Below are positions 1-62,626 of a stretch of DNA of 62,626 bases, in pieces (the first letter of the stretch is position 1; the number at the start of each line of letters is the position of its first letter). The DNA is from a virus: the IMG/VR virus record IMGVR_UViG_3300027822_000003, positions 1 through 62,626 of that record. The stretch is one strand, 5' to 3'. Below the pieces are notes generated by a model. It had not been told where the DNA came from. It ran no database searches and saw nothing but the letters and a program-made list of their open reading frames with translations. The position numbers were made by a program, and so were the translations under genes.

Positions 1-127
1 GGGGTAATCGGTGGTCTTGGTGCTACCGTCCCGATCGGGATTGCGAAGGCCATTGCAGCTTTATTTGATGCTGACGATCCAGAAGAAGAAATGATCAAGT
101 GGGCGGAGGATGCATTTGGCGGCGGTA
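1..127. repeat. Terminal overlap copy 1 (identical to 62500-62626)
   Basis: Direct comparison: ggggtaatcggtggtcttggtgctaccgtcccgatcggg...gcatttggcggcggta occurs at both ends. Confidence 0.95.
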
Positions 128-747
128 AGCTGGCAAGGTACGGATTACCCGGACTGCTTGGGATATCCTTAAAAGGCAGTCTCGCTACAAGGTTTGATGT
201 TCCAGAAACAACCCTTGACTGGTTCGGAGCTCCCGGTAATGTTGTAGCAGACATATGGGACGGCACAAAAAATCTTACAAAAGGTTTTTACCGCGAGGGA
301 TTTGAGCAGATCGCTCCGGTTGCGGCAAGAAACATTTCCCGGGGTTTGCGTGAATCAAGGGAAGGTGTTACCACAAGAAGCGGTTCGCCTGTTTTCTTTG
401 GCAAGGATCGGCTTAAGGGCGACACGTACGATATGATGTTGCGCTGGCTGTCCTTCAATCCTACAGGCATTTCAGAGAAGCGCGAAATCCAATGGAATGA
501 ATACAAAACGATGGAGCGGTATAAAGAAAAACGGAGTGAATTATATAAACGATATAAAAGATTTTATTCTAAACCCCCAGGCAAGCGAAATACAAAAGAT
601 AAAGTTGACATTTTGGCCGATATAAGGGACTTCAATATAGAAGTGAAGCGCAAAAAAATATCACGCATTGTCAGGCCAATTACAAAACGGTCTATTAAAC
701 AGAGTATGCGGTCATTAAAACCGAGTAAACGTGAAAGGGAAAGATAA
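1..747 (+). CDS. C-terminal 248 codons of the giant polyvalent virion protein (continuation of 51070-62626 across the junction)
   Basis: Position 1 is in frame with track ORF 91-747. Position 62500 has the same phase (pos mod 3 = 1). Sequence reads GGVIGGLGATVPIGIAKAIAALF then KLARYGLPGLLG. Stop TAA at 745-747. Confidence 0.85.
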   Translation, partial: GVIGGLGATVPIGIAKAIAALFDADDPEEEMIKWAEDAFGGGKLARYGLPGLLGISLKGSLATRFDVPETTLDWFGAPGNVVADIWDGTKNLTKGFYREGFEQIAPVAARNISRGLRESREGVTTRSGSPVFFGKDRLKGDTYDMMLRWLSFNPTGISEKREIQWNEYKTMERYKEKRSELYKRYKRFYSKPPGKRNTKDKVDILADIRDFNIEVKRKKISRIVRPITKRSIKQSMRSLKPSKRERER

Positions 748-800
748 GAATAGACTTGATTTTTCCTATAAAGACTTATCATAAAAAAAGTAAATACAAT

Positions 801-1010
801 ATGAATTTTGGAAAAGCTTTTGAAGAAATACAAAAAGGTAAAAGTATGCGTCTTCCTGGTTGGTCGGAAGATGTAAAGATTAAAGTACAATTTCCGGATA
901 AAAACAGCAAAATGACTGCCCCCTATCTTTATGTTGAAAGCAGATATGGAATGGTTCCCTGGGAAGAAATAATGATTGAATTATTTTCTAAAGAATGGGA
1001 AGTAATCTAA
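801..1010 (+). CDS. DUF2829-like small protein (family that includes Thoeris anti-defence Tad2)
   Basis: ATG 801 gives MNFGKAFEEIQKGKSMRLPGW...MTAPYLYVESRYGMVPWEEIMIELFSKEWEVI. This matches the recalled DUF2829 pattern (F-G-x-A-x-x-x-x-x-x-G-K-x-x-R-x-x-GW ... PW ... DWE-V/I). The track start TTG 756 is also possible. Confidence 0.6.
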   Translation: MNFGKAFEEIQKGKSMRLPGWSEDVKIKVQFPDKNSKMTAPYLYVESRYGMVPWEEIMIELFSKEWEVI

Positions 1011-1049
1011 TCAAAAAAAAGCAGCTATGCTAACAAGAGGTAAAACAAA

Positions 1050-1397
1050 ATGATAGCCAGAGAGTACTATGATTGGACAAGTGATTCAAGCGGAGATGCT
1101 ACCGTAGCAATCCCTAATTTTAAGAGCTACATGATAACAGCCGTAAGGTCTGCGCCTGGTGAAAATGGAGATTTGTTAACAAATCTTCCGACAAATCTTT
1201 ATGGCATTGAACTCATTAACGATCTGACCGGAGCTGACGTTTTAGTAGGAGAAGGTGCTGGCAGAAGCGGGACGGTTGCAGACGATGCTCTAATAGCGGA
1301 CCCTCCTGTTTCTGTGCCAGGTACAATGACATTGACAATAGCCTCCGCCGGTGCAGGAAGGCAAGGCAGGGTTTATATCGACTTTAAGGCTACTTAG
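1050..1397 (+). CDS. hypothetical protein
   Basis: 115-aa ORF with aagagg 9 nt upstream of the ATG. Confidence 0.5.
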   Translation: MIAREYYDWTSDSSGDATVAIPNFKSYMITAVRSAPGENGDLLTNLPTNLYGIELINDLTGADVLVGEGAGRSGTVADDALIADPPVSVPGTMTLTIASAGAGRQGRVYIDFKAT

Positions 1398-1415
1398 GGA
1401 GAGAGGTAGGCATCC

Positions 1416-1586
1416 ATGAGCAATTGGACAGACAATCCTTGGACAACAAACCCTTGGACGACAACGCCATTTACAACAAATCCTTGGGGAGCGGATGATC
1501 CTGTAATTTATGAGGAAATAACCGATGGGACGGGAGACGCGATTACTGATAAAACAGACGGAACAGGAGAGGCGGTAACTGGATGA
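1416..1586 (+). CDS. 56-aa micro-protein with NPW(T/G)T repeats
   Basis: MSNWTDNPWTTNPWTTTPFTTNPWGADDP... Preceded by gagaggtagg. Its stop TGA overlaps the next ATG (ATGA at 1583-1586). Below the track's 60-aa cut-off. Confidence 0.45.
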   Translation: MSNWTDNPWTTNPWTTTPFTTNPWGADDPVIYEEITDGTGDAITDKTDGTGEAVTG

Positions 1587-1981
1587 AAGCAATGGAGATA
1601 AGAAAACAATTAAAGGCGTTCTTCCCATTTTTGGGGAGGGCGAACATCATCTTAACTGATCAAGAATACGATAATATCTATTCTGATGATTTACGTGGTG
1701 AAATTATTGATGTCGTCACGGAAGGTGATTGTGATGATGCATCGCGAAAACTCGAATACCACATTCGGGATATACGGGGACATCTCCAATGGCCGGTAGG
1801 CAGGGTTTTACTGGATAAAGTTGCAGGCAATAAGATTAACCATTCAATGATAGTTGCCATTTGTAATGATGGAGTCTTTCTTGTTGAGCCCCAAGCTGTA
1901 TGGGATATTGGAATTAAAGGGATGCAGAAAATGTGGAAGGCTAATAAAAAGGACGATCACTTCTATTCTGTTTACATTTAA
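1583..1981 (+). CDS. hypothetical protein
   Basis: 132-aa ORF, translationally coupled to the upstream micro-ORF. Confidence 0.5.
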   Translation: MKAMEIRKQLKAFFPFLGRANIILTDQEYDNIYSDDLRGEIIDVVTEGDCDDASRKLEYHIRDIRGHLQWPVGRVLLDKVAGNKINHSMIVAICNDGVFLVEPQAVWDIGIKGMQKMWKANKKDDHFYSVYI

Positions 1982-1990
1982 GAGGATGTT

Positions 1991-3595
1991 ATGAAAAAGT
2001 TTTTAATTTTAATTATGCTGGCCGGTGTTTTTTCGGGGTGTGCAGGACTTCAACAGTCAGAGCAAGCTAGAGCGCCTTTTGCTTCTTATAGTCTTGAGAC
2101 ACCTGCCGATGCTGATAAACTTTTATTTTCGGATACAGGTGATAGCGATACTCTACATACAGTTCTCGCCAATAATTTGCCTATTGGAACTGCTACGCAA
2201 GCTGCTTTAGATTTGAAAATTAATCTTTCTAACACGATTGATTATACAGCTTATCCAGTTGATACTTGGGGATTACGTACCGAATATGCTGAGTGCGATA
2301 GCATTTATCAGGCAATTAATGATAGCGCACTCAGCATTGATGACCTGCCGGACGCTACAGAAATTGCGGTGGGGGATGATTTAATAATCCAAAAGAGCGG
2401 CGGGACAACAAGTAAAATTGATGCAGTAATGTTTAGGCAATTGATAAACAAAGATCTTTTTGGTTCTGATGCTGTTATCGTTAGGCCAGAGGATGATTTA
2501 CTTGATACTATCAACGGGAATACTCTTCCTTGCACATTTATATTGACTCAAGGGACTCACTCTTTAGATGTAACGGACAATACGGGCGCTCTTGACCTGA
2601 CCGGCGCGAATTTTTTAGGATATGGGAAAGGTCAAACATTCTTAAATATTATCACCAGAGAAAATACGGTATTAAATTATATTAAAATAAATGGTGTTCT
2701 TTATTTTAGAGATTTAAGTATAGATATGTCTTCAGAGGATATTAGTAATAATTATCATTTTTTAAATGATACCGCAGATGCTCACATATATTTCATTGAT
2801 TGCGACGTTGAGCAATCGACTAATGAACCGTATTATTTTTTTGGTCAGACAGATAATACAAAAGAATTTAATTTATATATAAAAGATAGTACCTTTCTTA
2901 GTGAATATACAGCAGAGTTATTTCTTGCTTCAACAACGCCTCAATTAAAATTATATGCTGCTAATAGTTCAATTGGCGGTAGATATACATTTGATAATGC
3001 TACAAATAATTTACTAAAAGCAGATAATTGTGTTTTTACTAAAGAAATTCAATTTCTTAATTTAGATACAAATACAATAGATTTTTTTCTTTCAGATGTT
3101 ATTTTTAAGACATTACCAGTTACTTCTGGGGAGCATCCTGATTATAATATCCTCATAAGAGGCAATACTAATTATGTTTTGCCCACTACGGGCGGGGGTC
3201 TATTTTGGGAATTAAATATGCTAACAAAAATGGGGCTTACGAATACAGCTAATCAGTTTATCCCTTTTAAATATTGGAATTTAAGCGGAACTGCTTCAGT
3301 AACAGAAAATTATCAAGTAACCAGTCAGCCTATATTTAGTTTTAATATGAATGTAACATCAGCTACGAACCTTATATTGTCAAATGCTATGATGCCTTTT
3401 GATATGAGATTTTATTTAAAGGCTGGCGGAGAAGATTTAGCGGTAGCCACAAGCTATAGCAGCGGTTGGGTTTATACTGATCTGCCTGGGGAAACGATAA
3501 TAGATGTAAAAACAGTCCCTTGTTCTGCGGCATTTCCGGTATTCCCCGATTCTGCTTCTGATACTAAAATTCAAAGGCAGGTGATCGCATGGTAA
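1991..3595 (+). CDS. exported lipoprotein-type protein, Asn/Thr-rich beta-rich body (tail-spike or envelope-acting candidate)
   Basis: N-terminus MKKFLILIMLAGVFSGC has a lipobox-like FSGC. RBS gaggatg upstream. 534 aa. Confidence 0.4.
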   Translation: MKKFLILIMLAGVFSGCAGLQQSEQARAPFASYSLETPADADKLLFSDTGDSDTLHTVLANNLPIGTATQAALDLKINLSNTIDYTAYPVDTWGLRTEYAECDSIYQAINDSALSIDDLPDATEIAVGDDLIIQKSGGTTSKIDAVMFRQLINKDLFGSDAVIVRPEDDLLDTINGNTLPCTFILTQGTHSLDVTDNTGALDLTGANFLGYGKGQTFLNIITRENTVLNYIKINGVLYFRDLSIDMSSEDISNNYHFLNDTADAHIYFIDCDVEQSTNEPYYFFGQTDNTKEFNLYIKDSTFLSEYTAELFLASTTPQLKLYAANSSIGGRYTFDNATNNLLKADNCVFTKEIQFLNLDTNTIDFFLSDVIFKTLPVTSGEHPDYNILIRGNTNYVLPTTGGGLFWELNMLTKMGLTNTANQFIPFKYWNLSGTASVTENYQVTSQPIFSFNMNVTSATNLILSNAMMPFDMRFYLKAGGEDLAVATSYSSGWVYTDLPGETIIDVKTVPCSAAFPVFPDSASDTKIQRQVIAW

Positions 3596-4728
3596 AATAT
3601 TTAATTTTATTTTTATCTTTATTTTTCTCAACAAATGTTTTTGCATTACCTTATAATCAAATAACTATGACAAAAGAGCATGCAAGATTTGATTATTACT
3701 TACGAGGCAATGCCGATACTGAAAATGTATGGAATGGAGCCTCTCCATATACAGACCAATATTGTGACGATAATGTGTGGGTAGATGGGATTGACTTGGC
3801 ACCTGGGCCATCATTATCTGAAATGTGGCTTGATAGTGAGTCATTCGATAATGGTAGTTCTGAATGGAATTTCGGTACTTTTGTCTATGCGTCCAGTCCA
3901 TTAATTGAATTATCAGTTGATCATGATAGCCCTGGGACTAAAAAAGTGTTTCAGTCAAACAGGGTTAGTTGCGCAGGCGGGCAGTTTGAAACCGCTGGAA
4001 CCCATTACATTAACAGTGCCATTGAATTTGTTTACGACAACTCGGAGGGGGAGTATTGTACTACATCAAGTGCATGGATACCGACAATTGCTTACGCTTT
4101 CTATAGGATAGCAGATGATAAATGGGCGGATGGTTGGACAATATTCGATGTTCGTGCTGCGCTTAGAAAATCAGCGACTAATTATCCTAATTTTGGCTAT
4201 AACAGATCAACATATACAGGCACAAAAGTAGATGGGTATGGTATGCCTTCGCTATCAACAGCATTAACATATACCTTATCTGATTTACCTGTATTTTCAC
4301 CTTTTGTTAATTCAATAGAATATACAGAGCAAGGATTAAAAGTAGTTGGTGTTGATTGGATGAGTACTTTATTAGATAATACAACACTAGTTATTTTTGA
4401 TACTAAACCAAGTGAGAATGCTGTACCTTCTGATGGAGTTATTATTTTCGAGGGAAAATTTGAAACAACAGATGGAGAAATTTATATAGATTTAAAAGAT
4501 AAATATCCAAATATAGAACTTAATACAATATATTATTTATGTGTTTTTTCTAAGCATACAGATGGTTCATATACTTCTATGACTATTTATGAAAAAGAAG
4601 ATGGGACCATATATAATTTGGATCTATATGAGTTTCAAATAACTTCTTTCTTAAAAGATGTTAAAGCGTGGAGAACAAGTAGCGGTATGCTTAAAACTAA
4701 TTTAGGCAAAACAATAAACTTCGATTAG
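3589..4728 (+). CDS. exported protein (signal peptide), unknown function
   Basis: MVKYLILFLSLFFSTNVFA/LPY is a type I signal-peptide-like N-terminus. Overlaps the upstream stop. Confidence 0.45.
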   Translation: MVKYLILFLSLFFSTNVFALPYNQITMTKEHARFDYYLRGNADTENVWNGASPYTDQYCDDNVWVDGIDLAPGPSLSEMWLDSESFDNGSSEWNFGTFVYASSPLIELSVDHDSPGTKKVFQSNRVSCAGGQFETAGTHYINSAIEFVYDNSEGEYCTTSSAWIPTIAYAFYRIADDKWADGWTIFDVRAALRKSATNYPNFGYNRSTYTGTKVDGYGMPSLSTALTYTLSDLPVFSPFVNSIEYTEQGLKVVGVDWMSTLLDNTTLVIFDTKPSENAVPSDGVIIFEGKFETTDGEIYIDLKDKYPNIELNTIYYLCVFSKHTDGSYTSMTIYEKEDGTIYNLDLYEFQITSFLKDVKAWRTSSGMLKTNLGKTINFD

Positions 4729-4740
4729 AGGTGAAAAATT

Positions 4741-5760
4741 ATGTCCTTAAAAATTAAAACTTTAATTTCGTTGTTGTTTTTTTTAACAGCGAGTACGTGC
4801 AGCGCCACAATGATAGCGACAGGCGATTTAAAATTTATACGAGACCCTGTGACTGGTAGCACAAATATTGTAATTTATGATGGGGATAGTAATAATTATA
4901 CACTTTCTTTTCCTGATCTTACCACGGATAAAGTTTTTACTTTTCCGCTTGGTGAATTCCAGCCATCAGATGATGATTTAACAGACTTAGCAGAAGATGG
5001 TTCTTTAACTGGTGCTAAAGTCGGTTTTTCTGATTCAGACAGCAAATTTAGTTCTGACAATATTGATGCAGCGATGTCTGAATTAAATAATTTTATTAAC
5101 GGAGGTGTACCAAACAGCGTTACAGCAAAAGTAAACTGGTCTCAATTAGTGGATGTGCCTGCCGGATTTGCTGATGGAAGTGATGCAACAGGCACTGGTG
5201 GAGATCAAGAGGTAGATATTGTAACCACTGCGCCTCTTTTTATTGATGGAGGAGCCAATAAAGATAATGTTTTGCCTGGTACGGATGGGGATGTTACATT
5301 CAGCATTCCGGCCGCTACAAACATTGCACCAGGGCATATGACAGCCGTATCAATGGCTACCCTTGAGAACAACGCAAAGAATAAATATTCATTGACGATT
5401 AGTGGCGATGGCTCAGCAATTACCGCTGGCGTCAAATATGATGCCTTCTTTTTTATCCCGCGAGATTTAACGCTAACCGGCATAGCTTTGACTACAGATG
5501 AACAGGTCGGGTCCTGTACGGTAGACATTTGGGCTGGGGCTCTTGGTGGGACAACGGGCTTCCTGAACATCACGGATTCTAACAGTCTATTTAATGTCGC
5601 TACGCCACCATCAATAGCAGATGCAAGTTCTGACAACACTGTAGGTGTAAGTTCTTTTGATACAGATGAAGAAGACGTCACTCAATCAACAGTGATAGGA
5701 ATTAATGTTGATGCATGTGTATCCCTAACCAGAATTTGTATTATATTTTATTTTGAATAG
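4741..5760 (+). CDS. exported fibre-like protein
   Basis: MSLKIKTLISLLFFLTASTCSA hydrophobic leader. Gly/Asp/Thr-rich body. RBS gaggtg upstream. Confidence 0.4.
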   Translation: MSLKIKTLISLLFFLTASTCSATMIATGDLKFIRDPVTGSTNIVIYDGDSNNYTLSFPDLTTDKVFTFPLGEFQPSDDDLTDLAEDGSLTGAKVGFSDSDSKFSSDNIDAAMSELNNFINGGVPNSVTAKVNWSQLVDVPAGFADGSDATGTGGDQEVDIVTTAPLFIDGGANKDNVLPGTDGDVTFSIPAATNIAPGHMTAVSMATLENNAKNKYSLTISGDGSAITAGVKYDAFFFIPRDLTLTGIALTTDEQVGSCTVDIWAGALGGTTGFLNITDSNSLFNVATPPSIADASSDNTVGVSSFDTDEEDVTQSTVIGINVDACVSLTRICIIFYFE

Positions 5761-5769
5761 GATGGGAGT

Positions 5770-7320
5770 ATGAAAAAGATTATCTTAACAATTACATTAT
5801 TACTACTCTCCTCCTTTTGCTTTGCTGAAACGTATTATGTAAAGAATGGTGGAAACGATAGCCTTGCTGGCACTTCTGATGCTACTGCTTGGGAGACTGT
5901 CTCTAAGGTAAACAATACATCTATGGCTGTTGGAGATGATGTATATTTTAAATGTGGGGATACTTGGGATCTTACATATAGATTTGATATGGACTGGAAT
6001 GGGACAGTCGTTGATAGAGCAATTATTGGTTCGTATTATATGGATGGGGGAGTTGAAATACTTGGAGTGGCAGGGGACAAGCCAGTATTTGATTGTAACA
6101 AAGTATACCCAACAGGAGATTGGCCAGATTGTAGATATGGCCAAGTCGTTCAGGTCTACAATAGAGAGTACGTGACATTTAAAAATCTTCGGGTTGTAAA
6201 CTCTCGTGGGCACGGATTTAATTTTGCCTGGGGAACAAGCATAGAAGCTATAGGTCTTGAGACTGACTCCACAACAAGTTGTGGTATCCAGTTCTATGAT
6301 ATTGAAGGTGGGTTAATTGAAGATTGTGATGTTAGAGAATCCTCACAAATCTATTATGAATATCCTGATCATCTTTGGCCTGATGCTATTAATGTCTGTA
6401 GGTATAGTAACAACATAACTGTAAGGCACTGTAAGGTTTATGAGTCTTGGGGGGAGGGTATTGGAGTTTATTTTTATGCTACCAATACCATTATTGAAAA
6501 TAATATTATATATGACACGAGAAGCGGGAAAATATATGTTGCTAATTCAAAATATGTAATAATAAGAAATAATATAGTATACTCTACCACCAATAGTACA
6601 TATTGGAGGTGGCAAGGTGGAGTTAAGTTCCCAAGCAGTGGGATAACGCTTAATGACGAACCTTACGAAAGCCATATACCATTTATTAGTTATGCTGATG
6701 TGTACAACAACTTCGTAGCAGGATGCAATTGGGGCATAAGTTTAGCAACAAATAGTTTTGTACCCGAGGAGGATAATTTCCGAGAAGGGAATGTGTATAA
6801 CAATACTTTAGTGGATAATCGCACAAGTATCAGGACACATAATGGACCTTTCACTGATTGTAATATCAAAAACAATGTTGTATGGTCTATTACTTCTACA
6901 GGTGAATGGCCGGCACAAGATTGTGTATGTTATTATCCAGATGCTGCGAACGCAATTACTTGGAGCAATAACAACTGGACAACAACAGCAGCTTATCCTT
7001 ACTCTGGCGCAAGCGATGTTATAGGGGCGGCAAATCTTAAAAAGATAAGTGGCTGGCGTTCGATTGTTAATTGGGATGATTTAACTTATGATGATTTCTC
7101 TATAACGGCGACATCACCAGGAATAGAGACTGGCGCGAACCTTGGGGGTTCCTGGGAGGATCTACTTGAGGCCGAGAATATTAACTGGTCTAATGATTAT
7201 TTCCCCTCGAAAGATCAGGATAATTATGGAACTGGATGGGAAATGGGCGCTGACATCTATGATGTTGGCGGAGGGCCTGCCCCTGGGGTAGAAAAAATAT
7301 ACAAAGGATTATTTTTCTAA
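5770..7320 (+). CDS. exported right-handed parallel beta-helix protein (pectate-lyase-fold glycanase or depolymerase candidate)
   Basis: Signal peptide MKKIILTITLLLLSSFCFA/ET. Then YYVKNGGNDSLAGTSDATAWETVSKVNN...GDDVYFKCGDTW, the typical N-terminal cap of beta-helix polysaccharide lyases. Repeated N-x-I/V-x-x-N rungs (NNITVRHC, IIENNIIYD, IIRNNIVYS). Confidence 0.6.
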   Translation: MKKIILTITLLLLSSFCFAETYYVKNGGNDSLAGTSDATAWETVSKVNNTSMAVGDDVYFKCGDTWDLTYRFDMDWNGTVVDRAIIGSYYMDGGVEILGVAGDKPVFDCNKVYPTGDWPDCRYGQVVQVYNREYVTFKNLRVVNSRGHGFNFAWGTSIEAIGLETDSTTSCGIQFYDIEGGLIEDCDVRESSQIYYEYPDHLWPDAINVCRYSNNITVRHCKVYESWGEGIGVYFYATNTIIENNIIYDTRSGKIYVANSKYVIIRNNIVYSTTNSTYWRWQGGVKFPSSGITLNDEPYESHIPFISYADVYNNFVAGCNWGISLATNSFVPEEDNFREGNVYNNTLVDNRTSIRTHNGPFTDCNIKNNVVWSITSTGEWPAQDCVCYYPDAANAITWSNNNWTTTAAYPYSGASDVIGAANLKKISGWRSIVNWDDLTYDDFSITATSPGIETGANLGGSWEDLLEAENINWSNDYFPSKDQDNYGTGWEMGADIYDVGGGPAPGVEKIYKGLFF

Positions 7321-7718
7321 TGCTGATATATAATATTACAGGCGGACAAATAAGAAACGATCTTGCAGGGCATGGTTACTTTCATGCATCAAGGTCAAAC
7401 GACAAAGGGCCCTATCAACATAAGGGAATTGACATTACCTGCCAAGTGGGACAGGAATGCTGGTCACCGATAACAGGCATAATCAAACGTAAGGTTCGGG
7501 TATACTCTGACACAGCGCTTTATACCGGATATGAAATTGCTAATAATGATCTATGTTTAAAGGTTCTGTATGTTAATATTCCCGAAGATCTTATCGGCAA
7601 AAAAGTCATGCAGGGAGACACTTTAGGACTTGCTCAAAATATAAATAAAAGATATCCTAAGTGTTTGCCACATGTGCACATAGAGATTGTTTGGATTAAC
7701 CCTTTGTTGTTAATGTAG
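7320..7718 (+). CDS. M23/LytM-family peptidoglycan endopeptidase (endolysin candidate)
   Basis: HxxxD motif (HKGID) and HxH motif (HVHIE) in the correct order and spacing. No signal peptide. Confidence 0.8.
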   Translation: MLIYNITGGQIRNDLAGHGYFHASRSNDKGPYQHKGIDITCQVGQECWSPITGIIKRKVRVYSDTALYTGYEIANNDLCLKVLYVNIPEDLIGKKVMQGDTLGLAQNINKRYPKCLPHVHIEIVWINPLLLM

Positions 7719-7731
7719 AGGTGTCAAAATT

Positions 7732-8238
7732 ATGAAAAACTTACCAATAGATGCAAAACTAATAATTTGTTATGCAATTTATTTTATTTTGTGTTCTGTC
7801 TTAATCGCTTCGATGGTCAGAGCGCAAGATTCTGTTAGAATGATATTTTCCTGGGATGCTGTAACAACAAATGCAGACGGAACCCCATGCAATGATTTGG
7901 CAGGATATGTGATTTATAAAAGTAGAATAAATACTCCTGAAAACTGGGAAACTTTATTGACTAAAGAACAGGCTGTTGCAATTATACCACCAGACCAGAA
8001 CAGTGCTTTTATTTATATTCTTGAAGGAGGTGTCTGGTATTGGGCTATTCGGGCATTTGATAGCAATTGTAACATTGGTGGTTATGGCGGGCCTGAAAAT
8101 ATTATAATGACAGATGTTGACGCAACAATCCCCGGTGTTGTTGTAGGGTATAGTTATTGCAATCAAGGTGATTTTAATTGTGACGGTGTTATTGATGGCG
8201 CCGACCTTGCTATCTTTGCTCAAAATTTTGGGAAATAA
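7732..8238 (+). CDS. exported FN3-like plus dockerin-type (EF-hand-like) repeat protein
   Basis: Hydrophobic leader ending VRA/QD. C-terminal GDFNCDGVIDGADLAIFAQNFG matches the dockerin DxNxDGxVDxxDL repeat. Confidence 0.55.
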   Translation: MKNLPIDAKLIICYAIYFILCSVLIASMVRAQDSVRMIFSWDAVTTNADGTPCNDLAGYVIYKSRINTPENWETLLTKEQAVAIIPPDQNSAFIYILEGGVWYWAIRAFDSNCNIGGYGGPENIIMTDVDATIPGVVVGYSYCNQGDFNCDGVIDGADLAIFAQNFGK

Positions 8239-8240
8239 AT

Positions 8241-8411
8241 ATGAAAAAAATTAGTATAATACTATTCGGAATAATGTTGCTATCTGGTTGTACTTATAAC
8301 GTAAGCCTGGTAAACGGAACCAAAAACGAAACAGGCGTTAATGCTCCTGTCGATAAAAACATCCCTGTTTCAACCGATATTAAGGTTCCATCATCCGTTA
8401 CAGGAGGATAA
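8241..8411 (+). CDS. small lipoprotein (outer-membrane spanin-like)
   Basis: MKKISIILFGIMLLSGC with lipobox LLSGC. 56 aa. Inside the lysis cluster. Below the track cut-off. Confidence 0.5.
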   Translation: MKKISIILFGIMLLSGCTYNVSLVNGTKNETGVNAPVDKNIPVSTDIKVPSSVTGG

Positions 8412-8412
8412 A

Positions 8413-8595
8413 ATGAAATTTTCAGACGAGCAGATTTGCATAGTTGCACTTTTTCTTTTGGGAGCTGGGTCTCTTATCGGATCATTTTGCGTTAATGGGA
8501 GTGCAAGTGTTGTTCTTGCCTCAAATTCTCAAAATGTAATATGCGGCCTTTTAGGGTTTTTGACTAAAGGTATAATGGATGAGGGGAAAGAATGA
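8413..8595 (+). CDS. holin-like two-TM protein
   Basis: ATG 8413 preceded by aggagga. MKFSDEQICIVALFLLGAGSLIGSF...VICGLLGFLTKG has two hydrophobic helices and a charged C-terminus. Confidence 0.5.
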   Translation: MKFSDEQICIVALFLLGAGSLIGSFCVNGSASVVLASNSQNVICGLLGFLTKGIMDEGKE

Positions 8596-8864
8596 TAAGT
8601 AGTTGGGAAAAGATTATCGAATACGGAGCTGTTTTCATAACTGGTTTAGGTGTGGTTTTTGCCTGCGGTAAGAATAAGCAGGCAAGGGTTGACGATAGAA
8701 AACATATTGACAACCTTAATCATAATGTTTTCCCGGATGACCCTGAGCGTGAAATCATCAGGCAGAGTGATCTTGATAGACAATGCAAACAGATTGAGAA
8801 ATTATTTGAAATAATGGAAAAAAATTTAATCCAAAAAATCGAGTTGATGCTAAAAAATGAATGA
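8592..8864 (+). CDS. N-terminal TM plus coiled-coil protein (i-spanin or holin-partner candidate)
   Basis: IIEYGAVFITGLGVVFACG TM segment followed by a charged helical tail. ATGA overlap with the upstream gene. Confidence 0.4.
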   Translation: MISSWEKIIEYGAVFITGLGVVFACGKNKQARVDDRKHIDNLNHNVFPDDPEREIIRQSDLDRQCKQIEKLFEIMEKNLIQKIELMLKNE

Positions 8865-9018
8865 TACAAAATATATCCCAAACAAAGAGAAGTGGCTTGC
8901 AACTAAACTCGTTGACGATGACGGAATATTAAAAACTCAATATAGAGGGTTGTGGGATACGGAGCAGGAGGCCAAAGTCGCCCCTGCTCCGATCCTTTGG
9001 AATGGTTGTCGGGCGTAA
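8857..9018 (+). CDS. hypothetical 53-aa protein
   Basis: MNDTKYIPNKEKWLATKLVDDDGILKTQYRGLWDTEQEA... Overlaps the upstream stop. Last + strand gene before the strand switch. Confidence 0.35.
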   Translation: MNDTKYIPNKEKWLATKLVDDDGILKTQYRGLWDTEQEAKVAPAPILWNGCRA

Positions 9019-9021
9019 ATA

Positions 9022-9201
9022 TCATTCTTTATCTGTGCTTTTTACCTCTTTAAGTAAAAAATAAACTTGGAACCACCCGAGAAAAGCGGCCATAAATCCT
9101 AATATCGCTTCCAAATTTTGAGCTACAATAGCAAGTCTTGTAGCTATTAATAATAGACACAATAGACATATTCGCAATATTCTACATCCTTCCATTGTCA
9201 T
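9022..9201 (-). CDS. 59-aa two-TM membrane micro-protein
   Basis: Hand translation MTMEGCRILRICLLCLLLIATRLAIVAQNLEAILGFMAAFLGWFQVYFLLKEVKSTDKE. GGGGGA lies upstream. Confidence 0.4.
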   Translation of the reverse strand: MTMEGCRILRICLLCLLLIATRLAIVAQNLEAILGFMAAFLGWFQVYFLLKEVKSTDKE

Positions 9202-9215
9202 AATAGATTTTCCCC

Positions 9216-9557
9216 CTATCGGCTAAGCCTTCCCATTTCATAGATAAGATAATCAAGGACAGCTTTGGTTTCAGCTTTTTTAGTACCATGCCCTCCCGTC
9301 AAACCGCCTTTCGCATCTTGCCACTTCCGGTAAGGGCTCCCTTCTTTTTCGCATTGGAATCCATCCTTTTGACTGAGGTCACCTAATATTTTCCATGAAA
9401 TGCAATCTTTACATTCCATGTAATCGCAAAGAAAACAAAAATTATAAGAACTGCTTTTCCCACCTAAAATAATATACGCCTCTGGTTTGGTTATATCAGG
9501 ATTCATAACCATCAGCTCCCATTGGCAAATAGTTTGTTTTAATACTGATTTTAACAT
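9216..9557 (-). CDS. hypothetical Cys-rich protein
   Basis: 113-aa ORF with a CFLCDYMECKDC cluster. Confidence 0.5.
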   Translation of the reverse strand: MLKSVLKQTICQWELMVMNPDITKPEAYIILGGKSSSYNFCFLCDYMECKDCISWKILGDLSQKDGFQCEKEGSPYRKWQDAKGGLTGGHGTKKAETKAVLDYLIYEMGRLSR

Positions 9558-9571
9558 ATCGTTCTCCCCTG

Positions 9572-9883
9572 TTAAAAATGCATTATAATTTTGAAAATTC
9601 TTTGCGGTAAATAAATTGTTTTTCTTTGGACGTAAGACGGGCCAAGTGGCTCGTCAATTCTTGGTTCTGGATAATAAATTGTTTTTGAATGGTATATATC
9701 TATAGAAAAAAAATAGATAAAACATAAAGAATTCATCATTGTCCAAACACACGCCAATTTATCTTCCATAGTTTTACTATAATAAGCCATACCAAGATAA
9801 GTTATGAATATGACAATAATAAATACCCATATTCCATATTTGCCAAAGATATTATCGCATTTTCTTTCAATTATTATTTTCAT
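9572..9883 (-). CDS. membrane protein
   Basis: 103-aa ORF with two or more hydrophobic helices. Its ATG overlaps the upstream frame's TGA (ATGA). Confidence 0.5.
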   Translation of the reverse strand: MKIIIERKCDNIFGKYGIWVFIIVIFITYLGMAYYSKTMEDKLACVWTMMNSLCFIYFFSIDIYHSKTIYYPEPRIDEPLGPSYVQRKTIYLPQRIFKIIMHF

Positions 9884-10137
9884 TTTTCATCCATTTCCAT
9901 TATTTTTTTACGAAAATACATAATAAAATCCAACCCCTCCTGGTACGCATCCATCATGCTATTGCGCCCGTTATGCGTCATCAATGTCGTTCCGTATTTT
10001 TCTCTACCCATTTGATCTCGATCAAACAGATCGTTGATAACTTGCGGTAGTACGGCTTTCTCACCAGGCGTTGGTGGAGGCTCTGGCGTAGCTGCCGCAG
10101 ACAGCCGTGAGCTTCCATCTATACAGTCTTCTTTTTT
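9880..10137 (-). CDS. start-less reading frame; probable -1 frameshift extension of 10119-10607
   Basis: The frame is open from TGA at 10144-10146 down to TGA at 9880-9882. It encodes ...PQVINDLFDRDQMGREKYGTTLMTHNGRNSMMDAYQEGLDFIMYFRK. There is no ATG, GTG or TTG before the internal Met. It lies in the -1 frame relative to 10119-10607 and is joined to it at A_AAA_AAG (10131-10137). Confidence 0.45.
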   Translation of the reverse strand, partial: KKEDCIDGSSRLSAAATPEPPPTPGEKAVLPQVINDLFDRDQMGREKYGTTLMTHNGRNSMMDAYQEGLDFIMYFRKKIMEMDEK

Positions 10138-10607
10138 TCCCGGTCAGTTTCGATCTTACCTAAAACAATATTGAGTTGGTCAGTTTCTTTCTCGGTATAG
10201 AAGTTACATGCCATGTAGCCGTGAGAATGAATTATTTGTGCTAAAATAACTCCGGTCCTTTCTTTGTTATGGGCATCTATTGTCAATTTGTTGAAATCCT
10301 CAAGCTGTTTTAGCTGCGATTCTGTTAATATTATTGCTTTCATTTTTGTTATTCCTATAATTTTTTTATGATGTCCCCTTGTATCCCCTCCCCTTATCAA
10401 TTTTTTATTTTTTGCTGGTTCCCGTATCATGTTTCTTATTAACTTCGCGTGTGATTTGATTTTTTCAATATCTCCTTGTAAATCATGTTTTTCTTGGTAA
10501 TATAAAGGAGCGTAAGAACCCCAATCCGCTATCAAAAAAACTGCATATTCTAATTGTTCTGCTGCCAGCAACAATGCTGCATTCGGCTGGGTTTCATATT
10601 CTAACAT
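10119..10607 (-). CDS. hypothetical protein (zero-frame product upstream of the slippery site)
   Basis: 162-aa ORF ending ...ETDREKKKTV. GGGAGGGG RBS upstream. Confidence 0.55.
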   Translation of the reverse strand: MLEYETQPNAALLLAAEQLEYAVFLIADWGSYAPLYYQEKHDLQGDIEKIKSHAKLIRNMIREPAKNKKLIRGGDTRGHHKKIIGITKMKAIILTESQLKQLEDFNKLTIDAHNKERTGVILAQIIHSHGYMACNFYTEKETDQLNIVLGKIETDREKKKTV

Positions 10608-10661
10608 ATTTAATTTCCCCTCCCAAAAATATAAATGATTTATAAAATATTTTCATATTCA

Positions 10662-11078
10662 CTATCCCCATCCCTCAATATATTTAATTGCCTTGTCATA
10701 TTCAGCATTCAAATTAATCTTTCGATCAAAATAAACACTAAGCCGGTTGAGAGATATAATGCATTTTTCTATAGCGTCACTTCTCTTCCCGCGTAAGAGG
10801 TTAAGAGCATCAGAGAAACCAGCCTGACAGATACAAATAAGACAAACAATATGAATCTTTGTTTCTCTTTCTAAGTCGATAATCTTTTTTTCAATCCGGT
10901 TGCAGTCTTTTGAATTCAAAAACAACTCAGGATACAGTTCCCTGGCTGCAAAAAAACGTTTATCAACAACAATAAGCATTCTTCTGACAGTTTTTGACGG
11001 GTTGTTTTTGCGTAACAGCTTTGTGACTAACGCCATTATCGCAAGATACAACAAGATGTTCCTTTCCCCTTTGCTCAT
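10662..11078 (-). CDS. hypothetical protein
   Basis: 138-aa ORF. Confidence 0.5.
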   Translation of the reverse strand: MSKGERNILLYLAIMALVTKLLRKNNPSKTVRRMLIVVDKRFFAARELYPELFLNSKDCNRIEKKIIDLERETKIHIVCLICICQAGFSDALNLLRGKRSDAIEKCIISLNRLSVYFDRKINLNAEYDKAIKYIEGWG

Positions 11079-11428
11079 GCCAGCTTCTCCAACAATCCAA
11101 ATATAGTTTTACTGGTGGTGGCCTCCCAATTTTTGTCACAAACCATCCATTTTTTATTTCTACTAAAAACAAGCTCACTCCCTGTCTTTATGAGTTCCTC
11201 GAGTTTTTCGCAAGCGACCTTAATCTGTTGCTGGCTATTTTCCCATGCAGAAAAAAATGTGTTAATATTATATGGGCAAGAGTGTTCGTCCCACCATTCC
11301 ATGAATTGTTTTGGGTATAAGCATTCACAGAGGCAGCCTCCTACTGAGTGGAAAATGCATTTCCCCTCGTCTGAACTCCAAAACATATCCCCACCGCATT
11401 TGCTGCACCAGCCTATAAAATATTTCAT
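11075..11428 (-). CDS. hypothetical Cys-rich protein
   Basis: 117-aa ORF with CSKCGG and CLCEC clusters. Overlapping stop/start with neighbours. Confidence 0.5.
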   Translation of the reverse strand: MKYFIGWCSKCGGDMFWSSDEGKCIFHSVGGCLCECLYPKQFMEWWDEHSCPYNINTFFSAWENSQQQIKVACEKLEELIKTGSELVFSRNKKWMVCDKNWEATTSKTIFGLLEKLA

Positions 11429-11796
11429 TATTGCTCATTTTCCCCATTTTCTGTTTTATTTTTAATATTTATCTCCGGAATGATATTACTCGATGATATT
11501 ACAGCTTTTCTGAAAGCTGGCCACACAATGTTTTTGGCAAAAATACAAAAAATATACCCCGCCAGGATAAACGGCCAAAAAAAATAAACACTAATGATAG
11601 CGAAAAAAATGCCGCACTTATCAGCTTTAAGTGTATAAGAGAATTGTTTCGTTGTGGGACGCTTACCTGTTTTAATTGCTTCCCAGGATAAAGGGGCTAT
11701 ATGTTTTAGCAATATGCTCCCAACGAGAAACCAACCTCCCAGAAAAGACGCCCAAAAGAGTACGCTTCCAAAGACCCCGAATACAAAACTTATCAT
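11428..11796 (-). CDS. membrane protein
   Basis: 122-aa ORF with several hydrophobic helices. Confidence 0.5.
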   Translation of the reverse strand: MISFVFGVFGSVLFWASFLGGWFLVGSILLKHIAPLSWEAIKTGKRPTTKQFSYTLKADKCGIFFAIISVYFFWPFILAGYIFCIFAKNIVWPAFRKAVISSSNIIPEINIKNKTENGENEQ

Positions 11797-11826
11797 TGTT
11801 TCCTTCTCCCTGTTGTCGGTTTGTTA

Positions 11827-12048
11827 TTATCTTTCCTCACAATCGCACCGCCATGTTCCGGGCTCAACATGCCGCATTTCTGCGCCACAGTTTGAACATT
11901 TTGGGATTGTCGGACCCAACGGGCTCAAATACAGTTGTGGGACAAAGTTTCTTCCTGTTTCATCAAGAAAGATTTTTTTTAATTCATTCAGTTCTTTGAC
12001 TCTTTGTTCAAGCTTAAATATTAATTTTTCAAATTCTTTATCGTTCAT
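11827..12048 (-). CDS. coiled-coil plus zinc-ribbon mini-protein
   Basis: CSNCG...CDC at the C-terminus. Confidence 0.5.
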   Translation of the reverse strand: MNDKEFEKLIFKLEQRVKELNELKKIFLDETGRNFVPQLYLSPLGPTIPKCSNCGAEMRHVEPGTWRCDCEER

Positions 12049-12205
12049 CTATTCGCTCCTTTTTTTTTGAAGCCAGTGCAACAAAGGGGGTTGTCCACCC
12101 GCAATCCTTGCAAGCTGTTTCATATATTTTCCCATTTCTGATTCTAAACAGAATCTTGTTCGACTTACACTTTTTACAAATATTAACATAATTTTTTATT
12201 TCCAT
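12038..12205 (-). CDS. 55-aa zinc-ribbon mini-protein
   Basis: Hand translation MEIKNYVNICKKCKSNKILFRIRNGKIYETACKDCGW... (CxxC...CxxC). TAATG junction with the upstream gene. Below the track cut-off. Confidence 0.45.
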   Translation of the reverse strand: MEIKNYVNICKKCKSNKILFRIRNGKIYETACKDCGWTTPFVALASKKKERIDER

Positions 12206-12561
12206 TACGTTTTATCTCCTTTTGTTTTTTTAATTATTTGCTCAACAGCCCTTAACTCTTCCAGGGAAAGGTTCAACTTGCTGTTACTATATCGGAAAAA
12301 ATCCCAAATAAAAATAGCTATTTTCGTTGCCTCCTTTTCATCTTCCCATTCTTTTTCGGTTTCGTATAGTTGTGAATCTTGGCAGTACTTTGTGTTCTCG
12401 CCCAAAGATTTTATATAATATTGCCTTCGGTTATCGCAGGAAAAATATTTTCTTCCTACTTTCGTAACAGTAACTGGTGTTAACTTTTGCTTACAACTTC
12501 TTGCAGCGTTGTTTATATTTAAGGAATATAGTTTTTGGCCTACTTTGGGTTTTTCTTTCAT
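12205..12561 (-). CDS. hypothetical protein
   Basis: 118-aa ORF. Confidence 0.5.
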   Translation of the reverse strand: MKEKPKVGQKLYSLNINNAARSCKQKLTPVTVTKVGRKYFSCDNRRQYYIKSLGENTKYCQDSQLYETEKEWEDEKEATKIAIFIWDFFRYSNSKLNLSLEELRAVEQIIKKTKGDKT

Positions 12562-12878
12562 ATTTTCTCTCCTTTATGCTTTTTATCTAAATTTATATTA
12601 TCACCGCATAATGCCGCTAAAAAAAATCGGCGCAAATCATTTATACATGGATCTTCACTGGTGTCGTATTCTTTTCCAGTTGCTCTTATCCAGAAGTTCG
12701 GAGTTTCACAATCGCTTAATACACTAAGCCCATTTCTACTTTCAACGATTCTTTTTACTAATAGTGCTTGCCAATTATCTGGCAGCGCATCAGCACTTGT
12801 TTTGGGGCGATACTCTATGTTGTTTATTAGAACTTGCATACTACATCTCCTTTTAAATAACATTTTAATCAGTCGCAC
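12558..12878 (-). CDS. hypothetical protein
   Basis: 106-aa ORF. An internal Met (MQVLINN) is an alternative start. Confidence 0.45.
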   Translation of the reverse strand: MRLIKMLFKRRCSMQVLINNIEYRPKTSADALPDNWQALLVKRIVESRNGLSVLSDCETPNFWIRATGKEYDTSEDPCINDLRRFFLAALCGDNINLDKKHKGEKI

Positions 12879-12905
12879 GGTTTTACATCGGCTGTGTTTC
12901 TCTGG

Positions 12906-13148
12906 TTATGCCTTTGCTATTTCGTCAATTGCTTTCTGTAATTTTGTCTGAAGCATAGCTATTGCCTGGCCTTTAGCTTCTAATAATTTGTCCGAAGCTA
13001 AAGGCATGCGGTCAAAAACATAAGAACAAGAGGCAAACCATTGTTCCCCACAGCCAAAATAATGGTGGATTGATAATTTAAAAATGCCAAATCTGATTTC
13101 TGAACCAACAACCTCACCATTTCTTGTTTCTTCTTTCCATTTGCTCAT
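12906..13148 (-). CDS. hypothetical protein
   Basis: 80-aa ORF immediately downstream of the radical-SAM gene. Confidence 0.5.
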   Translation of the reverse strand: MSKWKEETRNGEVVGSEIRFGIFKLSIHHYFGCGEQWFASCSYVFDRMPLASDKLLEAKGQAIAMLQTKLQKAIDEIAKA

Positions 13149-13169
13149 TTGATGCTCCTTGTATATACG

Positions 13170-14150
13170 CTACCTGTTGCGATAGTTATGCCTGTTATTT
13201 ATTTGTCTAAATTTATTGTTATAATCAACACAAACATCTAAACAGTTTTCCCTACAAATATCGTCACGAAAACAGTTATGGGTTTTATACCATTCGGCTC
13301 TCTCCCCTCTAATATTTGCAGACACTTTTCCAATTGGAGGCCCAAGCTCTCTCATATAAATTATGCAAGGGTAATGAGAATCTCCCTTTATCGCTATATC
13401 GTCCAACACTAAAGGGCATTGAAAATTATCTCCTATGTTTAGCCCCCTTACGTTGCGACCTTTTTTAAAATTTTCTACTCTGTATTTTAGAATAGGATGA
13501 TATAAAAGAATATTTTTAGGAATTTGTTCAACAAACTCTAACGATTTATTATATTGAGCCGCAGTTAAAATCCTAATATCAGAAACGCCCAAATTATGAG
13601 CAAAAATTACTGTTTGGACAGATTGCTCAATATTTTTTCCGTCAAAAACACACCCTGTTGTTACATACGTTAATTTTGATAATGCTTTTATATTTTTTAC
13701 AATAATAGGCCACGACCCAGGGGCACCCGTCATTTTATCACTAAACGCAGCGCAACAAGCGTCAAGAGAAATTGAAAAATCATTAACCCCATTTTTTAGT
13801 AATTTTATATAATAATCTGTTGAAGCGGATCCATTTGTTGATACAGCTATCCGATGAACACCTTTTTGCCATGTATATTTTACCAAATCAGGCAACCATT
13901 CCACGCAAGTCGGTTCCCCACCTGAAAATCTTATATTTTGCAAACCATGTTGACACCACAAATCAACTACTTTTTTTGCATCTTCAAAAGTTATATCAGC
14001 CGTTCTATCAGTACCACGGCAATATGGGCAGTTAAAGTTACAAGCAGACGTAATTAATAACTCACACCGCCATAAACACGAGTTACTTGACGCATACTTT
14101 GCCCTATAATCTGATAACGTATAAAACCCAATGTCTTGTAACTTATTCAT
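13170..14150 (-). CDS. radical SAM enzyme with Cys-rich SPASM/twitch-like C-terminus
   Basis: CNFNCPYC (CxxxCxxC) at residues about 37-44. GGEP motif (RFSGGEPT). VSTNGS and SISLDA strands. C-terminal CPLVLDDIAIKGDSHYPC ... CFRDDICRENCLDVC. Confidence 0.8.
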   Translation of the reverse strand: MNKLQDIGFYTLSDYRAKYASSNSCLWRCELLITSACNFNCPYCRGTDRTADITFEDAKKVVDLWCQHGLQNIRFSGGEPTCVEWLPDLVKYTWQKGVHRIAVSTNGSASTDYYIKLLKNGVNDFSISLDACCAAFSDKMTGAPGSWPIIVKNIKALSKLTYVTTGCVFDGKNIEQSVQTVIFAHNLGVSDIRILTAAQYNKSLEFVEQIPKNILLYHPILKYRVENFKKGRNVRGLNIGDNFQCPLVLDDIAIKGDSHYPCIIYMRELGPPIGKVSANIRGERAEWYKTHNCFRDDICRENCLDVCVDYNNKFRQINNRHNYRNR

Positions 14151-14186
14151 ATTCGTTCCTTTTTGTTAGTAGGTATAATATCTAAA

Positions 14187-14393
14187 TCACGGGCGGCGCT
14201 GGCCTTGGAACACCTTAAACGCATCCCTTGGCGACAAATTAAATTTTACTGAGATGTCTTGTACTATTATCATCGTTTCTTTCATCGTTACCCTACACCC
14301 TTTGCTTATTTCTTTTAATTGCCCGGAACTCAAATCATCCATTTTTATCCAATTTTTATTATATGGCTGTTTTTTGAAATCTTCCCATTCCAT
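14187..14393 (-). CDS. hypothetical protein (first gene after the structured leader)
   Basis: 68-aa ORF with AAGGAGGG 7 nt upstream of the ATG. Confidence 0.5.
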   Translation of the reverse strand: MEWEDFKKQPYNKNWIKMDDLSSGQLKEISKGCRVTMKETMIIVQDISVKFNLSPRDAFKVFQGQRRP

Positions 14394-14556
14394 CGCTACC
14401 GCCCTCCTTGTTTAAGTTAAAACCATGCACTCCCCCCACAGTCGCCAACCGCCCCGGCTAAATATGACATAGGCGCATCAACCGGGGAAAATCTGGGGGA
14501 AGCTTTGTTTGCCCGGGCCCATGGCTGCCCGGAAAGGAGTGATGCGCCCAAACTGG
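14394..14556 (-). ncRNA. GC-rich structured intergenic element (candidate cis-regulatory RNA or riboswitch-like leader)
   Basis: The 9-bp closing helix ggcgcatca (14472-14480) pairs with tgatgcgcc (14540-14548). Inside it is a CCGGGC/GCCCGG hairpin. In the minus sense a CUCCUUU tract is complementary to the downstream AAGGAGG RBS. The region is visibly GC-richer than its flanks. Confidence 0.35.
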
Positions 14557-14856
14557 TTAATGATCAAATTCTATTGTTTCTGGTTTTCGTTCAAGTGTTT
14601 CTGGGTAATACTTCCCGTCAATTTTTTCTTTTAAATAAATCTTCCCGTCTTTTGCGGCGTAGATATATTTAATTGCAATCCCAGGGGGGCTCCCACCTTC
14701 TGGATACGACCACATAGAAGGAGTTATAGTGACGACTTCAAGTGTCCCATTGTCCTGGATAGTTACACTTTTTATCATTGGTGTATGATAAAAAAGGAGA
14801 TCAGCAAAACACACTGACGGAATCAGTATTAGTAAAGCTATAAGTTTTTGCCACAT
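14557..14856 (-). CDS. exported small protein
   Basis: MWQKLIALLILIPSVCFA signal-peptide-like N-terminus. Confidence 0.5.
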   Translation of the reverse strand: MWQKLIALLILIPSVCFADLLFYHTPMIKSVTIQDNGTLEVVTITPSMWSYPEGGSPPGIAIKYIYAAKDGKIYLKEKIDGKYYPETLERKPETIEFDH

Positions 14857-14909
14857 AATATGTTTTCCCTATCTAAAATCTTTTTTTCTAATTGCGTTAA
14901 ACCTTTCAT
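14838..14909 (-). CDS. 23-codon upstream micro-ORF (possible coupling or leader peptide)
   Basis: AAGGAG lies 6 nt upstream of ATG 14909. Encodes MKGLTQLEKKILDRENILCGKNL and overlaps the start of 14557-14856. Confidence 0.25.
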   Translation of the reverse strand: MKGLTQLEKKILDRENILCGKNL

Positions 14910-14934
14910 GCCTTTCTCCTTTTCTTAATTTGGT

Positions 14935-15129
14935 TTATTTAAGTTTTAAAGATTCAGTGTCAACCATTTCAATAATAGTGGAACGAACCATATTTTTGTA
15001 AAAAATGTTATAACTTACTGTTTTTACGAACCAATAGCTACCATAAATAATAAACAGTACAGCTATAATTATGGTTATGATTGTTCCGGTAAAGTATATG
15101 TTTTCTAATTTTTTTTTATATTTTGCCAT
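14935..15129 (-). CDS. 64-aa membrane protein
   Basis: The internal start MAKYKKKLENIYFTGTIITIIIAVLFIIYGSYWF is preferred. The longer track ORF (to 15264) overlaps the Zn-ribbon gene in another frame. Confidence 0.45.
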   Translation of the reverse strand: MAKYKKKLENIYFTGTIITIIIAVLFIIYGSYWFVKTVSYNIFYKNMVRSTIIEMVDTESLKLK

Positions 15130-15139
15130 AATTTTATTT

Positions 15140-15298
15140 TTACCTTTCAGTACGTTCACACTTAGCTTTTTCGCCGCAATGCTCACAAACAACATCTTCC
15201 GAATCTTCAGGATTATCATACATATCTTCGCAAAGCTCATCGCAATAAGGGCATGCCCAGACATATCTTTCTTCTACATTGGCTATAAATGTTTTCAT
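15140..15298 (-). CDS. 52-aa zinc-ribbon mini-protein, paralogue B
   Basis: MKTFIANVEERYVWACPYCDELCEDMYDNPEDSEDVVCEHCGEKAKCERTER. ATGA coupling with paralogue A. Confidence 0.5.
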   Translation of the reverse strand: MKTFIANVEERYVWACPYCDELCEDMYDNPEDSEDVVCEHCGEKAKCERTER

Positions 15299-15459
15299 GG
15301 TTTCAATCTCTCCGTTTTTTCACAATACGCGTTTTTCCCGCAAGACTCGCATATATTGATTTCTCTGGCAGGGTCATCGTCAATATTCCAATTGGTTTCG
15401 CCACACCATGGACATTCCCATTCGTAGTACTCTTTGATGTATGCTTTAAATGTTTTCAT
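15295..15459 (-). CDS. 54-aa zinc-ribbon mini-protein, paralogue A
   Basis: MKTFKAYIKEYYEWECPWCGETNWNIDDDPAREINICESCGKNAYCEKTERLKP. AGGAGG RBS upstream. Confidence 0.5.
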   Translation of the reverse strand: MKTFKAYIKEYYEWECPWCGETNWNIDDDPAREINICESCGKNAYCEKTERLKP

Positions 15460-15490
15460 ATTTTCCTCCTTGTTAAAAATAGTTTGATCT

Positions 15491-15895
15491 TTATAACGCC
15501 TTTATGCGGACTTTTTCCATTTCTTCAAAATCTTCCATATCCGGCCGATCATCTGGATTCATGCTTGCATCATACCAATCCCAATTGTCAACCCCACCGA
15601 ATTCAAGTCTATTTAATCTTTCGGATTCAATTTGTAGTCTCAAATATTCTTTTTTCGTAATTGTTATTTTTCCGTCCATAATTTTTTTTGTCTCCTTTTT
15701 ATATTTTCTTGTCCACTCAGCCTTTGACATGATTAAACCCCAATCTGTAGGACGCTTTTCAAAATACTCACATGTGGTGTCCTCAGTATCAAATAGATCA
15801 GATATATTTGCCGGATGCGGATCATGACCGCACTCATCCTGAAAACCCAAACATCCACCACTGTCAAAGTAAAAAATACAATCCGTGCAAATCAT
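15491..15895 (-). CDS. hypothetical protein (Cys-rich N-terminus, GVDNWDWYD motif in C-terminal half)
   Basis: 134-aa ORF. Confidence 0.5.
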   Translation of the reverse strand: MICTDCIFYFDSGGCLGFQDECGHDPHPANISDLFDTEDTTCEYFEKRPTDWGLIMSKAEWTRKYKKETKKIMDGKITITKKEYLRLQIESERLNRLEFGGVDNWDWYDASMNPDDRPDMEDFEEMEKVRIKAL

Positions 15896-16095
15896 GTTTT
15901 ATGTCCTTTTTTAATTTTATTAATTCCAGACATTTTTAAGTATCCAGCGAATCTATCCCTGAAAAACTCATTATCATACACCAGAATCATATCAGAATAA
16001 CCTATGTCGCAACAAAATGTATTCATATCACAGGCTTGATCAAAATCATCTCTGCTTGAAAATTTTATTATCCATGTTTTAAATAGATCTTCCAT
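15892..16095 (-). CDS. hypothetical protein (first gene of the leftward operon)
   Basis: 67-aa ORF. Confidence 0.5.
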   Translation of the reverse strand: MEDLFKTWIIKFSSRDDFDQACDMNTFCCDIGYSDMILVYDNEFFRDRFAGYLKMSGINKIKKGHKT

Positions 16096-16127
16096 ATTTT
16101 ATATCCTGTCTCTGTTTTTTAAAAATA

Positions 16128-16176
16128 ACTGCTCAAACTCTACCGACTTACGCAAAAAATCATTTTTACTGCTCAA
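16128..16176. promoter_or_regulatory. two direct ACTGCTCAA boxes spaced 40 bp apart in the leftward leader (operator candidates)
   Basis: actgctcaa at 16128-16136 and at 16168-16176. Confidence 0.35.
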
Positions 16177-16187
16177 GTTTTGAACGG

Positions 16188-16216
16188 ATTATAACTTAAG
16201 AAAAAAGCAATGTCAA
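16188..16216 (-). promoter_or_regulatory. leftward sigma70-type promoter (consensus TTGACA-N17-TATAAT)
   Basis: Minus-sense TTGACA (16216-16211), a 17-nt spacer, then TATAAT (16193-16188). Both hexamers are perfect. Confidence 0.7.
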
Positions 16217-16230
16217 GAATAAAAAAAACA

Positions 16231-16259
16231 TTGACATAAAATTTTTTATATTTTATATT
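16231..16259 (+). promoter_or_regulatory. rightward sigma70-type promoter (TTGACA-N17-TATATT)
   Basis: TTGACA at 16231-16236, a 17-nt spacer, then TATATT at 16254-16259. The two -35 boxes are 14 bp apart, back to back. Confidence 0.65.
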
Positions 16260-16279
16260 TAAGCCATCTTAAATATAAA
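16252..16279. promoter_or_regulatory. perfect 12-bp inverted repeat overlapping the rightward -10 (operator candidate)
   Basis: tttatatttaag (16252-16263), spacer ccat, then cttaaatataaa (16268-16279). Confidence 0.55.
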
Positions 16280-16296
16280 TACAGGAGGTTACAAAA

Positions 16297-16506
16297 ATGA
16301 GAATAGATTACGTTTACAACGAAAAGTTAAAAGGAATGATTCATAAAAGAGGATTAAAAAATAACTGGATTGCAACGCAAGTCGGAGTTGATGCAGGGAT
16401 ATTAACAAAGTGGATAACGGGAGAAAGGGAACCGACTATAGTCCAAAAAACTATTTTGGCAGGAGTTTTAAACTGCCAGCTTAAAGAAATTTTTAATGAT
16501 ATATAA
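16297..16506 (+). CDS. XRE/Cro-type helix-turn-helix regulator
   Basis: LKNNWIATQVGVDAGILTKWITGEREPT is a typical HTH_3 pattern. AGGAGG RBS. First rightward gene. Confidence 0.75.
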   Translation: MRIDYVYNEKLKGMIHKRGLKNNWIATQVGVDAGILTKWITGEREPTIVQKTILAGVLNCQLKEIFNDI

Positions 16507-16518
16507 AGGAGAAAAGAT

Positions 16519-16698
16519 ATGGCTGAAATAAATATAAATGTAAAGGTTCGTGGCGGCAAGCGAACAAAAACGGAAATTTTTGTGGGATCATCGGCGATTA
16601 ATAAGAGAAAAATAACATTTGCAAATGGTTGTTTTATCTCAGATAAAAACTTGGAATTGCTTATTTATGACGCGATTAGAAAGGTTATAAGTGAATAA
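16519..16698 (+). CDS. 59-aa hypothetical protein
   Basis: MAEININVKVRGGKRTKTEIFVGSS... AAGGAG upstream. Below the track cut-off. Confidence 0.4.
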   Translation: MAEININVKVRGGKRTKTEIFVGSSAINKRKITFANGCFISDKNLELLIYDAIRKVISE

Positions 16699-16717
16699 TT
16701 AAACGGAGGAATCAAAT

Positions 16718-17872
16718 ATGGAAAATGAAATAATTGAAATGAAACAAAGTTTTGAAGTTGCAAAGATTTTATTCCCGACAGAAGAATACGTACAAGCAGT
16801 AGAGGATGAATTTCGAGACTTCCCTACTGACATGACAGTTCCGGAAAATTATGCACTTGTTAAGTCAGGCGTAAAAAAGGTGAAGAGGTACCTCACAGCT
16901 ACCGAGAAGTACAGGAAGTCGTCTCAGGCAAAAGAATTGCTCCACTGCCAAAACACGAATAAGGCCGCAAATATTCTTTCCAGTAGATTTTCAGCCGTAA
17001 ACGACCCGATGGTAAAAGTTGTTAAGGACTATGAAATAAAAATAGAAATACAGAAAAGGGAAGCTGAACGAATTGAAAAAGAAAGACAGGAAGCGATTGA
17101 AACCAGGATTAATAACATAACTGGCTTGGTGTCCACACTCATCCAGTCTGATGCAAATGAAGTTAAAAAGCAAATTGATACTTTAACAAATAATGATGTA
17201 ACGGCCTGGGCTGATGAATATAAAATCAAGGCTATTGAATTAAAAAGTTCTGTAATGGTGCAGCTTGTGGAACTGTATAACATGAAAATACAGGTTGAAA
17301 CGGCCAAAGAGGCTACGGAAAAAGCCGAAGAAGAAAGGCTCGAAAAAGAAAAGGAGGAACAAAAAAAAAGAGATGCAGAACAAAAAGCCATACGCATTGA
17401 AAATGCCAAACTTAAGGCTGAGCAGGAAAAGGATGCTGCCAAACTAAGGGCTGCCAATAAAATTATTGCTGATCAAAAAGAAGCGGCGGAACTCGCTGAG
17501 CAAAAAAGAAAAATCGCGGAAAAAGAAGCCCGGGACGCTGCTGAAAAAGAACGGTTAAGAATTGTCCAAGAAAAGAAAAGGGAAGAAAAAAAAGCTGCTG
17601 ATGCAATTGAGACTGAGAAATTAAGGATCAAAAAAGAAAAAGAAGAGAGAGAGAAGGCGGAGGTCGATGCCAAACTTAAAGCTGAGAAGGCTGAGGCTGA
17701 TGAAATTGCAAAAAAAGAAGCTGTTGATTTAACTACAAAACAAATTATTACGCAAATGACAGGTTGTCTTGGGAATGCTGGAAGCCCGGGAGAAGAGGAG
17801 GAAGCCTTTGTTTTTTTTCTAATAAAGGCTATCCAAGAGGATAAGTTCAATCACATTAAATGGGTAAACTAA
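16718..17872 (+). CDS. coiled-coil / charged single-helix (K/E/A-rich) protein, DUF1351-like N-terminus
   Basis: About 200 aa of an EKxxEE/KAEK low-complexity helix. The N-terminal region recalls DUF1351 proteins found next to phage recombination genes (recalled, weak). Confidence 0.35.
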   Translation: MENEIIEMKQSFEVAKILFPTEEYVQAVEDEFRDFPTDMTVPENYALVKSGVKKVKRYLTATEKYRKSSQAKELLHCQNTNKAANILSSRFSAVNDPMVKVVKDYEIKIEIQKREAERIEKERQEAIETRINNITGLVSTLIQSDANEVKKQIDTLTNNDVTAWADEYKIKAIELKSSVMVQLVELYNMKIQVETAKEATEKAEEERLEKEKEEQKKRDAEQKAIRIENAKLKAEQEKDAAKLRAANKIIADQKEAAELAEQKRKIAEKEARDAAEKERLRIVQEKKREEKKAADAIETEKLRIKKEKEEREKAEVDAKLKAEKAEADEIAKKEAVDLTTKQIITQMTGCLGNAGSPGEEEEAFVFFLIKAIQEDKFNHIKWVN

Positions 17873-17894
17873 AATATAAGAAAGGAATAATATT

Positions 17895-18713
17895 ATGAGT
17901 AAAACTAAACTTAAAACAGAGGAATTACCGAGCATTCAAGATGATGACTATGTTGAAACACAGAAAAGCTTACCAACCATTAAGGAGCCAGCAGAACTCC
18001 CGGCAGTAGCGGATGAACCATTTGACGATGGACTTGGTGATGTAACACAAGAAGATCTTATCATTCCACGGTTAAGGGTGGGGCAAAAGCAATCCGAAGG
18101 CGATGTCGAGGGGAAACTCTTTATTGATGTTACCGGCGATGCAGTCGAAGAGATGACGTTGGTTATATTGAAAATGCATAAAAGCCGCATTCTCTTTCCA
18201 GAGGATTTTAATCTCGAGAATGACCCACTTTGCAAGAGCGATGATAGCAAAGTGCCGAATAACGCTGAGGATGTATTTACGCCGATGTCCGATACTTGTG
18301 CGGATTGTGAATATGCTAAATGGACAAAGAATGATGCCGGGAAAAGTAAGCCACCACGGTGCAATGAGTCGTGGGATTTTTTAGTGCTCGACTATAACAC
18401 TTTTATGCCATGCTGGTTTTCCTTGAAATCAACAGCATTAAAACCTGCCAGGAAAATTGTATCCATGCTGAAACTGCGTGGAACAGTAAAAAAGATTCCT
18501 GCGTGGGGTTTTAAATTCACAGCTTCGGTTTCCATGATAACAAGTCCGGCGGGCAATTCATACGTGCCAGTATTTTCAAGCCTGGATGAGCTTGAAGCGG
18601 ATGATTTTGAGCAAATGACACTTATCCATAACCAACTATCAGGGGAGCAGGCAAACTTTGAAGACGAAAAACCTGTTGGGCAAAAAGCTGAAGAAGTGGA
18701 TGATAATTTTTAA
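17895..18713 (+). CDS. Cys4-cluster protein of the recombination/replication module
   Basis: CKSDD...CADCEYAKW...PPRCNE cluster. Acidic N- and C-termini. No family confidently recalled. Confidence 0.35.
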   Translation: MSKTKLKTEELPSIQDDDYVETQKSLPTIKEPAELPAVADEPFDDGLGDVTQEDLIIPRLRVGQKQSEGDVEGKLFIDVTGDAVEEMTLVILKMHKSRILFPEDFNLENDPLCKSDDSKVPNNAEDVFTPMSDTCADCEYAKWTKNDAGKSKPPRCNESWDFLVLDYNTFMPCWFSLKSTALKPARKIVSMLKLRGTVKKIPAWGFKFTASVSMITSPAGNSYVPVFSSLDELEADDFEQMTLIHNQLSGEQANFEDEKPVGQKAEEVDDNF

Positions 18714-18726
18714 CATGCTTTAACAC

Positions 18727-18758
18727 TAAAAAGGCCGGATATATATCCGGCCTTTTTA
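18727..18758 (+). terminator. rho-independent terminator (bidirectional hairpin)
   Basis: aaaaaggccggatat/atatccggccttttt is a perfect 10-bp GC-rich stem flanked by an A-run and a T-run. Confidence 0.75.
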
Positions 18759-18772
18759 GTGGGGGAAAGATT

Positions 18773-19501
18773 ATGATAAAACTTTGCAATTTAGGATCAG
18801 GATCGAGTGGAAATGCCACATATATTGAGTTTGATGGATATGGCCTTTTACTTGATGCCGGATTTTCGTTCAAAGAATTAAAGAGACGCCTCGATTGGAT
18901 AGGTAAGCGAATTGATCATGTAAAAACTATTTTTATTTCACATGATCATAAAGATCATATCCAATCTGTTCCGCAGATACGCAAAAAACATCCGGATATA
19001 TTTATTCATAAAGACGTATTCCCGGCATCAATAATAATAAGCAGAGCTCCCATTCAGGTAAAAGCATTTTTATTGTCCCACGATTCCCCTTGCTACGGTT
19101 TTGATTTGACATATAAAGACTTCAAATTGACTTACATACCTGATACCGGCTGCATCACTGAGGCTGCCGCAAAAGCTCTGTTTAATCTTAAGGGCATAGC
19201 AAACCATGTCATAATTATTGAATGTAATTATGACTTAAAGACGCTCACTGAGGGACGATACGAATCAGAATTAATGGAACGCATCTTTTCTAATGAAGGT
19301 CACATGGACAATATTGATTCTGCCTGGATATTAAAAGAAGTCTGGCATGATAAACTGCGGCTTGTATTGCCGTTTCATTTATCTACGGAAAACAATAACT
19401 ATGATTTAGTCGAGTATGAAATTAAGAAAGCTATCGGACAGGGTGTTGATGTGGTTTGTACGAAGCAGGAAACACCAACAAAAGTTTTTTATTTTATATA
19501 G
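18773..19501 (+). CDS. metallo-beta-lactamase-fold hydrolase or nuclease
   Basis: HDHKDH (HxHxDH) motif after LLLDAG. GGGGGAAAG RBS. Confidence 0.75.
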   Translation: MIKLCNLGSGSSGNATYIEFDGYGLLLDAGFSFKELKRRLDWIGKRIDHVKTIFISHDHKDHIQSVPQIRKKHPDIFIHKDVFPASIIISRAPIQVKAFLLSHDSPCYGFDLTYKDFKLTYIPDTGCITEAAAKALFNLKGIANHVIIIECNYDLKTLTEGRYESELMERIFSNEGHMDNIDSAWILKEVWHDKLRLVLPFHLSTENNNYDLVEYEIKKAIGQGVDVVCTKQETPTKVFYFI

Positions 19502-19517
19502 ATCATTGGAGATACTT

Positions 19518-20426
19518 ATGGAAATAATTAAAATAAAAGGAAAAATTAATAAGATTACATATAGGAATGCAGATAATTGGGCCGTATTCTCAGTACAGGC
19601 CATCCCTGATGATATTTCTTGCACGGGTATATTACCATCAATGTGCGATTCTGGCTTTAGTGTTGAATGCGAAGGTGTTTGGACGCAAGGTAAATACGGC
19701 AAACAATTAAAATGTAAAACCGTTGCGCCTGTGGCTCCAGATACGAATTCAAAAAGTGGCGTTATCAGTCTCTTATGTTTATTACCAAACATCGGAAAAG
19801 TGAAAGCCACCGCTGCGGTTGAGGAATTAGGCCCAGAAATGGCCTGGAAGATGGCGCAAGAATGTCCATCTTATTTGGGCGTAACCACAGTTGATAAATC
19901 GTTAGAGATACAAGAGAAAGCTAAAGGCTTAGTATCTAATTACAAGGCAACTACTTATTTATTAGGTATAGGTTTAACGGAAAATCAAACCAATAAAATT
20001 ATAAAAAGATATGGTATTAATGAGGCCATAACGCAGATACAGACTGACCCATATCAACTCATCAATGATATTGACGGTTTTGGGTTTAGAATTGTTGATG
20101 GAATTAGCTTAAAGGCCGGATTGAAAAGCGATAGTGAACAAAGAATTCTTGCATGTATTTCGTTTTGTCTGGATGACAGCGAAAAAAATAATGGTAATAT
20201 ATGGATTTATGGCGGCGCATTGGTAAAAATGGTTATTAATGAACTGGTTGACTCCGCAATGGTTCAAAACCAGCCCATAAAACCGCCTGAATATTGTACC
20301 GTAAAAAAATTAATCCAACGGCTTGCGGCGGCAAAAAAGGTCATTATAGATAAAAATAAAATATATTCTGCTAATCTATTTAATTGTGAAAGAATTATTT
20401 ATAATGCGATTAAAGGAGAAATATGA
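19518..20426 (+). CDS. RecD2-type helicase, N-terminal (OB/HhH) part as a separate polypeptide
   Basis: MEIIKIKGKINKITYRNADNWAVFSV start with GGAGA RBS. HhH-like LPNIGKVKATAAVEELG and GIGLTENQTNKII. The track start 19416 overlaps the upstream gene and is rejected. Confidence 0.55.
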   Translation: MEIIKIKGKINKITYRNADNWAVFSVQAIPDDISCTGILPSMCDSGFSVECEGVWTQGKYGKQLKCKTVAPVAPDTNSKSGVISLLCLLPNIGKVKATAAVEELGPEMAWKMAQECPSYLGVTTVDKSLEIQEKAKGLVSNYKATTYLLGIGLTENQTNKIIKRYGINEAITQIQTDPYQLINDIDGFGFRIVDGISLKAGLKSDSEQRILACISFCLDDSEKNNGNIWIYGGALVKMVINELVDSAMVQNQPIKPPEYCTVKKLIQRLAAAKKVIIDKNKIYSANLFNCERIIYNAIKGEI

Positions 20427-21640
20427 AATTTGACAAGCATCAAACGACAGCTATCAACAATATATATAGTAGTGATAAAAAAATTATTGTGCTTACGGGG
20501 GGGCCAGGAAGAGGAAAAACAACCATCCTGAAAGAATTAATACATTTATTTGGAAATAAAAAAATATATCTTACGGCTCCCACGGGCAAGGCGGCCAAGG
20601 TCATGGAAGAGGCTTTGAACGGAATTTGTCTAATAAACCAGCCGATGACTATTCATCGGCTATTAGGATGTCAGGGGCCAGGAGTATGGCACCATGACGA
20701 AAACAATAGGCTTGATGCGGATATAGTGATTTGCGATGAAGCTTCTATGGTGGGCAGCGAACTTCTTGCACGCATTATCAATGGTGTTTCAGAAAATGCA
20801 AAATTAGTTCTTGTTGGGGATGCAGATCAACTCCCCCCGGTGCCGCCTGGGTGCCCATTTCGTGATCTTTGCGATACAGACAACAAATCTATTATTAACA
20901 AGCTCATTGTCAATTTTAGACAAGCAGAAGGCAGTTTAATCGCGGATGCTTGCGACCGGGTAAAAAAAAGAAAACAAATTTTATTCGGAAGATATGGTCA
21001 AAAAACATTAGGTGGAACCAGGTATGATGATTTATTTTTCAAAGGCATAGAAGATAAAGAACTTATACCTGATATTGTTTTAGATACTTGCCGCCAATGG
21101 GCTGATATCGGGATGGATTATCAAGTTTTATCACCACAACATTCAGGCGTATGCGGTGTAGAGAATATAAATAAGTTCATGCAATTAAAATTAAATCCCG
21201 CTGGCATGGGGAGAAGAGAGTATGTAGCGTCTGCTTTTCTTACCCTGCGGGTTGGCGATAAAGTGATTAATAAGAAAAATAATTATAAACTGGACATCTT
21301 TAATGGTTATGTTGGGAGGATAATCAAAATATCGGATGATGGGATAGTTATCAATTTTGATGGGCAGGAGGTTATGCTTTCTGACCGTGCTGACATCAAA
21401 AACCTACGCCTGGCTTATTGCCTTACTATCCATTCAAGCCAAGGCAGCGAATACGCAAATGGGGTTATCCTTATGCACAGCAGCCACTATTTTATGTTGA
21501 GTAATAGTTTACTATATGTTGCCCTAAGCCGATTTAAAGAGCGGCTTACCGTGATTGGGAACAAAAAAGGATTGAATCGGGCAATTAAAAACGTAAAATC
21601 GAATAATAGGCAAACATATTTAGGGGATGTCTTGATATGA
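20423..21640 (+). CDS. RecD2/TraA-family SF1 helicase core
   Basis: Walker A GGPGRGKTT. Motif II ICDEASMV. LVGDADQLPPV. TIHSSQGSE. YVALSRFKERL. Confidence 0.8.
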   Translation: MKFDKHQTTAINNIYSSDKKIIVLTGGPGRGKTTILKELIHLFGNKKIYLTAPTGKAAKVMEEALNGICLINQPMTIHRLLGCQGPGVWHHDENNRLDADIVICDEASMVGSELLARIINGVSENAKLVLVGDADQLPPVPPGCPFRDLCDTDNKSIINKLIVNFRQAEGSLIADACDRVKKRKQILFGRYGQKTLGGTRYDDLFFKGIEDKELIPDIVLDTCRQWADIGMDYQVLSPQHSGVCGVENINKFMQLKLNPAGMGRREYVASAFLTLRVGDKVINKKNNYKLDIFNGYVGRIIKISDDGIVINFDGQEVMLSDRADIKNLRLAYCLTIHSSQGSEYANGVILMHSSHYFMLSNSLLYVALSRFKERLTVIGNKKGLNRAIKNVKSNNRQTYLGDVLI

Positions 21641-23973
21641 GTGTAGCCGCGTCAATTTCTGCTGCGTTAGACGGATCCCGTTCTGGAGATGGTTATCTCG
21701 TTAAATGCCCTGCTCATCCAGATAAAACCGCCAGCTTATCAGTTAAAGATACTATAGACAAAAATGGAAAACCGGATGTCATAGTTCATTGCCATAGCGG
21801 TTGCTCATGGAAAACTGTAAAAGATCAGTTACGGACGATGGGTTTGCTACCTAATTTTGAACAAACAAAAAAGATATCCCCTGCGCCTGTGAATTTTATA
21901 TGGACGAAAGCTAAAAATGACCCTGAAACAGTAAGGAAAGTATTAAAAACAAGGGGTATTTACATAGGATATGATTCCCCTGCTATTCGTGTAAACCGAT
22001 ATAAAAAAGAGGATAATCTTGTGTTTGCCATGACTAAGCCTGGTGACGACAAGGTTTTGGCGGTTCAACGAATGACTTTTGATGGCGAAACATTCATCAA
22101 GTCAGGTAAGGGCAAGATGTTCGGCAAAAACAATAATGGTGAGAATTTTTGCCGAGGCCGAGGCGTTTTTTTTTATAGGAAGCAGTCTGTTGAAACCTTT
22201 ATTGTAGGAGAGGGAATAGAAACGACCTTGTCCGCGATGCAATCTATGGATATGAATGGCTGTGCCTGTCTATCCACGGCTGGAATGCAGGGGGTTTCGC
22301 TTCCGAGTGGGATAAAAAAACTTTATATAATAGTGGACTCTGATACAAGTTTTGGAGGCCAAAAAGCTGCGATTGCCCTGGCCTCCAAAGTGGATATTGA
22401 AACTTTTTTTGTCACACCTTGCAATGAATGTTTCTCTGATGAACCCATTAAACTGGATTTTAATGATCTTTTGATGAATGGCGGCTCAATTAAAGAACGA
22501 TTTGATCAGGCTATACCTGTAAAAGAGCTTATTTGGTCGGTGCCACCACAGACAGAACAACCGGAGAATAATGATATTTATCCGCCTGAAACATTAAAAG
22601 AATTGGAGGGGCTGAATAAAGTTTTTGGCGCGGCTCTGCTATCTGGGACATTCCGCGTCTTGAAAGAATGGTTTGACGGGCATAAACATTTTCTATCGTT
22701 CCTAAAGGCTTATGATTTTGAATTATTTTTTAGAAACAAGCGTGTTTTTGTTTTTAAAGATGAGGACCTGAAGCCAGCTCCGCTCGGGAAGTTATGGTTA
22801 GATTGGGAGGGTAGGCGCACCTATAACGAAGTGACTTTTGACCCATCATTAAAGAAGGATACCCCTGGGGTATATAATATGTTTAGGGGGTTATTGGAGC
22901 CAAAAAAAGGTGATTGGTCAAAAATACGATGGCATACAAAAAACATTATTTGTAACGGAGATGATGAGATATATAAATATGTGATCGCCTGGATAGCTCG
23001 CGCAGTGCAAGACCCTGGTGGGAAGCGGCCAGGGGTAGCCTTAGTCTTACAGGGAGGCAAAGGTATAGGAAAGGGTTTTTGGGCTGATTACATGGGGAAA
23101 ATGTTTGGTGAGGGATACCTTCCCTTAGCTGATGCTGCCGGGTTTACAGGAAAATTTAATATGCATATGTCTAAAGCTATTTTAGTTTTTCTTGACGAAG
23201 CCACGTTCGGGGGTGACAAAAAAAATAAAGGTAAATTGCAAAATATGATTACCGATCCTGTAACGCTATTTGAACCGAAAGGAATCGACTCGATAACTAT
23301 GCGTAATTATATGAATGTTATTATTGCAAGCAACGAAGAATGGATTGTTCCGGCATCCAGTGATGAGCGAAGATATTTAGTCTTAGCCGTTAACGAAGAT
23401 AAAAAACTTAATACAGATTACTTTAATGGCATAGATGACGAAATGGAGAATGGTGGCCCAGCAGCAATGATGTATGATTTATTGCGGTATGATTATTCTG
23501 CTGTAAATTTAAGAAAAGCTCCTTTCACGCAAGCGCTCTCTGAACAAATAGAGACATCTTTGCCTGTAGTTTTTGCTTTCTGGCAATTTGTCCTTGAACG
23601 AGAATTTTTATTATCGGACAAGTTTACAGGTGCCCCGATTGAAACTCGATGCGGAGTTGATCAGAATGTTGCATGGCCGGAAGAAATCTGGAAATATGAA
23701 ATTTATAATGAATTTCTGGAATTTTCTAATAAGAATAAGGAAAGGTATATTGTTTCAAATAGAAGTTTCTGGAGACAAACATGGCAAGTTTGGCCAGGTG
23801 GTAGCCCTGTAAGAAAACAAAAAAGACAAGATGGAGATGTGAAAGATTTTCTTGATTTGCCCAAAATATACGAAATGAAAAGTTCGTTTTCGAAACACGT
23901 TAAAGTTTTTTTTGATGAAGGAAAAACTTATAGTGAAAACACTTCTTTCGATTTTGGAGCCAATATTGAGTGA
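21637..23973 (+). CDS. bifunctional primase-helicase (Zn-finger, Toprim, D5/VirE-type P-loop; P4 alpha-like architecture)
   Basis: CPAHPDKTASLSV...HCHSGC zinc motif. Toprim VGEGIETTLS and IVDSDTSFGGQKAA. P-loop LQGGKGIGKG and Walker B VFLDEA. Confidence 0.8.
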   Translation: MSVAASISAALDGSRSGDGYLVKCPAHPDKTASLSVKDTIDKNGKPDVIVHCHSGCSWKTVKDQLRTMGLLPNFEQTKKISPAPVNFIWTKAKNDPETVRKVLKTRGIYIGYDSPAIRVNRYKKEDNLVFAMTKPGDDKVLAVQRMTFDGETFIKSGKGKMFGKNNNGENFCRGRGVFFYRKQSVETFIVGEGIETTLSAMQSMDMNGCACLSTAGMQGVSLPSGIKKLYIIVDSDTSFGGQKAAIALASKVDIETFFVTPCNECFSDEPIKLDFNDLLMNGGSIKERFDQAIPVKELIWSVPPQTEQPENNDIYPPETLKELEGLNKVFGAALLSGTFRVLKEWFDGHKHFLSFLKAYDFELFFRNKRVFVFKDEDLKPAPLGKLWLDWEGRRTYNEVTFDPSLKKDTPGVYNMFRGLLEPKKGDWSKIRWHTKNIICNGDDEIYKYVIAWIARAVQDPGGKRPGVALVLQGGKGIGKGFWADYMGKMFGEGYLPLADAAGFTGKFNMHMSKAILVFLDEATFGGDKKNKGKLQNMITDPVTLFEPKGIDSITMRNYMNVIIASNEEWIVPASSDERRYLVLAVNEDKKLNTDYFNGIDDEMENGGPAAMMYDLLRYDYSAVNLRKAPFTQALSEQIETSLPVVFAFWQFVLEREFLLSDKFTGAPIETRCGVDQNVAWPEEIWKYEIYNEFLEFSNKNKERYIVSNRSFWRQTWQVWPGGSPVRKQKRQDGDVKDFLDLPKIYEMKSSFSKHVKVFFDEGKTYSENTSFDFGANIE

Positions 23974-23975
23974 TT

Positions 23976-24300
23976 TTGTCACATATTACGGTATTTTTAC
24001 ACGATATAGAGTTTTTAAAAAAAACATAGTGACAGTGGTAAGTGTTTGTTTTAATTGAATTAAAATCATTTTTGTCACGGAAACACGATGTAACGGTTAA
24101 AAAATAGAAAAAATTCTATAGTAAAAAAAAATGTTTTTTAGGTGATTCTATTAAACAATAAAAACCTATTTTCCCTATATATATAATATAATTTTTTAAT
24201 AGTGACAACCGTGACATTGTGACAGGGATTTCAAATTTATAATAATATAAATAGGTTAGAGAAATTTATATTGTCACCCCAACCGTCACGGGTTGTCACA
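23976..24300. repeat. iteron array: 8 exact TGTCAC/GTGACA hexamers plus one variant around an AT-rich core (origin of replication candidate)
   Basis: tgtcac at 23977, 24073, 24272 and 24294. gtgaca at 24029, 24202, 24211 and 24219. cgtcac at 24284. Three copies in each orientation form an inverted cluster (24202-24224 against 24272-24299) flanking about 47 bp of AT-rich DNA. Confidence 0.55.
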
Positions 24301-24351
24301 CAATATATAAGCTGTTGAATTTATTAGACTTTTTAACAAAGGAGATAGGTA

Positions 24352-24666
24352 GTGCCCAATCTAATGTCATTCGCTCATTTGAAAAAGAAACCTACAAAAA
24401 AGATGCAGAGTGATTTAACCGGGAACCTTAAAGATAAGTCTGTGCAAATTAAACAAAAGCCTCAAGAACACAGCACGGCAAAATTGATTGAGTCAAGATA
24501 TTGCTATGGCTGTTTGGATTTTTCTGTGGACTACCCCGAAACAAGCATAGCAATGCATTGGTGTAGAAGGTGGCATCCAGATGGAACTTGTAGCTTTAAA
24601 AGAATCTTTCCTGAATATCTTGTTAGGGATTGTAAGGGACGGAGGCGGGTGGAGGTTTTAATATAG
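24352..24666 (+). CDS. hypothetical basic Cys-containing protein
   Basis: GTG start 7 nt after AAGGAG. 104 aa. Confidence 0.45.
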   Translation: MPNLMSFAHLKKKPTKKMQSDLTGNLKDKSVQIKQKPQEHSTAKLIESRYCYGCLDFSVDYPETSIAMHWCRRWHPDGTCSFKRIFPEYLVRDCKGRRRVEVLI

Positions 24667-24729
24667 TTCTTTACAATCCGCAAACTATAAGGTATATTTC
24701 TATAAGTTTTTAAAAAGGGAGGTGATTGG

Positions 24730-24882
24730 ATGACTCAAAAAGAAAAAGAAGTTTTAATAGGTTTTTTTGCGGACGAATCGTTTAGGAGGAAATTCAAGGC
24801 GATGGTTGCAGAAAAAGGCAAGACGATCAGGGAGGTGGCTATCAGTCTTATTGAGGGCTGGATGAATAGCCACAGCAAGTAA
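24730..24882 (+). CDS. ribbon-helix-helix (Arc/CopG-like) 50-aa protein
   Basis: MTQKEKEVLIGFFADESFRRKFKAMVAEKGKTIREVAISLIEGWMNSHSK shows a beta-strand then two helices. GGGAGG RBS. Confidence 0.5.
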   Translation: MTQKEKEVLIGFFADESFRRKFKAMVAEKGKTIREVAISLIEGWMNSHSK

Positions 24883-24968
24883 TGTGCTGGGGTATAGGTT
24901 GGACGATCTTTTTTTTTGAAGGCCAGTATAAGCGTAAATTATTTTAGTCGATTTTAGGGGGCAAAGTA

Positions 24969-25109
24969 ATGAATAAAAGTATAGGAAAAGGTTTGGCCTC
25001 AATAGGCGTGTGTTGTTTAGGAGTCGGAAGTATGTATTTTCTGGATGATTTAAAAATTTTAGGATTAATATTTCCCATCTTAGGGGTTATTGTGATCTGG
25101 AATTCATAA
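24969..25109 (+). CDS. 46-aa two-TM micro-protein
   Basis: MNKSIGKGLASIGVCCLGVGSMYFLDDLKILGLIFPILGVIVIWNS. GGGGGC upstream. Confidence 0.3.
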   Translation: MNKSIGKGLASIGVCCLGVGSMYFLDDLKILGLIFPILGVIVIWNS

Positions 25110-25131
25110 CGTAGGAGAACAGGGAGGGTAT

Positions 25132-25683
25132 ATGAAAAACGATAAGGTAATTTTTGCAAACGGTTCGGAGTCAGCAACTTACAAGGAAAACGTATCAGGC
25201 TGGATTTCACGGGATGGAACATTCTGGGGTGAAGATGAAGAGGGCGCAAGAGCGCACGGTTCGACCCATAGACGGTGCGGACATTGCGGCAACATTGTTG
25301 AGAAATACTCTTATTGTAAGATATGTGACGAAAAAGAAAAGGAAGAGCTTTTTAAGAAGATGCCTGAAAAGATTTGGAACGGAAAGGGCGTTTTATATTC
25401 CAGGGCTGAAGAGTGGTTTTATCGTGAATGGGATGGAACCAACAAGGATGGAGAGAGAGTATCCTTTAGATCAATGAAGTTTGTTTTTTGCGAGGAAGCC
25501 GAGTGGCCGGAGATTTGTGAGGATTCTTTTTATGGAGCTATGTCAGATGGCACAAAATCCACTGGGTTGTCGAGGCTGGTTAGTAATTTTAATAATGATC
25601 TGAAACATATACGCACTAATAGTTTTTTGACGGTCGATATTAGGGCTGTTTTGAGGAGGAGAATATGGACAACGAAAAAATAA
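25132..25683 (+). CDS. Zn-ribbon protein, tandem paralogue 1
   Basis: ATYKENVSGWISRDGTFWGEDEEGARAHGSTHRRCGHCG...YCKICDEK aligns along its full length with the next ORF. Confidence 0.55.
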   Translation: MKNDKVIFANGSESATYKENVSGWISRDGTFWGEDEEGARAHGSTHRRCGHCGNIVEKYSYCKICDEKEKEELFKKMPEKIWNGKGVLYSRAEEWFYREWDGTNKDGERVSFRSMKFVFCEEAEWPEICEDSFYGAMSDGTKSTGLSRLVSNFNNDLKHIRTNSFLTVDIRAVLRRRIWTTKK

Positions 25684-26195
25684 TTTTGAGTAATAGCCCC
25701 GATGCGGCAACATATAAAGAAAATCTTTCCGGATGGGTCTCTCGAACTGGCCGGTTTTGGGGAAAAGATGGGCATATGGCTAAATGGGATGGCGCAACTC
25801 ACACGAAATGCAGATGTGGTATTATTTTCCCAAAAAATTCTTACTGCAAAACGTGCGCTGAAAAGAGGAGGCTTGAAAAATTTAAAGCAAAACCTGTAAT
25901 GGTGTGGAATGGCAAAGATGCGTTATATTCTGATTCAGAAGATCGGTACTATGGAGAGTGGGAAGGTGTTAATAACGAAGATAGAAAAGTGTCTTTTGAA
26001 TCTATGAATTTTATTATTTGCGAGAGAACGGAATGGCGTGAGTTGAGCGATGATTTTTTTGAAGATTCTTTATGTGAAGATGTTGGAAATGATGAATTGA
26101 TTGATCTCATCCATGACTTCAACGAAAATTTAAAGGAAATCCAGACTAATTGCTGGGAGCCGGGGTTATATCGTGCTGTTTTGGAGGAGGAATAA
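25665..26195 (+). CDS. Zn-ribbon protein, tandem paralogue 2
   Basis: ATYKENLSGWVSRTGRFWGKDGHMAKWDGATHTKCRCG...YCKTCAEK. Has the same VSF(R/E)SM(K/N)F(V/I)(F/I)CE block as paralogue 1. Confidence 0.55.
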   Translation: MDNEKIILSNSPDAATYKENLSGWVSRTGRFWGKDGHMAKWDGATHTKCRCGIIFPKNSYCKTCAEKRRLEKFKAKPVMVWNGKDALYSDSEDRYYGEWEGVNNEDRKVSFESMNFIICERTEWRELSDDFFEDSLCEDVGNDELIDLIHDFNENLKEIQTNCWEPGLYRAVLEEE

Positions 26196-26196
26196 T

Positions 26197-26694
26197 ATGC
26201 TAACAGAAAAAGAACAAGAAAAGCTGAATGATTTTTTTCGAGATGGTGCAGAGGGGATTGAGGCAGAGCCCGAATATTGGGTGAATGGAGGTGAAGGATT
26301 GTCTTTTTGTTACGACTGTTGCGGGAAAGAAGTATCTCTGTTGAAAAAAGACGATCCTGAAAACAATGAGTACTGCTGTGTTGATGGTGGATGGATCATT
26401 GATGGCGATAGTATCCCTTATTGCGAAACTTGCGATAAATTATTAAAAAATACATTAACTTATGACGGATGTGAGGATGAAGTTAATCATTTTCTTGAAC
26501 ATGGTTTTGACCCTTGCAGCGCAAGTGATTGCTACTCGATGGAAAGAGTTATTGCCGGGAGGGGATGGGAGATAGGGGAGGAAAGGATATACCGGAACGA
26601 ATATGACAAGGAAGGAGATATTAAATATTATAAAAACCTGGAAATTTTATGTAAGAGAATTTTGAAGGAGGTTAAAAATGTTGAAAAAATATAA
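26197..26694 (+). CDS. Cys-rich hypothetical protein
   Basis: ATG 26197 after GGAGGAGG. CYDCCGKE...CETCDK clusters. Confidence 0.5.
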   Translation: MLTEKEQEKLNDFFRDGAEGIEAEPEYWVNGGEGLSFCYDCCGKEVSLLKKDDPENNEYCCVDGGWIIDGDSIPYCETCDKLLKNTLTYDGCEDEVNHFLEHGFDPCSASDCYSMERVIAGRGWEIGEERIYRNEYDKEGDIKYYKNLEILCKRILKEVKNVEKI

Positions 26695-26938
26695 AGTTTA
26701 TGATTTTGGGGTAGAGATTGTTGCGGTGGATGTAGAACGGGAAACAGATAAGATTGTTTGGATTGCAGGTAGGAGGCATCTAAAGCTGTCAGGGTGGGCA
26801 AGTTTTTTTGACACCTGGGATGAAGCAAAAAAGATGAAGATAGAATGGCAACTTGAAAAAATAAAAGAATTAAAAAGAAAGCTTAACAATGCAGAGAACG
26901 AGCTGGAGGATATTAAAAATATTAAAAAAAATAGATAA
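26678..26938 (+). CDS. hypothetical protein with C-terminal coiled coil
   Basis: 86-aa ORF. Confidence 0.5.
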   Translation: MLKKYKVYDFGVEIVAVDVERETDKIVWIAGRRHLKLSGWASFFDTWDEAKKMKIEWQLEKIKELKRKLNNAENELEDIKNIKKNR

Positions 26939-27052
26939 ATGTCTTGATTGGATTTTTCTTCGGGTAATAGTGTTATTTTGTTTTTATTTGTTAGGAATCG
27001 GAACTGGATATTTTTGGTGTTACAAGGTATTGAATGGGGGAGGGTAAATGAT

Positions 27053-27433
27053 ATGGCAACACCAATGCAGCGCACTTTGTCAGATTTGAGAAAATATAAT
27101 ATACCGTATTGGGTTGTAGAAAATTATAATCACTTTACGAAAAAACGAACAGATCTGTTTAATATTTTTGACGTTCTGGCTTTAGATAACGGTTTTGTGG
27201 GGGTCCAGGTCTGTGGGGTAGACATAGGGCCGCATAAAGAAAAGATCCTGGTGGATCATGTTGAAAATACAACTATATGGCTGAAAAATGGTGGCAGGGT
27301 TGAGGTGTGGGCGTGGCGGAAATTGAAAAAATTGAAAAAAAATGGGAAAAAGGGTAAGCAAACGATTTGGGTAGCACGTATTTTTGACGTATTATTGGTA
27401 AATAATGAATTGTATTGGGAGGAGCGAGGATGA
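27053..27433 (+). CDS. PD-(D/E)XK-like nuclease (Holliday-junction-resolvase-like candidate)
   Basis: ATG 27053 after GGGGGAGGG. The pattern ...VENYNHFTKKRTDLFNIFDVLALDNGFVGVQVCG resembles the E...D(L/I)F...D(V/I)LA...VQV core recalled from phage resolvase-like nucleases. Confidence 0.4.
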   Translation: MATPMQRTLSDLRKYNIPYWVVENYNHFTKKRTDLFNIFDVLALDNGFVGVQVCGVDIGPHKEKILVDHVENTTIWLKNGGRVEVWAWRKLKKLKKNGKKGKQTIWVARIFDVLLVNNELYWEERG

Positions 27434-27882
27434 CTAAAATAGAGTTAGCACAAGCATGTATTAACAAATACGGAGCCGAGGCACAAATGCTACATATGAT
27501 TGAAGGAATTGGAGAGTTAACTGTTGAACTTTGTCATTTAGAGCGGGGTCGATTTGTTGAAGATAAAGTCGCTGAAGAAACTGCTGATTGTTTAGCAGTT
27601 TTAGATCAGATGGACATTTTGTTTGATGTCGATAAAAATCAGAGTTTCAAAGTGTCGGATGATAACAATATAGGAAGCCTTATATCGGCAATGGGTTTTG
27701 TTCAAACTTGGCTTGGCGGCTATAAGGGTGAGCGTGGTGATAAAAGAATATTGCGAGATTTATTCCCGGAATTCCGGGCAAGGTTGATTTCGCTTAGTCA
27801 AAAAATAGGAGATAAGAGAGTCGAGGCATGGCAAAAAATTAAAGCGGACCGGATGGTTGAGAGGTTGACCCGGTGGAAATAA
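27430..27882 (+). CDS. MazG-like all-alpha NTP pyrophosphohydrolase candidate
   Basis: IEGIGELTVEL...VAEETADCLAVLDQM resembles the EExGEL...E(E/L)xD(v/c) pair of MazG helices. Confidence 0.45.
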   Translation: MTKIELAQACINKYGAEAQMLHMIEGIGELTVELCHLERGRFVEDKVAEETADCLAVLDQMDILFDVDKNQSFKVSDDNNIGSLISAMGFVQTWLGGYKGERGDKRILRDLFPEFRARLISLSQKIGDKRVEAWQKIKADRMVERLTRWK

Positions 27883-28454
27883 AAAAGGGGAAAAAATATA
27901 AAGTTATTTGTCCCGTTTGCAAAAACCCGCGGCTTGTATCAAAACAATCAAAACAAATGATTGATAGTGGTGTAAGTTCTGGACGATGCAGGAGGTGCGG
28001 CTATGAAAGCATGAGGAACAAAAACTATAAAAATGGCAGGGAATATGAAATAATTTGTCCTGTTTGCAAAAAACCGCGGCCTGTTTCGAAACAGTCAAAA
28101 CAAAGGTTTGACAATGGTACGAGTTCAGGACGCTGTGCCAGTTGCGGAATACGCGCAGCGAAACGAAGAAAAAGATTGGCTATAGAGAGTTATCTTGAGG
28201 AAGAAATTTCTGCACCTCCCAACAAGAAAATGAAAAATTGCGGGTGTGAGTTAACATCCACTGCTGAGCAAAAAATCGATGGCCTCCCATTTTTCCAAAA
28301 ATGCGAATGGTTTTATAAGTGTGCGAATAGTTCGGAATGTTTGGGCGAGGTCGCGCGGGAAAAATGGTTAGGGTGGGAGGCTGATGGTAAGGGGTTTAAG
28401 GGAAAACAGAAAGAAGATATTCTTGACACGGTAAGAATGAGCGAGGCTTGCTAA
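27873..28454 (+). CDS. protein with duplicated zinc-ribbon module
   Basis: YKVICPVCKNPRLVSKQSKQMIDSGVSSGRCRRCG is repeated as YEIICPVCKKPRPVSKQSKQRFDNGTSSGRCASCG. Confidence 0.55.
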   Translation: MEIKKGKKYKVICPVCKNPRLVSKQSKQMIDSGVSSGRCRRCGYESMRNKNYKNGREYEIICPVCKKPRPVSKQSKQRFDNGTSSGRCASCGIRAAKRRKRLAIESYLEEEISAPPNKKMKNCGCELTSTAEQKIDGLPFFQKCEWFYKCANSSECLGEVAREKWLGWEADGKGFKGKQKEDILDTVRMSEAC

Positions 28455-28455
28455 T

Positions 28456-28671
28456 ATGTATGGAGTGAAAAAAGCAGAGCGAAAAATATTGGTCAAGGCG
28501 CCGTATAATTATAATCCGGATAATATTAATATACTTGAGATTGAAAGCGATAAGGCCCGGAAAGGTATACCAATCGATTTCGAAGTCGCAATTGCAGTAT
28601 GTAACTACCAATCAGATTTACAAAAAATCAGGAAACGTAAAAAGTGGTGGCGATTTTGGGGTAGGACTTAA
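28456..28671 (+). CDS. hypothetical protein
   Basis: 71-aa ORF. Confidence 0.45.
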   Translation: MYGVKKAERKILVKAPYNYNPDNINILEIESDKARKGIPIDFEVAIAVCNYQSDLQKIRKRKKWWRFWGRT

Positions 28672-28741
28672 TAAATTTAATAATGATTGGGAATGCCATT
28701 TTTAAATTTTACTATTGTTATATTCCCGGAGAGAAAACAAA

Positions 28742-28927
28742 ATGAATATTGAACATAAAATAATGAGAAACTATCCTCGGGAACTTCTTCATAAATTTGA
28801 AATGACAACTCCTTATATTCCGCGTGAAGGTGATATTGTGTGGGTCAAAGAAAAAGAGTTTCGAGTGACCAGCATCCATCACCACATAAAAGAAAAAATA
28901 GTTATTATTAATGTAAATGAACACTAA
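28742..28927 (+). CDS. hypothetical protein
   Basis: ATG 28742 lies 7 nt after GGAGAG. 61 aa. Confidence 0.45.
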   Translation: MNIEHKIMRNYPRELLHKFEMTTPYIPREGDIVWVKEKEFRVTSIHHHIKEKIVIINVNEH

Positions 28928-28976
28928 GTGACATCCGCCTTAACAAAAATTATTATTTAATTATGGAGTTATTTTA

Positions 28977-29363
28977 ATGGAAAATAAAAGAATATACCTT
29001 GCATGTCCATATTCGCATAGCTTTAAAGATGTGCGAAAAGACCGTGCGAAGTTCGCAACTCAGGTTACAGGCCGGTTAATGAAAGCCGGTTTAATTGTCT
29101 ATTCGCCCATTACGCACGGGCATGGAGTAGCCGTTGAGTGTGGGTTGCCGGGCGACTGTGTTTATTGGTCAAAAAATACAGAGTCATTTATATGTTGGTG
29201 TACGGATATTTTTGTGGTGTGCATCCCAGGATGGCAGGAGTCGGGAGGTGTGCAAGAAGAGATTTTTTTGGCTGAGAAAATGGGGAAAAATCTTGTTTAC
29301 TTGCGGCCCGGGAATTATTTTTTTGATGGTTTTTTTTCAAAAGGTATAAGTGATGAGGGATAA
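28977..29363 (+). CDS. DUF1937 / nucleoside 2-deoxyribosyltransferase-like protein
   Basis: IYLACPYSH...VYSPITHGH...DIFVVCIPGWQESGGVQEEIFLAEKMGK matches the recalled DUF1937 signature (iYlAsPYs...SPi.h...GW..S.G...Ei..A). Confidence 0.6.
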   Translation: MENKRIYLACPYSHSFKDVRKDRAKFATQVTGRLMKAGLIVYSPITHGHGVAVECGLPGDCVYWSKNTESFICWCTDIFVVCIPGWQESGGVQEEIFLAEKMGKNLVYLRPGNYFFDGFFSKGISDEG

Positions 29364-29547
29364 GGGAGATATGGATACTAACGAATTAAGAAAAGCAGCA
29401 AATTGTATATTTATCGCAACTGATAAGAAGACGGCTCAAGATATATCAGAAAAATTAAATGCGGCTGCGGATGAAATTGATATGCTCAGAATTAAATTAA
29501 ATGCGGCTGGCCGAAATTTAGGCCGTGATGAGGGCCAAGAATTATGA
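29350..29547 (+). CDS. hypothetical protein
   Basis: 65-aa ORF. The exact start is uncertain (GTG 29350, ATG 29353 or ATG 29371). Confidence 0.4.
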   Translation: MMRDKGDMDTNELRKAANCIFIATDKKTAQDISEKLNAAADEIDMLRIKLNAAGRNLGRDEGQEL

Positions 29548-29711
29548 GCCGGAATATACGAAAAAAGAAAAAGACACTGCGAGAAAAAAAAGCAGCTTTT
29601 AATAATGAAAAAACAGATTTTGAAAAAAGCGTTAAACAGAAACGGCGTGAAAAGGAAGAGAAACGGAAAAGGGCGAAGCAAGCCTTAAATAAAGAGCTTG
29701 CTTCTTTTTAA
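29544..29711 (+). CDS. 55-aa highly basic protein
   Basis: MSRNIRKKKKTLREKKAAFNNEK...KRREKEEKRKRAKQ. ATGA overlap with the upstream stop. Confidence 0.35.
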   Translation: MSRNIRKKKKTLREKKAAFNNEKTDFEKSVKQKRREKEEKRKRAKQALNKELASF

Positions 29712-29714
29712 GAA

Positions 29715-29936
29715 TTATAGCTGGGAGGCTTCTAATGCCTCCCGGCACATGTGGTATTGTCCGATGACATCCATCCGCCTTGAGAGGCTGTCACCTGTAT
29801 GGGGCAGTCCGTTTAGATGCATGAATTGATCATTGTAGATGGCCATAGCCTTTTTAAGTTCCCGGCGGTCGGAATCGGTTGCTTTTGAGCCATAAGTTTT
29901 TGCCTCCGCTAATGTTTTGAAATTATACTTTTTCAT
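29715..29936 (-). CDS. 73-aa protein, paralogue of 30137-30358
   Basis: Shares (Y/F)(N/K)FKT.AEA...G..AT......L........ND.......LP.T......R.D.I..Y..CREAL with its paralogue. Confidence 0.5.
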   Translation of the reverse strand: MKKYNFKTLAEAKTYGSKATDSDRRELKKAMAIYNDQFMHLNGLPHTGDSLSRRMDVIGQYHMCREALEASQL

Positions 29937-29938
29937 TT

Positions 29939-30127
29939 TTAACCCTCCCTTACTTTTAAAATTGTATTAAGCAACTCTTCTTTTGATAATCCTGTAAATT
30001 TTTGCCCTGTTTTTGCAACAAATATATCAAAAGTTTCAACCCAAAAAGTAACAAGATATTTTTTCCCATCTATTATTCGGGTACAACCGTGGTCGATGTT
30101 CTCTATTTCTTTTTTGATCTTTTCCAT
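29939..30127 (-). CDS. hypothetical 62-aa protein
   Basis: ORF tightly packed between the two paralogues. Confidence 0.45.
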   Translation of the reverse strand: MEKIKKEIENIDHGCTRIIDGKKYLVTFWVETFDIFVAKTGQKFTGLSKEELLNTILKVREG

Positions 30128-30136
30128 CTTTATATC

Positions 30137-30358
30137 CTATCGTAGAGCAGCGTAGCACAACGCTTCTCTGCACCTTTGTTGATAGTTTATTAGATCGAGC
30201 CTGCGCTCGAAATTTTCTATAGTATCCGGCAACGTCTTCAACCAATCATAGTGATCGTTTAAAATCATTATTACGTACCTTAGATAAGCAATATCTTTTT
30301 TTGTCGCTTGCTTGCCGAAGCGTTCAGCCTCGGCAGGTGTTTTAAATTTAAAATCCAT
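30137..30358 (-). CDS. 73-aa protein, paralogue of 29715-29936
   Basis: See 29715-29936. Confidence 0.5.
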   Translation of the reverse strand: MDFKFKTPAEAERFGKQATKKDIAYLRYVIMILNDHYDWLKTLPDTIENFERRLDLINYQQRCREALCYAALR

Positions 30359-30376
30359 TTTCCCTCCTTTTTCTTA

Positions 30377-30589
30377 TTAATTAAAATTAAACCAGAATTT
30401 TTCCTCAATAGCCTTGTAGGCCCATTCTATGGTAGTTTCAGATGTATCTGATAGGAACTCAAGTTTTAGGTAAGGCGGATCCCCTTCAAACCAGATGTTT
30501 ACAGTTCCAGGCTCAATTCCGGATTCTGCATCATAAAGTAATTCATAAACTTGCTCTAATTCTTCAATTTCTGTGATTTCTGTTTTCAT
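30377..30589 (-). CDS. 70-aa strongly acidic protein
   Basis: ATG 30589 lies 8 nt after AAGGAG. MKTEITEIEELEQVYELLYDAESGIEPG... is Asp/Glu-rich. Confidence 0.45.
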   Translation of the reverse strand: MKTEITEIEELEQVYELLYDAESGIEPGTVNIWFEGDPPYLKLEFLSDTSETTIEWAYKAIEEKFWFNFN

Positions 30590-30626
30590 TTTATTTGCTC
30601 CTTTGTTTGTTATTGTGAAATGGCAA

Positions 30627-30935
30627 TTAAAAAATTGGCATAAATGCTTCTGTCGTAAATTCGCCAGAAATAGGATCATTAAAATCTAAATACCCAGGGT
30701 TTAGAATAGTTAAAATATTTTTTAACCATTCAACTGTAATTTTCTCAGGCCGGGAAAACTTTATTAAATCTTTTTTTGCTTTTTCGAGACCATTTTTTTG
30801 CGCGTATTTATTTCCTGCTACTCTTATAATAGATAAAATGTCAGAATCGTTAACTCTATCATCGTTAATTAAGAAAATAGCCATTTCATCTATTTTATCA
30901 AAAGATAGTATTCCTTCATCTTTTTTATCCATCAT
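30627..30935 (-). CDS. hypothetical 102-aa protein (first gene of the reverse island)
   Basis: AAGGAG RBS upstream. Confidence 0.5.
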   Translation of the reverse strand: MMDKKDEGILSFDKIDEMAIFLINDDRVNDSDILSIIRVAGNKYAQKNGLEKAKKDLIKFSRPEKITVEWLKNILTILNPGYLDFNDPISGEFTTEAFMPIF

Positions 30936-30991
30936 TTTATTTTCTCCTTTTTTTTGCGCCCCGGTTATCGTTGCGCTTTATCTATGTATAC

Positions 30992-31007
30992 TGCTACTTG
31001 CGTGCCA
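30992..31007 (-). promoter_or_regulatory. sigma54-like -24/-12 element (TGGCAC-N5-TAGCA)
   Basis: Minus sense reads tGGcacgcaagtaGCa with the canonical GG-N10-GC spacing, about 57 nt upstream of ATG 30935. A tandem aaaaagtaat x2 lies at 31016-31035 just upstream. Confidence 0.3.
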
Positions 31008-31122
31008 GACTTTCGAAAAAGTAATAAAAAGTAATAAAATAAATTAGATTTATAACAATATTAGGTAGTTATTGGTAAAAATAAGTTTTAAATTGATTTG
31101 GCAAGAGTTGCAACCAGGTGGG

Positions 31123-31151
31123 TTGAAAAAGGTGCTATCGTCTGATAAAAT
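31123..31151 (+). promoter_or_regulatory. sigma70-like promoter ahead of the packaging/late genes (TTGAAA-N17-TAAAAT)
   Basis: ttgaaa at 31123-31128, a 17-nt spacer, then taaaat at 31146-31151. Confidence 0.4.
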
Positions 31152-31191
31152 AGAAAATAGTTAATAATTTTATATACTTATAAGTTATAGA

Positions 31192-31228
31192 CATTTTCGC
31201 CGATTGGCCATTTTCGCCTGGTGGCCAT
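31192..31228. repeat. 2.2 tandem copies of a 17-bp unit just upstream of terS (pac or terminase-recognition candidate)
   Basis: cattttcgccgattggc, then cattttcgcctggtggc, then cat. Confidence 0.35.
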
Positions 31229-31302
31229 ATTTTAATTTAAAATGGACTTTTTGTCTGAAATATTGGTTGACTTTAAATAAGATGGTTGATAGGGGGGAGG
31301 GT

Positions 31303-31830
31303 ATGAAAGGAAAAGAGTCTACAAAAAAAGAGCGAGTATCTAAATTAAACGTGTGGTTGAAACATTATTTGAATGAAAATTGCTCTACAACTTTTTTAAA
31401 TAAGACCGAATCTGCAAAGGCTGCAAAATATAAATGCAATGGCGATGATTCTTTCCGAGTCATAGGTTCTCAAAACTTTTCAAAACTTACCGACAAGATT
31501 TCTAAATGGCTTGACGAACATGGCTTAAGTGAAAATGCTTTAAAAATTAAGATGTTATCACTCATGCAGGTTAAAGAAACAAAGTTTTTCTCAGCTCCCA
31601 TTAAAGACGAAAATGGGATTGTTGTTGATATTTTTGTTAAGGAAATTGATGTTGAAGCTATTGAAACGCAGCGAAAAACACTCGATATGGCGTTAAAAGT
31701 CAGAGGCATGAATGCTCCGACTAAGCATGAATTGACAGGAAAAGATGGTCAAGCATTGTTTCAAAATATGACGGATGAAGAAATTGATCAGAAAATTGCT
31801 GAAAAAATTATTGAGCAAAAGAAAAAATAG
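31303..31830 (+). CDS. terS: terminase small subunit
   Basis: ATG after GGGGGGAGGG. Immediately upstream of terL. An N-terminal HTH-like region (TFLNKTESAKAAKY) is followed by a helical oligomerisation-like region. Confidence 0.6.
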   Translation: MKGKESTKKERVSKLNVWLKHYLNENCSTTFLNKTESAKAAKYKCNGDDSFRVIGSQNFSKLTDKISKWLDEHGLSENALKIKMLSLMQVKETKFFSAPIKDENGIVVDIFVKEIDVEAIETQRKTLDMALKVRGMNAPTKHELTGKDGQALFQNMTDEEIDQKIAEKIIEQKKK

Positions 31831-31935
31831 TGTAAGTATTTAATTTTATTTATAAAAAGCATCGGCTTCCTGGGAGGCCGTAGAACTGGAGATTTTAAAA
31901 AAGGAATAGTAAGGGTCATATAAATTTTATTTAGA

Positions 31936-33390
31936 ATGATGAGTAGAGCTGATAAAATAGAATTATTGCATTTATTTTCTGAAAAAGAGCGTAGAGCAGG
32001 ATTGCGGTTGCTTTATACACTTTACCCAGATACAGGAACCTTGCGGCGTGAATTGTATAAACCGCATAATGATTTTTTTTCAGCAGGAGCAACATATAAA
32101 GAACGTGCGATGATTTCTGCCAACCGGGTTGGGAAAACCTTCGGAGTTGGGGGCTATGAATTATCGTTACATTTGACAGGTAAATATCCAGAATGGTGGG
32201 AGGGAAAAAGATTTGAAAAACCGATTTCAGCGTGGGCTGCCGGGGATACCTCCCAAACCGTTCGTGATATTATTCAAAAAAAACTTTTAGGGCCGGTCGG
32301 AGAGTATGGGACAGGACTTATCCCCGGCGAACTATTAATTAGTACAAAAAATAAAGGCGGGAGTGTTCCTGATACAGTTGAATCAATCGCAGTAAAACAT
32401 ATTTCAGGTGGAACGTCATACGTAGGTTTAAAATCATATGATCAGAAAAGAAAATCATTTCAGGGGACAGAGCAAGACGTTATATGGTTAGACGAAGAGC
32501 CGAGTCTAGATATATATTCAGAATGTCTCTTGCGGACTATGACCACAGATGGCCTTATCATGTGTACTTTTACGCCGTTAATGGGCTTATCTCAGACGGT
32601 CTTGTCCTTTATGCCAGGCGGAAAAATTCCAGACAATTATGAAAAAACAGGGAAGTTTGTTGTCAACGCCACCTGGGATGATGCTCCGCACTTAACCGCT
32701 CAACAAAAAGAAGAACTTTTTAAATCAATCCCTCCTTATCAGCGTGAAGCGCGAGCGAAAGGGATTCCGCAGCTTGGTGCAGGGGCTATTTACCCAATTC
32801 AGGAGGAAGACATTACAGTCGATCCGTTTGTAATTCCCCCAAACTGGAAAAAGGTTTATGCCTTGGATGTTGGGTGGAATAGAACGGCAGCTCTGTGGGG
32901 GGCCTGGGATGAGCAGAGCGATGTAATATATATTTTTTCAGAGCATTATAGGGGACAAGCTGAACCAGTTGTACATGCTGAAGGTGTTAAGGCAAGGGGT
33001 GCGTGGATACCTGGCGTAATTGATCCGGCAGCGAGAGGCAGAAGTCAGGAAGATGGGAAACGATTAATTGATCAATATGTCAATCAAGGGCTGAATCTCT
33101 CTTTTGCGAAAAATGCAGTTGAAGCCGGGCTCTTGAACGTATGGCAACGGTTATCGACCGGCAGATTAAAGCTTTTTCGGGGGTTACAAAACTTTTTTGC
33201 TGAATATCGTATTTATAGACGGAATGAAAAAGGCGATATTGTGAAAGAAAATGATCACTTAATGGATTGTTTGCGTTATCTTTGCATGTCAGGGATAGAT
33301 GTAGCGACAACAGCCCCCCCAGAATTTTGGGAAAACAATAATTTTAATAAATACCAACAAGATTCCATAGATAGTGTCACGGGTTATTAA
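31936..33390 (+). CDS. terL: terminase large subunit
   Basis: Walker A-like NRVGKT. Walker B VIWLDEEP. Nuclease-half motifs YALDVGWN and NDHLMDCLRY. 484 aa. Confidence 0.9.
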   Translation: MMSRADKIELLHLFSEKERRAGLRLLYTLYPDTGTLRRELYKPHNDFFSAGATYKERAMISANRVGKTFGVGGYELSLHLTGKYPEWWEGKRFEKPISAWAAGDTSQTVRDIIQKKLLGPVGEYGTGLIPGELLISTKNKGGSVPDTVESIAVKHISGGTSYVGLKSYDQKRKSFQGTEQDVIWLDEEPSLDIYSECLLRTMTTDGLIMCTFTPLMGLSQTVLSFMPGGKIPDNYEKTGKFVVNATWDDAPHLTAQQKEELFKSIPPYQREARAKGIPQLGAGAIYPIQEEDITVDPFVIPPNWKKVYALDVGWNRTAALWGAWDEQSDVIYIFSEHYRGQAEPVVHAEGVKARGAWIPGVIDPAARGRSQEDGKRLIDQYVNQGLNLSFAKNAVEAGLLNVWQRLSTGRLKLFRGLQNFFAEYRIYRRNEKGDIVKENDHLMDCLRYLCMSGIDVATTAPPEFWENNNFNKYQQDSIDSVTGY

Positions 33391-35465
33391 TGATTAATGA
33401 ACAATATATTCAATCGCAGAATAACATCTTGCCTCCTGGTGAAGAATATATAGAAGAGCAAGTTCCTTCACCAGAGCAACAGGCTATGATGCAAGCCGAT
33501 GCCGAGCAAGAAGCTTTAGCTCAAGCAGAAATAGAAGCACAACGTAGAGCTGAACAATCAATGATTGATTTGCTTGAAGCTAGACACGCGATGACCAACA
33601 TTGCGGAAAATCTTGAACAAAGTGTCATTGATACCATCGCAGCAAAAGTGATTGATGGATATAATTTAGACAAAGAATCCCGGGCTGAATGGGAAAAAAC
33701 AAATACTGAAGTTTTAAAATTAGCAAAACTATCTATTGAAAAAAAAATGTATGCTGGTGATGTTGTTGCGAATGTAAAGTATCCTATCATTACGAATGCA
33801 GGGATACAATTTGCGGCAAGAGCTTATCCTGAAATTATAAAAGGCACGGAAGTTGTTAAACCTAAAATTATTGGTTATGACCCGGATGGGCTAAAATTAG
33901 AGCGCGGTAATCGAATATGTGAACACATGTCATACCAACTACTCAACGAAATGTCTGAATGGGAGGATGGCGTTGACCAGTTGTTATTCACACTGCCTAT
34001 TGTAGGATGTGCGTTTAAGAAAACATATTACTCTACACTTTTAGGGCAAAATGTGTCTGAAATGGTTTTTGCGGATGATTTAGTGGTTAATATTAACACT
34101 GTATCGCTCGAAAAAGCATTAAGGGTCACACACATTATCCAATTATCGCAGAATGAAATTGTTGAAAGAATAAGAAATGGTGTTTTTCTTGATTTTGATG
34201 TTTCAGAATTAGGATTAGCGCAAAATACTGAAGATGCAATAATAGATGAAGATACACCACATAAGTTCCTTGAGCAACACAGGTGGTATGACCTTGATGA
34301 GGATGGATATCAGGAACCTTATATATGCACAGTACATGAAGGTACGCAAAAACTAGTTAGGATGTCTGCAAGATTTGAACTTGCGAATGTAACAGGGAAT
34401 AAAAAAAAAGAAATTGTAAGGATAAAGCCCACACATTACTTTACACGATTTATTTTTATGCCAGCAGTAGACGGAAGCTTTTACGGTAACGGATTTGGAA
34501 GCCTATTGTATTCTATCAACTCAGCAACAAACACCACACTAAATCAGTTACTTGATGCTGGAACACTCTCTAACCGGCAATCTGGATTTTTAGGTCGAGG
34601 GATTCAATTAGGGCGTGGTGCATCGTTAAAGTTTAAAGCTGGTGAATGGAAGCCAATACAATCAACAGGTGATGATTTACGGAAAAACATTGTCCCACTT
34701 CCTACCAAAGAACCATCTCCGACTCTTTTTAGATTGCTGGGATTGTTGGTTGAAACAGGAAAGGAACTATCCGGCGTCACAGATGTTTTATCAGGCCAAA
34801 GCCCTGGACCGAACGTTCCGGCCACAACAACACTTGCGCTTATAGAGCAGGGGTTACAAGTATATTCTGCGATTCATAAGCGAATACATAAATCGTTATA
34901 CGCGGAGTTCCAAAAAATACGCCAGTTAAATATTTTATATTTAACAGATCAAAAATATGCAAACGTTATGGATGACCCTGGAGCGATTCGGCGGGATGAT
35001 TATGCAGATAAAGACATGGATATTATACCTGTATCTGATCCAACCGCCACAACGAATATGCAACGTATAATGAAAGCTAAAGCTTTGTTAGAGATGCGAG
35101 GGCAAGGGTTAAGCGATATGGAAATTAATAAGAGATATTTAGAAGCTTTACAAATAGAAAATACTCAAATATTAATTCCAGAAGAAGATGAACCAAACCC
35201 AGCATTAGAACTGGAGATACAAGAAAAGCAAGCTGCTATTGAAAAAATTAATGCTGAAACCAGTTTAATTATTGAAAAAATAAACACTGAACGAGTTATC
35301 CAAAATACAAAAGCAATGGGGGCTGGTTTTGATAACAGAAAACTTGACATAGAAGAAGCAAAAGCAATTTCAAATATTGAAACAAACGAAATAAATAAAT
35401 TTTCAGAACAAAAAACTCAAGGCCCGTATCGTGAAGCCGGGATGGTTTCTAACAATGATGAATAA
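33390..35465 (+). CDS. portal protein
   Basis: 691-aa ORF directly after terL (ATGA-type junction) with Gln/Glu-rich termini. The call rests on position and size. Confidence 0.7.
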   Translation: MINEQYIQSQNNILPPGEEYIEEQVPSPEQQAMMQADAEQEALAQAEIEAQRRAEQSMIDLLEARHAMTNIAENLEQSVIDTIAAKVIDGYNLDKESRAEWEKTNTEVLKLAKLSIEKKMYAGDVVANVKYPIITNAGIQFAARAYPEIIKGTEVVKPKIIGYDPDGLKLERGNRICEHMSYQLLNEMSEWEDGVDQLLFTLPIVGCAFKKTYYSTLLGQNVSEMVFADDLVVNINTVSLEKALRVTHIIQLSQNEIVERIRNGVFLDFDVSELGLAQNTEDAIIDEDTPHKFLEQHRWYDLDEDGYQEPYICTVHEGTQKLVRMSARFELANVTGNKKKEIVRIKPTHYFTRFIFMPAVDGSFYGNGFGSLLYSINSATNTTLNQLLDAGTLSNRQSGFLGRGIQLGRGASLKFKAGEWKPIQSTGDDLRKNIVPLPTKEPSPTLFRLLGLLVETGKELSGVTDVLSGQSPGPNVPATTTLALIEQGLQVYSAIHKRIHKSLYAEFQKIRQLNILYLTDQKYANVMDDPGAIRRDDYADKDMDIIPVSDPTATTNMQRIMKAKALLEMRGQGLSDMEINKRYLEALQIENTQILIPEEDEPNPALELEIQEKQAAIEKINAETSLIIEKINTERVIQNTKAMGAGFDNRKLDIEEAKAISNIETNEINKFSEQKTQGPYREAGMVSNNDE

Positions 35466-35691
35466 AGAACAGTTTGACGAATGGAAAAGTTTATCAGCAA
35501 CGATATTAATCTTTAAACAGATTGAAGCCTTAAAGGAAGTTTTGACTGTTGATTTAGCGAGCGGGGCCACAATTGGCCTAACAGCCGATCAAATAGCAAT
35601 TAATACAGCACGAATCGTTGGGAATATTGAGGGATTAAATCAAATATTGAATATTAGTTTTTTAGAAGAGAGGGAAGAATATGCAGAATAA
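35455..35691 (+). CDS. hypothetical head-module protein
   Basis: 78-aa ORF overlapping the portal stop. Confidence 0.4.
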   Translation: MMNKEQFDEWKSLSATILIFKQIEALKEVLTVDLASGATIGLTADQIAINTARIVGNIEGLNQILNISFLEEREEYAE

Positions 35692-35995
35692 GTCAGGGAT
35701 TGATCCTACAGGCCATCATGTTTTAGTTTTACCGGATATAGTTAAAGAAAAAACCACAGGAGGCATTTATCTTGCGCCACAAAGCAGGGATGATGAACAG
35801 CGAGCTGCAACGACTGGAACATTAATTGCAGTTGGGCTTTCGTCTTGGGTTGAATTTGCCAATGGAGAAGCTTGGGCGGCGGCAGGAGACCATGTTTCTT
35901 TCGCCAAATATGCCGGAATTGAAATAGATGGTATCGACCAAAAAAAATATACGCTATTAAATGATCAAGATATTTTAGCAGTTTTAGACAAATAA
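35681..35995 (+). CDS. GroES/Cpn10-like co-chaperonin
   Basis: IDPTGHHVLVLP...KTTGGIYLAPQS...GTLIAVG...AGDHVSFAKYAGIEIDGID.KKYTLLNDQDILAVL aligns by eye with GroES (PL.DRV.V...T.GGI.L...G.V.AVG...GD.V.F..Y.G.E...DG.E.Y.I....DILA). Confidence 0.7.
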   Translation: MQNKSGIDPTGHHVLVLPDIVKEKTTGGIYLAPQSRDDEQRAATTGTLIAVGLSSWVEFANGEAWAAAGDHVSFAKYAGIEIDGIDQKKYTLLNDQDILAVLDK

Positions 35996-36019
35996 GATTT
36001 CAAAATTGAGGTAAATACA

Positions 36020-36883
36020 ATGCATGATGAAACAATAGATGAGATTTTAACAGAAACAAAGGAAAACGATGAAGACCATGTCGATACAGATTTAAAGGAA
36101 AAGGCTCCCGAAGAAATAAAAAGTGCCAGCGTAGAAGAGTTAGCTCAAGAAATGGGATGGAGACCCAAAGAAAACTTTGACGAGGAAAGCAATAATGAGT
36201 TTGTAGATGCTGCTACATATATCCGCAGAGGCGGCGATATCCAAACAAATATGCGAAAATCAATCAAAGATCAAAAACGTCAATTAACAGCAATGACAAA
36301 TAGTATTGAAGAGTTGAAACAGCATAATGAAAGAGTATATAAGGCTGAAATCACAACTCTGAAGAAAGATTTAGCCAGCCTGAAATTAGAAAAAAACGAA
36401 GCCATTCAAGACGGAGACGTTGACCTTGTAGAAAAAATAGATGCCAAGATTGATTTAGTTCAAGAATCTATAAGCCAACCTGAAAAGGCAACGGAAACAG
36501 CCGCACAACCACAGGGAGAAGACCCTGAGTTTACGGAATGGGTTGCAAAAAACGATTGGTATAGAACTAATAAAGAAATGCAAAGCTACGCAGACGCTAT
36601 TGGTGATCAAAATGAAGGGCTTCCATATACAAGGTTGCTTGCTCTTGTAGAAAGAAAAGTTAAAGATGGTTTCCCAGAAAAATTCCAGAAAAAAAACAGT
36701 ACAACGGAAATAGTTAACCGAGTGGAAGGCGCTACCCGTGGCAACAATAATAATATTTCTTTTACTGAAGCTGATTTAACAGCAGGGCAAAAAAATATTA
36801 TGAGCCAATTTGTTAGACAAGGTATTATGACCAAAAAACAATATATTGATGACATAAAAAAGCTTGCGGGAGGATACGCATAA
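36020..36883 (+). CDS. scaffolding protein candidate
   Basis: Acidic, coiled-coil-rich 287-aa ORF between the portal and capsid genes. Confidence 0.5.
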   Translation: MHDETIDEILTETKENDEDHVDTDLKEKAPEEIKSASVEELAQEMGWRPKENFDEESNNEFVDAATYIRRGGDIQTNMRKSIKDQKRQLTAMTNSIEELKQHNERVYKAEITTLKKDLASLKLEKNEAIQDGDVDLVEKIDAKIDLVQESISQPEKATETAAQPQGEDPEFTEWVAKNDWYRTNKEMQSYADAIGDQNEGLPYTRLLALVERKVKDGFPEKFQKKNSTTEIVNRVEGATRGNNNNISFTEADLTAGQKNIMSQFVRQGIMTKKQYIDDIKKLAGGYA

Positions 36884-37305
36884 TGAAAGATAATTCAGAA
36901 AAAAAAGATACGAATACAGAAATTAAACCAAAAAAAAGACCCATCAGAGTTCCAATTGGCATTCGGAATGTTTTAACGGCCCCAAAAAAAGATGGGTATA
37001 TCCGTAAATTTGTGAATGACAAAGATGGAAGAATTGAAATGTTTAAAGCTGCCGGATATAGATTGGTTGAAGAAGATATCCTTGTTGGTGATAATTCAAT
37101 CAAGAGAACCCAACTACCGGGCAGTTCAGTGTCAGTACCGGTCGGTGGTGGAGTAAAAGCAGTCCTTATGGAAACAAAAAAAGATTGGTACGATGAGGAT
37201 CAAAAAGCAAAACAAGATAAGATTACCGCCGGTGAGAACGACATGAAACGAACGTTAAACCCAAACCAAGATGGTATGTACGGAAGAATTGTAATATCTT
37301 CTTGA
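36883..37305 (+). CDS. head-module protein, basic N-terminus
   Basis: 140-aa ORF. ATGA junction. Confidence 0.35.
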   Translation: MKDNSEKKDTNTEIKPKKRPIRVPIGIRNVLTAPKKDGYIRKFVNDKDGRIEMFKAAGYRLVEEDILVGDNSIKRTQLPGSSVSVPVGGGVKAVLMETKKDWYDEDQKAKQDKITAGENDMKRTLNPNQDGMYGRIVISS

Positions 37306-37343
37306 TAAATAAAAAAGCTATAACACGGCTTTAGGAGGTTGTT

Positions 37344-37931
37344 TTGGCTAACATAGATAGAATTTCTGGTTTTACACCAGTGAAACATTTAAACGGAAAC
37401 CCATGGAATGGTAAAGCACGGATGTATTATATCCCGGCAACTGATTCCACCGCTATATTTAAAGGCGATGCTGTAAAATCTGCGGGCAGTGCCGATACCA
37501 CGGGTAAATACGCAACAATTGCACAAGCGGCAGCGTCAGATACCATAAGGGGGGTTGCGATTGCTTTTTCTGATCAACCTAATATTGGTATTGACACTAC
37601 AAATCTGTACGGGGCATATAGGTTAGCCAGTACAGCAATGTATTGTTTGGTTGTTGATGACCCTGATGTAATTTTTGAAATACAGGAAGATAACGTTGGA
37701 AACGATATTGATGCAGATATGATTGGGCTCAGTACCGATATTACTGTAGGCAGTGGGGACACGGCTTCAGGAAAATCTGGGATGGAACTTGATAGTAGTG
37801 ACACCGCAACAGCAGCCGGGCAATGCAAAATATTGAACGTGTCACGGAAAGAAGATAACGCACTTGGGGCTCATTGCAAATTCGATGTCCTTATAATTGA
37901 ACATGAAATGAGATCGTCTACTGACGTATAG
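37344..37931 (+). CDS. capsid-associated (decoration-like) protein
   Basis: TTG start after AGGAGG. 195 aa. Immediately precedes the major capsid gene. Confidence 0.3.
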   Translation: MANIDRISGFTPVKHLNGNPWNGKARMYYIPATDSTAIFKGDAVKSAGSADTTGKYATIAQAAASDTIRGVAIAFSDQPNIGIDTTNLYGAYRLASTAMYCLVVDDPDVIFEIQEDNVGNDIDADMIGLSTDITVGSGDTASGKSGMELDSSDTATAAGQCKILNVSRKEDNALGAHCKFDVLIIEHEMRSSTDV

Positions 37932-37946
37932 TAGGAGGAAACTATA

Positions 37947-38867
37947 ATGGGTGTTATAACAACAAATAACTTTGCTAAGGATCTTATCCCTGGTGTTAAG
38001 ACTTGGTACGCAACAAAATATCGAGAATACCCTATTGAGTATCTTGATATTTTTGATAAAACTATTTCTACAAGAGCCTTTGAAGAAGAGGTTGGCGTTA
38101 CTGGTTTCGGTCTAGCTCAAATGAAATCTGAAACAGATGGGATCGCCTATGCTGATACGGAGCAGGGATATGTTAACAGATATACAAATGTAACGTATGG
38201 CCTTGGTTATATCATAACCAGAGAAATGTACGAGGATGGAATCGCGGTAACTGTTGCCCTAAGAAAGGCCGGGGCACTTGCCTTCTCTATTCGACAAACC
38301 AAAGAAATAATTGCTGCAAACGTGCTTAACAGAGCGTTCAATTCGGCATATACGATGGGAGCAAATAGTGATGGGAAGGAATTGTGCGCAGCGGATCATC
38401 CCAACAAATCAGGCGGTACTTGGCGAAACGAATTGTCAACCTATGCAGATTTGAGCGAAGCTGCCCTTGAACAAGCTTGTATTGACATCGCAAGTTTTAC
38501 CACAGATAAAGGTTTGACCATTGCGATTAAACCAGTGAAGCTTATCGTGCCCCCAGCTTTAGAATTCGAAGCGTGTAGAATATTAGAATCGTCTGGCCGC
38601 GTTAGTACCGCGAATAATGATAACAACGCACTCTATGTTACTGGAAAAATTCCACAAGGTATCAAGGTAAACCATTATTTGACCGATACAGACGCATGGT
38701 TTCTTAAAACCGATTGCCCCGATGGGATGAAATATATGGAACGCCGTGCAGATTCTTTCGGTACTGAAAATGATTTTGATACTGAAAATGCCAAATTCAA
38801 AGCAACGTTCAGATGTGCTTTTGGCTGGTCTGATGCCAGGGGTATATTTGGTTGCCCTGGGGCATAG
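37947..38867 (+). CDS. major capsid protein
   Basis: 306 aa. AGGAGG RBS. Followed by a strong stem-loop. The block F..K..STRAFEEEVGVTGFGLAQMKSETDGIAY recalls Mu gpT-type HK97-fold capsid proteins. Confidence 0.75.
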   Translation: MGVITTNNFAKDLIPGVKTWYATKYREYPIEYLDIFDKTISTRAFEEEVGVTGFGLAQMKSETDGIAYADTEQGYVNRYTNVTYGLGYIITREMYEDGIAVTVALRKAGALAFSIRQTKEIIAANVLNRAFNSAYTMGANSDGKELCAADHPNKSGGTWRNELSTYADLSEAALEQACIDIASFTTDKGLTIAIKPVKLIVPPALEFEACRILESSGRVSTANNDNNALYVTGKIPQGIKVNHYLTDTDAWFLKTDCPDGMKYMERRADSFGTENDFDTENAKFKATFRCAFGWSDARGIFGCPGA

Positions 38868-38881
38868 ATTTTTAAACTAAT

Positions 38882-38912
38882 CTATAGGGGGTAAATAAAG
38901 AACCCCCTATAG
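38882..38912 (+). terminator. perfect 10-bp stem-loop after the capsid gene (attenuator or mRNA stabiliser; no U-tract)
   Basis: ctataggggg, loop taaataaagaa, then ccccctatag. Confidence 0.45.
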
Positions 38913-38961
38913 AACCTGTGTAAAATGAGGTTAAATTCCTCATGGCAGCCATTATAAAAAA

Positions 38962-39954
38962 GTGGGTGTTACTGTGAAAAGGATTTTAAAAATGCCTGTA
39001 ACAAATTTTCCAAACGGACTCACTATGGATACGACAAAATATATATCCATTGCTTCTGGGTCAACTATCCCGGTAACCGGAGCATCCGGTTATAATCCAG
39101 GGTGTAAATTTATTCTTTCTAGTGCGTCTTTAGGCAAAAACATTGAATGGGTTAACCAGGGCTCCGCAACTTCGTGCCTTTTTGTTCCTTCCGGCGCTGG
39201 TTTCGGATATGGTTTTGCATGGGCTGGTGGCCCAGTAGATTGTGTAAACGGAGAAACAGCCACGCAATATGCTGTTGACGGCAATGTTGGCCTTGCTGAT
39301 ATTTGTTTCGCAGCTCATCAAGTTTCAGACGATAATGATCAAATTATAGGTGTAGCATGTGCGGAGTCAACAGCACCGGGGGAACAAAACAGTTTATTAA
39401 TTACTGCAAGCGCTGACCCTTTGACCGCGCATGATTATGTTTATGCTGGATTAAAAAATAAATGTGTACCTAAATTTGATGTTTTTGCAGCAGGGACACA
39501 CACCACTGTAGGCGGAGCTGCCGCCGAAGCTATAACTATTACAGGGGCAAAGGCTGGTGATCTCGCTTTTGTGTGTCTTGGTTCAACAGATGACACAGAT
39601 ACTATTTCTGATTCTATTTGTACCACAGATACTTTGACTGTCACATTGTCTGCTGATCCGTCAACCACCCATAGCATTCATTATGTAATTTTGAGAGAGC
39701 GTGGGACTTTTAAACCAAGTCATTATGTTGCATATGCCGGACAACACACTTGTGTCGGAGGTGACGCAACAGAGGTGGCGACTGTAACTGGAGTTTTGTC
39801 GGATGATATTATTATGTCGGTTATTGAAGATGCAACAAGTGGCGCAACCAATATACTGAAAGTCGTTCCAACAACTAATACGGTAACATGGACGTTTAAT
39901 GCTGACCCAACAGTTGGGCATTTGATTAATTATGCAGTATTAAGAGCGTATTAA
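38962..39954 (+). CDS. virion protein with three tandem domains of about 85 aa
   Basis: Repeats end ...ADPLTAHDYVYAGLK, ...ADPSTTHSIHYVILR and ...ADPTVGHLINYAVLR. The start could be GTG 38962 or the internal MPVTNF. Confidence 0.45.
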   Translation: MGVTVKRILKMPVTNFPNGLTMDTTKYISIASGSTIPVTGASGYNPGCKFILSSASLGKNIEWVNQGSATSCLFVPSGAGFGYGFAWAGGPVDCVNGETATQYAVDGNVGLADICFAAHQVSDDNDQIIGVACAESTAPGEQNSLLITASADPLTAHDYVYAGLKNKCVPKFDVFAAGTHTTVGGAAAEAITITGAKAGDLAFVCLGSTDDTDTISDSICTTDTLTVTLSADPSTTHSIHYVILRERGTFKPSHYVAYAGQHTCVGGDATEVATVTGVLSDDIIMSVIEDATSGATNILKVVPTTNTVTWTFNADPTVGHLINYAVLRAY

Positions 39955-39955
39955 A

Positions 39956-40168
39956 ATGCCATATAAAGCAGGTGACTATTTAGTTATATGTGATATTTGC
40001 GGTTTTCAAAAATATGCATCAGAATGTCAATTAAATTGGAAACAACAATTAGTTTGTTCAGATACATGCTTTGAAGAAAAGCATCCTCACTATACAGAGC
40101 CAAAACCTTTAGGTGAAAAGCAATCTGTACCTATTCATAGGCCACCAGGGGAGGACATTTTTATTTAA
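39956..40168 (+). CDS. small Cys4 virion-module protein
   Basis: CDICGF...CQLNW...VCSDTCFEEKHP. Confidence 0.45.
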   Translation: MPYKAGDYLVICDICGFQKYASECQLNWKQQLVCSDTCFEEKHPHYTEPKPLGEKQSVPIHRPPGEDIFI

Positions 40169-40803
40169 TGGCGACTTTAGCGAGTTTAAAAGCGAATATT
40201 CTTGAGATAATAAATACAAGAATGTTTTCTGAGGAATATATCGAAACAAAAATAAATCTTGCTATATCTCTAATCGCTGGCGGGGTAAAATCATCTTTTG
40301 GTGATTTCCTTACTCCGCCATTACCACAGCTATTTAACATCGCAACTATAAACACAGCAACAGACGCGGCCTATGTTTCTATGCCTGCTACCTTTCAGAG
40401 AAAGCTTCAATTCGTAGCCAACTCTGGTGGCTCAGAAATAGAAATTTATAATTCGATGATTGAATTTGCAGGAGTTTATCCGTTAATGAATGGGTCTGGT
40501 ACAATTTCTAGTGTTGTTGAGCAGGGTGGAAATCTTTATTACCAAAAAATTCCAACCGTGTCGGAGACATTGACATTGCATTTTTTTAGACATCCTGTTG
40601 ATATGACAACAAGTGATGATACTCCAGACGGTATCCCTGAACATTTGCAAGAGCCTTTATTGGTTAATTATGTTTGCAAAGAACTTTTTAATATTTCTGA
40701 AAACTCAAACATAGAAAAGCATACTATTCTTTTTAATGATGCTGTTAGGTTACTTGAGGTAACAATTCCTTTTGACAATAGGTCTCTTTACCTGGGAGAT
40801 TAG
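40168..40803 (+). CDS. head-tail connector/adaptor candidate
   Basis: 211-aa ORF. Call rests on position only. Confidence 0.35.
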   Translation: MATLASLKANILEIINTRMFSEEYIETKINLAISLIAGGVKSSFGDFLTPPLPQLFNIATINTATDAAYVSMPATFQRKLQFVANSGGSEIEIYNSMIEFAGVYPLMNGSGTISSVVEQGGNLYYQKIPTVSETLTLHFFRHPVDMTTSDDTPDGIPEHLQEPLLVNYVCKELFNISENSNIEKHTILFNDAVRLLEVTIPFDNRSLYLGD

Positions 40804-40807
40804 TTTT

Positions 40808-41482
40808 ATGAGTACAATATATGTATCGACAATTTTTAATAGAGTTGCACGGGTCACTGGTGATCCAGCCTTCGTGGAGCCTACTAGGGCACAACTACTT
40901 GATTGGTTTAATGAAGGTGAAACAGCACTTGTTAAGCGTAAACCGGATGCCTATGTTAAAACAGCAAATCAAGTATTAACGGAAGGTACCAAACAAGCGC
41001 TTGCTGAGGATGGGATAATATTTCTTGAACCAAATTGTAATATGGGAACAGATGGTTCAACGCCTGGAAGAGTTGTCTATACTGTAACCCGTGAAAGAAT
41101 TAACAGGACTTCACCGAATTGGCATTCAGTAAACGCTGACGCGCAAATTAATGCAGTTATTTTTGATGAAAGAAATCCAAAAGTTTTCTATGTATCACCT
41201 CCTCAGCCAGCCGTGAATCAAGGATATTTGGATTATGATTATTCAGCATTACCTCCAACGATAATTGTTACAGATGAAAACTATGATGTAGCTTTTACTG
41301 TCGGTGATGAATATGCACCTGAAATGCTGAACTATTTATTATTTAGGATTTATAGCGAAGACACCGGCCAAATATCGGATGCAGTTGCTCGAGCGCAAAT
41401 GTATTGGGGATTATTCACTGGTGATATCATTGACAAAGAAGCCATTGAAAACAGAGACAGCCCGAATGTTCCGAGGAGATAG
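40808..41482 (+). CDS. head-tail adaptor candidate
   Basis: ATG 40808 (MSTIYVSTIF). Call rests on position, plus a weakly recalled W..EG...L..R.PDA pattern of podovirus adaptor-like proteins. Confidence 0.35.
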   Translation: MSTIYVSTIFNRVARVTGDPAFVEPTRAQLLDWFNEGETALVKRKPDAYVKTANQVLTEGTKQALAEDGIIFLEPNCNMGTDGSTPGRVVYTVTRERINRTSPNWHSVNADAQINAVIFDERNPKVFYVSPPQPAVNQGYLDYDYSALPPTIIVTDENYDVAFTVGDEYAPEMLNYLLFRIYSEDTGQISDAVARAQMYWGLFTGDIIDKEAIENRDSPNVPRR

Positions 41483-41488
41483 CCCATT

Positions 41489-42436
41489 ATGGGACAAATA
41501 TTTAGAAATGATTTTGCAACTACCCTGACAGCCACAATCACCACAACCAGCACTACGCTTGCCTTAACTGCTGCCCCCTCGCCAGCAATAGTTTTAACTG
41601 AAAGCGATGATTTCTTTAAACTCACTATTGTTGATGAAAACGGTAACCGTGAAATTATTAAATGTGTTGAGATATCGGGGCTTGATGTTACGATAGGCGT
41701 TGCGCTGGGTGTACCTTCTATTGATGGCCGCGCGCAAGAAAACACAACTGCAATTCCCATTACGCATACGGATGAGCATATTATTAGTATGCGGACAACA
41801 GCAGGATTACTTGAAACTATAATTACTGCGATCAATACATTACAAGCCAATACATCAATTGCAACAATCACCATGGCTGAAGAAGGGACAGATGACGTTC
41901 ATCCCCTTTCTCCTTTAAAAGGCCGCGTTATGGTTGATGGATATGCTCCTTTAGCTACGTTGGTACAAGCACAAGGCGGAACAAATAACATAGCAAGAAT
42001 GAGTCCTCTTCGTTCACGACAAGCGGTAGCGACTGCTTATGAGGCTATATTTGAATCTGGAACAACCTGTATTTTTAAACAAAATACTGTGCCCACCGGA
42101 TGGGTATTTTTGGCTGAAGACAATGATCGTGTTTTTATTGGAACAGATAGTTCTATAGAAGGCGGAGACATAGGTGGTAGTTGGACGTTGTCCGGGATTA
42201 GCATTAATGGCCATGCATTAAGCATAGCTGAAATGCCGGTACATAAGCATGGCATTGATGTAAGGTGGCATGACGTCGGGACTTCTGGCACAGTTCGAAA
42301 TGCCGATTGGGGCGGAACGGTTATGGATACCGAAACAAAAGCGGCTGGGAGTGGAGCTGCACATACACATGGGATAACGCTGGGGAACACGTGGAGACCA
42401 GCGTATGTGAAAGCTATAACAGCAAGGAGGATTTGA
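41489..42436 (+). CDS. tail fibre protein A (short paralogue)
   Basis: N-terminal fibre-anchor-like block (FFKLTIVDENGNREIIKCV) and a C-terminal His-rich collar (HKHGIDVRWH...AAHTHG). Both are shared with 42756-44690. Confidence 0.6.
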   Translation: MGQIFRNDFATTLTATITTTSTTLALTAAPSPAIVLTESDDFFKLTIVDENGNREIIKCVEISGLDVTIGVALGVPSIDGRAQENTTAIPITHTDEHIISMRTTAGLLETIITAINTLQANTSIATITMAEEGTDDVHPLSPLKGRVMVDGYAPLATLVQAQGGTNNIARMSPLRSRQAVATAYEAIFESGTTCIFKQNTVPTGWVFLAEDNDRVFIGTDSSIEGGDIGGSWTLSGISINGHALSIAEMPVHKHGIDVRWHDVGTSGTVRNADWGGTVMDTETKAAGSGAAHTHGITLGNTWRPAYVKAITARRI

Positions 42437-42437
42437 T

Positions 42438-42755
42438 ATGGAACATGAAAATATAAATTATGAAAACGCTTTTAACTGCAAAGATTGCCCTCAATGCAAT
42501 ACGTCAAAGGGTTGTCCTGCCTGGTTAGAAATGATCGAGGAAGACGATAAGGGGAATAAACGTATCGTTAAAATGTGTGACAGGGTATATGAAAAATACT
42601 TCTGGGTTAATGTAACAAAAGCCCTTGCAATTTTAACTGAAAATGTATCAAAAACAAACAATCTTTATACCGATGGAATTGTAGCAATAGGGAATGCGCT
42701 GCAACAGCACCAAAATCAACAGATATCGCAACATGATGTAAAACTGGTTAAATAA
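42438..42755 (+). CDS. small Cys-rich protein between the fibre paralogues (assembly chaperone candidate)
   Basis: CKDCPQCNTSKGCPAW cluster. 105 aa. Confidence 0.35.
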   Translation: MEHENINYENAFNCKDCPQCNTSKGCPAWLEMIEEDDKGNKRIVKMCDRVYEKYFWVNVTKALAILTENVSKTNNLYTDGIVAIGNALQQHQNQQISQHDVKLVK

Positions 42756-44690
42756 ATGCTTAAAGTAAGAAATAATTATAAAACAAATCTGACAAAAAGC
42801 ATTACAGCGTCAACTACAGAATTGCAAATTGATAGAGCCCCATCTCCTATCCTGACGCTTTCAAATAGTGATGACCATTTTTTATTGTTGTTAACCGATG
42901 AAGCCGGTAACTTTGAAGTTATTAAATGTGTTGGTATAATCGGCAGAATAGTAACGGTCGGAATAACCTTAAACACCCCAAACATAAACGGGCGCGGGTA
43001 TGACAATACAACAGCACTTGTAATTGATAAAGATGAAGACCATACATTGCGCATGGTTGTGACTTCGAGTGCGCTTGATGAATTTTTAGCCAATTTAGCG
43101 GCTATAGATGCGTCATTTATCATTGCCTCTACTGTCGAGGCCGAAGCTGGCGTAAACGATGAACACGTCTTGTCATCGTTGAAGGGTGTAGAGATGTTTG
43201 AGGCTTATGCGCCTTTAGCATCTCAAATACAAGCTGAAACCGGAACCGACAACATCTCGCGCATGTCGCCTTTAAGAGAAATGCAAGGTTTTAATTCTTA
43301 TCTTGAAGAAAACCTTCCGATTAATACAGCCATGTTTTTCAAGCAAAAGACTGTCCCGACAAATTGGGTATTCGATTCCTCTTACAATGATATGGTAATA
43401 CTTAATACATCAACGCAAAGTGAAGGCGGGAGTACAGGCGGAAGCTGGACGTTTTCAGGAATAAGCGTTAATGGCCATGCTGTAACATTGTCAGAATTTC
43501 CAAGTCATAAGCATGGCATTGATGTAAGGTGGCACGTAGCTTCCACCGGGGGCACAGTTCGAAATGCTGACTGGGGCGGAACGCCCATGGATATTGAAAC
43601 GAAGGCCGCTGGCAGCGGACTTGCGCATACACATGGTATGGCTTCGGGAAATACTTGGAGGCCAGCTTATAGTAAGCTTATTTCTTGTAAATATCTTTCT
43701 CCGCCAGAATTAGACGGTTCCTTCACATCAATCCAGGATGATAATTTTAATTTTATTGGCTATGGAGCGATGGCTTTATCTGAACCATACATATTCGTTG
43801 TAAGTTATGGGGAAAACTCCTTTTCGGTAGTGGATATTTCTGATCCAAACTTTCCTGTAAAGATTGCTACATTATCGTTATCTCCATATCAATATATGCA
43901 AACGGTGGCCGTCGCTGAAAACTATGCATATACAATAGGTTCTGATGGCGTAAATTATCAATTAATCATAATTGATATTTCAACTCCCGATACGCCTTTT
44001 ATAGCAGCAACGCTAATAGATTCAAAATTTGATAGTGGTTCTAACCAAATAATAGTTCATGGTGATTATTTATTTACTGGAATGTATTCTGATTTTTATA
44101 TTAATACGATTGATATCTCAAATCCATTATCTCCAAGTATAGTAGCTTCTTTTTATAGCGTGACAGCTCCAGCCATAAAAGGAGTGATAGGTTTTAGCAT
44201 TCAGGAGAACTATTTATATGTCGCGGTAACCCCATATACAGGAACCGATTGTTTTGCTATTATTGATATCTCCGATCCGCTTTCTTTTGCTGCAAAAGGA
44301 TATATCACAAATGGCGTAGTTATGAATTCACGTTCATTAAAAGTTAGCGGTTCGATAGCCTATTTGATATCCTTGTATAATGATTTAACGCTTATAGATA
44401 TTTCAGACCCACTTGATCCTGTATTGATAAGTAATACGGTAATGCATTCCGGGACATATGCTAAAGGTCTCGATATTTGGGGCGGGAGGTATGTCTTTAT
44501 GGGGTATAGTGCTACGAGTCAAGCAGCAATTGTTGTAGATACAATTAATCCTTTTATCCCTGTAGAAATAAATTATATAACAAATGCGGCCCTTGAGGCT
44601 ATCTCTAATATAATTTATCATGATGGGTATTTATTTTGTGGATGTTGGAGTTCAAATGGACAGTTTTCAAGTATAAAAGTTTGGTCTTAG
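42756..44690 (+). CDS. tail fibre protein B with C-terminal LVIVD-repeat beta-propeller
   Basis: The first 310 aa or so are paralogous to 41489-42436. They are followed by at least 5 LVIVD-type repeats (FSVVDISDPNFP, LIIIDISTPDTP, INTIDISNPLSP, FAIIDISDPLSF, LTLIDISDPLDP). Confidence 0.65.
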   Translation: MLKVRNNYKTNLTKSITASTTELQIDRAPSPILTLSNSDDHFLLLLTDEAGNFEVIKCVGIIGRIVTVGITLNTPNINGRGYDNTTALVIDKDEDHTLRMVVTSSALDEFLANLAAIDASFIIASTVEAEAGVNDEHVLSSLKGVEMFEAYAPLASQIQAETGTDNISRMSPLREMQGFNSYLEENLPINTAMFFKQKTVPTNWVFDSSYNDMVILNTSTQSEGGSTGGSWTFSGISVNGHAVTLSEFPSHKHGIDVRWHVASTGGTVRNADWGGTPMDIETKAAGSGLAHTHGMASGNTWRPAYSKLISCKYLSPPELDGSFTSIQDDNFNFIGYGAMALSEPYIFVVSYGENSFSVVDISDPNFPVKIATLSLSPYQYMQTVAVAENYAYTIGSDGVNYQLIIIDISTPDTPFIAATLIDSKFDSGSNQIIVHGDYLFTGMYSDFYINTIDISNPLSPSIVASFYSVTAPAIKGVIGFSIQENYLYVAVTPYTGTDCFAIIDISDPLSFAAKGYITNGVVMNSRSLKVSGSIAYLISLYNDLTLIDISDPLDPVLISNTVMHSGTYAKGLDIWGGRYVFMGYSATSQAAIVVDTINPFIPVEINYITNAALEAISNIIYHDGYLFCGCWSSNGQFSSIKVWS

Positions 44691-44693
44691 CAT

Positions 44694-46646
44694 ATGAAAA
44701 TAAAAATAACAGAATTCGGTGGCATGGCTCCAGGAACAGCAGGGCATCTTTTACCGGCTAATGGGGCGCAAGACACTGAAAATGTTAATTATGATAAAGG
44801 TGATCTTCGGGCATGGAAAATGCCTTTTTTAACAGCTTCTATCATAAGTACATATGATGCAACAGCACAATATTTAGCTACTGATGCAAAACAAGTTATC
44901 TACAGTGGGCGGCTTTATTATTGCACAAGTGACACTCCTAACCCTGCGGGTGCATGGGATGATACTAAATGGACGCTAATTCCAATACAAAGTTTATTCC
45001 GATTTGAAGAAAATTCTAATTCCCATTGGATTGTTTCAGATAAAACACGTGATTATGTTAGATCTCTTAATCCTTCAGATATATATGAACGTGTCTATCT
45101 CTCCGGCGAAAATGAATTATGGGTATATTGCAATGACCTTGTATCATCTCCTTTCGACCCATGGGGAGACTATTATAAATTGGGGGTGCCTGCGCCTACC
45201 TCGGCGTGTGTGGTAGATACGTATACAGGTAGCGGTTCTGATTATAGAGCTTGGTATTATACTTATGTAAACAAATATGGTGAAGAAGGCCCTCCAAGTG
45301 ATATTGTCGAAGTTGCTGATTATCTTTCGGGGAATGTTACCCTTGATACTTTCACAGAACCTCCAACAGGAAGAGCTTTAGAAAATGGAGTAATACGTTT
45401 ATACAGAACCAACTCATCAACTGCCGGGATAGCAGAATTCCAACAAGTTAAAGATACAAACATAAATGGTTTTACATTTGCAACCGATAGCATAACAGAT
45501 GATGTCGCATCGGTTGATCTTGGCGAAGTATGCCCTTCCGAAACATGGAGTCCCCCACCTGATGGCCTTGAAGGGTTAACGCTTTTTTCGTCTAATATAA
45601 TGGTTGCATTTAAAGATAACGTTCTTTATATGAGTGCGCCTGGGTTCCCGCATGCCTGGCCAACTGAAAACCAATATCCAATAGCCTCGCTTATCAAGGG
45701 AATCAAAGTCTATGGCGCCATCATTTATGCCGTAACAGACGATTTGTATTATTTTTTTTATGGCGATGACCCTGGGAATATGAGCAAGGATAATTCAGAA
45801 ACAATGTATCCTTGTTCATCTAAAGCGAGTATGGCAACATGCAATGCAGGTGTCCTTTTCGCGGGGAATGAAGGATTAATGCTGCTCAATGCAAGCGGTT
45901 GCATTAATATAACGCAAGGTAGCGTTTATGGTGTTCAGGATTGGATTGATATGAATCCAACGACCATGAACGGGACGTTTTATAACGGAAAGTATTTTTT
46001 CTTTTATACAGATATAGATGGAAAAAGAAATGGTGCGCTGCTTGATATTGAAAGCGGGAATAAATTAACGAAACTTTCTTTATTCGCTTATGCTGGATAC
46101 CCTAGTTACGGTGATGGTGAGTTATACATGGTGTTAACCGAAAATAATCGGTACGCTGCCAATGCAAGCATGTACATCAAACAGTGGAATGCCGATCCAT
46201 ATAATTACTTGCGGCGGTTATGGAAATCCAGAAAATATTTATTACCGAATGAAATGATATTTCCTGTAGGACGTGTTTTTATAGACAGGAAATATCATCA
46301 AACAATTTTGGATACTGCTGAGGATGAAGACTATATTAAGGATTTAAACGCTCCTATTTTTGCCGCTGGAAATGTTTCCGGTGAAATCAATAGTGATGGC
46401 ATCACTGTTTTTGAAATTAATGGGGATAATTTGTATTCTCCGTCTTCCATTCAAACAAATGCTAATGCTGACTTGGAGGTATATATAGATGGTGAACTTG
46501 TCCATTCTGAGCCAATAATGAATAACAATATTTTTAAAATTTTAAAAAGTGCAAAAGGGAGTGAATTGGAAATGATAGCGTCTGGATACATACCGATGTA
46601 TACAATAGAGCTTGCAGGTTCCGCGCAAGAGATGATAACATCATAA
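44694..46646 (+). CDS. large tail structural protein (nozzle or tubular-like candidate)
   Basis: 650-aa ORF inside the tail module. No family confidently recalled. Confidence 0.3.
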   Translation: MKIKITEFGGMAPGTAGHLLPANGAQDTENVNYDKGDLRAWKMPFLTASIISTYDATAQYLATDAKQVIYSGRLYYCTSDTPNPAGAWDDTKWTLIPIQSLFRFEENSNSHWIVSDKTRDYVRSLNPSDIYERVYLSGENELWVYCNDLVSSPFDPWGDYYKLGVPAPTSACVVDTYTGSGSDYRAWYYTYVNKYGEEGPPSDIVEVADYLSGNVTLDTFTEPPTGRALENGVIRLYRTNSSTAGIAEFQQVKDTNINGFTFATDSITDDVASVDLGEVCPSETWSPPPDGLEGLTLFSSNIMVAFKDNVLYMSAPGFPHAWPTENQYPIASLIKGIKVYGAIIYAVTDDLYYFFYGDDPGNMSKDNSETMYPCSSKASMATCNAGVLFAGNEGLMLLNASGCINITQGSVYGVQDWIDMNPTTMNGTFYNGKYFFFYTDIDGKRNGALLDIESGNKLTKLSLFAYAGYPSYGDGELYMVLTENNRYAANASMYIKQWNADPYNYLRRLWKSRKYLLPNEMIFPVGRVFIDRKYHQTILDTAEDEDYIKDLNAPIFAAGNVSGEINSDGITVFEINGDNLYSPSSIQTNANADLEVYIDGELVHSEPIMNNNIFKILKSAKGSELEMIASGYIPMYTIELAGSAQEMITS

Positions 46647-46699
46647 ACATTCAATTATGATGTTATCATAACAAAAAATAAATTAGAAGGTAATGAATT

Positions 46700-46882
46700 A
46701 TGGAATCTATGAAAGATTTTTTTATCCAGAATTTCCCTGTTGCTACTCAAGACAACGTTTTAATGGGAACGTATTCATCCAAGAGTATATCAACAATCAG
46801 AGCAAAAAAAATTAAGTATTTAAAACTTTTTAAGAAAGAAATTGGGGGGAGAATTAACTATGAGCCACGAGAATATACTTAA
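46700..46882 (+). CDS. hypothetical protein
   Basis: 60-aa ORF. Confidence 0.3.
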   Translation: MESMKDFFIQNFPVATQDNVLMGTYSSKSISTIRAKKIKYLKLFKKEIGGRINYEPREYT

Positions 46883-47174
46883 AGAGGGTACTACTCTATT
46901 ATTGACAAAAAATAGTCGGCTTCCTGAAGGGTATCGTTTAAAAGAGATTGAGCCATTTAAAACATTAAATGGCGGTTGCTTGCATCAAGATTGCCAAGTT
47001 GCAGGAAGTATACCAAAAAATACTGCTTTTATCCACAATCACTTTATTCCATCTTCTATTAGGACTCAAGGAATTTCAAGAAAAGGCTCCTGGTCTTCTA
47101 AAGAAATTCCAATGACCACACAAAAAAAAGAAAGTTTTTTAAAAAAACTTTTTAATAAATTATTTGAATCATAG
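46860..47174 (+). CDS. hypothetical protein
   Basis: ATG 46860 (MSHENILK) after a GGGGGGAG tract. Confidence 0.4.
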   Translation: MSHENILKEGTTLLLTKNSRLPEGYRLKEIEPFKTLNGGCLHQDCQVAGSIPKNTAFIHNHFIPSSIRTQGISRKGSWSSKEIPMTTQKKESFLKKLFNKLFES

Positions 47175-47195
47175 AGATATACCCTTGGTGAGAAT

Positions 47196-47339
47196 ATGAC
47201 AATACCAAAAATTAAAGAACCTACCATGTCGGCTGATAATGTTGACATTAGAAAGATTTATGATATTTTGAGAAGCATTAAGAGGGCGGTGGAATGGCTG
47301 GACACGGAAATCAAGAGAGTGGAGTCGCTGATTCCATAA
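47196..47339 (+). CDS. 47-aa helical micro-protein
   Basis: MTIPKIKEPTMSADNVDIRKIYDILRSIKRAVEWLDTEIKRVESLIP. Overlaps the next ORF's start. Confidence 0.3.
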   Translation: MTIPKIKEPTMSADNVDIRKIYDILRSIKRAVEWLDTEIKRVESLIP

Positions 47340-47851
47340 AAATTATTCCATATGTTAAGCAGGATGGTATTCCTTCTTTTCGTGATTCCGAGATTGTTTA
47401 TTTATGGGAAAAGGCTGTTCAAGAAAATCTTGATAACTTTATTTTGTTTGATATTGTAGAAAAAAATAAAACTTCTTTTTTGTATTATATGAAACATGTA
47501 AATATTCAACTTTTTATAATTTTTTTTAAAGAAAAACTTGCCGGTTTTGTTTGGCTATCAGATACCTTTTCAAAAAAAGCAAATATACATGGAATTCTTT
47601 TTAAAGAATTTTGGGGAGAAAAGGCTATTATGATAGGAAGGTTTGTGCTTAATTCTATTATAAATTTAAAATTTAAGGATGAATTTTTATATGATGTGCT
47701 TGTTGGAATTATCCCTACCGAAAATTTATCCGCTTGTTCTTTTGTGCCGAAAATAGGCATGCTTTATTCTGGGGAGATACCTTTTTTTTTATTTTCTGCT
47801 AAACAAAAAAAACAAGTTCCAGCGCATTTTTTTTATTATGCCAGAGGTTAA
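47294..47851 (+). CDS. GNAT-family (RimJ/RimL-like) N-acetyltransferase candidate
   Basis: AGFVWLSD...ANIHGILFKEFWGEKAIMIGRFVLNSII...VGIIPTENLSACSFVPKIGMLYSGEIP resembles the motif A/B region (..h..f..f.G...a........f......l.g.i...N..a..f..K.G....G.ip). Confidence 0.45.
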   Translation: MAGHGNQESGVADSIKIIPYVKQDGIPSFRDSEIVYLWEKAVQENLDNFILFDIVEKNKTSFLYYMKHVNIQLFIIFFKEKLAGFVWLSDTFSKKANIHGILFKEFWGEKAIMIGRFVLNSIINLKFKDEFLYDVLVGIIPTENLSACSFVPKIGMLYSGEIPFFLFSAKQKKQVPAHFFYYARG

Positions 47852-47857
47852 GAGTCT

Positions 47858-48535
47858 ATGGAAATAACGACAAAAATTATATACAACATGGAAACATGGG
47901 ATGTAATAGAAGAAGAATCTTTTGAGTATGATGGTGAAGTTAGCCTTTGTGGTAGCAGTGGTGGGCCATCGCAAAAAATAGATTATGAATATAATCGGCG
48001 AATGGCTGATCTGGCTGAACGCGAAACAGCTATGGCAGAAAAATATTTTGATGCTTGGAATCTTAGCCCAAGAAAATTGGAAGAAGAAACTGCCGCTGCT
48101 AATATAGATCTTTTGCCATTACAAACCAGAGAAGAAAAAGCCTCAATACCTCTTCGTGGAGAAACTGAAAGATTAGGCTTAAAGCATCAGCAAAAATTAA
48201 TGGAAAACAGCGAAAAATTTTTAAGAGACAGCGAAAAATTTTTAATAGAACGTGCGCCAGTTCAAACAGAATTTTTCAAACAAGCATTAACCGGGATTGA
48301 TGTTGGTAAGCGTAAAGAAGAGGCTGTTGCGGAGGTTGAACATGCATATAGTCAAGCAATGCCACAATATATGCAAAATCTTGGAAGGCGAGGGCTAACA
48401 GCCAGACCTGGAGATTTGCGTAAAGCGTCATTTGATAAAGCTAAAGCAAAAGCCGGAGCATCAACTCATGCTGGGATAACTGCTGAAGCTGAAAACTTTG
48501 AAAGGCTTAATCTTGCCAATAGCTTTAAGCAATAG
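47858..48535 (+). CDS. internal virion / ejection-module protein candidate
   Basis: 225-aa helical ORF. Call rests on position. Confidence 0.3.
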   Translation: MEITTKIIYNMETWDVIEEESFEYDGEVSLCGSSGGPSQKIDYEYNRRMADLAERETAMAEKYFDAWNLSPRKLEEETAAANIDLLPLQTREEKASIPLRGETERLGLKHQQKLMENSEKFLRDSEKFLIERAPVQTEFFKQALTGIDVGKRKEEAVAEVEHAYSQAMPQYMQNLGRRGLTARPGDLRKASFDKAKAKAGASTHAGITAEAENFERLNLANSFKQ

Positions 48536-48546
48536 GATATAAAAAA

Positions 48547-49134
48547 ATGATACAACCTTTTTACAATAGTCCCGACACCGATAGACTGAAAAGCCCGGCA
48601 ACACAAGGATTAGGCCGGGCGCGCGGTTTGTTGGGGAGTATGCAAAAGAAACAAAGTATCTCTGAGCCTCCAAAAACAGTAACGGGTGGGGTATTGTCTG
48701 GCGTTGGCGGAGGTGAACTTGGGTGGACGGTTGGCAAAAGTATTGGAGAAATAATACTGACATCTAAAACCGCAACAGAAACAGCCGCCGGTGTAAGTGG
48801 TGCAGCAGGCGGTGCAGCCGGTGCAGCAGGCGGTGCAGCCGGTGCAGCAGGCGGTGCTATGGGAACACTTGCTGTACCAAGTATAGGTGGTGCAGCAGGC
48901 GGTGCAGCAGCCGGTGCTATGGGAACACTTGCTGTACCAAGTATAGGCGGTGCAGCAGGCGGTGCAGCCGGTGCAGCAGGCGGTGCTATGGGAACACTTG
49001 CTGTACCAAGTATAGGTGGTGCAGCAGCCGGTGCAGGCGGTGCGGCAGCTTCCGGTGCGGCAAGTGGTAGTTTGGCCGGGCCAATTGGAGCGGCTATCGG
49101 TATAGGAGCAGGGCTTGCAATGTATTATTTGTAA
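48547..49134 (+). CDS. Gly/Ala-repeat hydrophobic virion protein
   Basis: Three copies of ...AAGGAMGTLAVPSIGGAAGGAA... ending GPIGAAIGIGAGLAMYYL. Confidence 0.5.
   Translation: MIQPFYNSPDTDRLKSPATQGLGRARGLLGSMQKKQSISEPPKTVTGGVLSGVGGGELGWTVGKSIGEIILTSKTATETAAGVSGAAGGAAGAAGGAAGAAGGAMGTLAVPSIGGAAGGAAAGAMGTLAVPSIGGAAGGAAGAAGGAMGTLAVPSIGGAAAGAGGAAASGAASGSLAGPIGAAIGIGAGLAMYYL
48797..49060 (+). repeat. nested coding tandem repeats (60/69-bp units containing 9/18-bp GGTGCAGC[AC]GG sub-repeats)
   Basis: ggtgctatgggaacacttgctgtaccaagtatagg starts at 48853, 48913 and 48982. Confidence 0.85.
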
Positions 49135-49148
49135 AGAAAGGGTGAAAG

Positions 49149-51044
49149 ATGGATAGCTGGGGTAGACCAGAGATTAGAGATTTCATAGGGGTTTCCAATA
49201 TTGTTAGAGGTATTGGTAATGATGTAAGGACATCAAGAGAGAACAAGCAAGCAACAGAATTAACCCAAAAATTTTTAAGAGACCCTAACGCCGATGTTAA
49301 CCAAGCAGCATTAGGGTACTCGCCTAAAGCCATAAAATCAGCGACAGGTGCGACAGCAGGGTTAAGCAATATCCAGGGAATGAGAAGAACTCTTGCTCAA
49401 CAAGGCCAACAAAGAAATGTTGAGAATCAACTTGCAAGCATGTCGGCTGAAGATTTATCGCAAATAGACCCTAAAGAATTTGGCCAGTTTGGTGATAACG
49501 CTTTTCATGCAAGGCAAACGGCGGCTACACTTCTTAATGATTATTCACAAATACCTGAAATAAAAGAAAGAATAAAAACTGGCAGAGTCAAGGAGTCTGC
49601 GGGGAAACATTCTGATTTCATTAAATTTTATAACAACATTGAGTCTGCTGTTAAAATAGGAGATGATAACAAAGCTTTGCAATTATTTTCAGCATTAACG
49701 GATCAATCACCTACTCCATATAGAACCGGAGAAATTAAAAACGGCAAAATAGAAGTTTTTATGGTTGAGGATGGAGAAAAGCAAGAATCTACTTGGATTT
49801 CTCCGCAAGAAGCTCTTGGAGAATTGTCAAAATTTAAAGATACAAAGAATTTTGTTGTTCAATCCATGCATGCAGCCGATGCAGCGAAACAATTAAATAT
49901 GGAATCAGCCTTAAACCCAATAGTATTTGTTAATCCCAAAACGAATAAAAGAATTAATGTTATTCGTAGTTTAAGAACAGATACCAATAATGTTGGTTAT
50001 GAAATTTTTGATGACAACGGAAGATTGGTAGATGTAACGGAAGACCCAAAGTATTTCACAAAACATGGTTTTAAAAAAGCAACAGCGGCAGGCAAACCTA
50101 TGACTGCGGCTCAAGCGGCAAAACAAGGACTTGCTGAACGAAAATATGCCAGGGAAGGCACATACACTACTCCAAAACAAAAATCTGATTTTAATGTAAA
50201 GGCTCTGAAGCTTGTACAGGAAAATTTGGCTATAGGTGAGTCTGTAACACAGGAAGCTCTTTGGAAAACATATGGACAGTTGCATGGCCTTGATGTAATA
50301 CCAGGAATAGGAGATAAAGCGGGGCAATTTTTGTTAACAGATGGGCAGGGTAATATGTATAATCAGTATGCTCAGAAATTAAAGCCAGCAGGCGGCGCAA
50401 AAGAAAAGAAATCTGGTCTGGCCACCAAGAATAGGATTAAACCAGGAGCTGGCGCAAAAACAAAAAAACCGCAAATAGGATTAAGCTCGAAGAAAAACCC
50501 ACAACAAAAAAAACAACAGTCATTCCAGAGATCAAAAATAACTGGTGATCCCAACAAGCCTGTTTTTGATACAAAAGATATTACAAGGGCTGCCAAGGCT
50601 ATATTTAAAGTTGGTATGAAAGCGAGTGACCTTGCCGATGCAGCGCGAGCGTATTTAATAAAAACAAAAAATAAAGTAACGGATGCTGCGGTTAATCAAA
50701 TAGTTAAAGCTGCAAAAGCAATGACCGCATCTCAGGCAAAAGCCAGAAAGCAATCATTCTCCGGCCCAGGATATGGAAAAAGAAAAGATGGAACGAAAAA
50801 AGGTAAAGGATTCTTAGGTGAATTAAAAAGACCCGATGGTAGAGTTTCAACTGAACTTTCTATAGGTGTAACTTTTGATGGGAAAGAAACAGAAATACCG
50901 ACACTTATCCCGACATTAACTCAAAAAGAAATAACTCTTTTGCTAAGAGGCGACAAGCCAACAAGGGAAATTGTAAAAAAATCAGTAGAACATGCTAAAA
51001 AAAGAATAAGACAAGGTAAAAGTCCCTTTAAAGAAGAAAAATAA
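49149..51044 (+). CDS. internal virion / ejection protein candidate
   Basis: 631-aa ORF. Lys-rich centre. C-terminal block GFLGELKRPDGRVSTELSIGVTFDGKETEIPTLIPTLTQKEI. Confidence 0.35.
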   Translation: MDSWGRPEIRDFIGVSNIVRGIGNDVRTSRENKQATELTQKFLRDPNADVNQAALGYSPKAIKSATGATAGLSNIQGMRRTLAQQGQQRNVENQLASMSAEDLSQIDPKEFGQFGDNAFHARQTAATLLNDYSQIPEIKERIKTGRVKESAGKHSDFIKFYNNIESAVKIGDDNKALQLFSALTDQSPTPYRTGEIKNGKIEVFMVEDGEKQESTWISPQEALGELSKFKDTKNFVVQSMHAADAAKQLNMESALNPIVFVNPKTNKRINVIRSLRTDTNNVGYEIFDDNGRLVDVTEDPKYFTKHGFKKATAAGKPMTAAQAAKQGLAERKYAREGTYTTPKQKSDFNVKALKLVQENLAIGESVTQEALWKTYGQLHGLDVIPGIGDKAGQFLLTDGQGNMYNQYAQKLKPAGGAKEKKSGLATKNRIKPGAGAKTKKPQIGLSSKKNPQQKKQQSFQRSKITGDPNKPVFDTKDITRAAKAIFKVGMKASDLADAARAYLIKTKNKVTDAAVNQIVKAAKAMTASQAKARKQSFSGPGYGKRKDGTKKGKGFLGELKRPDGRVSTELSIGVTFDGKETEIPTLIPTLTQKEITLLLRGDKPTREIVKKSVEHAKKRIRQGKSPFKEEK

Positions 51045-51069
51045 AAAGCAATCATTCGGACAATAAAAT

Positions 51070-54000
51070 ATGACACAAGAAACATACAACCCAGAAGAAT
51101 GGGGCGTAGCATCTTCTAATAAACAAAGGTTACCACTTGCGGATAGAAATAATAATCCTGGCAATTTAAAGTATGCTAACCAAAAAAAGGCATCAAAAGG
51201 AGAAGGTGGATTTGCTCGTTTTGACGCTCCCGTAGAGGGATTTCACGCCTTACAAGATCAGGTTGTCCTTGATTCTTCAAGAGGCCATACGCTTGGGAGT
51301 TTTATCAAAAAATATGCACCACCTTCCGAAAACAATACTGCAAACTATCTTTCATTTATGGAAAAAGAACTCGGTGCTAATGCAGACGCACTACTTTCTA
51401 CTCTTGGTGTAAATAAAATTTCTAATGCGATTGCTAAATTCGAAGGCGGGACGAAATCAGGCAAGCAGCCAGGAAAAAGGGAAACATACAATCCAGATGA
51501 ATGGAGTGTAAAACCACAGGATGAGATGGAAGCAGGTACCTATAACCCAGATGAATGGAGTTCGGAGCCTCTTGGAAGTGTTGGGGAACCTGATCCTGAA
51601 CCTAAAAGCACATTAGGTGTTTTCACAGAGGGCATAAGCAGGCTACCAAAAAATCTGGCTAAAGAAACAATCGGGCTATTCCAAGGCGCAAAAGGGGCGA
51701 GTGTTGCGGATCAAGGATTTCTTGATAAATGGTACAATAAAGTAGAGGCTGAGAATACCGCCCTAAGCGAAGAGGCTAAAGCTGGTGGCGGCAAATTCAT
51801 ACCTGGTGTATCAGATGAAGCTGTCAGCAGTGCGCTTTCAAGTTTGCCCTATACAGGTTTGGCAATGGCCGGTGCTACTGCCGGAGCCGCGGTCACTTCT
51901 CCAATCCCTATACCTGGGGCAAGGGTAGCAGGCGGCCTGGTCGGATCGCATCTTGCTACAAATAGGGTATCAGCTTATGCCGCTATGAACCGGAACCTTA
52001 AACGCCTAAACGACTTGAATATACAAACAACTGGCGAACCCATAACGATAGAACAAGAAAATGAATTTAAAGAGGTCTATGGTTCTGAAATTGGTAAAAT
52101 AGCTGATTGGGAATCTATCCCGGAAGCAGCTGGGACAGTAATAGAATTAGTTATATATGGCATAGGCTCTAAATTACCCGCGCCTATGAGAGAGAAAGCT
52201 GCAAAATTAGTAAGCAGTCTGATCAAGAATAAAATTGCGAAAGGTGCCGCAGTTAATTCGACAAAATTGCTCGGTACTCTTATCTCTGAAACAGCGGAAG
52301 AAGTCGTAAGTGGTATTGGCGGGGGTAATGTCGAGGCCGGGATGTGGGGAGAAGAACAGCAGGAATGGGATATCCCTACAGCATTAAAAACAGCAAAAGA
52401 GGTAGCCCCAACCGTTGCTGTGACAGCAGGGCTTGTGCATGGTGCTGGCACGGTCGCAGGTAAACTTTCCAAAAAAGAAAAACCAGAAGACCAGACAAAA
52501 GATAAAAAAGTTTTTGCAGATCAACTGAATGTCTTATCGGACGGATTAAAAAAATCAGATAACAAACTTGCCGACATAAGCACAACAGTTGATCTGCATT
52601 CTAATCTTGCTGATGATCCTAAAAAACAAGTTGCCATTGATAAGGTAATTTTGGAGGCAGCGGGGCAAGGATTACAAGACGGCACGTTAACTTCGGACAA
52701 TTTGACCGAGGTAGTACAACGATTACCAGAAGATGATCCACTAAGGATAGCCTTGACGCCTCAAGTTGAGGAAAAGCCGGTACCTGTTGAACCAACTAAG
52801 CCGGAGTTAATGCCGGAGCCGGAAGTAAGCGGCACTAAAACCATTCTTGAACAAATGCAGGAAGATAAAAGCCTTCCCGAAGAAAAAAAGCTTACTGGTG
52901 CAGAACGTAGACAGCAAAGAATTAATGCTGCTGGTGAGATAAAAAGACCAGCGGAGGTTATTAAAGACCATTATCCAGCGGGCAAAACCGTGACGATGGA
53001 AGAGATAGAAGGCTTACTCAAAAAAAGAAAAATTACCAATGAAAAAGATAAGGCCAGAATTGAGGAGTTATCAAAAGGTACTCTCCAAATGCCTATTGAT
53101 ATCGACATTAAAGCTAAAACACCCCAAGATAAATATAAAATAGATAAATCTCTTAATTTTATAGATACTGCTACAGAAAAATTAGGGGGTAAGCTCGCTA
53201 TCAATATTGTTGATAAGAATGGCAGGCCAATATCACCTGCCGGGGTTCGGGAACTTTCTTTAGGGGAAGATAAGCCGACTACGCAAATAGAAGGACAGCG
53301 CAATCTCGAAGCAATAGAAAAAGAAATCACAGACCGCTGGAAAAAATCCAGAACATTACCCGCCGGGAAAAAGAAATCTCAGATAGCCAACGAGATTGCA
53401 GTTTTAAATAATGAACTTGCGACCGCTATGAAATCGGCTGATAAGGAAGAGCGCGGTGGACGTGTTGCTCCTGAGCGTGGACGTAAAGAAAAGATTTTTG
53501 AACCGGTAACATCTGAACCTAAACCTGGTGAGCCTGAAAAAGAAATCCCAAAATCCCCAGATGGTAGATACCAAATTAGTAAAATCCAAAAGCCCAACCA
53601 GTCTGGAGTTAAAGGAGTACGTTATATCTATCCTGATAGAAACATGGGTATCTTAAAGGAAGAGGCCGATCCACAGGCAGCTTTTAAAACGCTTGAAGAA
53701 GCCATTGAGGGCGCAAAAAAAGATAGAAAACTGGATGATGCGAATAAGCTTTTCAGGGATAAACAAGACGCAAAAGATAAAATAGAAAAAGAAAAAGCTG
53801 ATAAAATTGAAGCAGAAAAGCGGGATATTGACGGATTCGGTGACAATTTATCAGCCATGCGAAAAGGTAAAGTCGTAAAAGATTTAAACAAGAAAGTTAA
53901 TATCGATGGCGTTCCAACTACATTAAAAGACTTAATCCGTAAAGAAGTAGCAGCAGACAGTGCTTTAACTATACCAGGGAATATCCTTGGGAAGCCTGAT

Positions 54001-57000
54001 GAACGCGGGTCAGTAATCGGGTTTGATGTTGGGAAGACTGGTGGCAAGTATGCTCAATATCTTATTGATAGAAAAGGTAAAGGCAAAACTGAAATTTTAC
54101 CGAAACCAGTTTTAAAAAAAACACCAGAAAAGGAAGAAACCAAACCAAAAAGTAAGATAGCTTCTGAAATGTCAGCAAATGAAATGTTGGCTGAATGGGA
54201 TAAACAAGCAGCGCAGATAGAAACACCAACGCCAAAAGACAAGTTATCTGAAACAAAAGCACATCTTGCAAAAGCTGCCGATGCTTTCAAGGCTATTAAT
54301 GATATCATTGGCAAAAAAGGTGCTATTTCTAATGAGGTCGATGAACGGAATTGGTCACAGATAAAACCTCTTCTCAAAGTTGCTTTTGATGAAATTATAG
54401 CGGCTGGTAAAAGTGGGGCTGAATTTGTTGCAATTGCGATGAAAAGTCTAAGCCCTGCCGGTAAACCATACTTTGAAAAGTTTGTTAAAGAAGAAATAGG
54501 AAAGGAGGCCACCAATGTTACCGATAATGTTAGAGGGGGCAAACCACAGAAAACAACGGTTAAAGATGATACAGAACGCATTGGAATGGAAGGCCCCGCA
54601 GATGTATCAAGGGTTGAAACAAAAGAGGGAGTTGTTAAACTTCCTAAAGGAGACGGAAGCACAGGTAATGTCAGTCTTCAGGGAAGAAAAAAAGGAAAAG
54701 ATTTGGTCGAAAAATCTAAGCCAAGTCAAAAACCCGATAGCGCAGGTACAAAAAACAGAAATGTTGATAAAGAGAATATGGGAAGAGACGCTGGAAACGT
54801 TTCTGGATTTCAGCGATCAGACTATATAATCAAGCCCGGCACGTTAGAACGAGAAGGTAGCTGGAAAGATGCCGCAACAAATAACCTTGATGCTATTGAA
54901 TTGTTTAAAAAAATAAATAAAGAAAAAAGGCTTGCTACTCTAAAAGAACAAAAAATTCTTGCTAAATATGTAGGATGGGGAGCGTCCGAGTTAGCGAATA
55001 ATATGTTCCCAGGGTATGCACAACATGGAGAGCTTTTACCAGATTGGGCAGAAATTAAATGGTTGCCGAACATAAAGCGTCTTGTTGATCTTCTGTCACC
55101 TGAAGAAATAAAAACTGCTGCGAAGAGTACTCAATATGCTCATTATACAAACGAGCCAATAATTAAATCTATTTACAAAGCTCTTGCCAGAATGGGGTTT
55201 AAGGGCGGAAAGATTCTTGAGCCTGGTATGGGGATAGGTAATTTTGTAGGGTTACTTCCTGCCAAGATGCGGAAAACATCAAATTATACAGGGGTTGAGA
55301 TGGATTCCATTTCTGCCGGGATAGCAAAGCTGTTATATCCTACACAAAATATGTTGCAATCGGATTTTGTTAAACAAGCCTTCCCAAAAAACTTTTTCGA
55401 TGCTGCAATCGGCAACCCTCCATTTGGAGGAATAAAAATACTTGGGGACCCTGAATACAGGAAGCATAGGTTCTCTTTACACAATTTCTTTTTTGCCAAA
55501 ACAATTGACAGGGTAAAGCCTGGAGGGCTTTTAATTTTTGTTACCAGTCGATATACAATGGATGCAAAAACAGATAAAGCCAGGCAATATATATCTGACA
55601 AAGCAGATTTGTTGGGCGCAATAAGACTCCCTCAAACAGCTTTCCTTGAAAGTGCAGGTACAGAAGTTGTAACGGATGTTTTGTTTTTACAGAAAAGAGA
55701 ACCGGAAGAAAAAAAACAGGGTGAGGCTTGGTCGAAACAAAAAGATGTTTCTATTGGCAATGAAGTATCTTTAATCAATGAATATTTCGTTAACAATCCC
55801 GACATGGTGCTTGGTGAGCATTCCCTTGAAGGTAAAATGTATGGGAAAAATCAATATACAGTAAAACCTATTGATGGGGAAATAGAAGATCTTTTTGAAC
55901 AGGCGACAAAAAAATTGCCTGCCAATGTTTACCAAAAAGTTTCAAACAAAGTTAAAGAAAAATTTAAAAAACAATCTATAATTGAAAGAGACTTTGATCC
56001 CAAAAATAAAAAAGAAGGCGGTATCTATTTAAAAGACGGGTCCGTTATGAAGGTTGATTTCGGTTCTGGTGTTTCTGTTGATTCACTGCATAAAGGAATT
56101 ACGCCTAAAACAACTGGTTTTTTAAAGAGTTATATTAAACTAAGAGATGCTTTAAAACTTTCACATAAAGCGCAACTCGAAAATGGAGATTGGGAAAAAG
56201 CATTAATAACTCTTAATAAAGAGTATGATAACTTTGTTAAAAAACATGGTAAGATCAGATCGTTTACTACGACATTGCGTAAAAAAAAGAATGCCGAAGG
56301 AATAACGGAAAAAGTTGAATACCGTAATTATAAAAACCAATCCCTTGTTGAGATAGATTGTGAATCTTCTCTTGTTTTAACATTAGAAAACATAACGAAT
56401 AATGGAGAAATTACTAAGTCAAATGTTCTTAAAGGTAGGACAGTACAGAAGCCAACTACTCCTATAATTAAATCTGTCCCTGATGCTTTCGCCGTTTCGT
56501 TAGACATGGTAGGAACCCTTGACATTGATCATATATCAAGTTTAATTAAAAAATCAAACAAGGAAGTTGTAGAAACTCTTGGCAATTTAATTTATAAGGC
56601 TCCTGATGGGTCTGGTTATATAATGTCAGATGAATACTTATCCGGCAACGTTGTAAAAAAACTTCAAGAAGCAAAGGCAGCCGCAGTTTTGGATTCTGCT
56701 TTTGAACGCAATGTTGTAGCCCTAAAAAAAACACAACCAGAACCATTAAGCCCAAAACAAATTACAATAACGCCAGGAGCCACATGGATACCTATTGAAT
56801 ATTATAGCCAATTTGCTACAGAAATTCTTGAACTGCCAAATACAGAAGTCACATATCAGCCAATTGATAATTCGTGGAAAGTGTTACCCAAAGAAGATAC
56901 GAGACCAAGCTGGCGCAGGCGTGGAGATAGACAAGGTTATTCTCCACAAGAGTTAAGGGATGCTGCAAATGAATGGGGAACAGAACACCGTGGGCCTAAT

Positions 57001-60000
57001 GAAATTTTTGATTCAATTTTGAATAACAGAAGCATCAGAATCACATACACTATTGATATAGAAGGCGGTGGGAAAAAAACTGTTTTTGATGCTGAAGCTA
57101 CTGCCACGGCAAATGAAATTGTTAAAAAGATTAGGAACCGGTTTAATTCATGGGCATGGGAAAATGTTGATAGGGCAAGCGATTTAATAGATATTTATAA
57201 TTCAAAAATAAATGTTATCAAAGGCAGGAAATTCGATGGTTCACACTTAACCCTTCCAGGGATGAGTAATCATTTTATCCCGTATGATCATCAAAAACGT
57301 GTTATTTGGCGGATACTACAGTCTGGGAATACCTATATGGCACATTCTGTAGGAGCAGGTAAAACCTTTATTATGATCTCTGCTGGTATGGAAATGCGCC
57401 GGTTAGGAATGATTAATAAGCCTCTTTATGTTGTCCCTAAACATATGCTTGGACAATTCGCGCAGGAGTTTCAGGAGCTTTATCCTATGGCGAATATTCT
57501 TGTAGCTGATGAAAAGAATTTTTATACAGAAAATAGAAAACGATTTGTAGCGAAAGCGACTTTAAACGATCCCGATGCCGTTATTTTAACTCATTCAAGT
57601 TTTGGTATGCTTGGAGTTAAAGAAGAAACATTAGCACCTGTTAGAGATGAGTTTTTAGAGCAAATGAGATTTTCATTATCTGAAATGGAAGATGATGATG
57701 AACCAAAAATGAAAATTAAACGGATGGAAAAAAGGATTGAGCAGGCAGAGCAACGGTTTAACTCCTTACTTTCAGATGGTGACAATGTTGTTTCTTTTGA
57801 AGAACTTGGTGCAGATTTTGTATTCGTGGATGAAGCTCATGAATTTAGAAAATTAGATTTCGCTACAAATAGGCAAATAAAGGGAATAGATTCTCAGGGT
57901 TCAAAAAAGGCTATTGACCTTTATATAAAAACACTTTGGTTGGAAAAGCAAAACCGTGGGCGATCACATGCTTTTGCGTCTGGGACACCTATTGTAAATA
58001 CTTTGGGGGAGTTGTACACTCTCCAAAGATTTTTTGATCAAGGGGAAATGGAAGAAGATGGAATAAACCATTTTGATGCATGGGCGAATATGTTCGGAGA
58101 GCCTGTATCTGATTATGAAATGACCGCTTCTGGAAAATATGAACAGGTAGAAAGGTTTTCAAAATTTGTTAATCTCCCTGAGTTAATGTCTCGCATTAGA
58201 ATGTTTACAGATGTGTTAACAAGTTCCCAATTAGGGACAAGGGTTAATCGACCTAAAATCAAGAATGGAGCGGCACAGATAGTTCTTGCACCAGCGAATG
58301 AAAGGCTTAAAGCATATCAAAAAGATAATTTACAACCAAGAATAGAAGCAAGCCGAGCTTGGAAGCCATCTCAGGGTCAACCTGGGAACCCCGATCCTAT
58401 TATTAACATAATAACTGATGGGAAATTAGCTTCTATTGATATGCGATTTGTTGACCAAGGGGCCAAAAATGATCCTGAAAGCAAATTAAACATATGGATA
58501 GATGGAATTATTAAAACATATAAAGAAACAAAAGATTTTGTTTATGCTACAGAGTATGGGACATCCCAAAAATCAAAAATAAAAGGCGGGTGCCAAATAT
58601 GTTTTTATAATAATGGGTTTGGGAGCGGTGTAATTAAGCGTAGAGGGTTTGATTCTAAAGCATTTGTAATGCAAAGGCTTAAAGACGCAGGTATTTCCTC
58701 AAGAAATGTTGGTTGGATTGATGATTATAAAACTGCCCCAGCAAAGCAAGCGTTCTTAAAACTCGTACGCAATGGGAAAAAGAGAATATTACTTGGTTCC
58801 GCAAAGAAGATGGGAACAGGTATTAATGCTCAAAACAGGTTAACGCATTTGCATTATTTGGATGCGCCTTGGTATCCTGCTGACGTTGAACAGCCAGAAG
58901 GCAGAATAATCCGGCAAGGGAACCAAAACACAGAAGTATCTTTATACAGGTACGCTACAAAGGGAAGTTATGATGCAACTTTGTGGCAAATGGTTGCAAG
59001 GAAAGCCAGGTTTATAGACCAAGTATGGGTTGGTGATAAGAATGTAAGATCAATTGAGGATATATCAGAAGCTAGTCAATATGAAATGGCTGCGGCGTTG
59101 GCCTCTGGAGATAAAAGAGTAGTTGAACTTGTTGGGATAAAAGCCGATATTGAAAGATTCCACCTTCTTAAAACTGCACACCAGGATAATCAAACAAAAT
59201 TAGCATCCGATAAGCGTAATCTTGAAAAAAGTATTTCTATAACTCAAGGATGGCTTGAAGATTTTGGAACCATTGAAGATTCCTTGCCTGGTTTTATTGG
59301 TGCAGAGATTGACGGGAGAGTTGGGAATGAAACATTTACGGAACGGAAAAAGTTTGGGGCCGCACTAAAAAAACAAATCAAACAAGTTTTTGTTGAGAAG
59401 AATGAAAGCCTTTCTATGCTTGGCTCTATTAGTGGAATAGATATTAATGTTGAAACTATAGAGGGCGTAACGAGACAGATAACAGCCCCAAAGTTAGATA
59501 TTGAAATTTCAAAAAATGATTTTCGCCGTACAATTGATAATACCTTTACATCACAAGAAGGATGGGACGCTACCGATGCCGTTGGGTTAACAAAAAAAAT
59601 TACCAATACAATCAATGATCTTTCCTCTGTTAAATCAGAATCAGAAGAAAAGCTTGATCAAGACAAAAAGAAAATTGAAAGGATAAACAAAAAGCTTGGG
59701 GCCCCCTTTGAGCATGCAAAAGAATTTACAGAAAAAATTGCCGAAGCGGCATCCCTTGAAAAAGAATTATCCGAAGAAGAACCTGTTATCCCAGAAACTA
59801 AAGATATCCAATTTGAAACAGCCGGAACAAAAGGCCGGCCACTAACAAACGAGGATATAAACAAAGCCTTCGGCAAAATGAAAAATGTCACTACAGGCCA
59901 GGATAAGGCAAATAATTTCTGGTTTCAGTTTAAAGGCTTCCCGAAATTTACGATCCTTGAGGTGGATTCAATTAATGATCGGGTAGGTCTTACAGATAAA

Positions 60001-62626
60001 AAATCAAAAAAACAGCCAAAAATAGGAGCCTTTTTACGTGAATCGAGACAGATTTGGTTCAAGACCGGAGGTGTGGGCGTAAAAGCCGATATAGGAACGC
60101 TGCATCACGAGAACTGGCATTTGTTTAAAAAAATGGGTGTTATATCAAGAAAAGATTTAAGAGCCGTTAAGAGAGCAATCAGGCACAGTGGTAACTTAGG
60201 AATTATCACAGAAGAAACAGAAGCCTCATGGATAGCAGATGCCGCAAAGAGCAGGGAATATGCCAGAGATTCCGCTATAGGTCGCATCTTGCAAAAGATT
60301 GGTGACTTCTTTGACGCTATGGTTAATATAGTTGCGACTACCAGTCGAGGCGTTATGCGTAAGATGGAAAGCGGAAAAATGGTTACGCAAGATGCTGATG
60401 TTGGGCAGATGTCCTTATCGCCTGCTATGGCTTTTGAAACCCAAGACGTAGACCTATCAGAAGAAATAGAAGAGGAAGACACAGCCTTTCAGCAAGCAAT
60501 TGATTTAATTTCAGCACATTGGGGCAAGCAAGGCAAATATACCAATGAGCGTAAAAAGCTGACTTTCCTTGAGCATCATCTCGGAACCACAATGTATAAC
60601 GCCAAGCGTATTGGCGGGTGGTATAACAGATTTTACAATGTAATTCGGAATCTGGGTCAGTATAAATTCGAGCAGCAAAACCGGCTTAGAGGTGAGGGTG
60701 ATGCTTCTCTATTCGCACCGTTGGAAACATTTTCCAAAAAAAACAAAACTGAATATCGTAAATTAAGAAAATACCTGGTCAACAAGGATATTAATGCTGA
60801 AGGTTACAAGGTTAGGCCGACATTAGAAACAGGCGCATTATCTGAAGGTGCATATGATATAATCAACGAGAAAGGCACGGTCATTGATACCCAGACAACT
60901 GAAGATGAAGCCTTTAATGAAGTATGGGAGATGGAGGCCGATGCAACCGACTTTACGGATGCAGGGAAAGAGGCATTACTTAATTTCCGGAAAATGACCC
61001 GCAACCTGTACAAACATTATGCCAAGGGCATGAATGAGATTATTGAAATGGCGCGGTTATCAGGTCAGCCTCCGCCGAAAGTAACAACCATAGTAGGTGG
61101 CAAGCCGGTTAAGATAAGTTTAAAACAAGCCATTCAAGATATGGGCGATAGGCAGGGATATTACTTTCCAAGAATTCGGGAATCAGGAGAATGGAAGATT
61201 GAAGGCCGGAAAGAAGGCATGCCAAATCAAATGGATTTCTTTGCATCAAAAGCACTATCAAAAGGATACGCTCAAAAATTAAGACGCCAAGGATACAAGG
61301 TTGAATCAACTCATTCAGGGGCTTTCTCAGAAGACCTGTTCCAAACGCTGGCTCCACTTCTTGCTCAAGAACAGGTAGTCAATAGCGTAATAGACAGAGT
61401 GTCTAAAAACGAAGATTTTGACGCTGTGTATGCTGATATGTTTGCCAAGCAATATGCTGAGATGTTAAAATCTCATGGCTCCCGGGCAAGGATGATCGGC
61501 CGGTCAGATGCTATCGGGATTGATGTAAAACGTGGGTATGAAACTGATCCAGTCAAGGCTATTGCGATTGCCACGGAAGCCGCTGCTGGCGGCTATGCTA
61601 AACAACAGATTGCGATTAACGCAATGAAAGCAATCACGGGTCGAGATTTATCCTGGGAAGAATACCAGAAGGACAATCCCGGTAAAAAACATGAAGATTA
61701 TTTAAAGGACATCCGTAAACGCGGCGCCGATGCTTCCAGGCAACAAACTGAATACAAGGAAGCGACTGAAACGCTACAGGATATTTTAAAGAACCAGGAA
61801 CTTGCAGACAGGATTGTTGGAACGCTTAAAGGTATGGCTGTTGTTTGGTATTTAGGAGCCAGGGTGAGTTCCGCTGCTGTGAATTTAACAAATATGGTTA
61901 TGGGTGTACCTGCTACGATGGTTGGAGAATTATCAGACAAGGCCAGTAAGATTTCATTCAGACAAGCTTTCAAGCATATAGGCAGTGCTGGAATAGCATA
62001 CGGTAAATTCAGAACTGGAACATTAAAAGATATTGGTCAGTCTGATTTATTCCAAGAAATAGAAAAGCGGGGCTGGGACGCTCCGCAGTTCAATATGGAA
62101 GCGTTAAATGCCCTCCAGAACAAGTACGGTAAGGCCTGGGGCCAAGTTATAGACAAATCTATGTGGATGTTCGGGGTAACGGAAAAGATCAACAGAGCAA
62201 CCACTATAGGCGCAAATTACATGGCCTTATGTAAAAAGAATAATGTCCGGCTACGAGATACTTCCGGCAAACTTCATGAAACATTGTTGCTTAAAGCCAG
62301 GAATGCTTCTGATGTAGCCCACGGTGTATATGAAAAAGGGAACCGACCGTACCATATGAGGGGTGAACATATTGGAGCAAGAGTTTTACAGATGACTTAC
62401 GTGTTCCAAACATTCACCCACAATTATCTGCAAGAAATGATAAGGCTTGGGCTTGTTAAAAAGCAATATGGCGCAGCGGCATACATGGCCTTATCTGGGG
62501 GGGTAATCGGTGGTCTTGGTGCTACCGTCCCGATCGGGATTGCGAAGGCCATTGCAGCTTTATTTGATGCTGACGATCCAGAAGAAGAAATGATCAAGTG
62601 GGCGGAGGATGCATTTGGCGGCGGTA
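51070..62626 (+). CDS. giant polyvalent virion protein, about 4,058 aa in total (runs off the window and continues at 1-747)
   Basis: A TAA at 51064-51066 is followed by ATG 51070. My hand translation of frame 1 met no stop to 62626. The track reports no + ORF here, as expected for an ORF that lacks a stop inside the window. Domains: NNPGNLKY...YAPPSENNT (51150-51330); TM/Gly-Ala segments (about 51840-52460); MTase motif I EPGMGIGNF (about 55218-55244) and motif IV NPPF (55414-55425); helicase GAGKT (57352-57366), DEAH (57829-57840) and QPEGRIIRQGN (about 58890-58925); HHENWH (60103-60120). Confidence 0.85.
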   Translation, partial: MTQETYNPEEWGVASSNKQRLPLADRNNNPGNLKYANQKKASKGEGGFARFDAPVEGFHALQDQVVLDSSRGHTLGSFIKKYAPPSENNTANYLSFMEKELGANADALLSTLGVNKISNAIAKFEGGTKSGKQPGKRETYNPDEWSVKPQDEMEAGTYNPDEWSSEPLGSVGEPDPEPKSTLGVFTEGISRLPKNLAKETIGLFQGAKGASVADQGFLDKWYNKVEAENTALSEEAKAGGGKFIPGVSDEAVSSALSSLPYTGLAMAGATAGAAVTSPIPIPGARVAGGLVGSHLATNRVSAYAAMNRNLKRLNDLNIQTTGEPITIEQENEFKEVYGSEIGKIADWESIPEAAGTVIELVIYGIGSKLPAPMREKAAKLVSSLIKNKIAKGAAVNSTKLLGTLISETAEEVVSGIGGGNVEAGMWGEEQQEWDIPTALKTAKEVAPTVAVTAGLVHGAGTVAGKLSKKEKPEDQTKDKKVFADQLNVLSDGLKKSDNKLADISTTVDLHSNLADDPKKQVAIDKVILEAAGQGLQDGTLTSDNLTEVVQRLPEDDPLRIALTPQVEEKPVPVEPTKPELMPEPEVSGTKTILEQMQEDKSLPEEKKLTGAERRQQRINAAGEIKRPAEVIKDHYPAGKTVTMEEIEGLLKKRKITNEKDKARIEELSKGTLQMPIDIDIKAKTPQDKYKIDKSLNFIDTATEKLGGKLAINIVDKNGRPISPAGVRELSLGEDKPTTQIEGQRNLEAIEKEITDRWKKSRTLPAGKKKSQIANEIAVLNNELATAMKSADKEERGGRVAPERGRKEKIFEPVTSEPKPGEPEKEIPKSPDGRYQISKIQKPNQSGVKGVRYIYPDRNMGILKEEADPQAAFKTLEEAIEGAKKDRKLDDANKLFRDKQDAKDKIEKEKADKIEAEKRDIDGFGDNLSAMRKGKVVKDLNKKVNIDGVPTTLKDLIRKEVAADSALTIPGNILGKPDERGSVIGFDVGKTGGKYAQYLIDRKGKGKTEILPKPVLKKTPEKEETKPKSKIASEMSANEMLAEWDKQAAQIETPTPKDKLSETKAHLAKAADAFKAINDIIGKKGAISNEVDERNWSQIKPLLKVAFDEIIAAGKSGAEFVAIAMKSLSPAGKPYFEKFVKEEIGKEATNVTDNVRGGKPQKTTVKDDTERIGMEGPADVSRVETKEGVVKLPKGDGSTGNVSLQGRKKGKDLVEKSKPSQKPDSAGTKNRNVDKENMGRDAGNVSGFQRSDYIIKPGTLEREGSWKDAATNNLDAIELFKKINKEKRLATLKEQKILAKYVGWGASELANNMFPGYAQHGELLPDWAEIKWLPNIKRLVDLLSPEEIKTAAKSTQYAHYTNEPIIKSIYKALARMGFKGGKILEPGMGIGNFVGLLPAKMRKTSNYTGVEMDSISAGIAKLLYPTQNMLQSDFVKQAFPKNFFDAAIGNPPFGGIKILGDPEYRKHRFSLHNFFFAKTIDRVKPGGLLIFVTSRYTMDAKTDKARQYISDKADLLGAIRLPQTAFLESAGTEVVTDVLFLQKREPEEKKQGEAWSKQKDVSIGNEVSLINEYFVNNPDMVLGEHSLEGKMYGKNQYTVKPIDGEIEDLFEQATKKLPANVYQKVSNKVKEKFKKQSIIERDFDPKNKKEGGIYLKDGSVMKVDFGSGVSVDSLHKGITPKTTGFLKSYIKLRDALKLSHKAQLENGDWEKALITLNKEYDNFVKKHGKIRSFTTTLRKKKNAEGITEKVEYRNYKNQSLVEIDCESSLVLTLENITNNGEITKSNVLKGRTVQKPTTPIIKSVPDAFAVSLDMVGTLDIDHISSLIKKSNKEVVETLGNLIYKAPDGSGYIMSDEYLSGNVVKKLQEAKAAAVLDSAFERNVVALKKTQPEPLSPKQITITPGATWIPIEYYSQFATEILELPNTEVTYQPIDNSWKVLPKEDTRPSWRRRGDRQGYSPQELRDAANEWGTEHRGPNEIFDSILNNRSIRITYTIDIEGGGKKTVFDAEATATANEIVKKIRNRFNSWAWENVDRASDLIDIYNSKINVIKGRKFDGSHLTLPGMSNHFIPYDHQKRVIWRILQSGNTYMAHSVGAGKTFIMISAGMEMRRLGMINKPLYVVPKHMLGQFAQEFQELYPMANILVADEKNFYTENRKRFVAKATLNDPDAVILTHSSFGMLGVKEETLAPVRDEFLEQMRFSLSEMEDDDEPKMKIKRMEKRIEQAEQRFNSLLSDGDNVVSFEELGADFVFVDEAHEFRKLDFATNRQIKGIDSQGSKKAIDLYIKTLWLEKQNRGRSHAFASGTPIVNTLGELYTLQRFFDQGEMEEDGINHFDAWANMFGEPVSDYEMTASGKYEQVERFSKFVNLPELMSRIRMFTDVLTSSQLGTRVNRPKIKNGAAQIVLAPANERLKAYQKDNLQPRIEASRAWKPSQGQPGNPDPIINIITDGKLASIDMRFVDQGAKNDPESKLNIWIDGIIKTYKETKDFVYATEYGTSQKSKIKGGCQICFYNNGFGSGVIKRRGFDSKAFVMQRLKDAGISSRNVGWIDDYKTAPAKQAFLKLVRNGKKRILLGSAKKMGTGINAQNRLTHLHYLDAPWYPADVEQPEGRIIRQGNQNTEVSLYRYATKGSYDATLWQMVARKARFIDQVWVGDKNVRSIEDISEASQYEMAAALASGDKRVVELVGIKADIERFHLLKTAHQDNQTKLASDKRNLEKSISITQGWLEDFGTIEDSLPGFIGAEIDGRVGNETFTERKKFGAALKKQIKQVFVEKNESLSMLGSISGIDINVETIEGVTRQITAPKLDIEISKNDFRRTIDNTFTSQEGWDATDAVGLTKKITNTINDLSSVKSESEEKLDQDKKKIERINKKLGAPFEHAKEFTEKIAEAASLEKELSEEEPVIPETKDIQFETAGTKGRPLTNEDINKAFGKMKNVTTGQDKANNFWFQFKGFPKFTILEVDSINDRVGLTDKKSKKQPKIGAFLRESRQIWFKTGGVGVKADIGTLHHENWHLFKKMGVISRKDLRAVKRAIRHSGNLGIITEETEASWIADAAKSREYARDSAIGRILQKIGDFFDAMVNIVATTSRGVMRKMESGKMVTQDADVGQMSLSPAMAFETQDVDLSEEIEEEDTAFQQAIDLISAHWGKQGKYTNERKKLTFLEHHLGTTMYNAKRIGGWYNRFYNVIRNLGQYKFEQQNRLRGEGDASLFAPLETFSKKNKTEYRKLRKYLVNKDINAEGYKVRPTLETGALSEGAYDIINEKGTVIDTQTTEDEAFNEVWEMEADATDFTDAGKEALLNFRKMTRNLYKHYAKGMNEIIEMARLSGQPPPKVTTIVGGKPVKISLKQAIQDMGDRQGYYFPRIRESGEWKIEGRKEGMPNQMDFFASKALSKGYAQKLRRQGYKVESTHSGAFSEDLFQTLAPLLAQEQVVNSVIDRVSKNEDFDAVYADMFAKQYAEMLKSHGSRARMIGRSDAIGIDVKRGYETDPVKAIAIATEAAAGGYAKQQIAINAMKAITGRDLSWEEYQKDNPGKKHEDYLKDIRKRGADASRQQTEYKEATETLQDILKNQELADRIVGTLKGMAVVWYLGARVSSAAVNLTNMVMGVPATMVGELSDKASKISFRQAFKHIGSAGIAYGKFRTGTLKDIGQSDLFQEIEKRGWDAPQFNMEALNALQNKYGKAWGQVIDKSMWMFGVTEKINRATTIGANYMALCKKNNVRLRDTSGKLHETLLLKARNASDVAHGVYEKGNRPYHMRGEHIGARVLQMTYVFQTFTHNYLQEMIRLGLVKKQYGAAAYMALSGGVIGGLGATVPIGIAKAIAALFDADDPEEEMIKWAEDAFGGG
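62500..62626. repeat. Terminal overlap copy 2 (identical to 1-127)
   Basis: Same 127-nt string as the window start. The odd length fits a de Bruijn k-mer overlap from circular assembly. Confidence 0.95.

What the first reader, a model, noticed from the sequence alone, without database searches (positions are those of the whole stretch)
51070..62626. Untracked ORF of about 4,058 codons wrapping the contig junction: a polyvalent protein in the ejection-protein slot
Seen: the supplied track has no + strand ORF after 51044. Yet the frame with pos mod 3 = 1 opens at ATG 51070 (preceded by TAA at 51064-51066). My hand translation of that frame met no stop to the window end. The last 127 nt equal the first 127 nt and the phase is preserved, so the ORF continues into 1-747 (the track's 91-747, MIKWAEDAFGGG..., is its tail). 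That is 3,810 plus 248 codons.

In order, the ORF contains:
- an NNPGN...YAPPSENNT domain;
- Gly/Ala-rich hydrophobic stretches;
- long K/E-rich linkers;
- an NPPF methyltransferase;
- a GAGKT/DEAH/QxxGRxxRxGN helicase;
- an HExxH motif;
- a glycine-zipper-like C-terminus.

Known: phage P1 DarB is a very large virion protein with methyltransferase and helicase motifs that protects injected DNA from type I restriction. Multi-domain 'polyvalent proteins' of phages and conjugative elements have been described. Podovirus internal-core proteins (T7 gp14-16) and N4 vRNAP are ejected with the DNA.

Inference: this gene follows the tail fibres and two inner-virion-like proteins, so it is probably packaged and injected. 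It would combine channel-forming or muralytic functions with DNA-modifying and counter-defence functions in one polypeptide. At this size, and with this domain order in a 62.5-kb genome (about 19% of coding capacity), it deserves direct study.
Basis: partly seen in the sequence, partly recalled or inferred. Interest (0 to 1): 0.9.

Follow-up and report, generated by a model that had tools for sequence, protein, structure and literature searches.

The report
Giant DarB-like polyvalent phage protein
The window is a circular 62.5-kb podophage genome, and one real 4,058-codon gene in it fuses a cell-wall hydrolase, a DNA methylase-helicase, a probable protease and a conserved tail module; such giant phage proteins are already known, but a close relative carries different cargo domains in the same scaffold.

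Summary
ATG 51070 opens a frame with no stop to the window end. The last 127 nt equal the first 127 nt in phase, and the ORF ends at 745-747. That makes 4,058 codons, 19.5% of a 62,499-bp circle. An independent contig (L004) is contiguous across the junction.

The protein has six modules:
- an Enc34-type peptidoglycan hydrolase with its catalytic residues conserved;
- a Gly/Ala-rich hydrophobic region;
- a K/E-rich linker with no homologues found;
- a DarB-like N6-adenine methyltransferase plus SNF2 helicase with all motifs intact;
- a module with an invariant HExxH...E signature;
- a ~930-aa PLxRFG ("tail-700") C-terminal module.

This is a known kind. Giant DarB-like polyvalent proteins of Bcep22-, PBC5- and Lastavirus-type podophages fill about 19-22% of 60-kb genomes and have been detected in virions.

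Three points are new here. This exact domain combination was not found in the sets searched. A close relative keeps the N- and C-terminal scaffold but carries RadC and ART domains where this phage has the methylase-helicase. The PLxRFG module always sits at the extreme C-terminus and has no solved structural match.

Packaging, ejection and anti-restriction activity are inferred, not shown.

The parts
51070..62626 (+). 5' part of the giant ORF (codons 1-3810 end at 62499; 62500-62626 duplicates bases 1-127)
   Evidence: ATG 51070 after TAA 51064-51066, no in-frame stop to the window end
1..747 (+). 3' part of the giant ORF (codons 3811-4058 plus the stop at 745-747)
   Evidence: phase is preserved across the 127-nt overlap; L004 is contiguous across the junction
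62500..62626 (.). 127-nt terminal duplicate of bases 1-127 (circular-assembly overlap); the true genome is 62,499 bp
51133..51462 (+). Module A, aa 22-131: Enc34-type (PHA02564) peptidoglycan hydrolase domain; E125, Y93 and Y82 align with the Enc34 catalytic residues Glu131, Tyr95 and Trp79
   Evidence: PMC8943055
51082..51558 (+). Three TYNP(D/E)EW motifs (aa 5-11, 139-145, 157-163) that bracket module A; conserved in relative P0148
51475..52899 (+). Module B, aa 136-610: Gly/Ala-rich region with moderately hydrophobic stretches (aa 263-281, 445-463); shared with P0148, P0157 and P0159
52900..54114 (+). Module C, aa 611-1015: K/E-rich linker. Homologues were found only in P0148 (to aa 838) and P0158 (aa 481-808); the word-index search of the 5.8-billion-protein collection found none
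54115..59781 (+). Module D, aa 1016-2904: DarB-like core (N-terminal extension, N6-adenine MTase, middle region, SNF2/SF2 helicase)
55141..55707 (+). MTase catalytic region, aa 1358-1546 (motif I EPGMGIGNF at 1384, motif IV NPPF at 1449; Pfam Eco57I at 1429-1514)
57280..59115 (+). Helicase region, aa 2071-2682 (GAGKT 2095, DEAH 2254, QPEGRIIRQGN 2608; Pfam SNF2-rel_dom, ResIII, Helicase_C)
53484..59816 (+). Stretch with no DNA counterpart in close relative L004, where a shorter segment carrying a RadC-JAB domain sits instead (cargo slot 1)
59788..60435 (+). Module E, aa 2907-3122: H3013-E3014-xx-H3017 and E3049 are invariant in 29 homologous segments; probable zincin-like metallopeptidase
   Evidence: no Pfam, PDB or GenBank-phage hit
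60436..62499 (+). Module F, first part (aa 3123-3810) of the ~930-aa PLxRFG / 'tail-700' C-terminal module; the NF032893 match starts at aa 3364 (nt 61159)
1..744 (+). Module F, second part (aa 3811-4058). The strongest hydrophobic Gly-rich segment of the protein (aa 3802-3834) spans nt 62473-62499 plus 1-72
44694..46646 (+). Upstream context: homologue of Bcep22 gp67 virion-associated protein (PHROG 511 'internal virion protein')

Best explanation
The ORF is a real gene for a 4,058-aa 'polyvalent' virion protein of an uncultivated ~62.5-kb podophage.

It is built as a scaffold plus cargo. The scaffold is an N-terminal Enc34-type peptidoglycan hydrolase, a Gly/Ala-rich region, an HExxH module and a ~930-aa PLxRFG C-terminal module. 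The cargo is a ~1,900-aa DarB-like N6-adenine methyltransferase fused to an SNF2-type helicase.

The most likely mechanism is as follows, and every step of it is inferred.
1. The protein is made late and incorporated into the capsid, probably through the conserved C-terminal module or an N-terminal signal.
2. At infection it leaves the virion with or ahead of the DNA.
3. The hydrolase domain opens the peptidoglycan locally.
4. The HExxH peptidase may cut the polypeptide into working pieces.
5. The methylase-helicase acts in cis on the entering genome to blunt type I restriction, as P1 DarB does.

The sequence evidence shows the ORF itself, the domain identities, intact catalytic motifs, homology to P1 DarB and to virion-borne Bcep22-group proteins, the position in the late virion module, and cargo exchange between close relatives.
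For: ORF and junction.

Hydrolase: the profile hits Enc34 endolysin 7q47 (E 1e-20) and 9vvp Gp29 (E 1e-32). The AF2 model (pLDDT 84.6) matches 7q47 by Foldseek with prob 1.00. The catalytic Glu, Tyr and aromatic residues are invariant. Enc34 activity is experimental (PMC8943055).

MTase-helicase: Pfam hits; PHROG 10089; 45-47% identity over ~1,600 aa to Bcep22, DC1, JC1 and Ralstonia phage proteins; three collinear HSPs to P1 DarB (E 2e-20, 3e-19, 6e-12); all motifs intact.

HExxH module: HExxH and a downstream Glu are invariant in 29 homologues.

C-terminal module: NF032893 scores 121 bits against a cutoff of 100. It is 97% identical in P0148. In the 139 of the 150 listed representative proteins that match it, the 70 listed all leave 0-128 aa after it, most under 50. 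A stand-alone 1,064-aa version exists.

Cargo swap: L004 is collinear at 74-92% nt identity but has RadC and ART-PolyVal in place of the MTase-helicase.

Virion association of homologues: JC1 gp69 gave 51 unique peptides in CsCl-purified virions (PMC9144972). P1 DarB is a head protein with an N-terminal capsid-targeting signal (PMC9024508).

Context: TerL, portal, MCP, a tail-fibre-like gene and a gp67 homologue lie upstream; a beta-helix protein lies downstream.
Against: - There is no direct evidence that this protein is in virions or is ejected.
- The Bcep22-group proteins shown to be virion-borne share only the MTase-helicase core with it. Their N-terminus is SLT and their C-terminus is LPD3/LPD38, with no NF032893 hit. 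Packaging determinants may therefore differ.
- No homologues of P1 DarA, Hdf, DdrA/B or Ulx were seen in the neighbouring ORFs that were scanned. That scan was not exhaustive.
- Identity to P1 DarB is only 25-30%. DarB's own biochemical mechanism was not examined here; only its protection against EcoB/EcoK is cited (PMC6630229; PMC9024508).
- The peptidase assignment rests on a motif only. There was no Pfam or PDB hit, and hhalign to the N4 gp50 MPTase region was uninformative.
- The C-terminal module has no PDB fold match and no profile similarity to T7 gp16.
Confidence: 0.7

Rival explanations
1. The protein is packaged and ejected, but the SNF2 helicase-methylase does not act against restriction. 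It might work as a DNA translocase that helps pull the genome into the cell or jump-starts replication or transcription. Alternatively the methylase might mark phage DNA against other defences such as BREX, DISARM or MADS-type systems.
For: The helicase C-lobe and the MTase give partial matches to defence-system components DrmD, BrxH, DpdE and MAD2. The same enzyme folds are therefore used in several DNA-tracking systems. No Dar accessory genes were found. In the close relative the slot holds unrelated effectors, RadC and ART, so the slot is not dedicated to anti-restriction.
Against: The only experimentally characterised homologue, P1 DarB, protects against type I restriction (PMC9024508; PMC6630229). 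The matches to defence proteins fall far below the family cut-offs.
Confidence: 0.15
2. The protein is not a virion component. It is a late-expressed cytoplasmic enzyme: the methylase-helicase modifies progeny DNA, and the hydrolase domain contributes to lysis.
For: No separate endolysin was recognised among the ORFs scanned here (not exhaustive). The Enc34 domain family was first characterised as an endolysin (PMC8943055).
Against: The same hydrolase domain sits in tape-measure, tail-injection and internal-virion proteins and in a 1,295-aa chain ('Gp29') of PDB entry 9vvp. Homologous giant proteins are found in virions. The gene is embedded among virion genes. A 450-kDa endolysin has no precedent, to my knowledge.
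Confidence: 0.1
3. The giant ORF is an assembly chimera or junction artefact, not one gene.
For: No second contig covers the whole architecture. The joint between aa ~838 and ~1016 lies in a low-complexity linker and is not independently confirmed. The 127-nt overlap looks like an assembler k-mer length (my inference).
Against: There are no stops in 4,058 codons against ~285 expected. L004 spans the junction in one HSP. P0153 (3,636 aa) is collinear from the core through the HExxH region into the C-terminal module. L003 is collinear from aa 1016 to 2851.
Confidence: 0.03

Closest known systems
Bcep22-group (Lessievirus) giant DarB-like virion proteins: Bcep22 gp75 (4,602 aa), DC1 gp67, BcepIL02 gp70, JC1 gp69; also the homologues in Ralstonia phages
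   Same: The MTase + SNF2 helicase core is 45-47% identical over ~1,650 aa. [quoted passage not shown] Both genes are the largest in a ~60-kb podophage, about 20% of the genome, and lie late in the virion module after a gp67-type protein. JC1 gp69 is MS-confirmed in virions.
   Different: The N-terminal hydrolase is Enc34-type here and SLT in Bcep22. The C-terminus is PLxRFG here and LPD3 + LPD38 there, with no NF032893 hit. There is no detectable similarity outside the core. TerL and portal belong to a different lineage. GC is 38% here against ~65%.
PLxRFG giant proteins of Lastavirus (LASTA, SJM3, SopranoGao, ZX1), Erwinia PEp14/Pavtok, Serratia Parlo, Pseudomonas Itty13, and PBC5-like Atu_ph08, POI1126 and PBC5
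   Same: The C-terminal ~500 aa is 22-26% identical. Both hit the NF032893 model. Both combine MTase and helicase with a hydrolase and a peptidase (PMC6630229). The gene takes about 19% of a ~62-kb genome (PMC9505181).
   Different: Sequence identity is low. The HExxH module here has no tblastn match in any of the 50,697 GenBank phage records. The N-terminal hydrolase family is different.
Phage P1 DarB (2,255 aa)
   Same: Collinear MTase -> helicase homology (25-30% identity; E 2e-20, 3e-19, 6e-12). DarB is a packaged head protein believed to enter the cell, and it protects DNA from EcoB/EcoK.
   Different: DarB has no hydrolase, no HExxH module and no PLxRFG module. P1 is a myovirus and needs DarA, Hdf, DdrB and Ulx for packaging; none of these was recognised here.
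Polyvalent proteins of phages and conjugative elements (Iyer et al. 2017, PMC5512222)
   Same: Unrelated enzymatic domains (SWI2/SNF2 ATPase, adenine MTase, zincin-like MPTase, lysozyme/transglycosylase) are fused in one polypeptide that is delivered at invasion. Domain shuffling between relatives is typical.
   Different: None of the curated LPD Pfam families hits this protein. The Enc34-type hydrolase and the PLxRFG module did not come up in the passages I read (keyword searches only).
Metagenomic relative P0148 / L004 (JGI 3300001750, 2,883 aa)
   Same: The N-terminal 838 aa are 70% identical, the HExxH module 77%, and the C-terminal 936 aa 97%. The flanking genes are collinear.
   Different: It lacks the MTase-helicase entirely. 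It carries a RadC-JAB domain before the HExxH module and ART-PolyVal after it.

Membership tests
P1 DarB-like antirestriction proteins | N6-adenine DNA methyltransferase domain with SAM-binding motif I and catalytic (D/N)PP(Y/F) motif IV | tested here: met
   Pfam Eco57I E 2e-8, above the cutoff; EPGMGIGNF at 1384 and NPPF at 1449
P1 DarB-like antirestriction proteins | SF2/SNF2 helicase domain C-terminal to the MTase in the same polypeptide | tested here: met
   SNF2-rel_dom and ResIII score above their cutoffs; Helicase_C scores below its cutoff; GAGKT, DEAH and QxxGRxxRxGN are present
P1 DarB-like antirestriction proteins | Detectable sequence homology to P1 DarB itself | tested here: met
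   Three collinear BLASTP HSPs, E 2e-20, 3e-19 and 6e-12, 25-30% identity
P1 DarB-like antirestriction proteins | Packaged in the capsid and delivered with the DNA | not testable with these tools
   Indirect only: JC1 gp69 was found in virions by MS; P1 DarB is a head protein
P1 DarB-like antirestriction proteins | Protects incoming DNA in cis from type I restriction | not testable with these tools
   Needs plating assays on R-M+ and R-M- hosts
PHROG 10089 / Bcep22 gp75-type giant virion protein | Full-length similarity to the ~4,600-aa family profile | tested here: inconclusive
   Profile positions 1476-3213 match strongly (E 1e-230 and 1e-280) and positions 4463-4621 match weakly (E 4e-6). 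The N-terminal ~1,150 aa do not match. Pairwise, only aa 1155-2904 align with gp75
PHROG 10089 / Bcep22 gp75-type giant virion protein | SLT lytic transglycosylase at the N-terminus and LPD3/LPD38 at the C-terminus | tested here: not met
   Bcep22 gp75 has SLT, LPD3 and LPD38. The window protein has none of them; it has an Enc34-type hydrolase and PLxRFG instead
PLxRFG domain-containing proteins (NCBIfam NF032893 'tail-700') | Score above the curated cut-off over nearly the full model, at the C-terminal end of a long protein | tested here: met
   121.2 bits against a cutoff of 100; model positions 2-667 of 681; aa 3364-4054 of 4,058
Enc34-type endolysin catalytic domain (PHA02564) | Sequence and fold similarity to 7Q47, with the catalytic Glu131, Tyr95 and aromatic 79 conserved | tested here: met
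   Profile E 1e-20; Foldseek prob 1.00, TM 0.60-0.64; E125, Y93 and Y82 align, with E125 and Y93 invariant in 18 sequences
Zincin-like metallopeptidase of polyvalent proteins | HExxH on one helix and a third ligand Glu on a following helix, within the zincin fold | tested here: inconclusive
   The motif and E3049 are invariant. There is no Pfam or PDB hit, and hhalign to the N4 gp50 MPTase region gave Prob 2.6%. The fold was not modelled
T7 gp16-type internal virion protein D (ejectosome) | Homology of the C-terminal module to gp16 | tested here: not met
   hhalign Prob 0.2-0.3%. No PDB fold hit. The only link is predicted-fold similarity to marine podophage proteins annotated 'internal virion protein D', and profile comparison with the one such protein tested, P12053L_42, gave Prob 0.3%
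Polyvalent proteins (Iyer et al. 2017) | Several unrelated effector domains in one polypeptide, encoded with phage late/packaging genes | tested here: met
   Four enzymatic modules of unrelated folds sit in the virion gene block

The most novel reading that the evidence does not exclude
The ~930-aa PLxRFG C-terminal module, perhaps together with the N-terminal hydrolase and hydrophobic region, may be a general virion-incorporation and ejection chassis of podophages. Arbitrary effector cassettes could be plugged into it at two defined slots, one before and one after the HExxH peptidase module. Near-identical phages would then swap their injected weapons (MTase-helicase versus RadC + ART) by recombination inside one gene. 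If so, this is a natural, programmable protein-injection platform built on a fold with no solved counterpart.
Probability: 0.35. Interest if true: 0.6.

Novelty: new member of a known kind. Interest (0 to 1): 0.35.

Why it matters
Giant polyvalent virion proteins take about a fifth of the genome in several podophage groups, yet none has been dissected biochemically.

This example adds a clean natural experiment. Two phages with 74-92% nt identity around the locus share the scaffold (97% identity in the C-terminal module) but carry entirely different cargo. That comparison delimits the cargo slots and points to the PLxRFG module as the conserved delivery or assembly element.

It also gives the N-terminal domain a firm assignment, to an experimentally validated hydrolase family. 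The result is useful for annotation and for designing capsid-targeted cargo delivery. It does not change the current understanding of these proteins.

Tried and rejected
- Megablast of the gene against GenBank phages found no match.
- A back-translated pattern scan of IMG/VR with the core alone found nothing.
- A word-index search with the N-terminal 1,200 aa found homologues only for aa ~1-130.
- Homology of the C-terminal module to T7 gp16 is rejected: hhalign Prob 0.2-0.3%.
- Sequence-level relation to Celeribacter phage P12053L gp42 was tested, because Foldseek/BFVD had flagged it and proteins named 'internal virion protein D'. hhalign gave Prob 0.3%, so that similarity remains a weak lead based on predicted folds of long helical proteins.
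- PDB fold search with the C-terminal model gave nothing at E < 1. PDB sequence search also gave nothing.
- The HExxH module gave no Pfam, PDB or GenBank-phage hit, and comparison with the N4 gp50 metallopeptidase region was uninformative.
- Gill et al. 2011 (PMC3187461) and Piya et al. 2017 (PMC6011833) are not held in the library. Their content is cited only through papers that quote them.
- P0223, one apparently short PLxRFG protein, turned out to be 5'-truncated. Only P0204 could be shown to be a complete stand-alone module.
Full report
OBSERVATION

The ORF is real.
- ATG 51070 follows an in-frame TAA at 51064-51066, and there is no stop to the window end.
- Bases 1-127 equal 62500-62626, so the contig is a circular assembly of 62,499 bp.
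- Position 62500 (and so position 1) is the first base of a codon. The frame runs on to a stop at 745-747, giving 4,058 codons, 12,177 nt or 19.5% of the genome.
- The other five frames of the same stretch hold 90-421 stops. About 285 are expected from composition, so P(no stop) is about 7e-129.
- The ORF listing does not list it because it runs off the end.
- The junction is independently supported. A contig from another JGI sample (L004) aligns in one 2,815-nt HSP at 91.6% identity to window 60436 -> 747.

ANATOMY

Six modules can be delimited.

(A) aa 22-131, peptidoglycan hydrolase.
- PHROG matches are to 'endolysin / tape measure / tail injection transglycosylase' families.
- An 18-sequence profile hits PDB 7q47, the catalytic domain of the phage Enc34 endolysin (E 1e-20), and the N-terminus of a 1,295-aa chain ('Gp29') of entry 9vvp (E 1e-32).
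- The AlphaFold model (pLDDT 84.6) matches 7q47 by Foldseek with probability 1.00 and TM 0.60-0.64.
- Enc34's catalytic Glu131 and the important Tyr95 and Trp79 (PMC8943055) align with E125, Y93 and Y82. E125 and Y93 are invariant in the alignment.
- Enc34's domain is experimentally muralytic.

(B) aa 136-610, Gly/Ala-rich region.
- It has moderately hydrophobic stretches at 263-281 and 445-463.
- It is shared with a few metagenomic proteins.

(C) aa 611-1015, K/E-rich linker.
- Homologues are few: P0148 matches to aa 838 and P0158 matches aa 481-808. The word-index search of 5.8 billion proteins found none.

(D) aa 1016-2904, the DarB-like core.
- Pfam hits are Eco57I-type MTase, SNF2-rel_dom, ResIII and Helicase_C.
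- PHROG 10089 'DarB-like antirestriction' matches at E 1e-230 and 1e-280.
- The core is 45-47% identical over ~1,600 aa to the giant proteins of Burkholderia phages Bcep22, DC1, BcepIL02 and JC1 and of many Ralstonia phages.
- Three collinear HSPs match P1 DarB itself.
- Motif I (EPGMGIGNF), motif IV (NPPF), Walker A (GAGKT), DEAH and motif VI (QPEGRIIRQGN) are all intact.

(E) aa 2907-3122, HExxH module.
- H3013-E3014-xx-H3017 and E3049 are invariant in 29 homologous segments.
- That is the pattern expected of the zincin-like peptidases common in polyvalent proteins (PMC5512222).
- The fold could not be confirmed.
- No GenBank phage has a detectable homologue.

(F) aa 3123-4058, C-terminal module.
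- It scores above the cutoff for NCBIfam NF032893 'tail-700 / PLxRFG' (121 bits against 100; aa 3364-4054).
- It contains the one strongly hydrophobic, Gly-rich segment of the protein, aa 3802-3834.
- It is mostly alpha-helical in a moderate-confidence model (pLDDT 72.8, pTM 0.62).

RELATIVES AND WHAT THEY SHOW

An exhaustive HMMER search with aa 2901-3520 found 359 representative proteins.
- Of the 150 listed, 139 match module F. In the 70 of these that were tabulated, 0-128 aa remain after it, in most under 50. Host proteins range from 1,064 to 4,755 aa in that table.
- At least one complete stand-alone version exists: P0204, which is preceded by in-frame stops.
- Among the 150, 59 also have the HExxH module, about 20 have the MTase-helicase, and only one (P0148) has the Enc34-type hydrolase. 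None has the full A-F arrangement.

P0148 is the key comparison.
- Its contig L004 is collinear with the window at 74-92% nt identity.
- Its 2,883-aa gene shares aa 1-838 (70%), the HExxH module (77%) and module F (97%).
- It has no MTase-helicase. Instead a RadC-JAB domain sits before the HExxH module and an ART-PolyVal ADP-ribosyltransferase sits after it.

Conversely, the closest relative of the core is P0028 (75-78% identical, truncated by its contig end). Its N-terminal ~940 aa are unrelated. The gene is therefore a conserved scaffold with exchangeable cargo.

Bcep22 gp75 shares only the core. It has SLT at the N-terminus and LPD3 + LPD38 at the C-terminus, and no NF032893 hit.

The phage backbone is also not Lessievirus-like.
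- TerL is closest to EBPR podovirus 1 (56%).
- The portal is closest to uncultured spring-water phages, an Alcaligenes phage, and roseophage/pelagiphage podoviruses.
- One virion gene upstream (44694-46646) is homologous to Bcep22 gp67.

MECHANISM

What is shown:
- a single intact gene in the late virion block;
- four enzyme-like modules with conserved catalytic residues;
- homology to a protein that protects injected DNA (P1 DarB);
- homology to giant proteins detected in virions. JC1 gp69 gave 51 unique peptides and was the second-highest score after the capsid protein (PMC9144972).

What is inferred:
- The protein is packaged. P1 DarB uses an N-terminal 30-residue capsid-targeting signal (PMC9024508). 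Here the invariably C-terminal, highly conserved module F is the better candidate.
- It leaves the capsid at infection.
- The hydrolase digests peptidoglycan locally.
- The HExxH module may process the chain, as Iyer et al. proposed for polyvalent proteins.
- The MTase-helicase protects the entering DNA from type I restriction.

I put about 0.7 on this overall picture. The main alternative (0.15) keeps packaging and ejection but assigns the helicase-methylase another job, such as DNA translocation, replication jump-start, or evasion of other defences. A purely cytoplasmic role (0.1) and an assembly artefact (0.03) are unlikely.

The 'channel-forming' idea is untested.
- Module F shows no profile similarity to T7 gp16 and no PDB fold match.
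- Foldseek against predicted viral structures does link it to ~1,400-1,500-aa proteins of marine podophages, some of them annotated 'internal virion protein D'.
- Profile comparison with the one such protein tested, P12053L_42, gave Prob 0.3%. I treat this link as a lead only.

COMPARISON WITH WHAT IS KNOWN, AND NOVELTY

The class is well documented.
- Bcep22, BcepIL02, DC1 and JC1 carry 4,500-4,650-aa 'DarB-like' or 'multidomain SLT/helicase/methylase' proteins.
- Serratia phage Parlo has a 3,764-aa homologue.
- Lastaviruses have a 495-kDa 'PLxRFG' protein taking 19% of a 62-kb genome (PMC9505181).
- The general 'polyvalent protein' concept dates from 2017 (PMC5512222).

The window's gene is a new member with a domain combination not seen before: an Enc34-type hydrolase, a Bcep22-like core and a PLxRFG tail.

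The additions from this work are the firm assignment of the N-terminal domain, the scaffold/cargo dissection from the L004 comparison, the strictly C-terminal position of the PLxRFG module, and the lack of any solved structural relative for it.

VERDICT

Novelty is modest and interest is about 0.35.

Noticed in passing
window 1-127 and 62500-62626: Exact 127-nt terminal overlap, so the contig is a circular (or circularly permuted) genome of 62,499 bp. The length looks like an assembler k-mer rather than a biological terminal repeat (my inference).
   Followed up: partly
window 51082-51102, 51484-51504, 51538-51558 (aa 5-11, 139-145, 157-163): Three copies of the motif TYNP(D/E)EW bracket the hydrolase domain. 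They are conserved in the relative P0148. They are candidate processing or docking sites; none was seen elsewhere in the protein or in the other proteins retrieved.
   Followed up: partly
L004 5845-7767 and 8379-9032: The close relative has two cargo slots in the same scaffold: RadC-JAB before the HExxH module and ART-PolyVal after it. The window fills slot 1 with the MTase-helicase and has nothing in slot 2.
   Followed up: yes
window 25132-25683 and 25665-26195: Two adjacent, overlapping paralogous ORFs both match PHROG 11053, of unknown function.
   Followed up: no
window 28977-29363: ORF resembling nucleoside 2-deoxyribosyltransferase (PHROG 355, E 2e-10). It could bear on nucleotide or DNA-base metabolism of the phage.
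   Followed up: no
window 42756-44690 and 5770-7320: A 644-aa protein with LVIVD repeats lies upstream of the giant gene, and a 516-aa right-handed beta-helix (tailspike-like) protein lies downstream. The virion genes therefore continue on both sides of the giant gene across the contig junction.
   Followed up: partly
window 51045-51069: No recognisable Shine-Dalgarno sequence ahead of ATG 51070 (aaagcaatcattcggacaataaaatATG). No terminator-like hairpin was found within 1.7 kb of the stop at 747.
   Followed up: no
window 9000-15000: Negative GC skew and minus-strand ORFs mark a divergently transcribed block, probably early or regulatory genes. No tRNA genes were found in the genome.
   Followed up: no
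window 31936-35465: TerL is closest to EBPR podovirus 1 and a Chlorobiaceae phage. The portal is closest to uncultured spring-water phages, Alcaligenes phage QDWS535, CRP-901/902 and HTVC027P/023P. The virion backbone is unrelated to the Burkholderia phages that share the DarB-like core, so the genome is a mosaic.
   Followed up: partly
PDB 9vvp chain L: A solved 1,295-aa protein, 'Gp29', carries the same Enc34-type hydrolase at its N-terminus (E 1e-32). No paper mentioning the entry was found in the library, so its virion role could not be checked.
   Followed up: partly
L008 25954-26412 and L001 3502-3933: Both Celeribacter phage P12053L and Bcep22 encode a GNAT/acyl-CoA N-acetyltransferase a few genes upstream of their giant or large late protein. 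This may be a recurring neighbour.
   Followed up: no

Follow-up and report, generated by a model that had tools for sequence, protein, structure and literature searches.

A DarB-type methylase-translocase cassette in a 4,058-aa protein encoded in the virion gene block of an uncultured phage

Introduction

The head of phage P1 contains the protein DarB, of which each virion carries about 40 copies and which is believed to pass into the cell (PMC9024508). Protection by the Dar system was attributed to head-packaged, co-ejected Dar proteins (PMC12707154, PMC12810830), physical occlusion being the hypothesis favoured in an R-M review (PMC12707154). The mechanism of P1 DarB "has not been defined", and methylation by this protein was not demonstrated (PMC11109961). 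Iyer, Burroughs, Anand, de Souza and Aravind (2017) described the polyvalent-protein dyad, in which LPD36, an EcoKI/TaqI-like N6A methylase and a SWI2/SNF2 ATPase are combined, and a cis-protection model was proposed for the whole family (PMC5512222). Among the giant relatives in podophages, JC1 gp69 (4,515 aa) was found by mass spectrometry in CsCl-purified virions (PMC9144972). Here we describe a cassette of this type in an uncultured phage and compare it to these proteins.

The giant ORF and its genomic setting

The window, i.e. the whole stretch of 62,626 nt analysed here, begins and ends with the same sequence, nt 1-127 being identical to nt 62500-62626. This 127-nt terminal direct repeat indicates that the assembly of the genome of approximately 62.5 kb is circular. 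Thus, the giant ORF recognised in the sequence-only reading is present, but it does not end at the window edge: it continues to a stop codon ending at position 747 and comprises 4,058 aa in total (Table 1). The same start position was called in two public metagenome assemblies. The gene is located inside a virion-structural gene block, downstream of the genes for TerL, portal, major capsid and internal virion proteins, and is followed on the same strand by a beta-helix, tailspike-like gene.

Table 1. Features of the giant ORF, with positions in the window (motif strings are given by their start).
Feature	Position (nt)	Strand	Evidence or remark
Giant ORF, first 3,852 codons	51070..62626	+	ATG at 51070 right after in-frame stop; open to window end
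Giant ORF, C-terminal continuation across circular junction	1..747	+	reading frame stays open through the 127-nt terminal direct repeat
N-terminal lysozyme/transglycosylase-like domain (aa 15-135)	51112..51474	+	PHROG and PDB sequence matches
Long K/E/A/G-rich region without recognised domain (aa 136-1237)	51475..54780	+	composition; Pfam, NCBIfam, PADLOC
DarB-type methylase-translocase cassette (aa 1238-2904)	54781..59781	+	BLAST, PHROG, viral relatives
LPD36-like alpha-helical domain 5' of methylase	54862..55101	+	alignment; AF2 helices 26-114; definition from PMC5512222
Gamma-class N6-adenine DNA methyltransferase core	55102..55749	+	Pfam Eco57I, Foldseek, alignment, PDB TaqI
EPGMGIGNF	55219	+	motif I of methylase
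DAAIGNPPFGG	55399	+	motif IV, NPPF
PGGLLIFVTS	55519	+	methylase motif string
Inter-domain region, mixed beta and helical (aa 1561-2059)	55750..57246	+	AF2 model, family conservation
SNF2-clade SF2 ATPase, two RecA-like lobes with helical inserts	57247..59139	+	Pfam SNF2-rel_dom, ResIII, Helicase_C; Foldseek
YDHQKRVIWRIL	57283	+	Q motif
HSVGAGKTF	57343	+	motif I of ATPase
FVFVDEAHEFRK	57817	+	motif II of ATPase
LLGSAKKMGTGINAQ	58789	+	motifs V/VI region
LDAPWYPADVEQPEGRIIRQGNQ	58858	+	motifs V/VI region
Helicase-associated tail (aa 2691-2904)	59140..59781	+	AF2 secondary structure, model residues 653-873
Poorly conserved region with HExxH (aa 2905-3363)	59782..61158	+	protein search and viral-relative alignment
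C-terminal PLxRFG/tail-700 domain (aa 3364-4058)	61159..62626, then 128..744	+	NCBIfam NF032893, relatives

The conserved cassette

The eight motif strings quoted in the sequence-only reading occur once each, all in one frame of this single ORF and with the spacing given there: motif I and NPPF are 60 aa apart, and the Q motif follows PGGLLIFVTS at a distance of 588 aa. The giant ORF matched PHROG 10089, "DarB-like antirestriction", over aa 1157-3023 (E=0, 1719 bits), and the profile search that had been suggested as a check recovered the domains Eco57I (31.9 bits, aa 1429-1514), SNF2-rel_dom (29.4 bits) and ResIII (26.1 bits) from Pfam, all above the curated cut-offs. AF2 models of the cassette were confident, with pLDDT values of 84.6 and 78.6. 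With Foldseek, the methylase model matched HsdM, TaqI, M.BseCI, CamA and BsaXI (E 3e-9 to 1e-7), type I HsdM subunits being the closest folds, and TaqI was also found as its PDB sequence match; the ATPase model matched ISW1, CSB, SMARCAD1, PBAF, INO80 and Mot1 (E 1e-15 to 3e-13). By profile, fold and direct comparison the presumed amino-methyltransferase is an N6-adenine enzyme, and it belongs to the gamma class, as shown by the position of motif I ahead of NPPF and by its nearest folds (HsdM, TaqI, M.BseCI and CamA). The ATPase is of the DEAH SNF2 clade as proposed; all six motifs (Q, I, II, III, V and VI) are intact, and ISW1, CSB, SMARCAD1 and INO80 are its nearest folds. The term helicase, however, is better replaced by dsDNA translocase.

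An alignment of 30 sequences with 32-72% identity shows little or no variation in motif I and NPPF of the methylase or in Walker A, DEAH, motif III and motif VI of the ATPase. Among 80 viral relatives, 79 have NPPF and one NPPY, the DExH/Q box is found in 80/80 and Walker A in 78/80. Both the methylase and the ATPase activity appear to be needed.

The region 55090-59010, to which the module had been assigned, lies inside the conserved unit, but the real unit is wider (approximately aa 1238-2904) and takes in the upstream helical LPD36 domain and the helicase-associated tail. In the closest viral relatives it even reaches aa 1016-2903, so that the last ca. 220 aa of the K/E/A/G-rich region are kept; the alignments of the viral loci L008 and L009, which are 74% identical to the cassette, start at this point. 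In the LPD36-like domain, the GxG(G/A/S) motif is GWGA (aa 1302-1305, nt 54973-54984), and its positions G63, G65 and A66 are nearly invariant in the alignment. The methylase core contains the helix YAHYTNE (aa 1356-1362), motif I LEPGMGIGNF (aa 1383-1392), motif IV NPPF (aa 1449-1452) and PGGLLIFVTS (aa 1484-1493). The inter-domain region, with pLDDT mostly above 85 and many invariant columns in the alignment, is possibly involved in DNA binding or target recognition. The Pfam record of homologues lists PF28553 (WH_1) and PF28554 (DUF8437) without coordinates, and we infer that both belong to this region. In the ATPase, we located motif Q (HQ, aa 2074-2075), Walker A (GAGKT, aa 2095-2099), DEAH (aa 2254-2257), motif III (SGTP, aa 2304-2307), motif V (GTGIN) and motif VI (QPEGRIIRQGN, aa 2608-2618). 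The tail is modelled as a long helix, a beta-sandwich-like unit and further helices, and its conservation extends to aa ~2904 in Bcep22 gp75 as well as in every close homologue.

In place of the "TP" that caps the helix preceding motif I, this protein has TN and most phage relatives have TS, which deviates slightly from the published description of the dyad family.

Domains outside the cassette

The N-terminus of the giant ORF resembles virion and ejection lysozymes: it matched phrog_873 "endolysin" (E 3e-18), phrog_7182 "tail injection transglycosylase" (E 3e-14) and, in PDB, the N-terminus of Gp29 (9vvp_L, E 1.5e-7) and the endolysin 7q47 (E 1.6e-3). No Pfam SLT match was obtained for this domain, and aa 136-1237 gave no match in Pfam, NCBIfam or PADLOC. 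For aa 2905-3363, no homologue was detected at E<=1e-3 in a search of 5.8 billion proteins; the viral relative L010 aligns with this region at 37% identity. The HExxH motif, HENWH here (aa 3013-3017, nt 60106-60120) and HELGH in L010, makes the region possibly zincin-like. NF032893 matches the C-terminal domain as two halves of 63 bits each, both below the 100-bit cut-off. This domain is shared by 20 of the 80 viral giant ORFs, at the C-terminal end in every case, and by a 5,555-aa Massilia plasmid protein annotated as PLxRFG; its hydropathy profile shows one strongly hydrophobic Gly/Ala-rich segment (aa 3806-3832).

Comparison with related proteins

The likeness to the methylase-then-helicase order of P1 DarB (2,255 aa) was borne out by significant collinear homology in three BLAST blocks (E 4e-20, 7e-19 and 2e-11; 25-30% identity). 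Both proteins show the order GxG(G/A/S) helical segment, gamma-class NPPF adenine methylase, spacer of ~650-680 aa and SNF2-type ATPase, all catalytic motifs are common, and both genes adjoin head genes. However, P1 DarB is a stand-alone protein whose N-terminus carries a capsid-targeting signal of 30 aa. This signal is not applicable here because over 1,200 aa precede the cassette (which begins at ~aa 1238 of 4,058). The packaging of P1 DarB needs DarA, Hdf, DdrA, DdrB and Ulx, for which no homologue was found in the phage genome studied here, and it has YYTP instead of HYTN. P1 is a myovirus phage-plasmid, whereas no sheath or tube match was obtained among the ORFs scanned in our phage.

Closer relatives are Bcep22 gp75 and JC1 gp69 of Lessievirus and related Ralstonia podophages (PHROG 10089), which also are giant single ORFs (4,500-4,600 aa) ending the virion block, with an N-terminus of the peptidoglycan-hydrolase type and a central cassette of ~1,670 aa with 45-48% identity. 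In BLAST, aa 1555-3177 of gp75 from this Burkholderia phage were 45% identical to the cassette over 1,667 aa, and in tblastn the annotated DarB-like proteins of Bcep22-like phages covered 100% of a 1,427-aa query at 48% identity. Two further virion genes, for gp58-like and gp67-like internal virion proteins, are common to Bcep22. In contrast, the cassette is the only aligning part of gp75, which has Pfam SLT, LPD3 and LPD38 (absent here) and is without the PLxRFG domain present here; the genomes are otherwise unrelated and differ in GC content (38% here vs ~65% in Bcep22-like phages). The polyvalent-protein dyad (PMC5512222) is similar not only in its three modules but also in being part of a multi-domain phage protein adjoining packaging/late genes and in its association with lysozyme-type and possibly zincin-like HExxH domains. 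The combination of lysozyme-like domain, long linker, dyad, HExxH and PLxRFG, however, could not be matched to any described example, and the TP motif is degenerate (TN).

The predicted relationship to conjugative plasmids also held: 722 of the 2,144 plasmid records matching the cassette are typed conjugative. The ~1,700-aa proteins of rhizobial, sphingomonad and other plasmids or ICEs, annotated as "helicase-related protein" or "N12 class adenine-specific DNA methylase", are 37-40% identical over 100% of the 1,427-aa query and have the same motifs, and one relative (P0002) is 65% identical and carries an extra N-terminal ArdC antirestriction domain. Unlike the giant ORF, these proteins are stand-alone or ArdC-fused, lack virion domains and belong to elements transferring as ssDNA by conjugation. 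Altogether, the cassette was present in 293 viral contigs, and 3,232 protein clusters matched it at E<=1e-10. Since it is carried by hundreds of phages and thousands of plasmids, it is an ordinary find; the identification was correct but commonplace, and far less unusual than the first reading implied.

Proposed function and alternative explanations

We suggest, with a probability of roughly 0.7, that nt 54781-59781 encode a DarB-type "methylase-helicase dyad" in a polyvalent virion protein which is co-injected and protects incoming DNA in cis. From homologues and gene context we infer that the giant protein becomes part of the particle and leaves it together with the DNA, the lysozyme-like N-terminus and the PLxRFG C-terminus probably serving envelope penetration and ejection, as judged from homologues. 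In the cytoplasm, the SNF2 motor would load on the entering duplex and track along it using host ATP, while the linked methylase would place m6A on the DNA with host SAM and/or the motor would block or strip type I restriction (perhaps also BREX) complexes. Protection would then act before phage gene expression and be limited to the genome arriving with the protein. Protection of entering DNA by a co-injected protein is the likely role, and the mechanistic idea put forward, with due caution, in the sequence-only reading is the standard hypothesis for the DarB family.

Alternatively, the SNF2 translocase could be a DNA-internalisation motor. Anchored through the lysozyme-like N-terminus and the hydrophobic PLxRFG C-terminus in a complex that is ejected and spans the envelope, it would mainly serve to pull the genome in, methylation being a by-product or a coupled protection. 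The cassette is indeed found mostly within ORFs of 4,000-6,000 aa (in 72 of the 80 viral relatives the ORF has at least 3,000 aa), and lysozyme/transglycosylase domains are present at least in the giant ORF, in Bcep22 gp75 (SLT) and in a BFVD match named "LT_GEWL domain containing protein". The ejected T7 protein gp16 has a transglycosylase domain and is implicated in DNA entry. Moreover, SNF2 enzymes are dsDNA translocases, in line with the fold matches (PMC5512222). Nevertheless, we consider such a motor unlikely: P1 darB deletions were described as restriction-sensitive on EcoB/EcoK hosts and not as non-viable (PMC11109961), the same cassette is found in the stand-alone proteins of conjugative plasmids, whose DNA enters by type IV secretion, and nothing in this model would explain why the methylase active site is so strictly kept.

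It is also conceivable that the DNA is modified in the preceding host. Late in that infection, the methylase-translocase would act on DNA that has been replicated or is about to be packaged, and the virion DNA would thus carry its methylation from the start; any occurrence of the protein in the virion would then be incidental. Many phages carry orphan methylases which work by modification in the producer cell. A gene in the late structural block should yield abundant protein during DNA packaging, and pre-modified DNA would also look cis-protected in genetic tests. This explanation is improbable, however, since homologues are bona fide virion components (PMC9144972, PMC9024508), Dar protection is credited to the co-ejected proteins (PMC12707154, PMC12810830), and a fusion to lysozyme-like and ejection-type domains would be needless.

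A third possibility is that the HsdM-like methylase and the motor coat the DNA, or titrate or collide with host type I complexes, without a requirement for methyl transfer. This would fit the HsdM folds and the occlusion favoured for Dar (PMC12707154). Restriction by EcoKI was still alleviated by plasmids bearing darB with mutations in the predicted catalytic residues, but it was the plasmid DNA, rather than the protein, that proved responsible (PMC11109961). Even between very divergent relatives, the residues of the SAM-binding site and of NPPF do not vary, which argues for catalysis over mere binding, and a purely non-catalytic shield or decoy thus seems very unlikely.

Finally, a phage-borne defence or restriction-like module (of the DISARM DrmD/DrmMI or type ISP/III type) for superinfection exclusion or host takeover is hardly credible, because the weak local matches to DISARM DrmD, DpdE, MADS MAD2 and a PLD-type anti-phage protein are limited to generic helicase C-lobe or MTase segments, score far below the curated cut-offs (e.g. 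DrmD 29.9 bits vs 610) and are also obtained with P1 DarB and gp75, while no nuclease domain was detected in the giant ORF with Pfam and the gene context is virion-structural and not that of a defence island.

Type I R-M (HsdM and HsdR) and DISARM (DrmMI and DrmD) likewise pair an HsdM/gamma-class adenine methylase with an SF2 dsDNA motor, and the weak DrmD matches fall in the helicase C-lobe; the protein described here differs from them by the absence of a nuclease and of an HsdS-type specificity subunit, by scores far below the family cut-offs and by a presumably opposite role, namely counter-defence carried by the invader. Read as a shield, the HsdM-like methylase with its motor amounts to a type I enzyme minus nuclease and specificity subunit. 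A functional analogue of non-homologous architecture is provided by the plasmid leading-region methylases M.EcoGIX and M.BceJIII (PMC7736820), promiscuous m6A methylases with an early, orientation-dependent (cis-like) shielding of entering mobile DNA, although these are ssDNA-specific, without helicase fusion and made in the recipient instead of being delivered as protein.

A giant gene on a circularly closed phage genome

Positions 1-127 of the window are identical to positions 62500-62626. The assembly is thus circularly closed, and its unit genome measures 62,499 bp. The sole long open frame at its 3' end starts with the ATG at 51070, reaches the window edge and continues in frame over the junction to a stop codon ending at position 747. 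The resulting giant ORF has 12,177 nt, encodes a protein of 4,058 aa and occupies about a fifth of the phage genome. The same start was chosen by the gene callers in two public metagenome assemblies containing this phage. In ENA ERZ27237539, a 62,490-bp contig harbors an identical 631-aa gene (window 49149-51044) followed by a giant ORF, and a 15-kb fragment of the phage is present in JGI 3300001750.

Genes for the terminase large subunit (TerL), portal, major capsid protein and an internal virion protein are located upstream of the giant gene, a gene for a beta-helix protein follows downstream on the same strand, and the replication genes are found elsewhere in the genome. When the region was compared by megablast with 50,697 phage records, no match was obtained, and the genome of Bcep22, a Lessievirus podophage with a giant DarB-like protein (gp75), is matched by only three ORFs of the window, namely the ORF with the cassette described below and two virion genes. 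The phage thus represents a novel lineage, which carries a familiar cassette within its virion gene block. No tRNA was found in a tRNA search. Scans of positions 46500-62626 for promoters and terminators yielded counts equal to those expected from shuffled sequence and thus no evidence for internal transcription units. Antisense ORFs inside the giant gene (e.g. 54054-54662, minus strand) were rejected as genes, since relatives match them only through conservation of the sense strand.

A DarB-type methylase fused to an SNF2-type translocase

The sequence-only reading had proposed, based on eight peptide strings, a DarB-like N6-adenine methyltransferase fused to a DEAH/SNF2-type helicase at 55090-59010. 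Each of these strings occurs once, in one frame and with the claimed spacing, between nt 55219 and 58926. The fusion was borne out by the PHROG 10089 profile ('DarB-like antirestriction'), by Pfam, by blastp against P1 DarB and by predicted folds. In the profile search that had been suggested as a check, Eco57I, SNF2-rel_dom and ResIII scored above the curated cut-offs, while Helicase_C gave a weaker match. The features of the giant protein are listed in the Table.

Table. Features of the giant protein and their positions in the window.
Feature	Protein (aa)	Window (nt)	Strand	Evidence or remark
Lysozyme-like region	1-135			resembles virion/ejection lysozymes (PHROG 873, 7182; PDB 9vvp Gp29, 7q47 endolysin)
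TYNP(E/D)EW peptide, three copies	5; 139; 157	51082-51102; 51484-51504; 51538-51558		
Part shared with viral loci L008 and L009	1016-2903	54115-59781		74% identity
PHROG 10089 match	1157-3023			E=0, 1719 bits; profile positions only 1476-3324 of 4647
Cassette	1238-2904	54781-59781		blastp against Bcep22 gp75
LPD36-type GxG(G/A/S) motif, GWGA	1302-1305			
P1 DarB block 1, methylase	1358-1546			DarB 91-278, E 4e-20
Methylase motif I, LEPGMGIGNF	1383-1392			
Eco57I methylase	1429-1514		+	Pfam, above curated cut-off
NPPF motif	1449-1452			
P1 DarB block 2, ATPase lobe 1	2011-2458			DarB 771-1265, E 7e-19
SNF2-related domain	2086-2368		+	Pfam, above curated cut-off
ResIII			+	Pfam, above curated cut-off
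Helicase_C	2546-2617		+	Pfam, weaker match
P1 DarB block 3, ATPase lobe 2	2567-2682			DarB 1468-1582, E 2e-11
HExxH motif (HENWH)	3013-3017	60106-60120		
PLxRFG / tail-700 domain	3364-4058	61159-62626 and 128-744		NCBIfam NF032893
Hydrophobic Gly/Ala-rich segment	3806-3832	62485-62565		

We aligned the giant protein with Bcep22 gp75, P1 DarB and twelve database homologues, and two further alignments comprised 30 sequences each. All catalytic residues fall in invariant or nearly invariant columns. The order of motifs is a helical segment with GWGA, a QYAHYT helix, motif I, motif IV (NPPF) behind it, PGGLLIFVTS, a conserved middle part of approximately 500 aa, and then the ATPase motifs Q, Walker A (GAGKT), DEAH, SGTP, GTGIN and QPEGRIIRQGN. 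The GWGA segment, helical in the AlphaFold2 model, is nearly invariant in 30 homologues, and 79 of 80 viral relatives show a pattern that matches GxG(G/A/S). The residue after QYAHYT is N in the giant protein; among the 80 viral relatives it is S in 56, P in five and N in three, and in P1 DarB and in the plasmid forms the T is followed by P.

A sequence search found no solved structure of a DarB-type protein. Confident AlphaFold2 models were obtained for aa 1240-2050 (pLDDT 84.6) and aa 2030-2920 (pLDDT 78.6). The first model matched type I HsdM, TaqI, M.BseCI, CamA and BsaXI in the PDB, on the basis of which the methylase half is identified as a gamma-class N6-adenine DNA methylase; TaqI was also matched by sequence profile (E 6.5e-7). 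The second model matched ISW1, CSB, SMARCAD1, PBAF, INO80 and Mot1, and nearly all of its top 50 PDB matches are SNF2-family enzymes. These similarities to remodellers argue for an SNF2-clade translocase on double-stranded DNA rather than a strand-separating helicase. The model also contains a long helical and beta-hairpin insert, which is located between motif III and lobe 2. Taken as a DarB-type methylase-translocase, the cassette is in our view identified with near certainty.

The cassette is exactly the 'DNA methylase-helicase dyad' of Iyer et al. (PMC5512222), who ranked it third in prevalence among the modules of polyvalent proteins and took DarB as its archetype. The LPD36 element, the NPP(Y/F) gamma-class methylase and the C-terminally fused SNF2 ATPase with helical inserts are all present, and so are the late/packaging context and unrelated domains in the same polypeptide, here a lysozyme-like N-terminus and a PLxRFG C-terminus. 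The feature is of an already well-described kind, and the points of interest are modest: it occurs in an otherwise unknown phage lineage, and it behaves as an exchangeable cassette. M.EcoGIX was considered as an example of a DarB-type fusion with shown methylation, but it is a different enzyme, specific for ssDNA and not fused to a helicase (PMC7736820), so that it is a functional analogue only.

Extent and exchange of the cassette

The region 55090-59010 of the sequence-only reading lies inside the conserved unit, which is, however, wider. Only aa 1238-2904 could be aligned to Bcep22 gp75 by blastp, alignments with the closest database proteins start at aa 1012-1166 and stop at about aa 2904, and the closest viral contigs, L008 and L009, are similar to the giant protein over their shared part (Table) and nowhere else. 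From these limits the unit spans nt 54781-59781, with a start at about nt 54115 in the nearest relatives.

In L008 and L009 no similarity was detectable to the N-terminal approximately 1,000 aa or the C-terminal approximately 1,150 aa of the giant ORF. Moreover, third-position GC, 0.275 within the cassette, reaches 0.40-0.41 in aa 2905-4058, with the step at the 3' breakpoint, which suggests that the C-terminal part stems from a source with higher GC content. The high identity to relatives with unrelated flanks, together with this step, indicates that the cassette behaves as an exchangeable block, the mosaic breakpoints of which lie near aa 1016/1238 and 2904.

Comparison with P1 DarB and Bcep22 gp75

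Direct comparison with P1 DarB revealed three collinear blocks with 25-30% identity, which cover both enzymatic halves, and the spacing between methylase and ATPase is alike in the two proteins (approximately 650 versus 680 aa). Packaging and function of the P1 Dar system require DarA, Hdf, DdrA, DdrB and Ulx. These proteins and Sit are absent from the giant protein (blastp) and from the whole window (tblastn), the sole match being Hdf with an E value of 0.014, which is chance level. The P1 Dar partners are likewise absent from Lessieviruses (PMC9144972).

In tblastn with a 1,427-aa query, 157 phage records were matched, including 77 with a query coverage of at least 80%. Proteins annotated as DarB-like from Burkholderia Bcep22-like phages and from Ralstonia phages ranked best, with 46-48% identity over 100% of the query. 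Outside the cassette, Bcep22 gp75 contains SLT (aa 74-165), LPD3 (aa 3233-3337) and LPD38 (aa 4283-4487) domains, none of which was detected in the giant protein by Pfam, and there is neither full-length collinearity with gp75 nor genome-wide synteny with Lessieviruses.

Distribution and conservation in relatives

Among 8,000 candidates scored, 3,232 protein clusters matched at E<=1e-10. Many of them represent proteins of approximately 1,700 aa from Rhizobiales and sphingomonads, annotated as 'helicase-related protein' or 'N12 class adenine-specific DNA methylase'. Matches were also found in 2,144 plasmid records, 722 of which are typed as conjugative; the top one is a 5,555-aa 'PLxRFG domain-containing protein' of a Massilia plasmid. 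One relative with 65% identity, on a bacterial contig, forms a fusion with an ArdC N-terminal antirestriction domain.

A profile-based scan of IMG/VR detected 293 contigs encoding relatives, while a scan with the single protein gave no match. In the best 80 of the 293, the relative is mostly part of an ORF of at least 3,000 aa (72/80), and the median complete ORF has 4,716 aa. NPPF or NPPY and the DExH/Q box are present in all 80, Walker A in 78. This retention of the active sites suggests that both enzymatic activities matter.

Two database homologues, P0014 (aa ~1182-1549) and P0042, harbor an insertion of approximately 370 aa with a LAGLIDADG domain (PF14528). In BLAST, the HSPs break off at aa 2098 and resume at aa 2099 (window ~57364), which places the insertion between GAGK and T of Walker A; it has the appearance of an intein within the P-loop of the SNF2 motor.

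Role of the cassette

The best-conserved 1,667 aa of the giant protein constitute a two-enzyme counter-defence cassette, which also occurs in P1 DarB, in Bcep22-like phages and in thousands of plasmids. In P1, DarB is a head protein present in about 40 copies and equipped with an N-terminal capsid-targeting signal; mass spectrometry detected it in virions, and it is believed to enter the cell (PMC9024508). Similarly, gp69 of the Lessievirus JC1 was detected in purified virions by mass spectrometry (PMC9144972). Protection of DNA by the P1 Dar system is in cis and directed against type I restriction (EcoB, EcoK); Dar was described to protect only the DNA of the same particle, and to act against type I systems and BREX (PMC12707154). 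The mechanism of DarB is undefined in the literature, and plasmid-based tests of DarB are confounded by DNA-induced restriction alleviation (PMC11109961).

By analogy, we consider a co-injected, cis-acting anti-restriction role of the giant protein probable (roughly 70%). The protein would be ejected together with the DNA, its SNF2 motor would track along the entering duplex, and the methylase would modify the duplex during tracking and/or the motor would block or strip restriction complexes. Since both active sites are invariant, a mechanism using both methylase and motor seems favoured.

Beyond an accessory role against restriction, the cassette might be the engine of genome delivery in phages of this class, with a tethered SNF2 motor reeling the duplex into the cytoplasm and the fused methylase marking the DNA in passing. 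The lysozyme-like N-terminus and the PLxRFG C-terminus, which is hydrophobic, would tether the motor in an ejected trans-envelope complex. This idea is attractive in view of the lysozyme-type domains in the giant protein and some relatives. It would explain why the phage dyad is almost always inside ORFs of 4,000-6,000 aa, at least some with lysozyme or transglycosylase domains, and why the intact cassette is exchanged between otherwise unrelated giant proteins. However, P1 darB mutants are described only as restriction-sensitive in the sources consulted and the cassette also exists in stand-alone plasmid versions, both of which weaken the delivery function, and we regard it as improbable.

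Modification of the DNA in the producer cell is made less likely by the packaging of homologues in virions and by the fusion of the cassette to ejection-type domains, and a non-catalytic shield or decoy by the conserved active sites. A defence system (DISARM, Dpd, MADS, PLD or type ISP restriction-modification) was rejected, since the scores fall short of the curated cut-offs by 10- to 25-fold (DrmD 29.9 vs 610, PLD anti-phage 41.1 vs 1100, MAD2 28.9 vs 720 bits), P1 DarB and gp75 give the same weak matches, and no nuclease domain was found in the giant protein by Pfam.

The interest of the cassette lies in the DarB family rather than in the present copy. Nevertheless, this copy is compact and low in GC, and its clean boundaries, set by the mosaic breakpoints, make it a potentially convenient construct for biochemistry.

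Other parts of the giant protein and neighbouring genes

The lysozyme-like domain is flanked by the three TYNP(E/D)EW peptides, and no recognisable domain was found in aa 136-1015. For aa 2905-3367, a search against 5.8 billion proteins gave no homologue. An HExxH motif is located approximately 110 aa past the cassette. The sole detectable relative of this region, viral locus L010 (37% identity, aa 3010-3445), retains the motif as HELGH, and a further HExxH (LLHEAFH, aa 3552) follows the cassette of Bcep22 gp75. The HExxH region may be a zincin-like peptidase, a kind of domain common in polyvalent proteins, an assignment that no profile supports.

The PLxRFG / tail-700 domain at the C-terminus (approximately 700 aa) recurs in 20 of 80 viral giant ORFs, without exception at the C-terminal end, and in the Massilia plasmid protein. 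Its single strongly hydrophobic segment could insert into a membrane.

The giant gene region is flanked by genes for an LVIVD-repeat protein (PF08309, E 1e-17; 42756-44690) and a right-handed beta-helix protein (PF13229, E 5.5e-11; 5770-7320), which are probably receptor-binding or tail proteins. None of the four large ORFs at 1991-7320 is matched by PHROG. The leftward early-gene block encodes a radical-SAM-domain protein (13170-14150, minus strand; phrog_1802, E 3e-13), which is unrelated to the cassette and may have a role in DNA or nucleotide modification or an auxiliary role. Finally, two adjacent ORFs of 336 and 405 aa at 19416-21640 correspond to the N- and C-terminal halves of phrog_4412 'exonuclease V' (6-301 and 330-738 of 743), the 405-aa ORF also matching a Dda-like helicase; they represent either a split gene or a frameshift.
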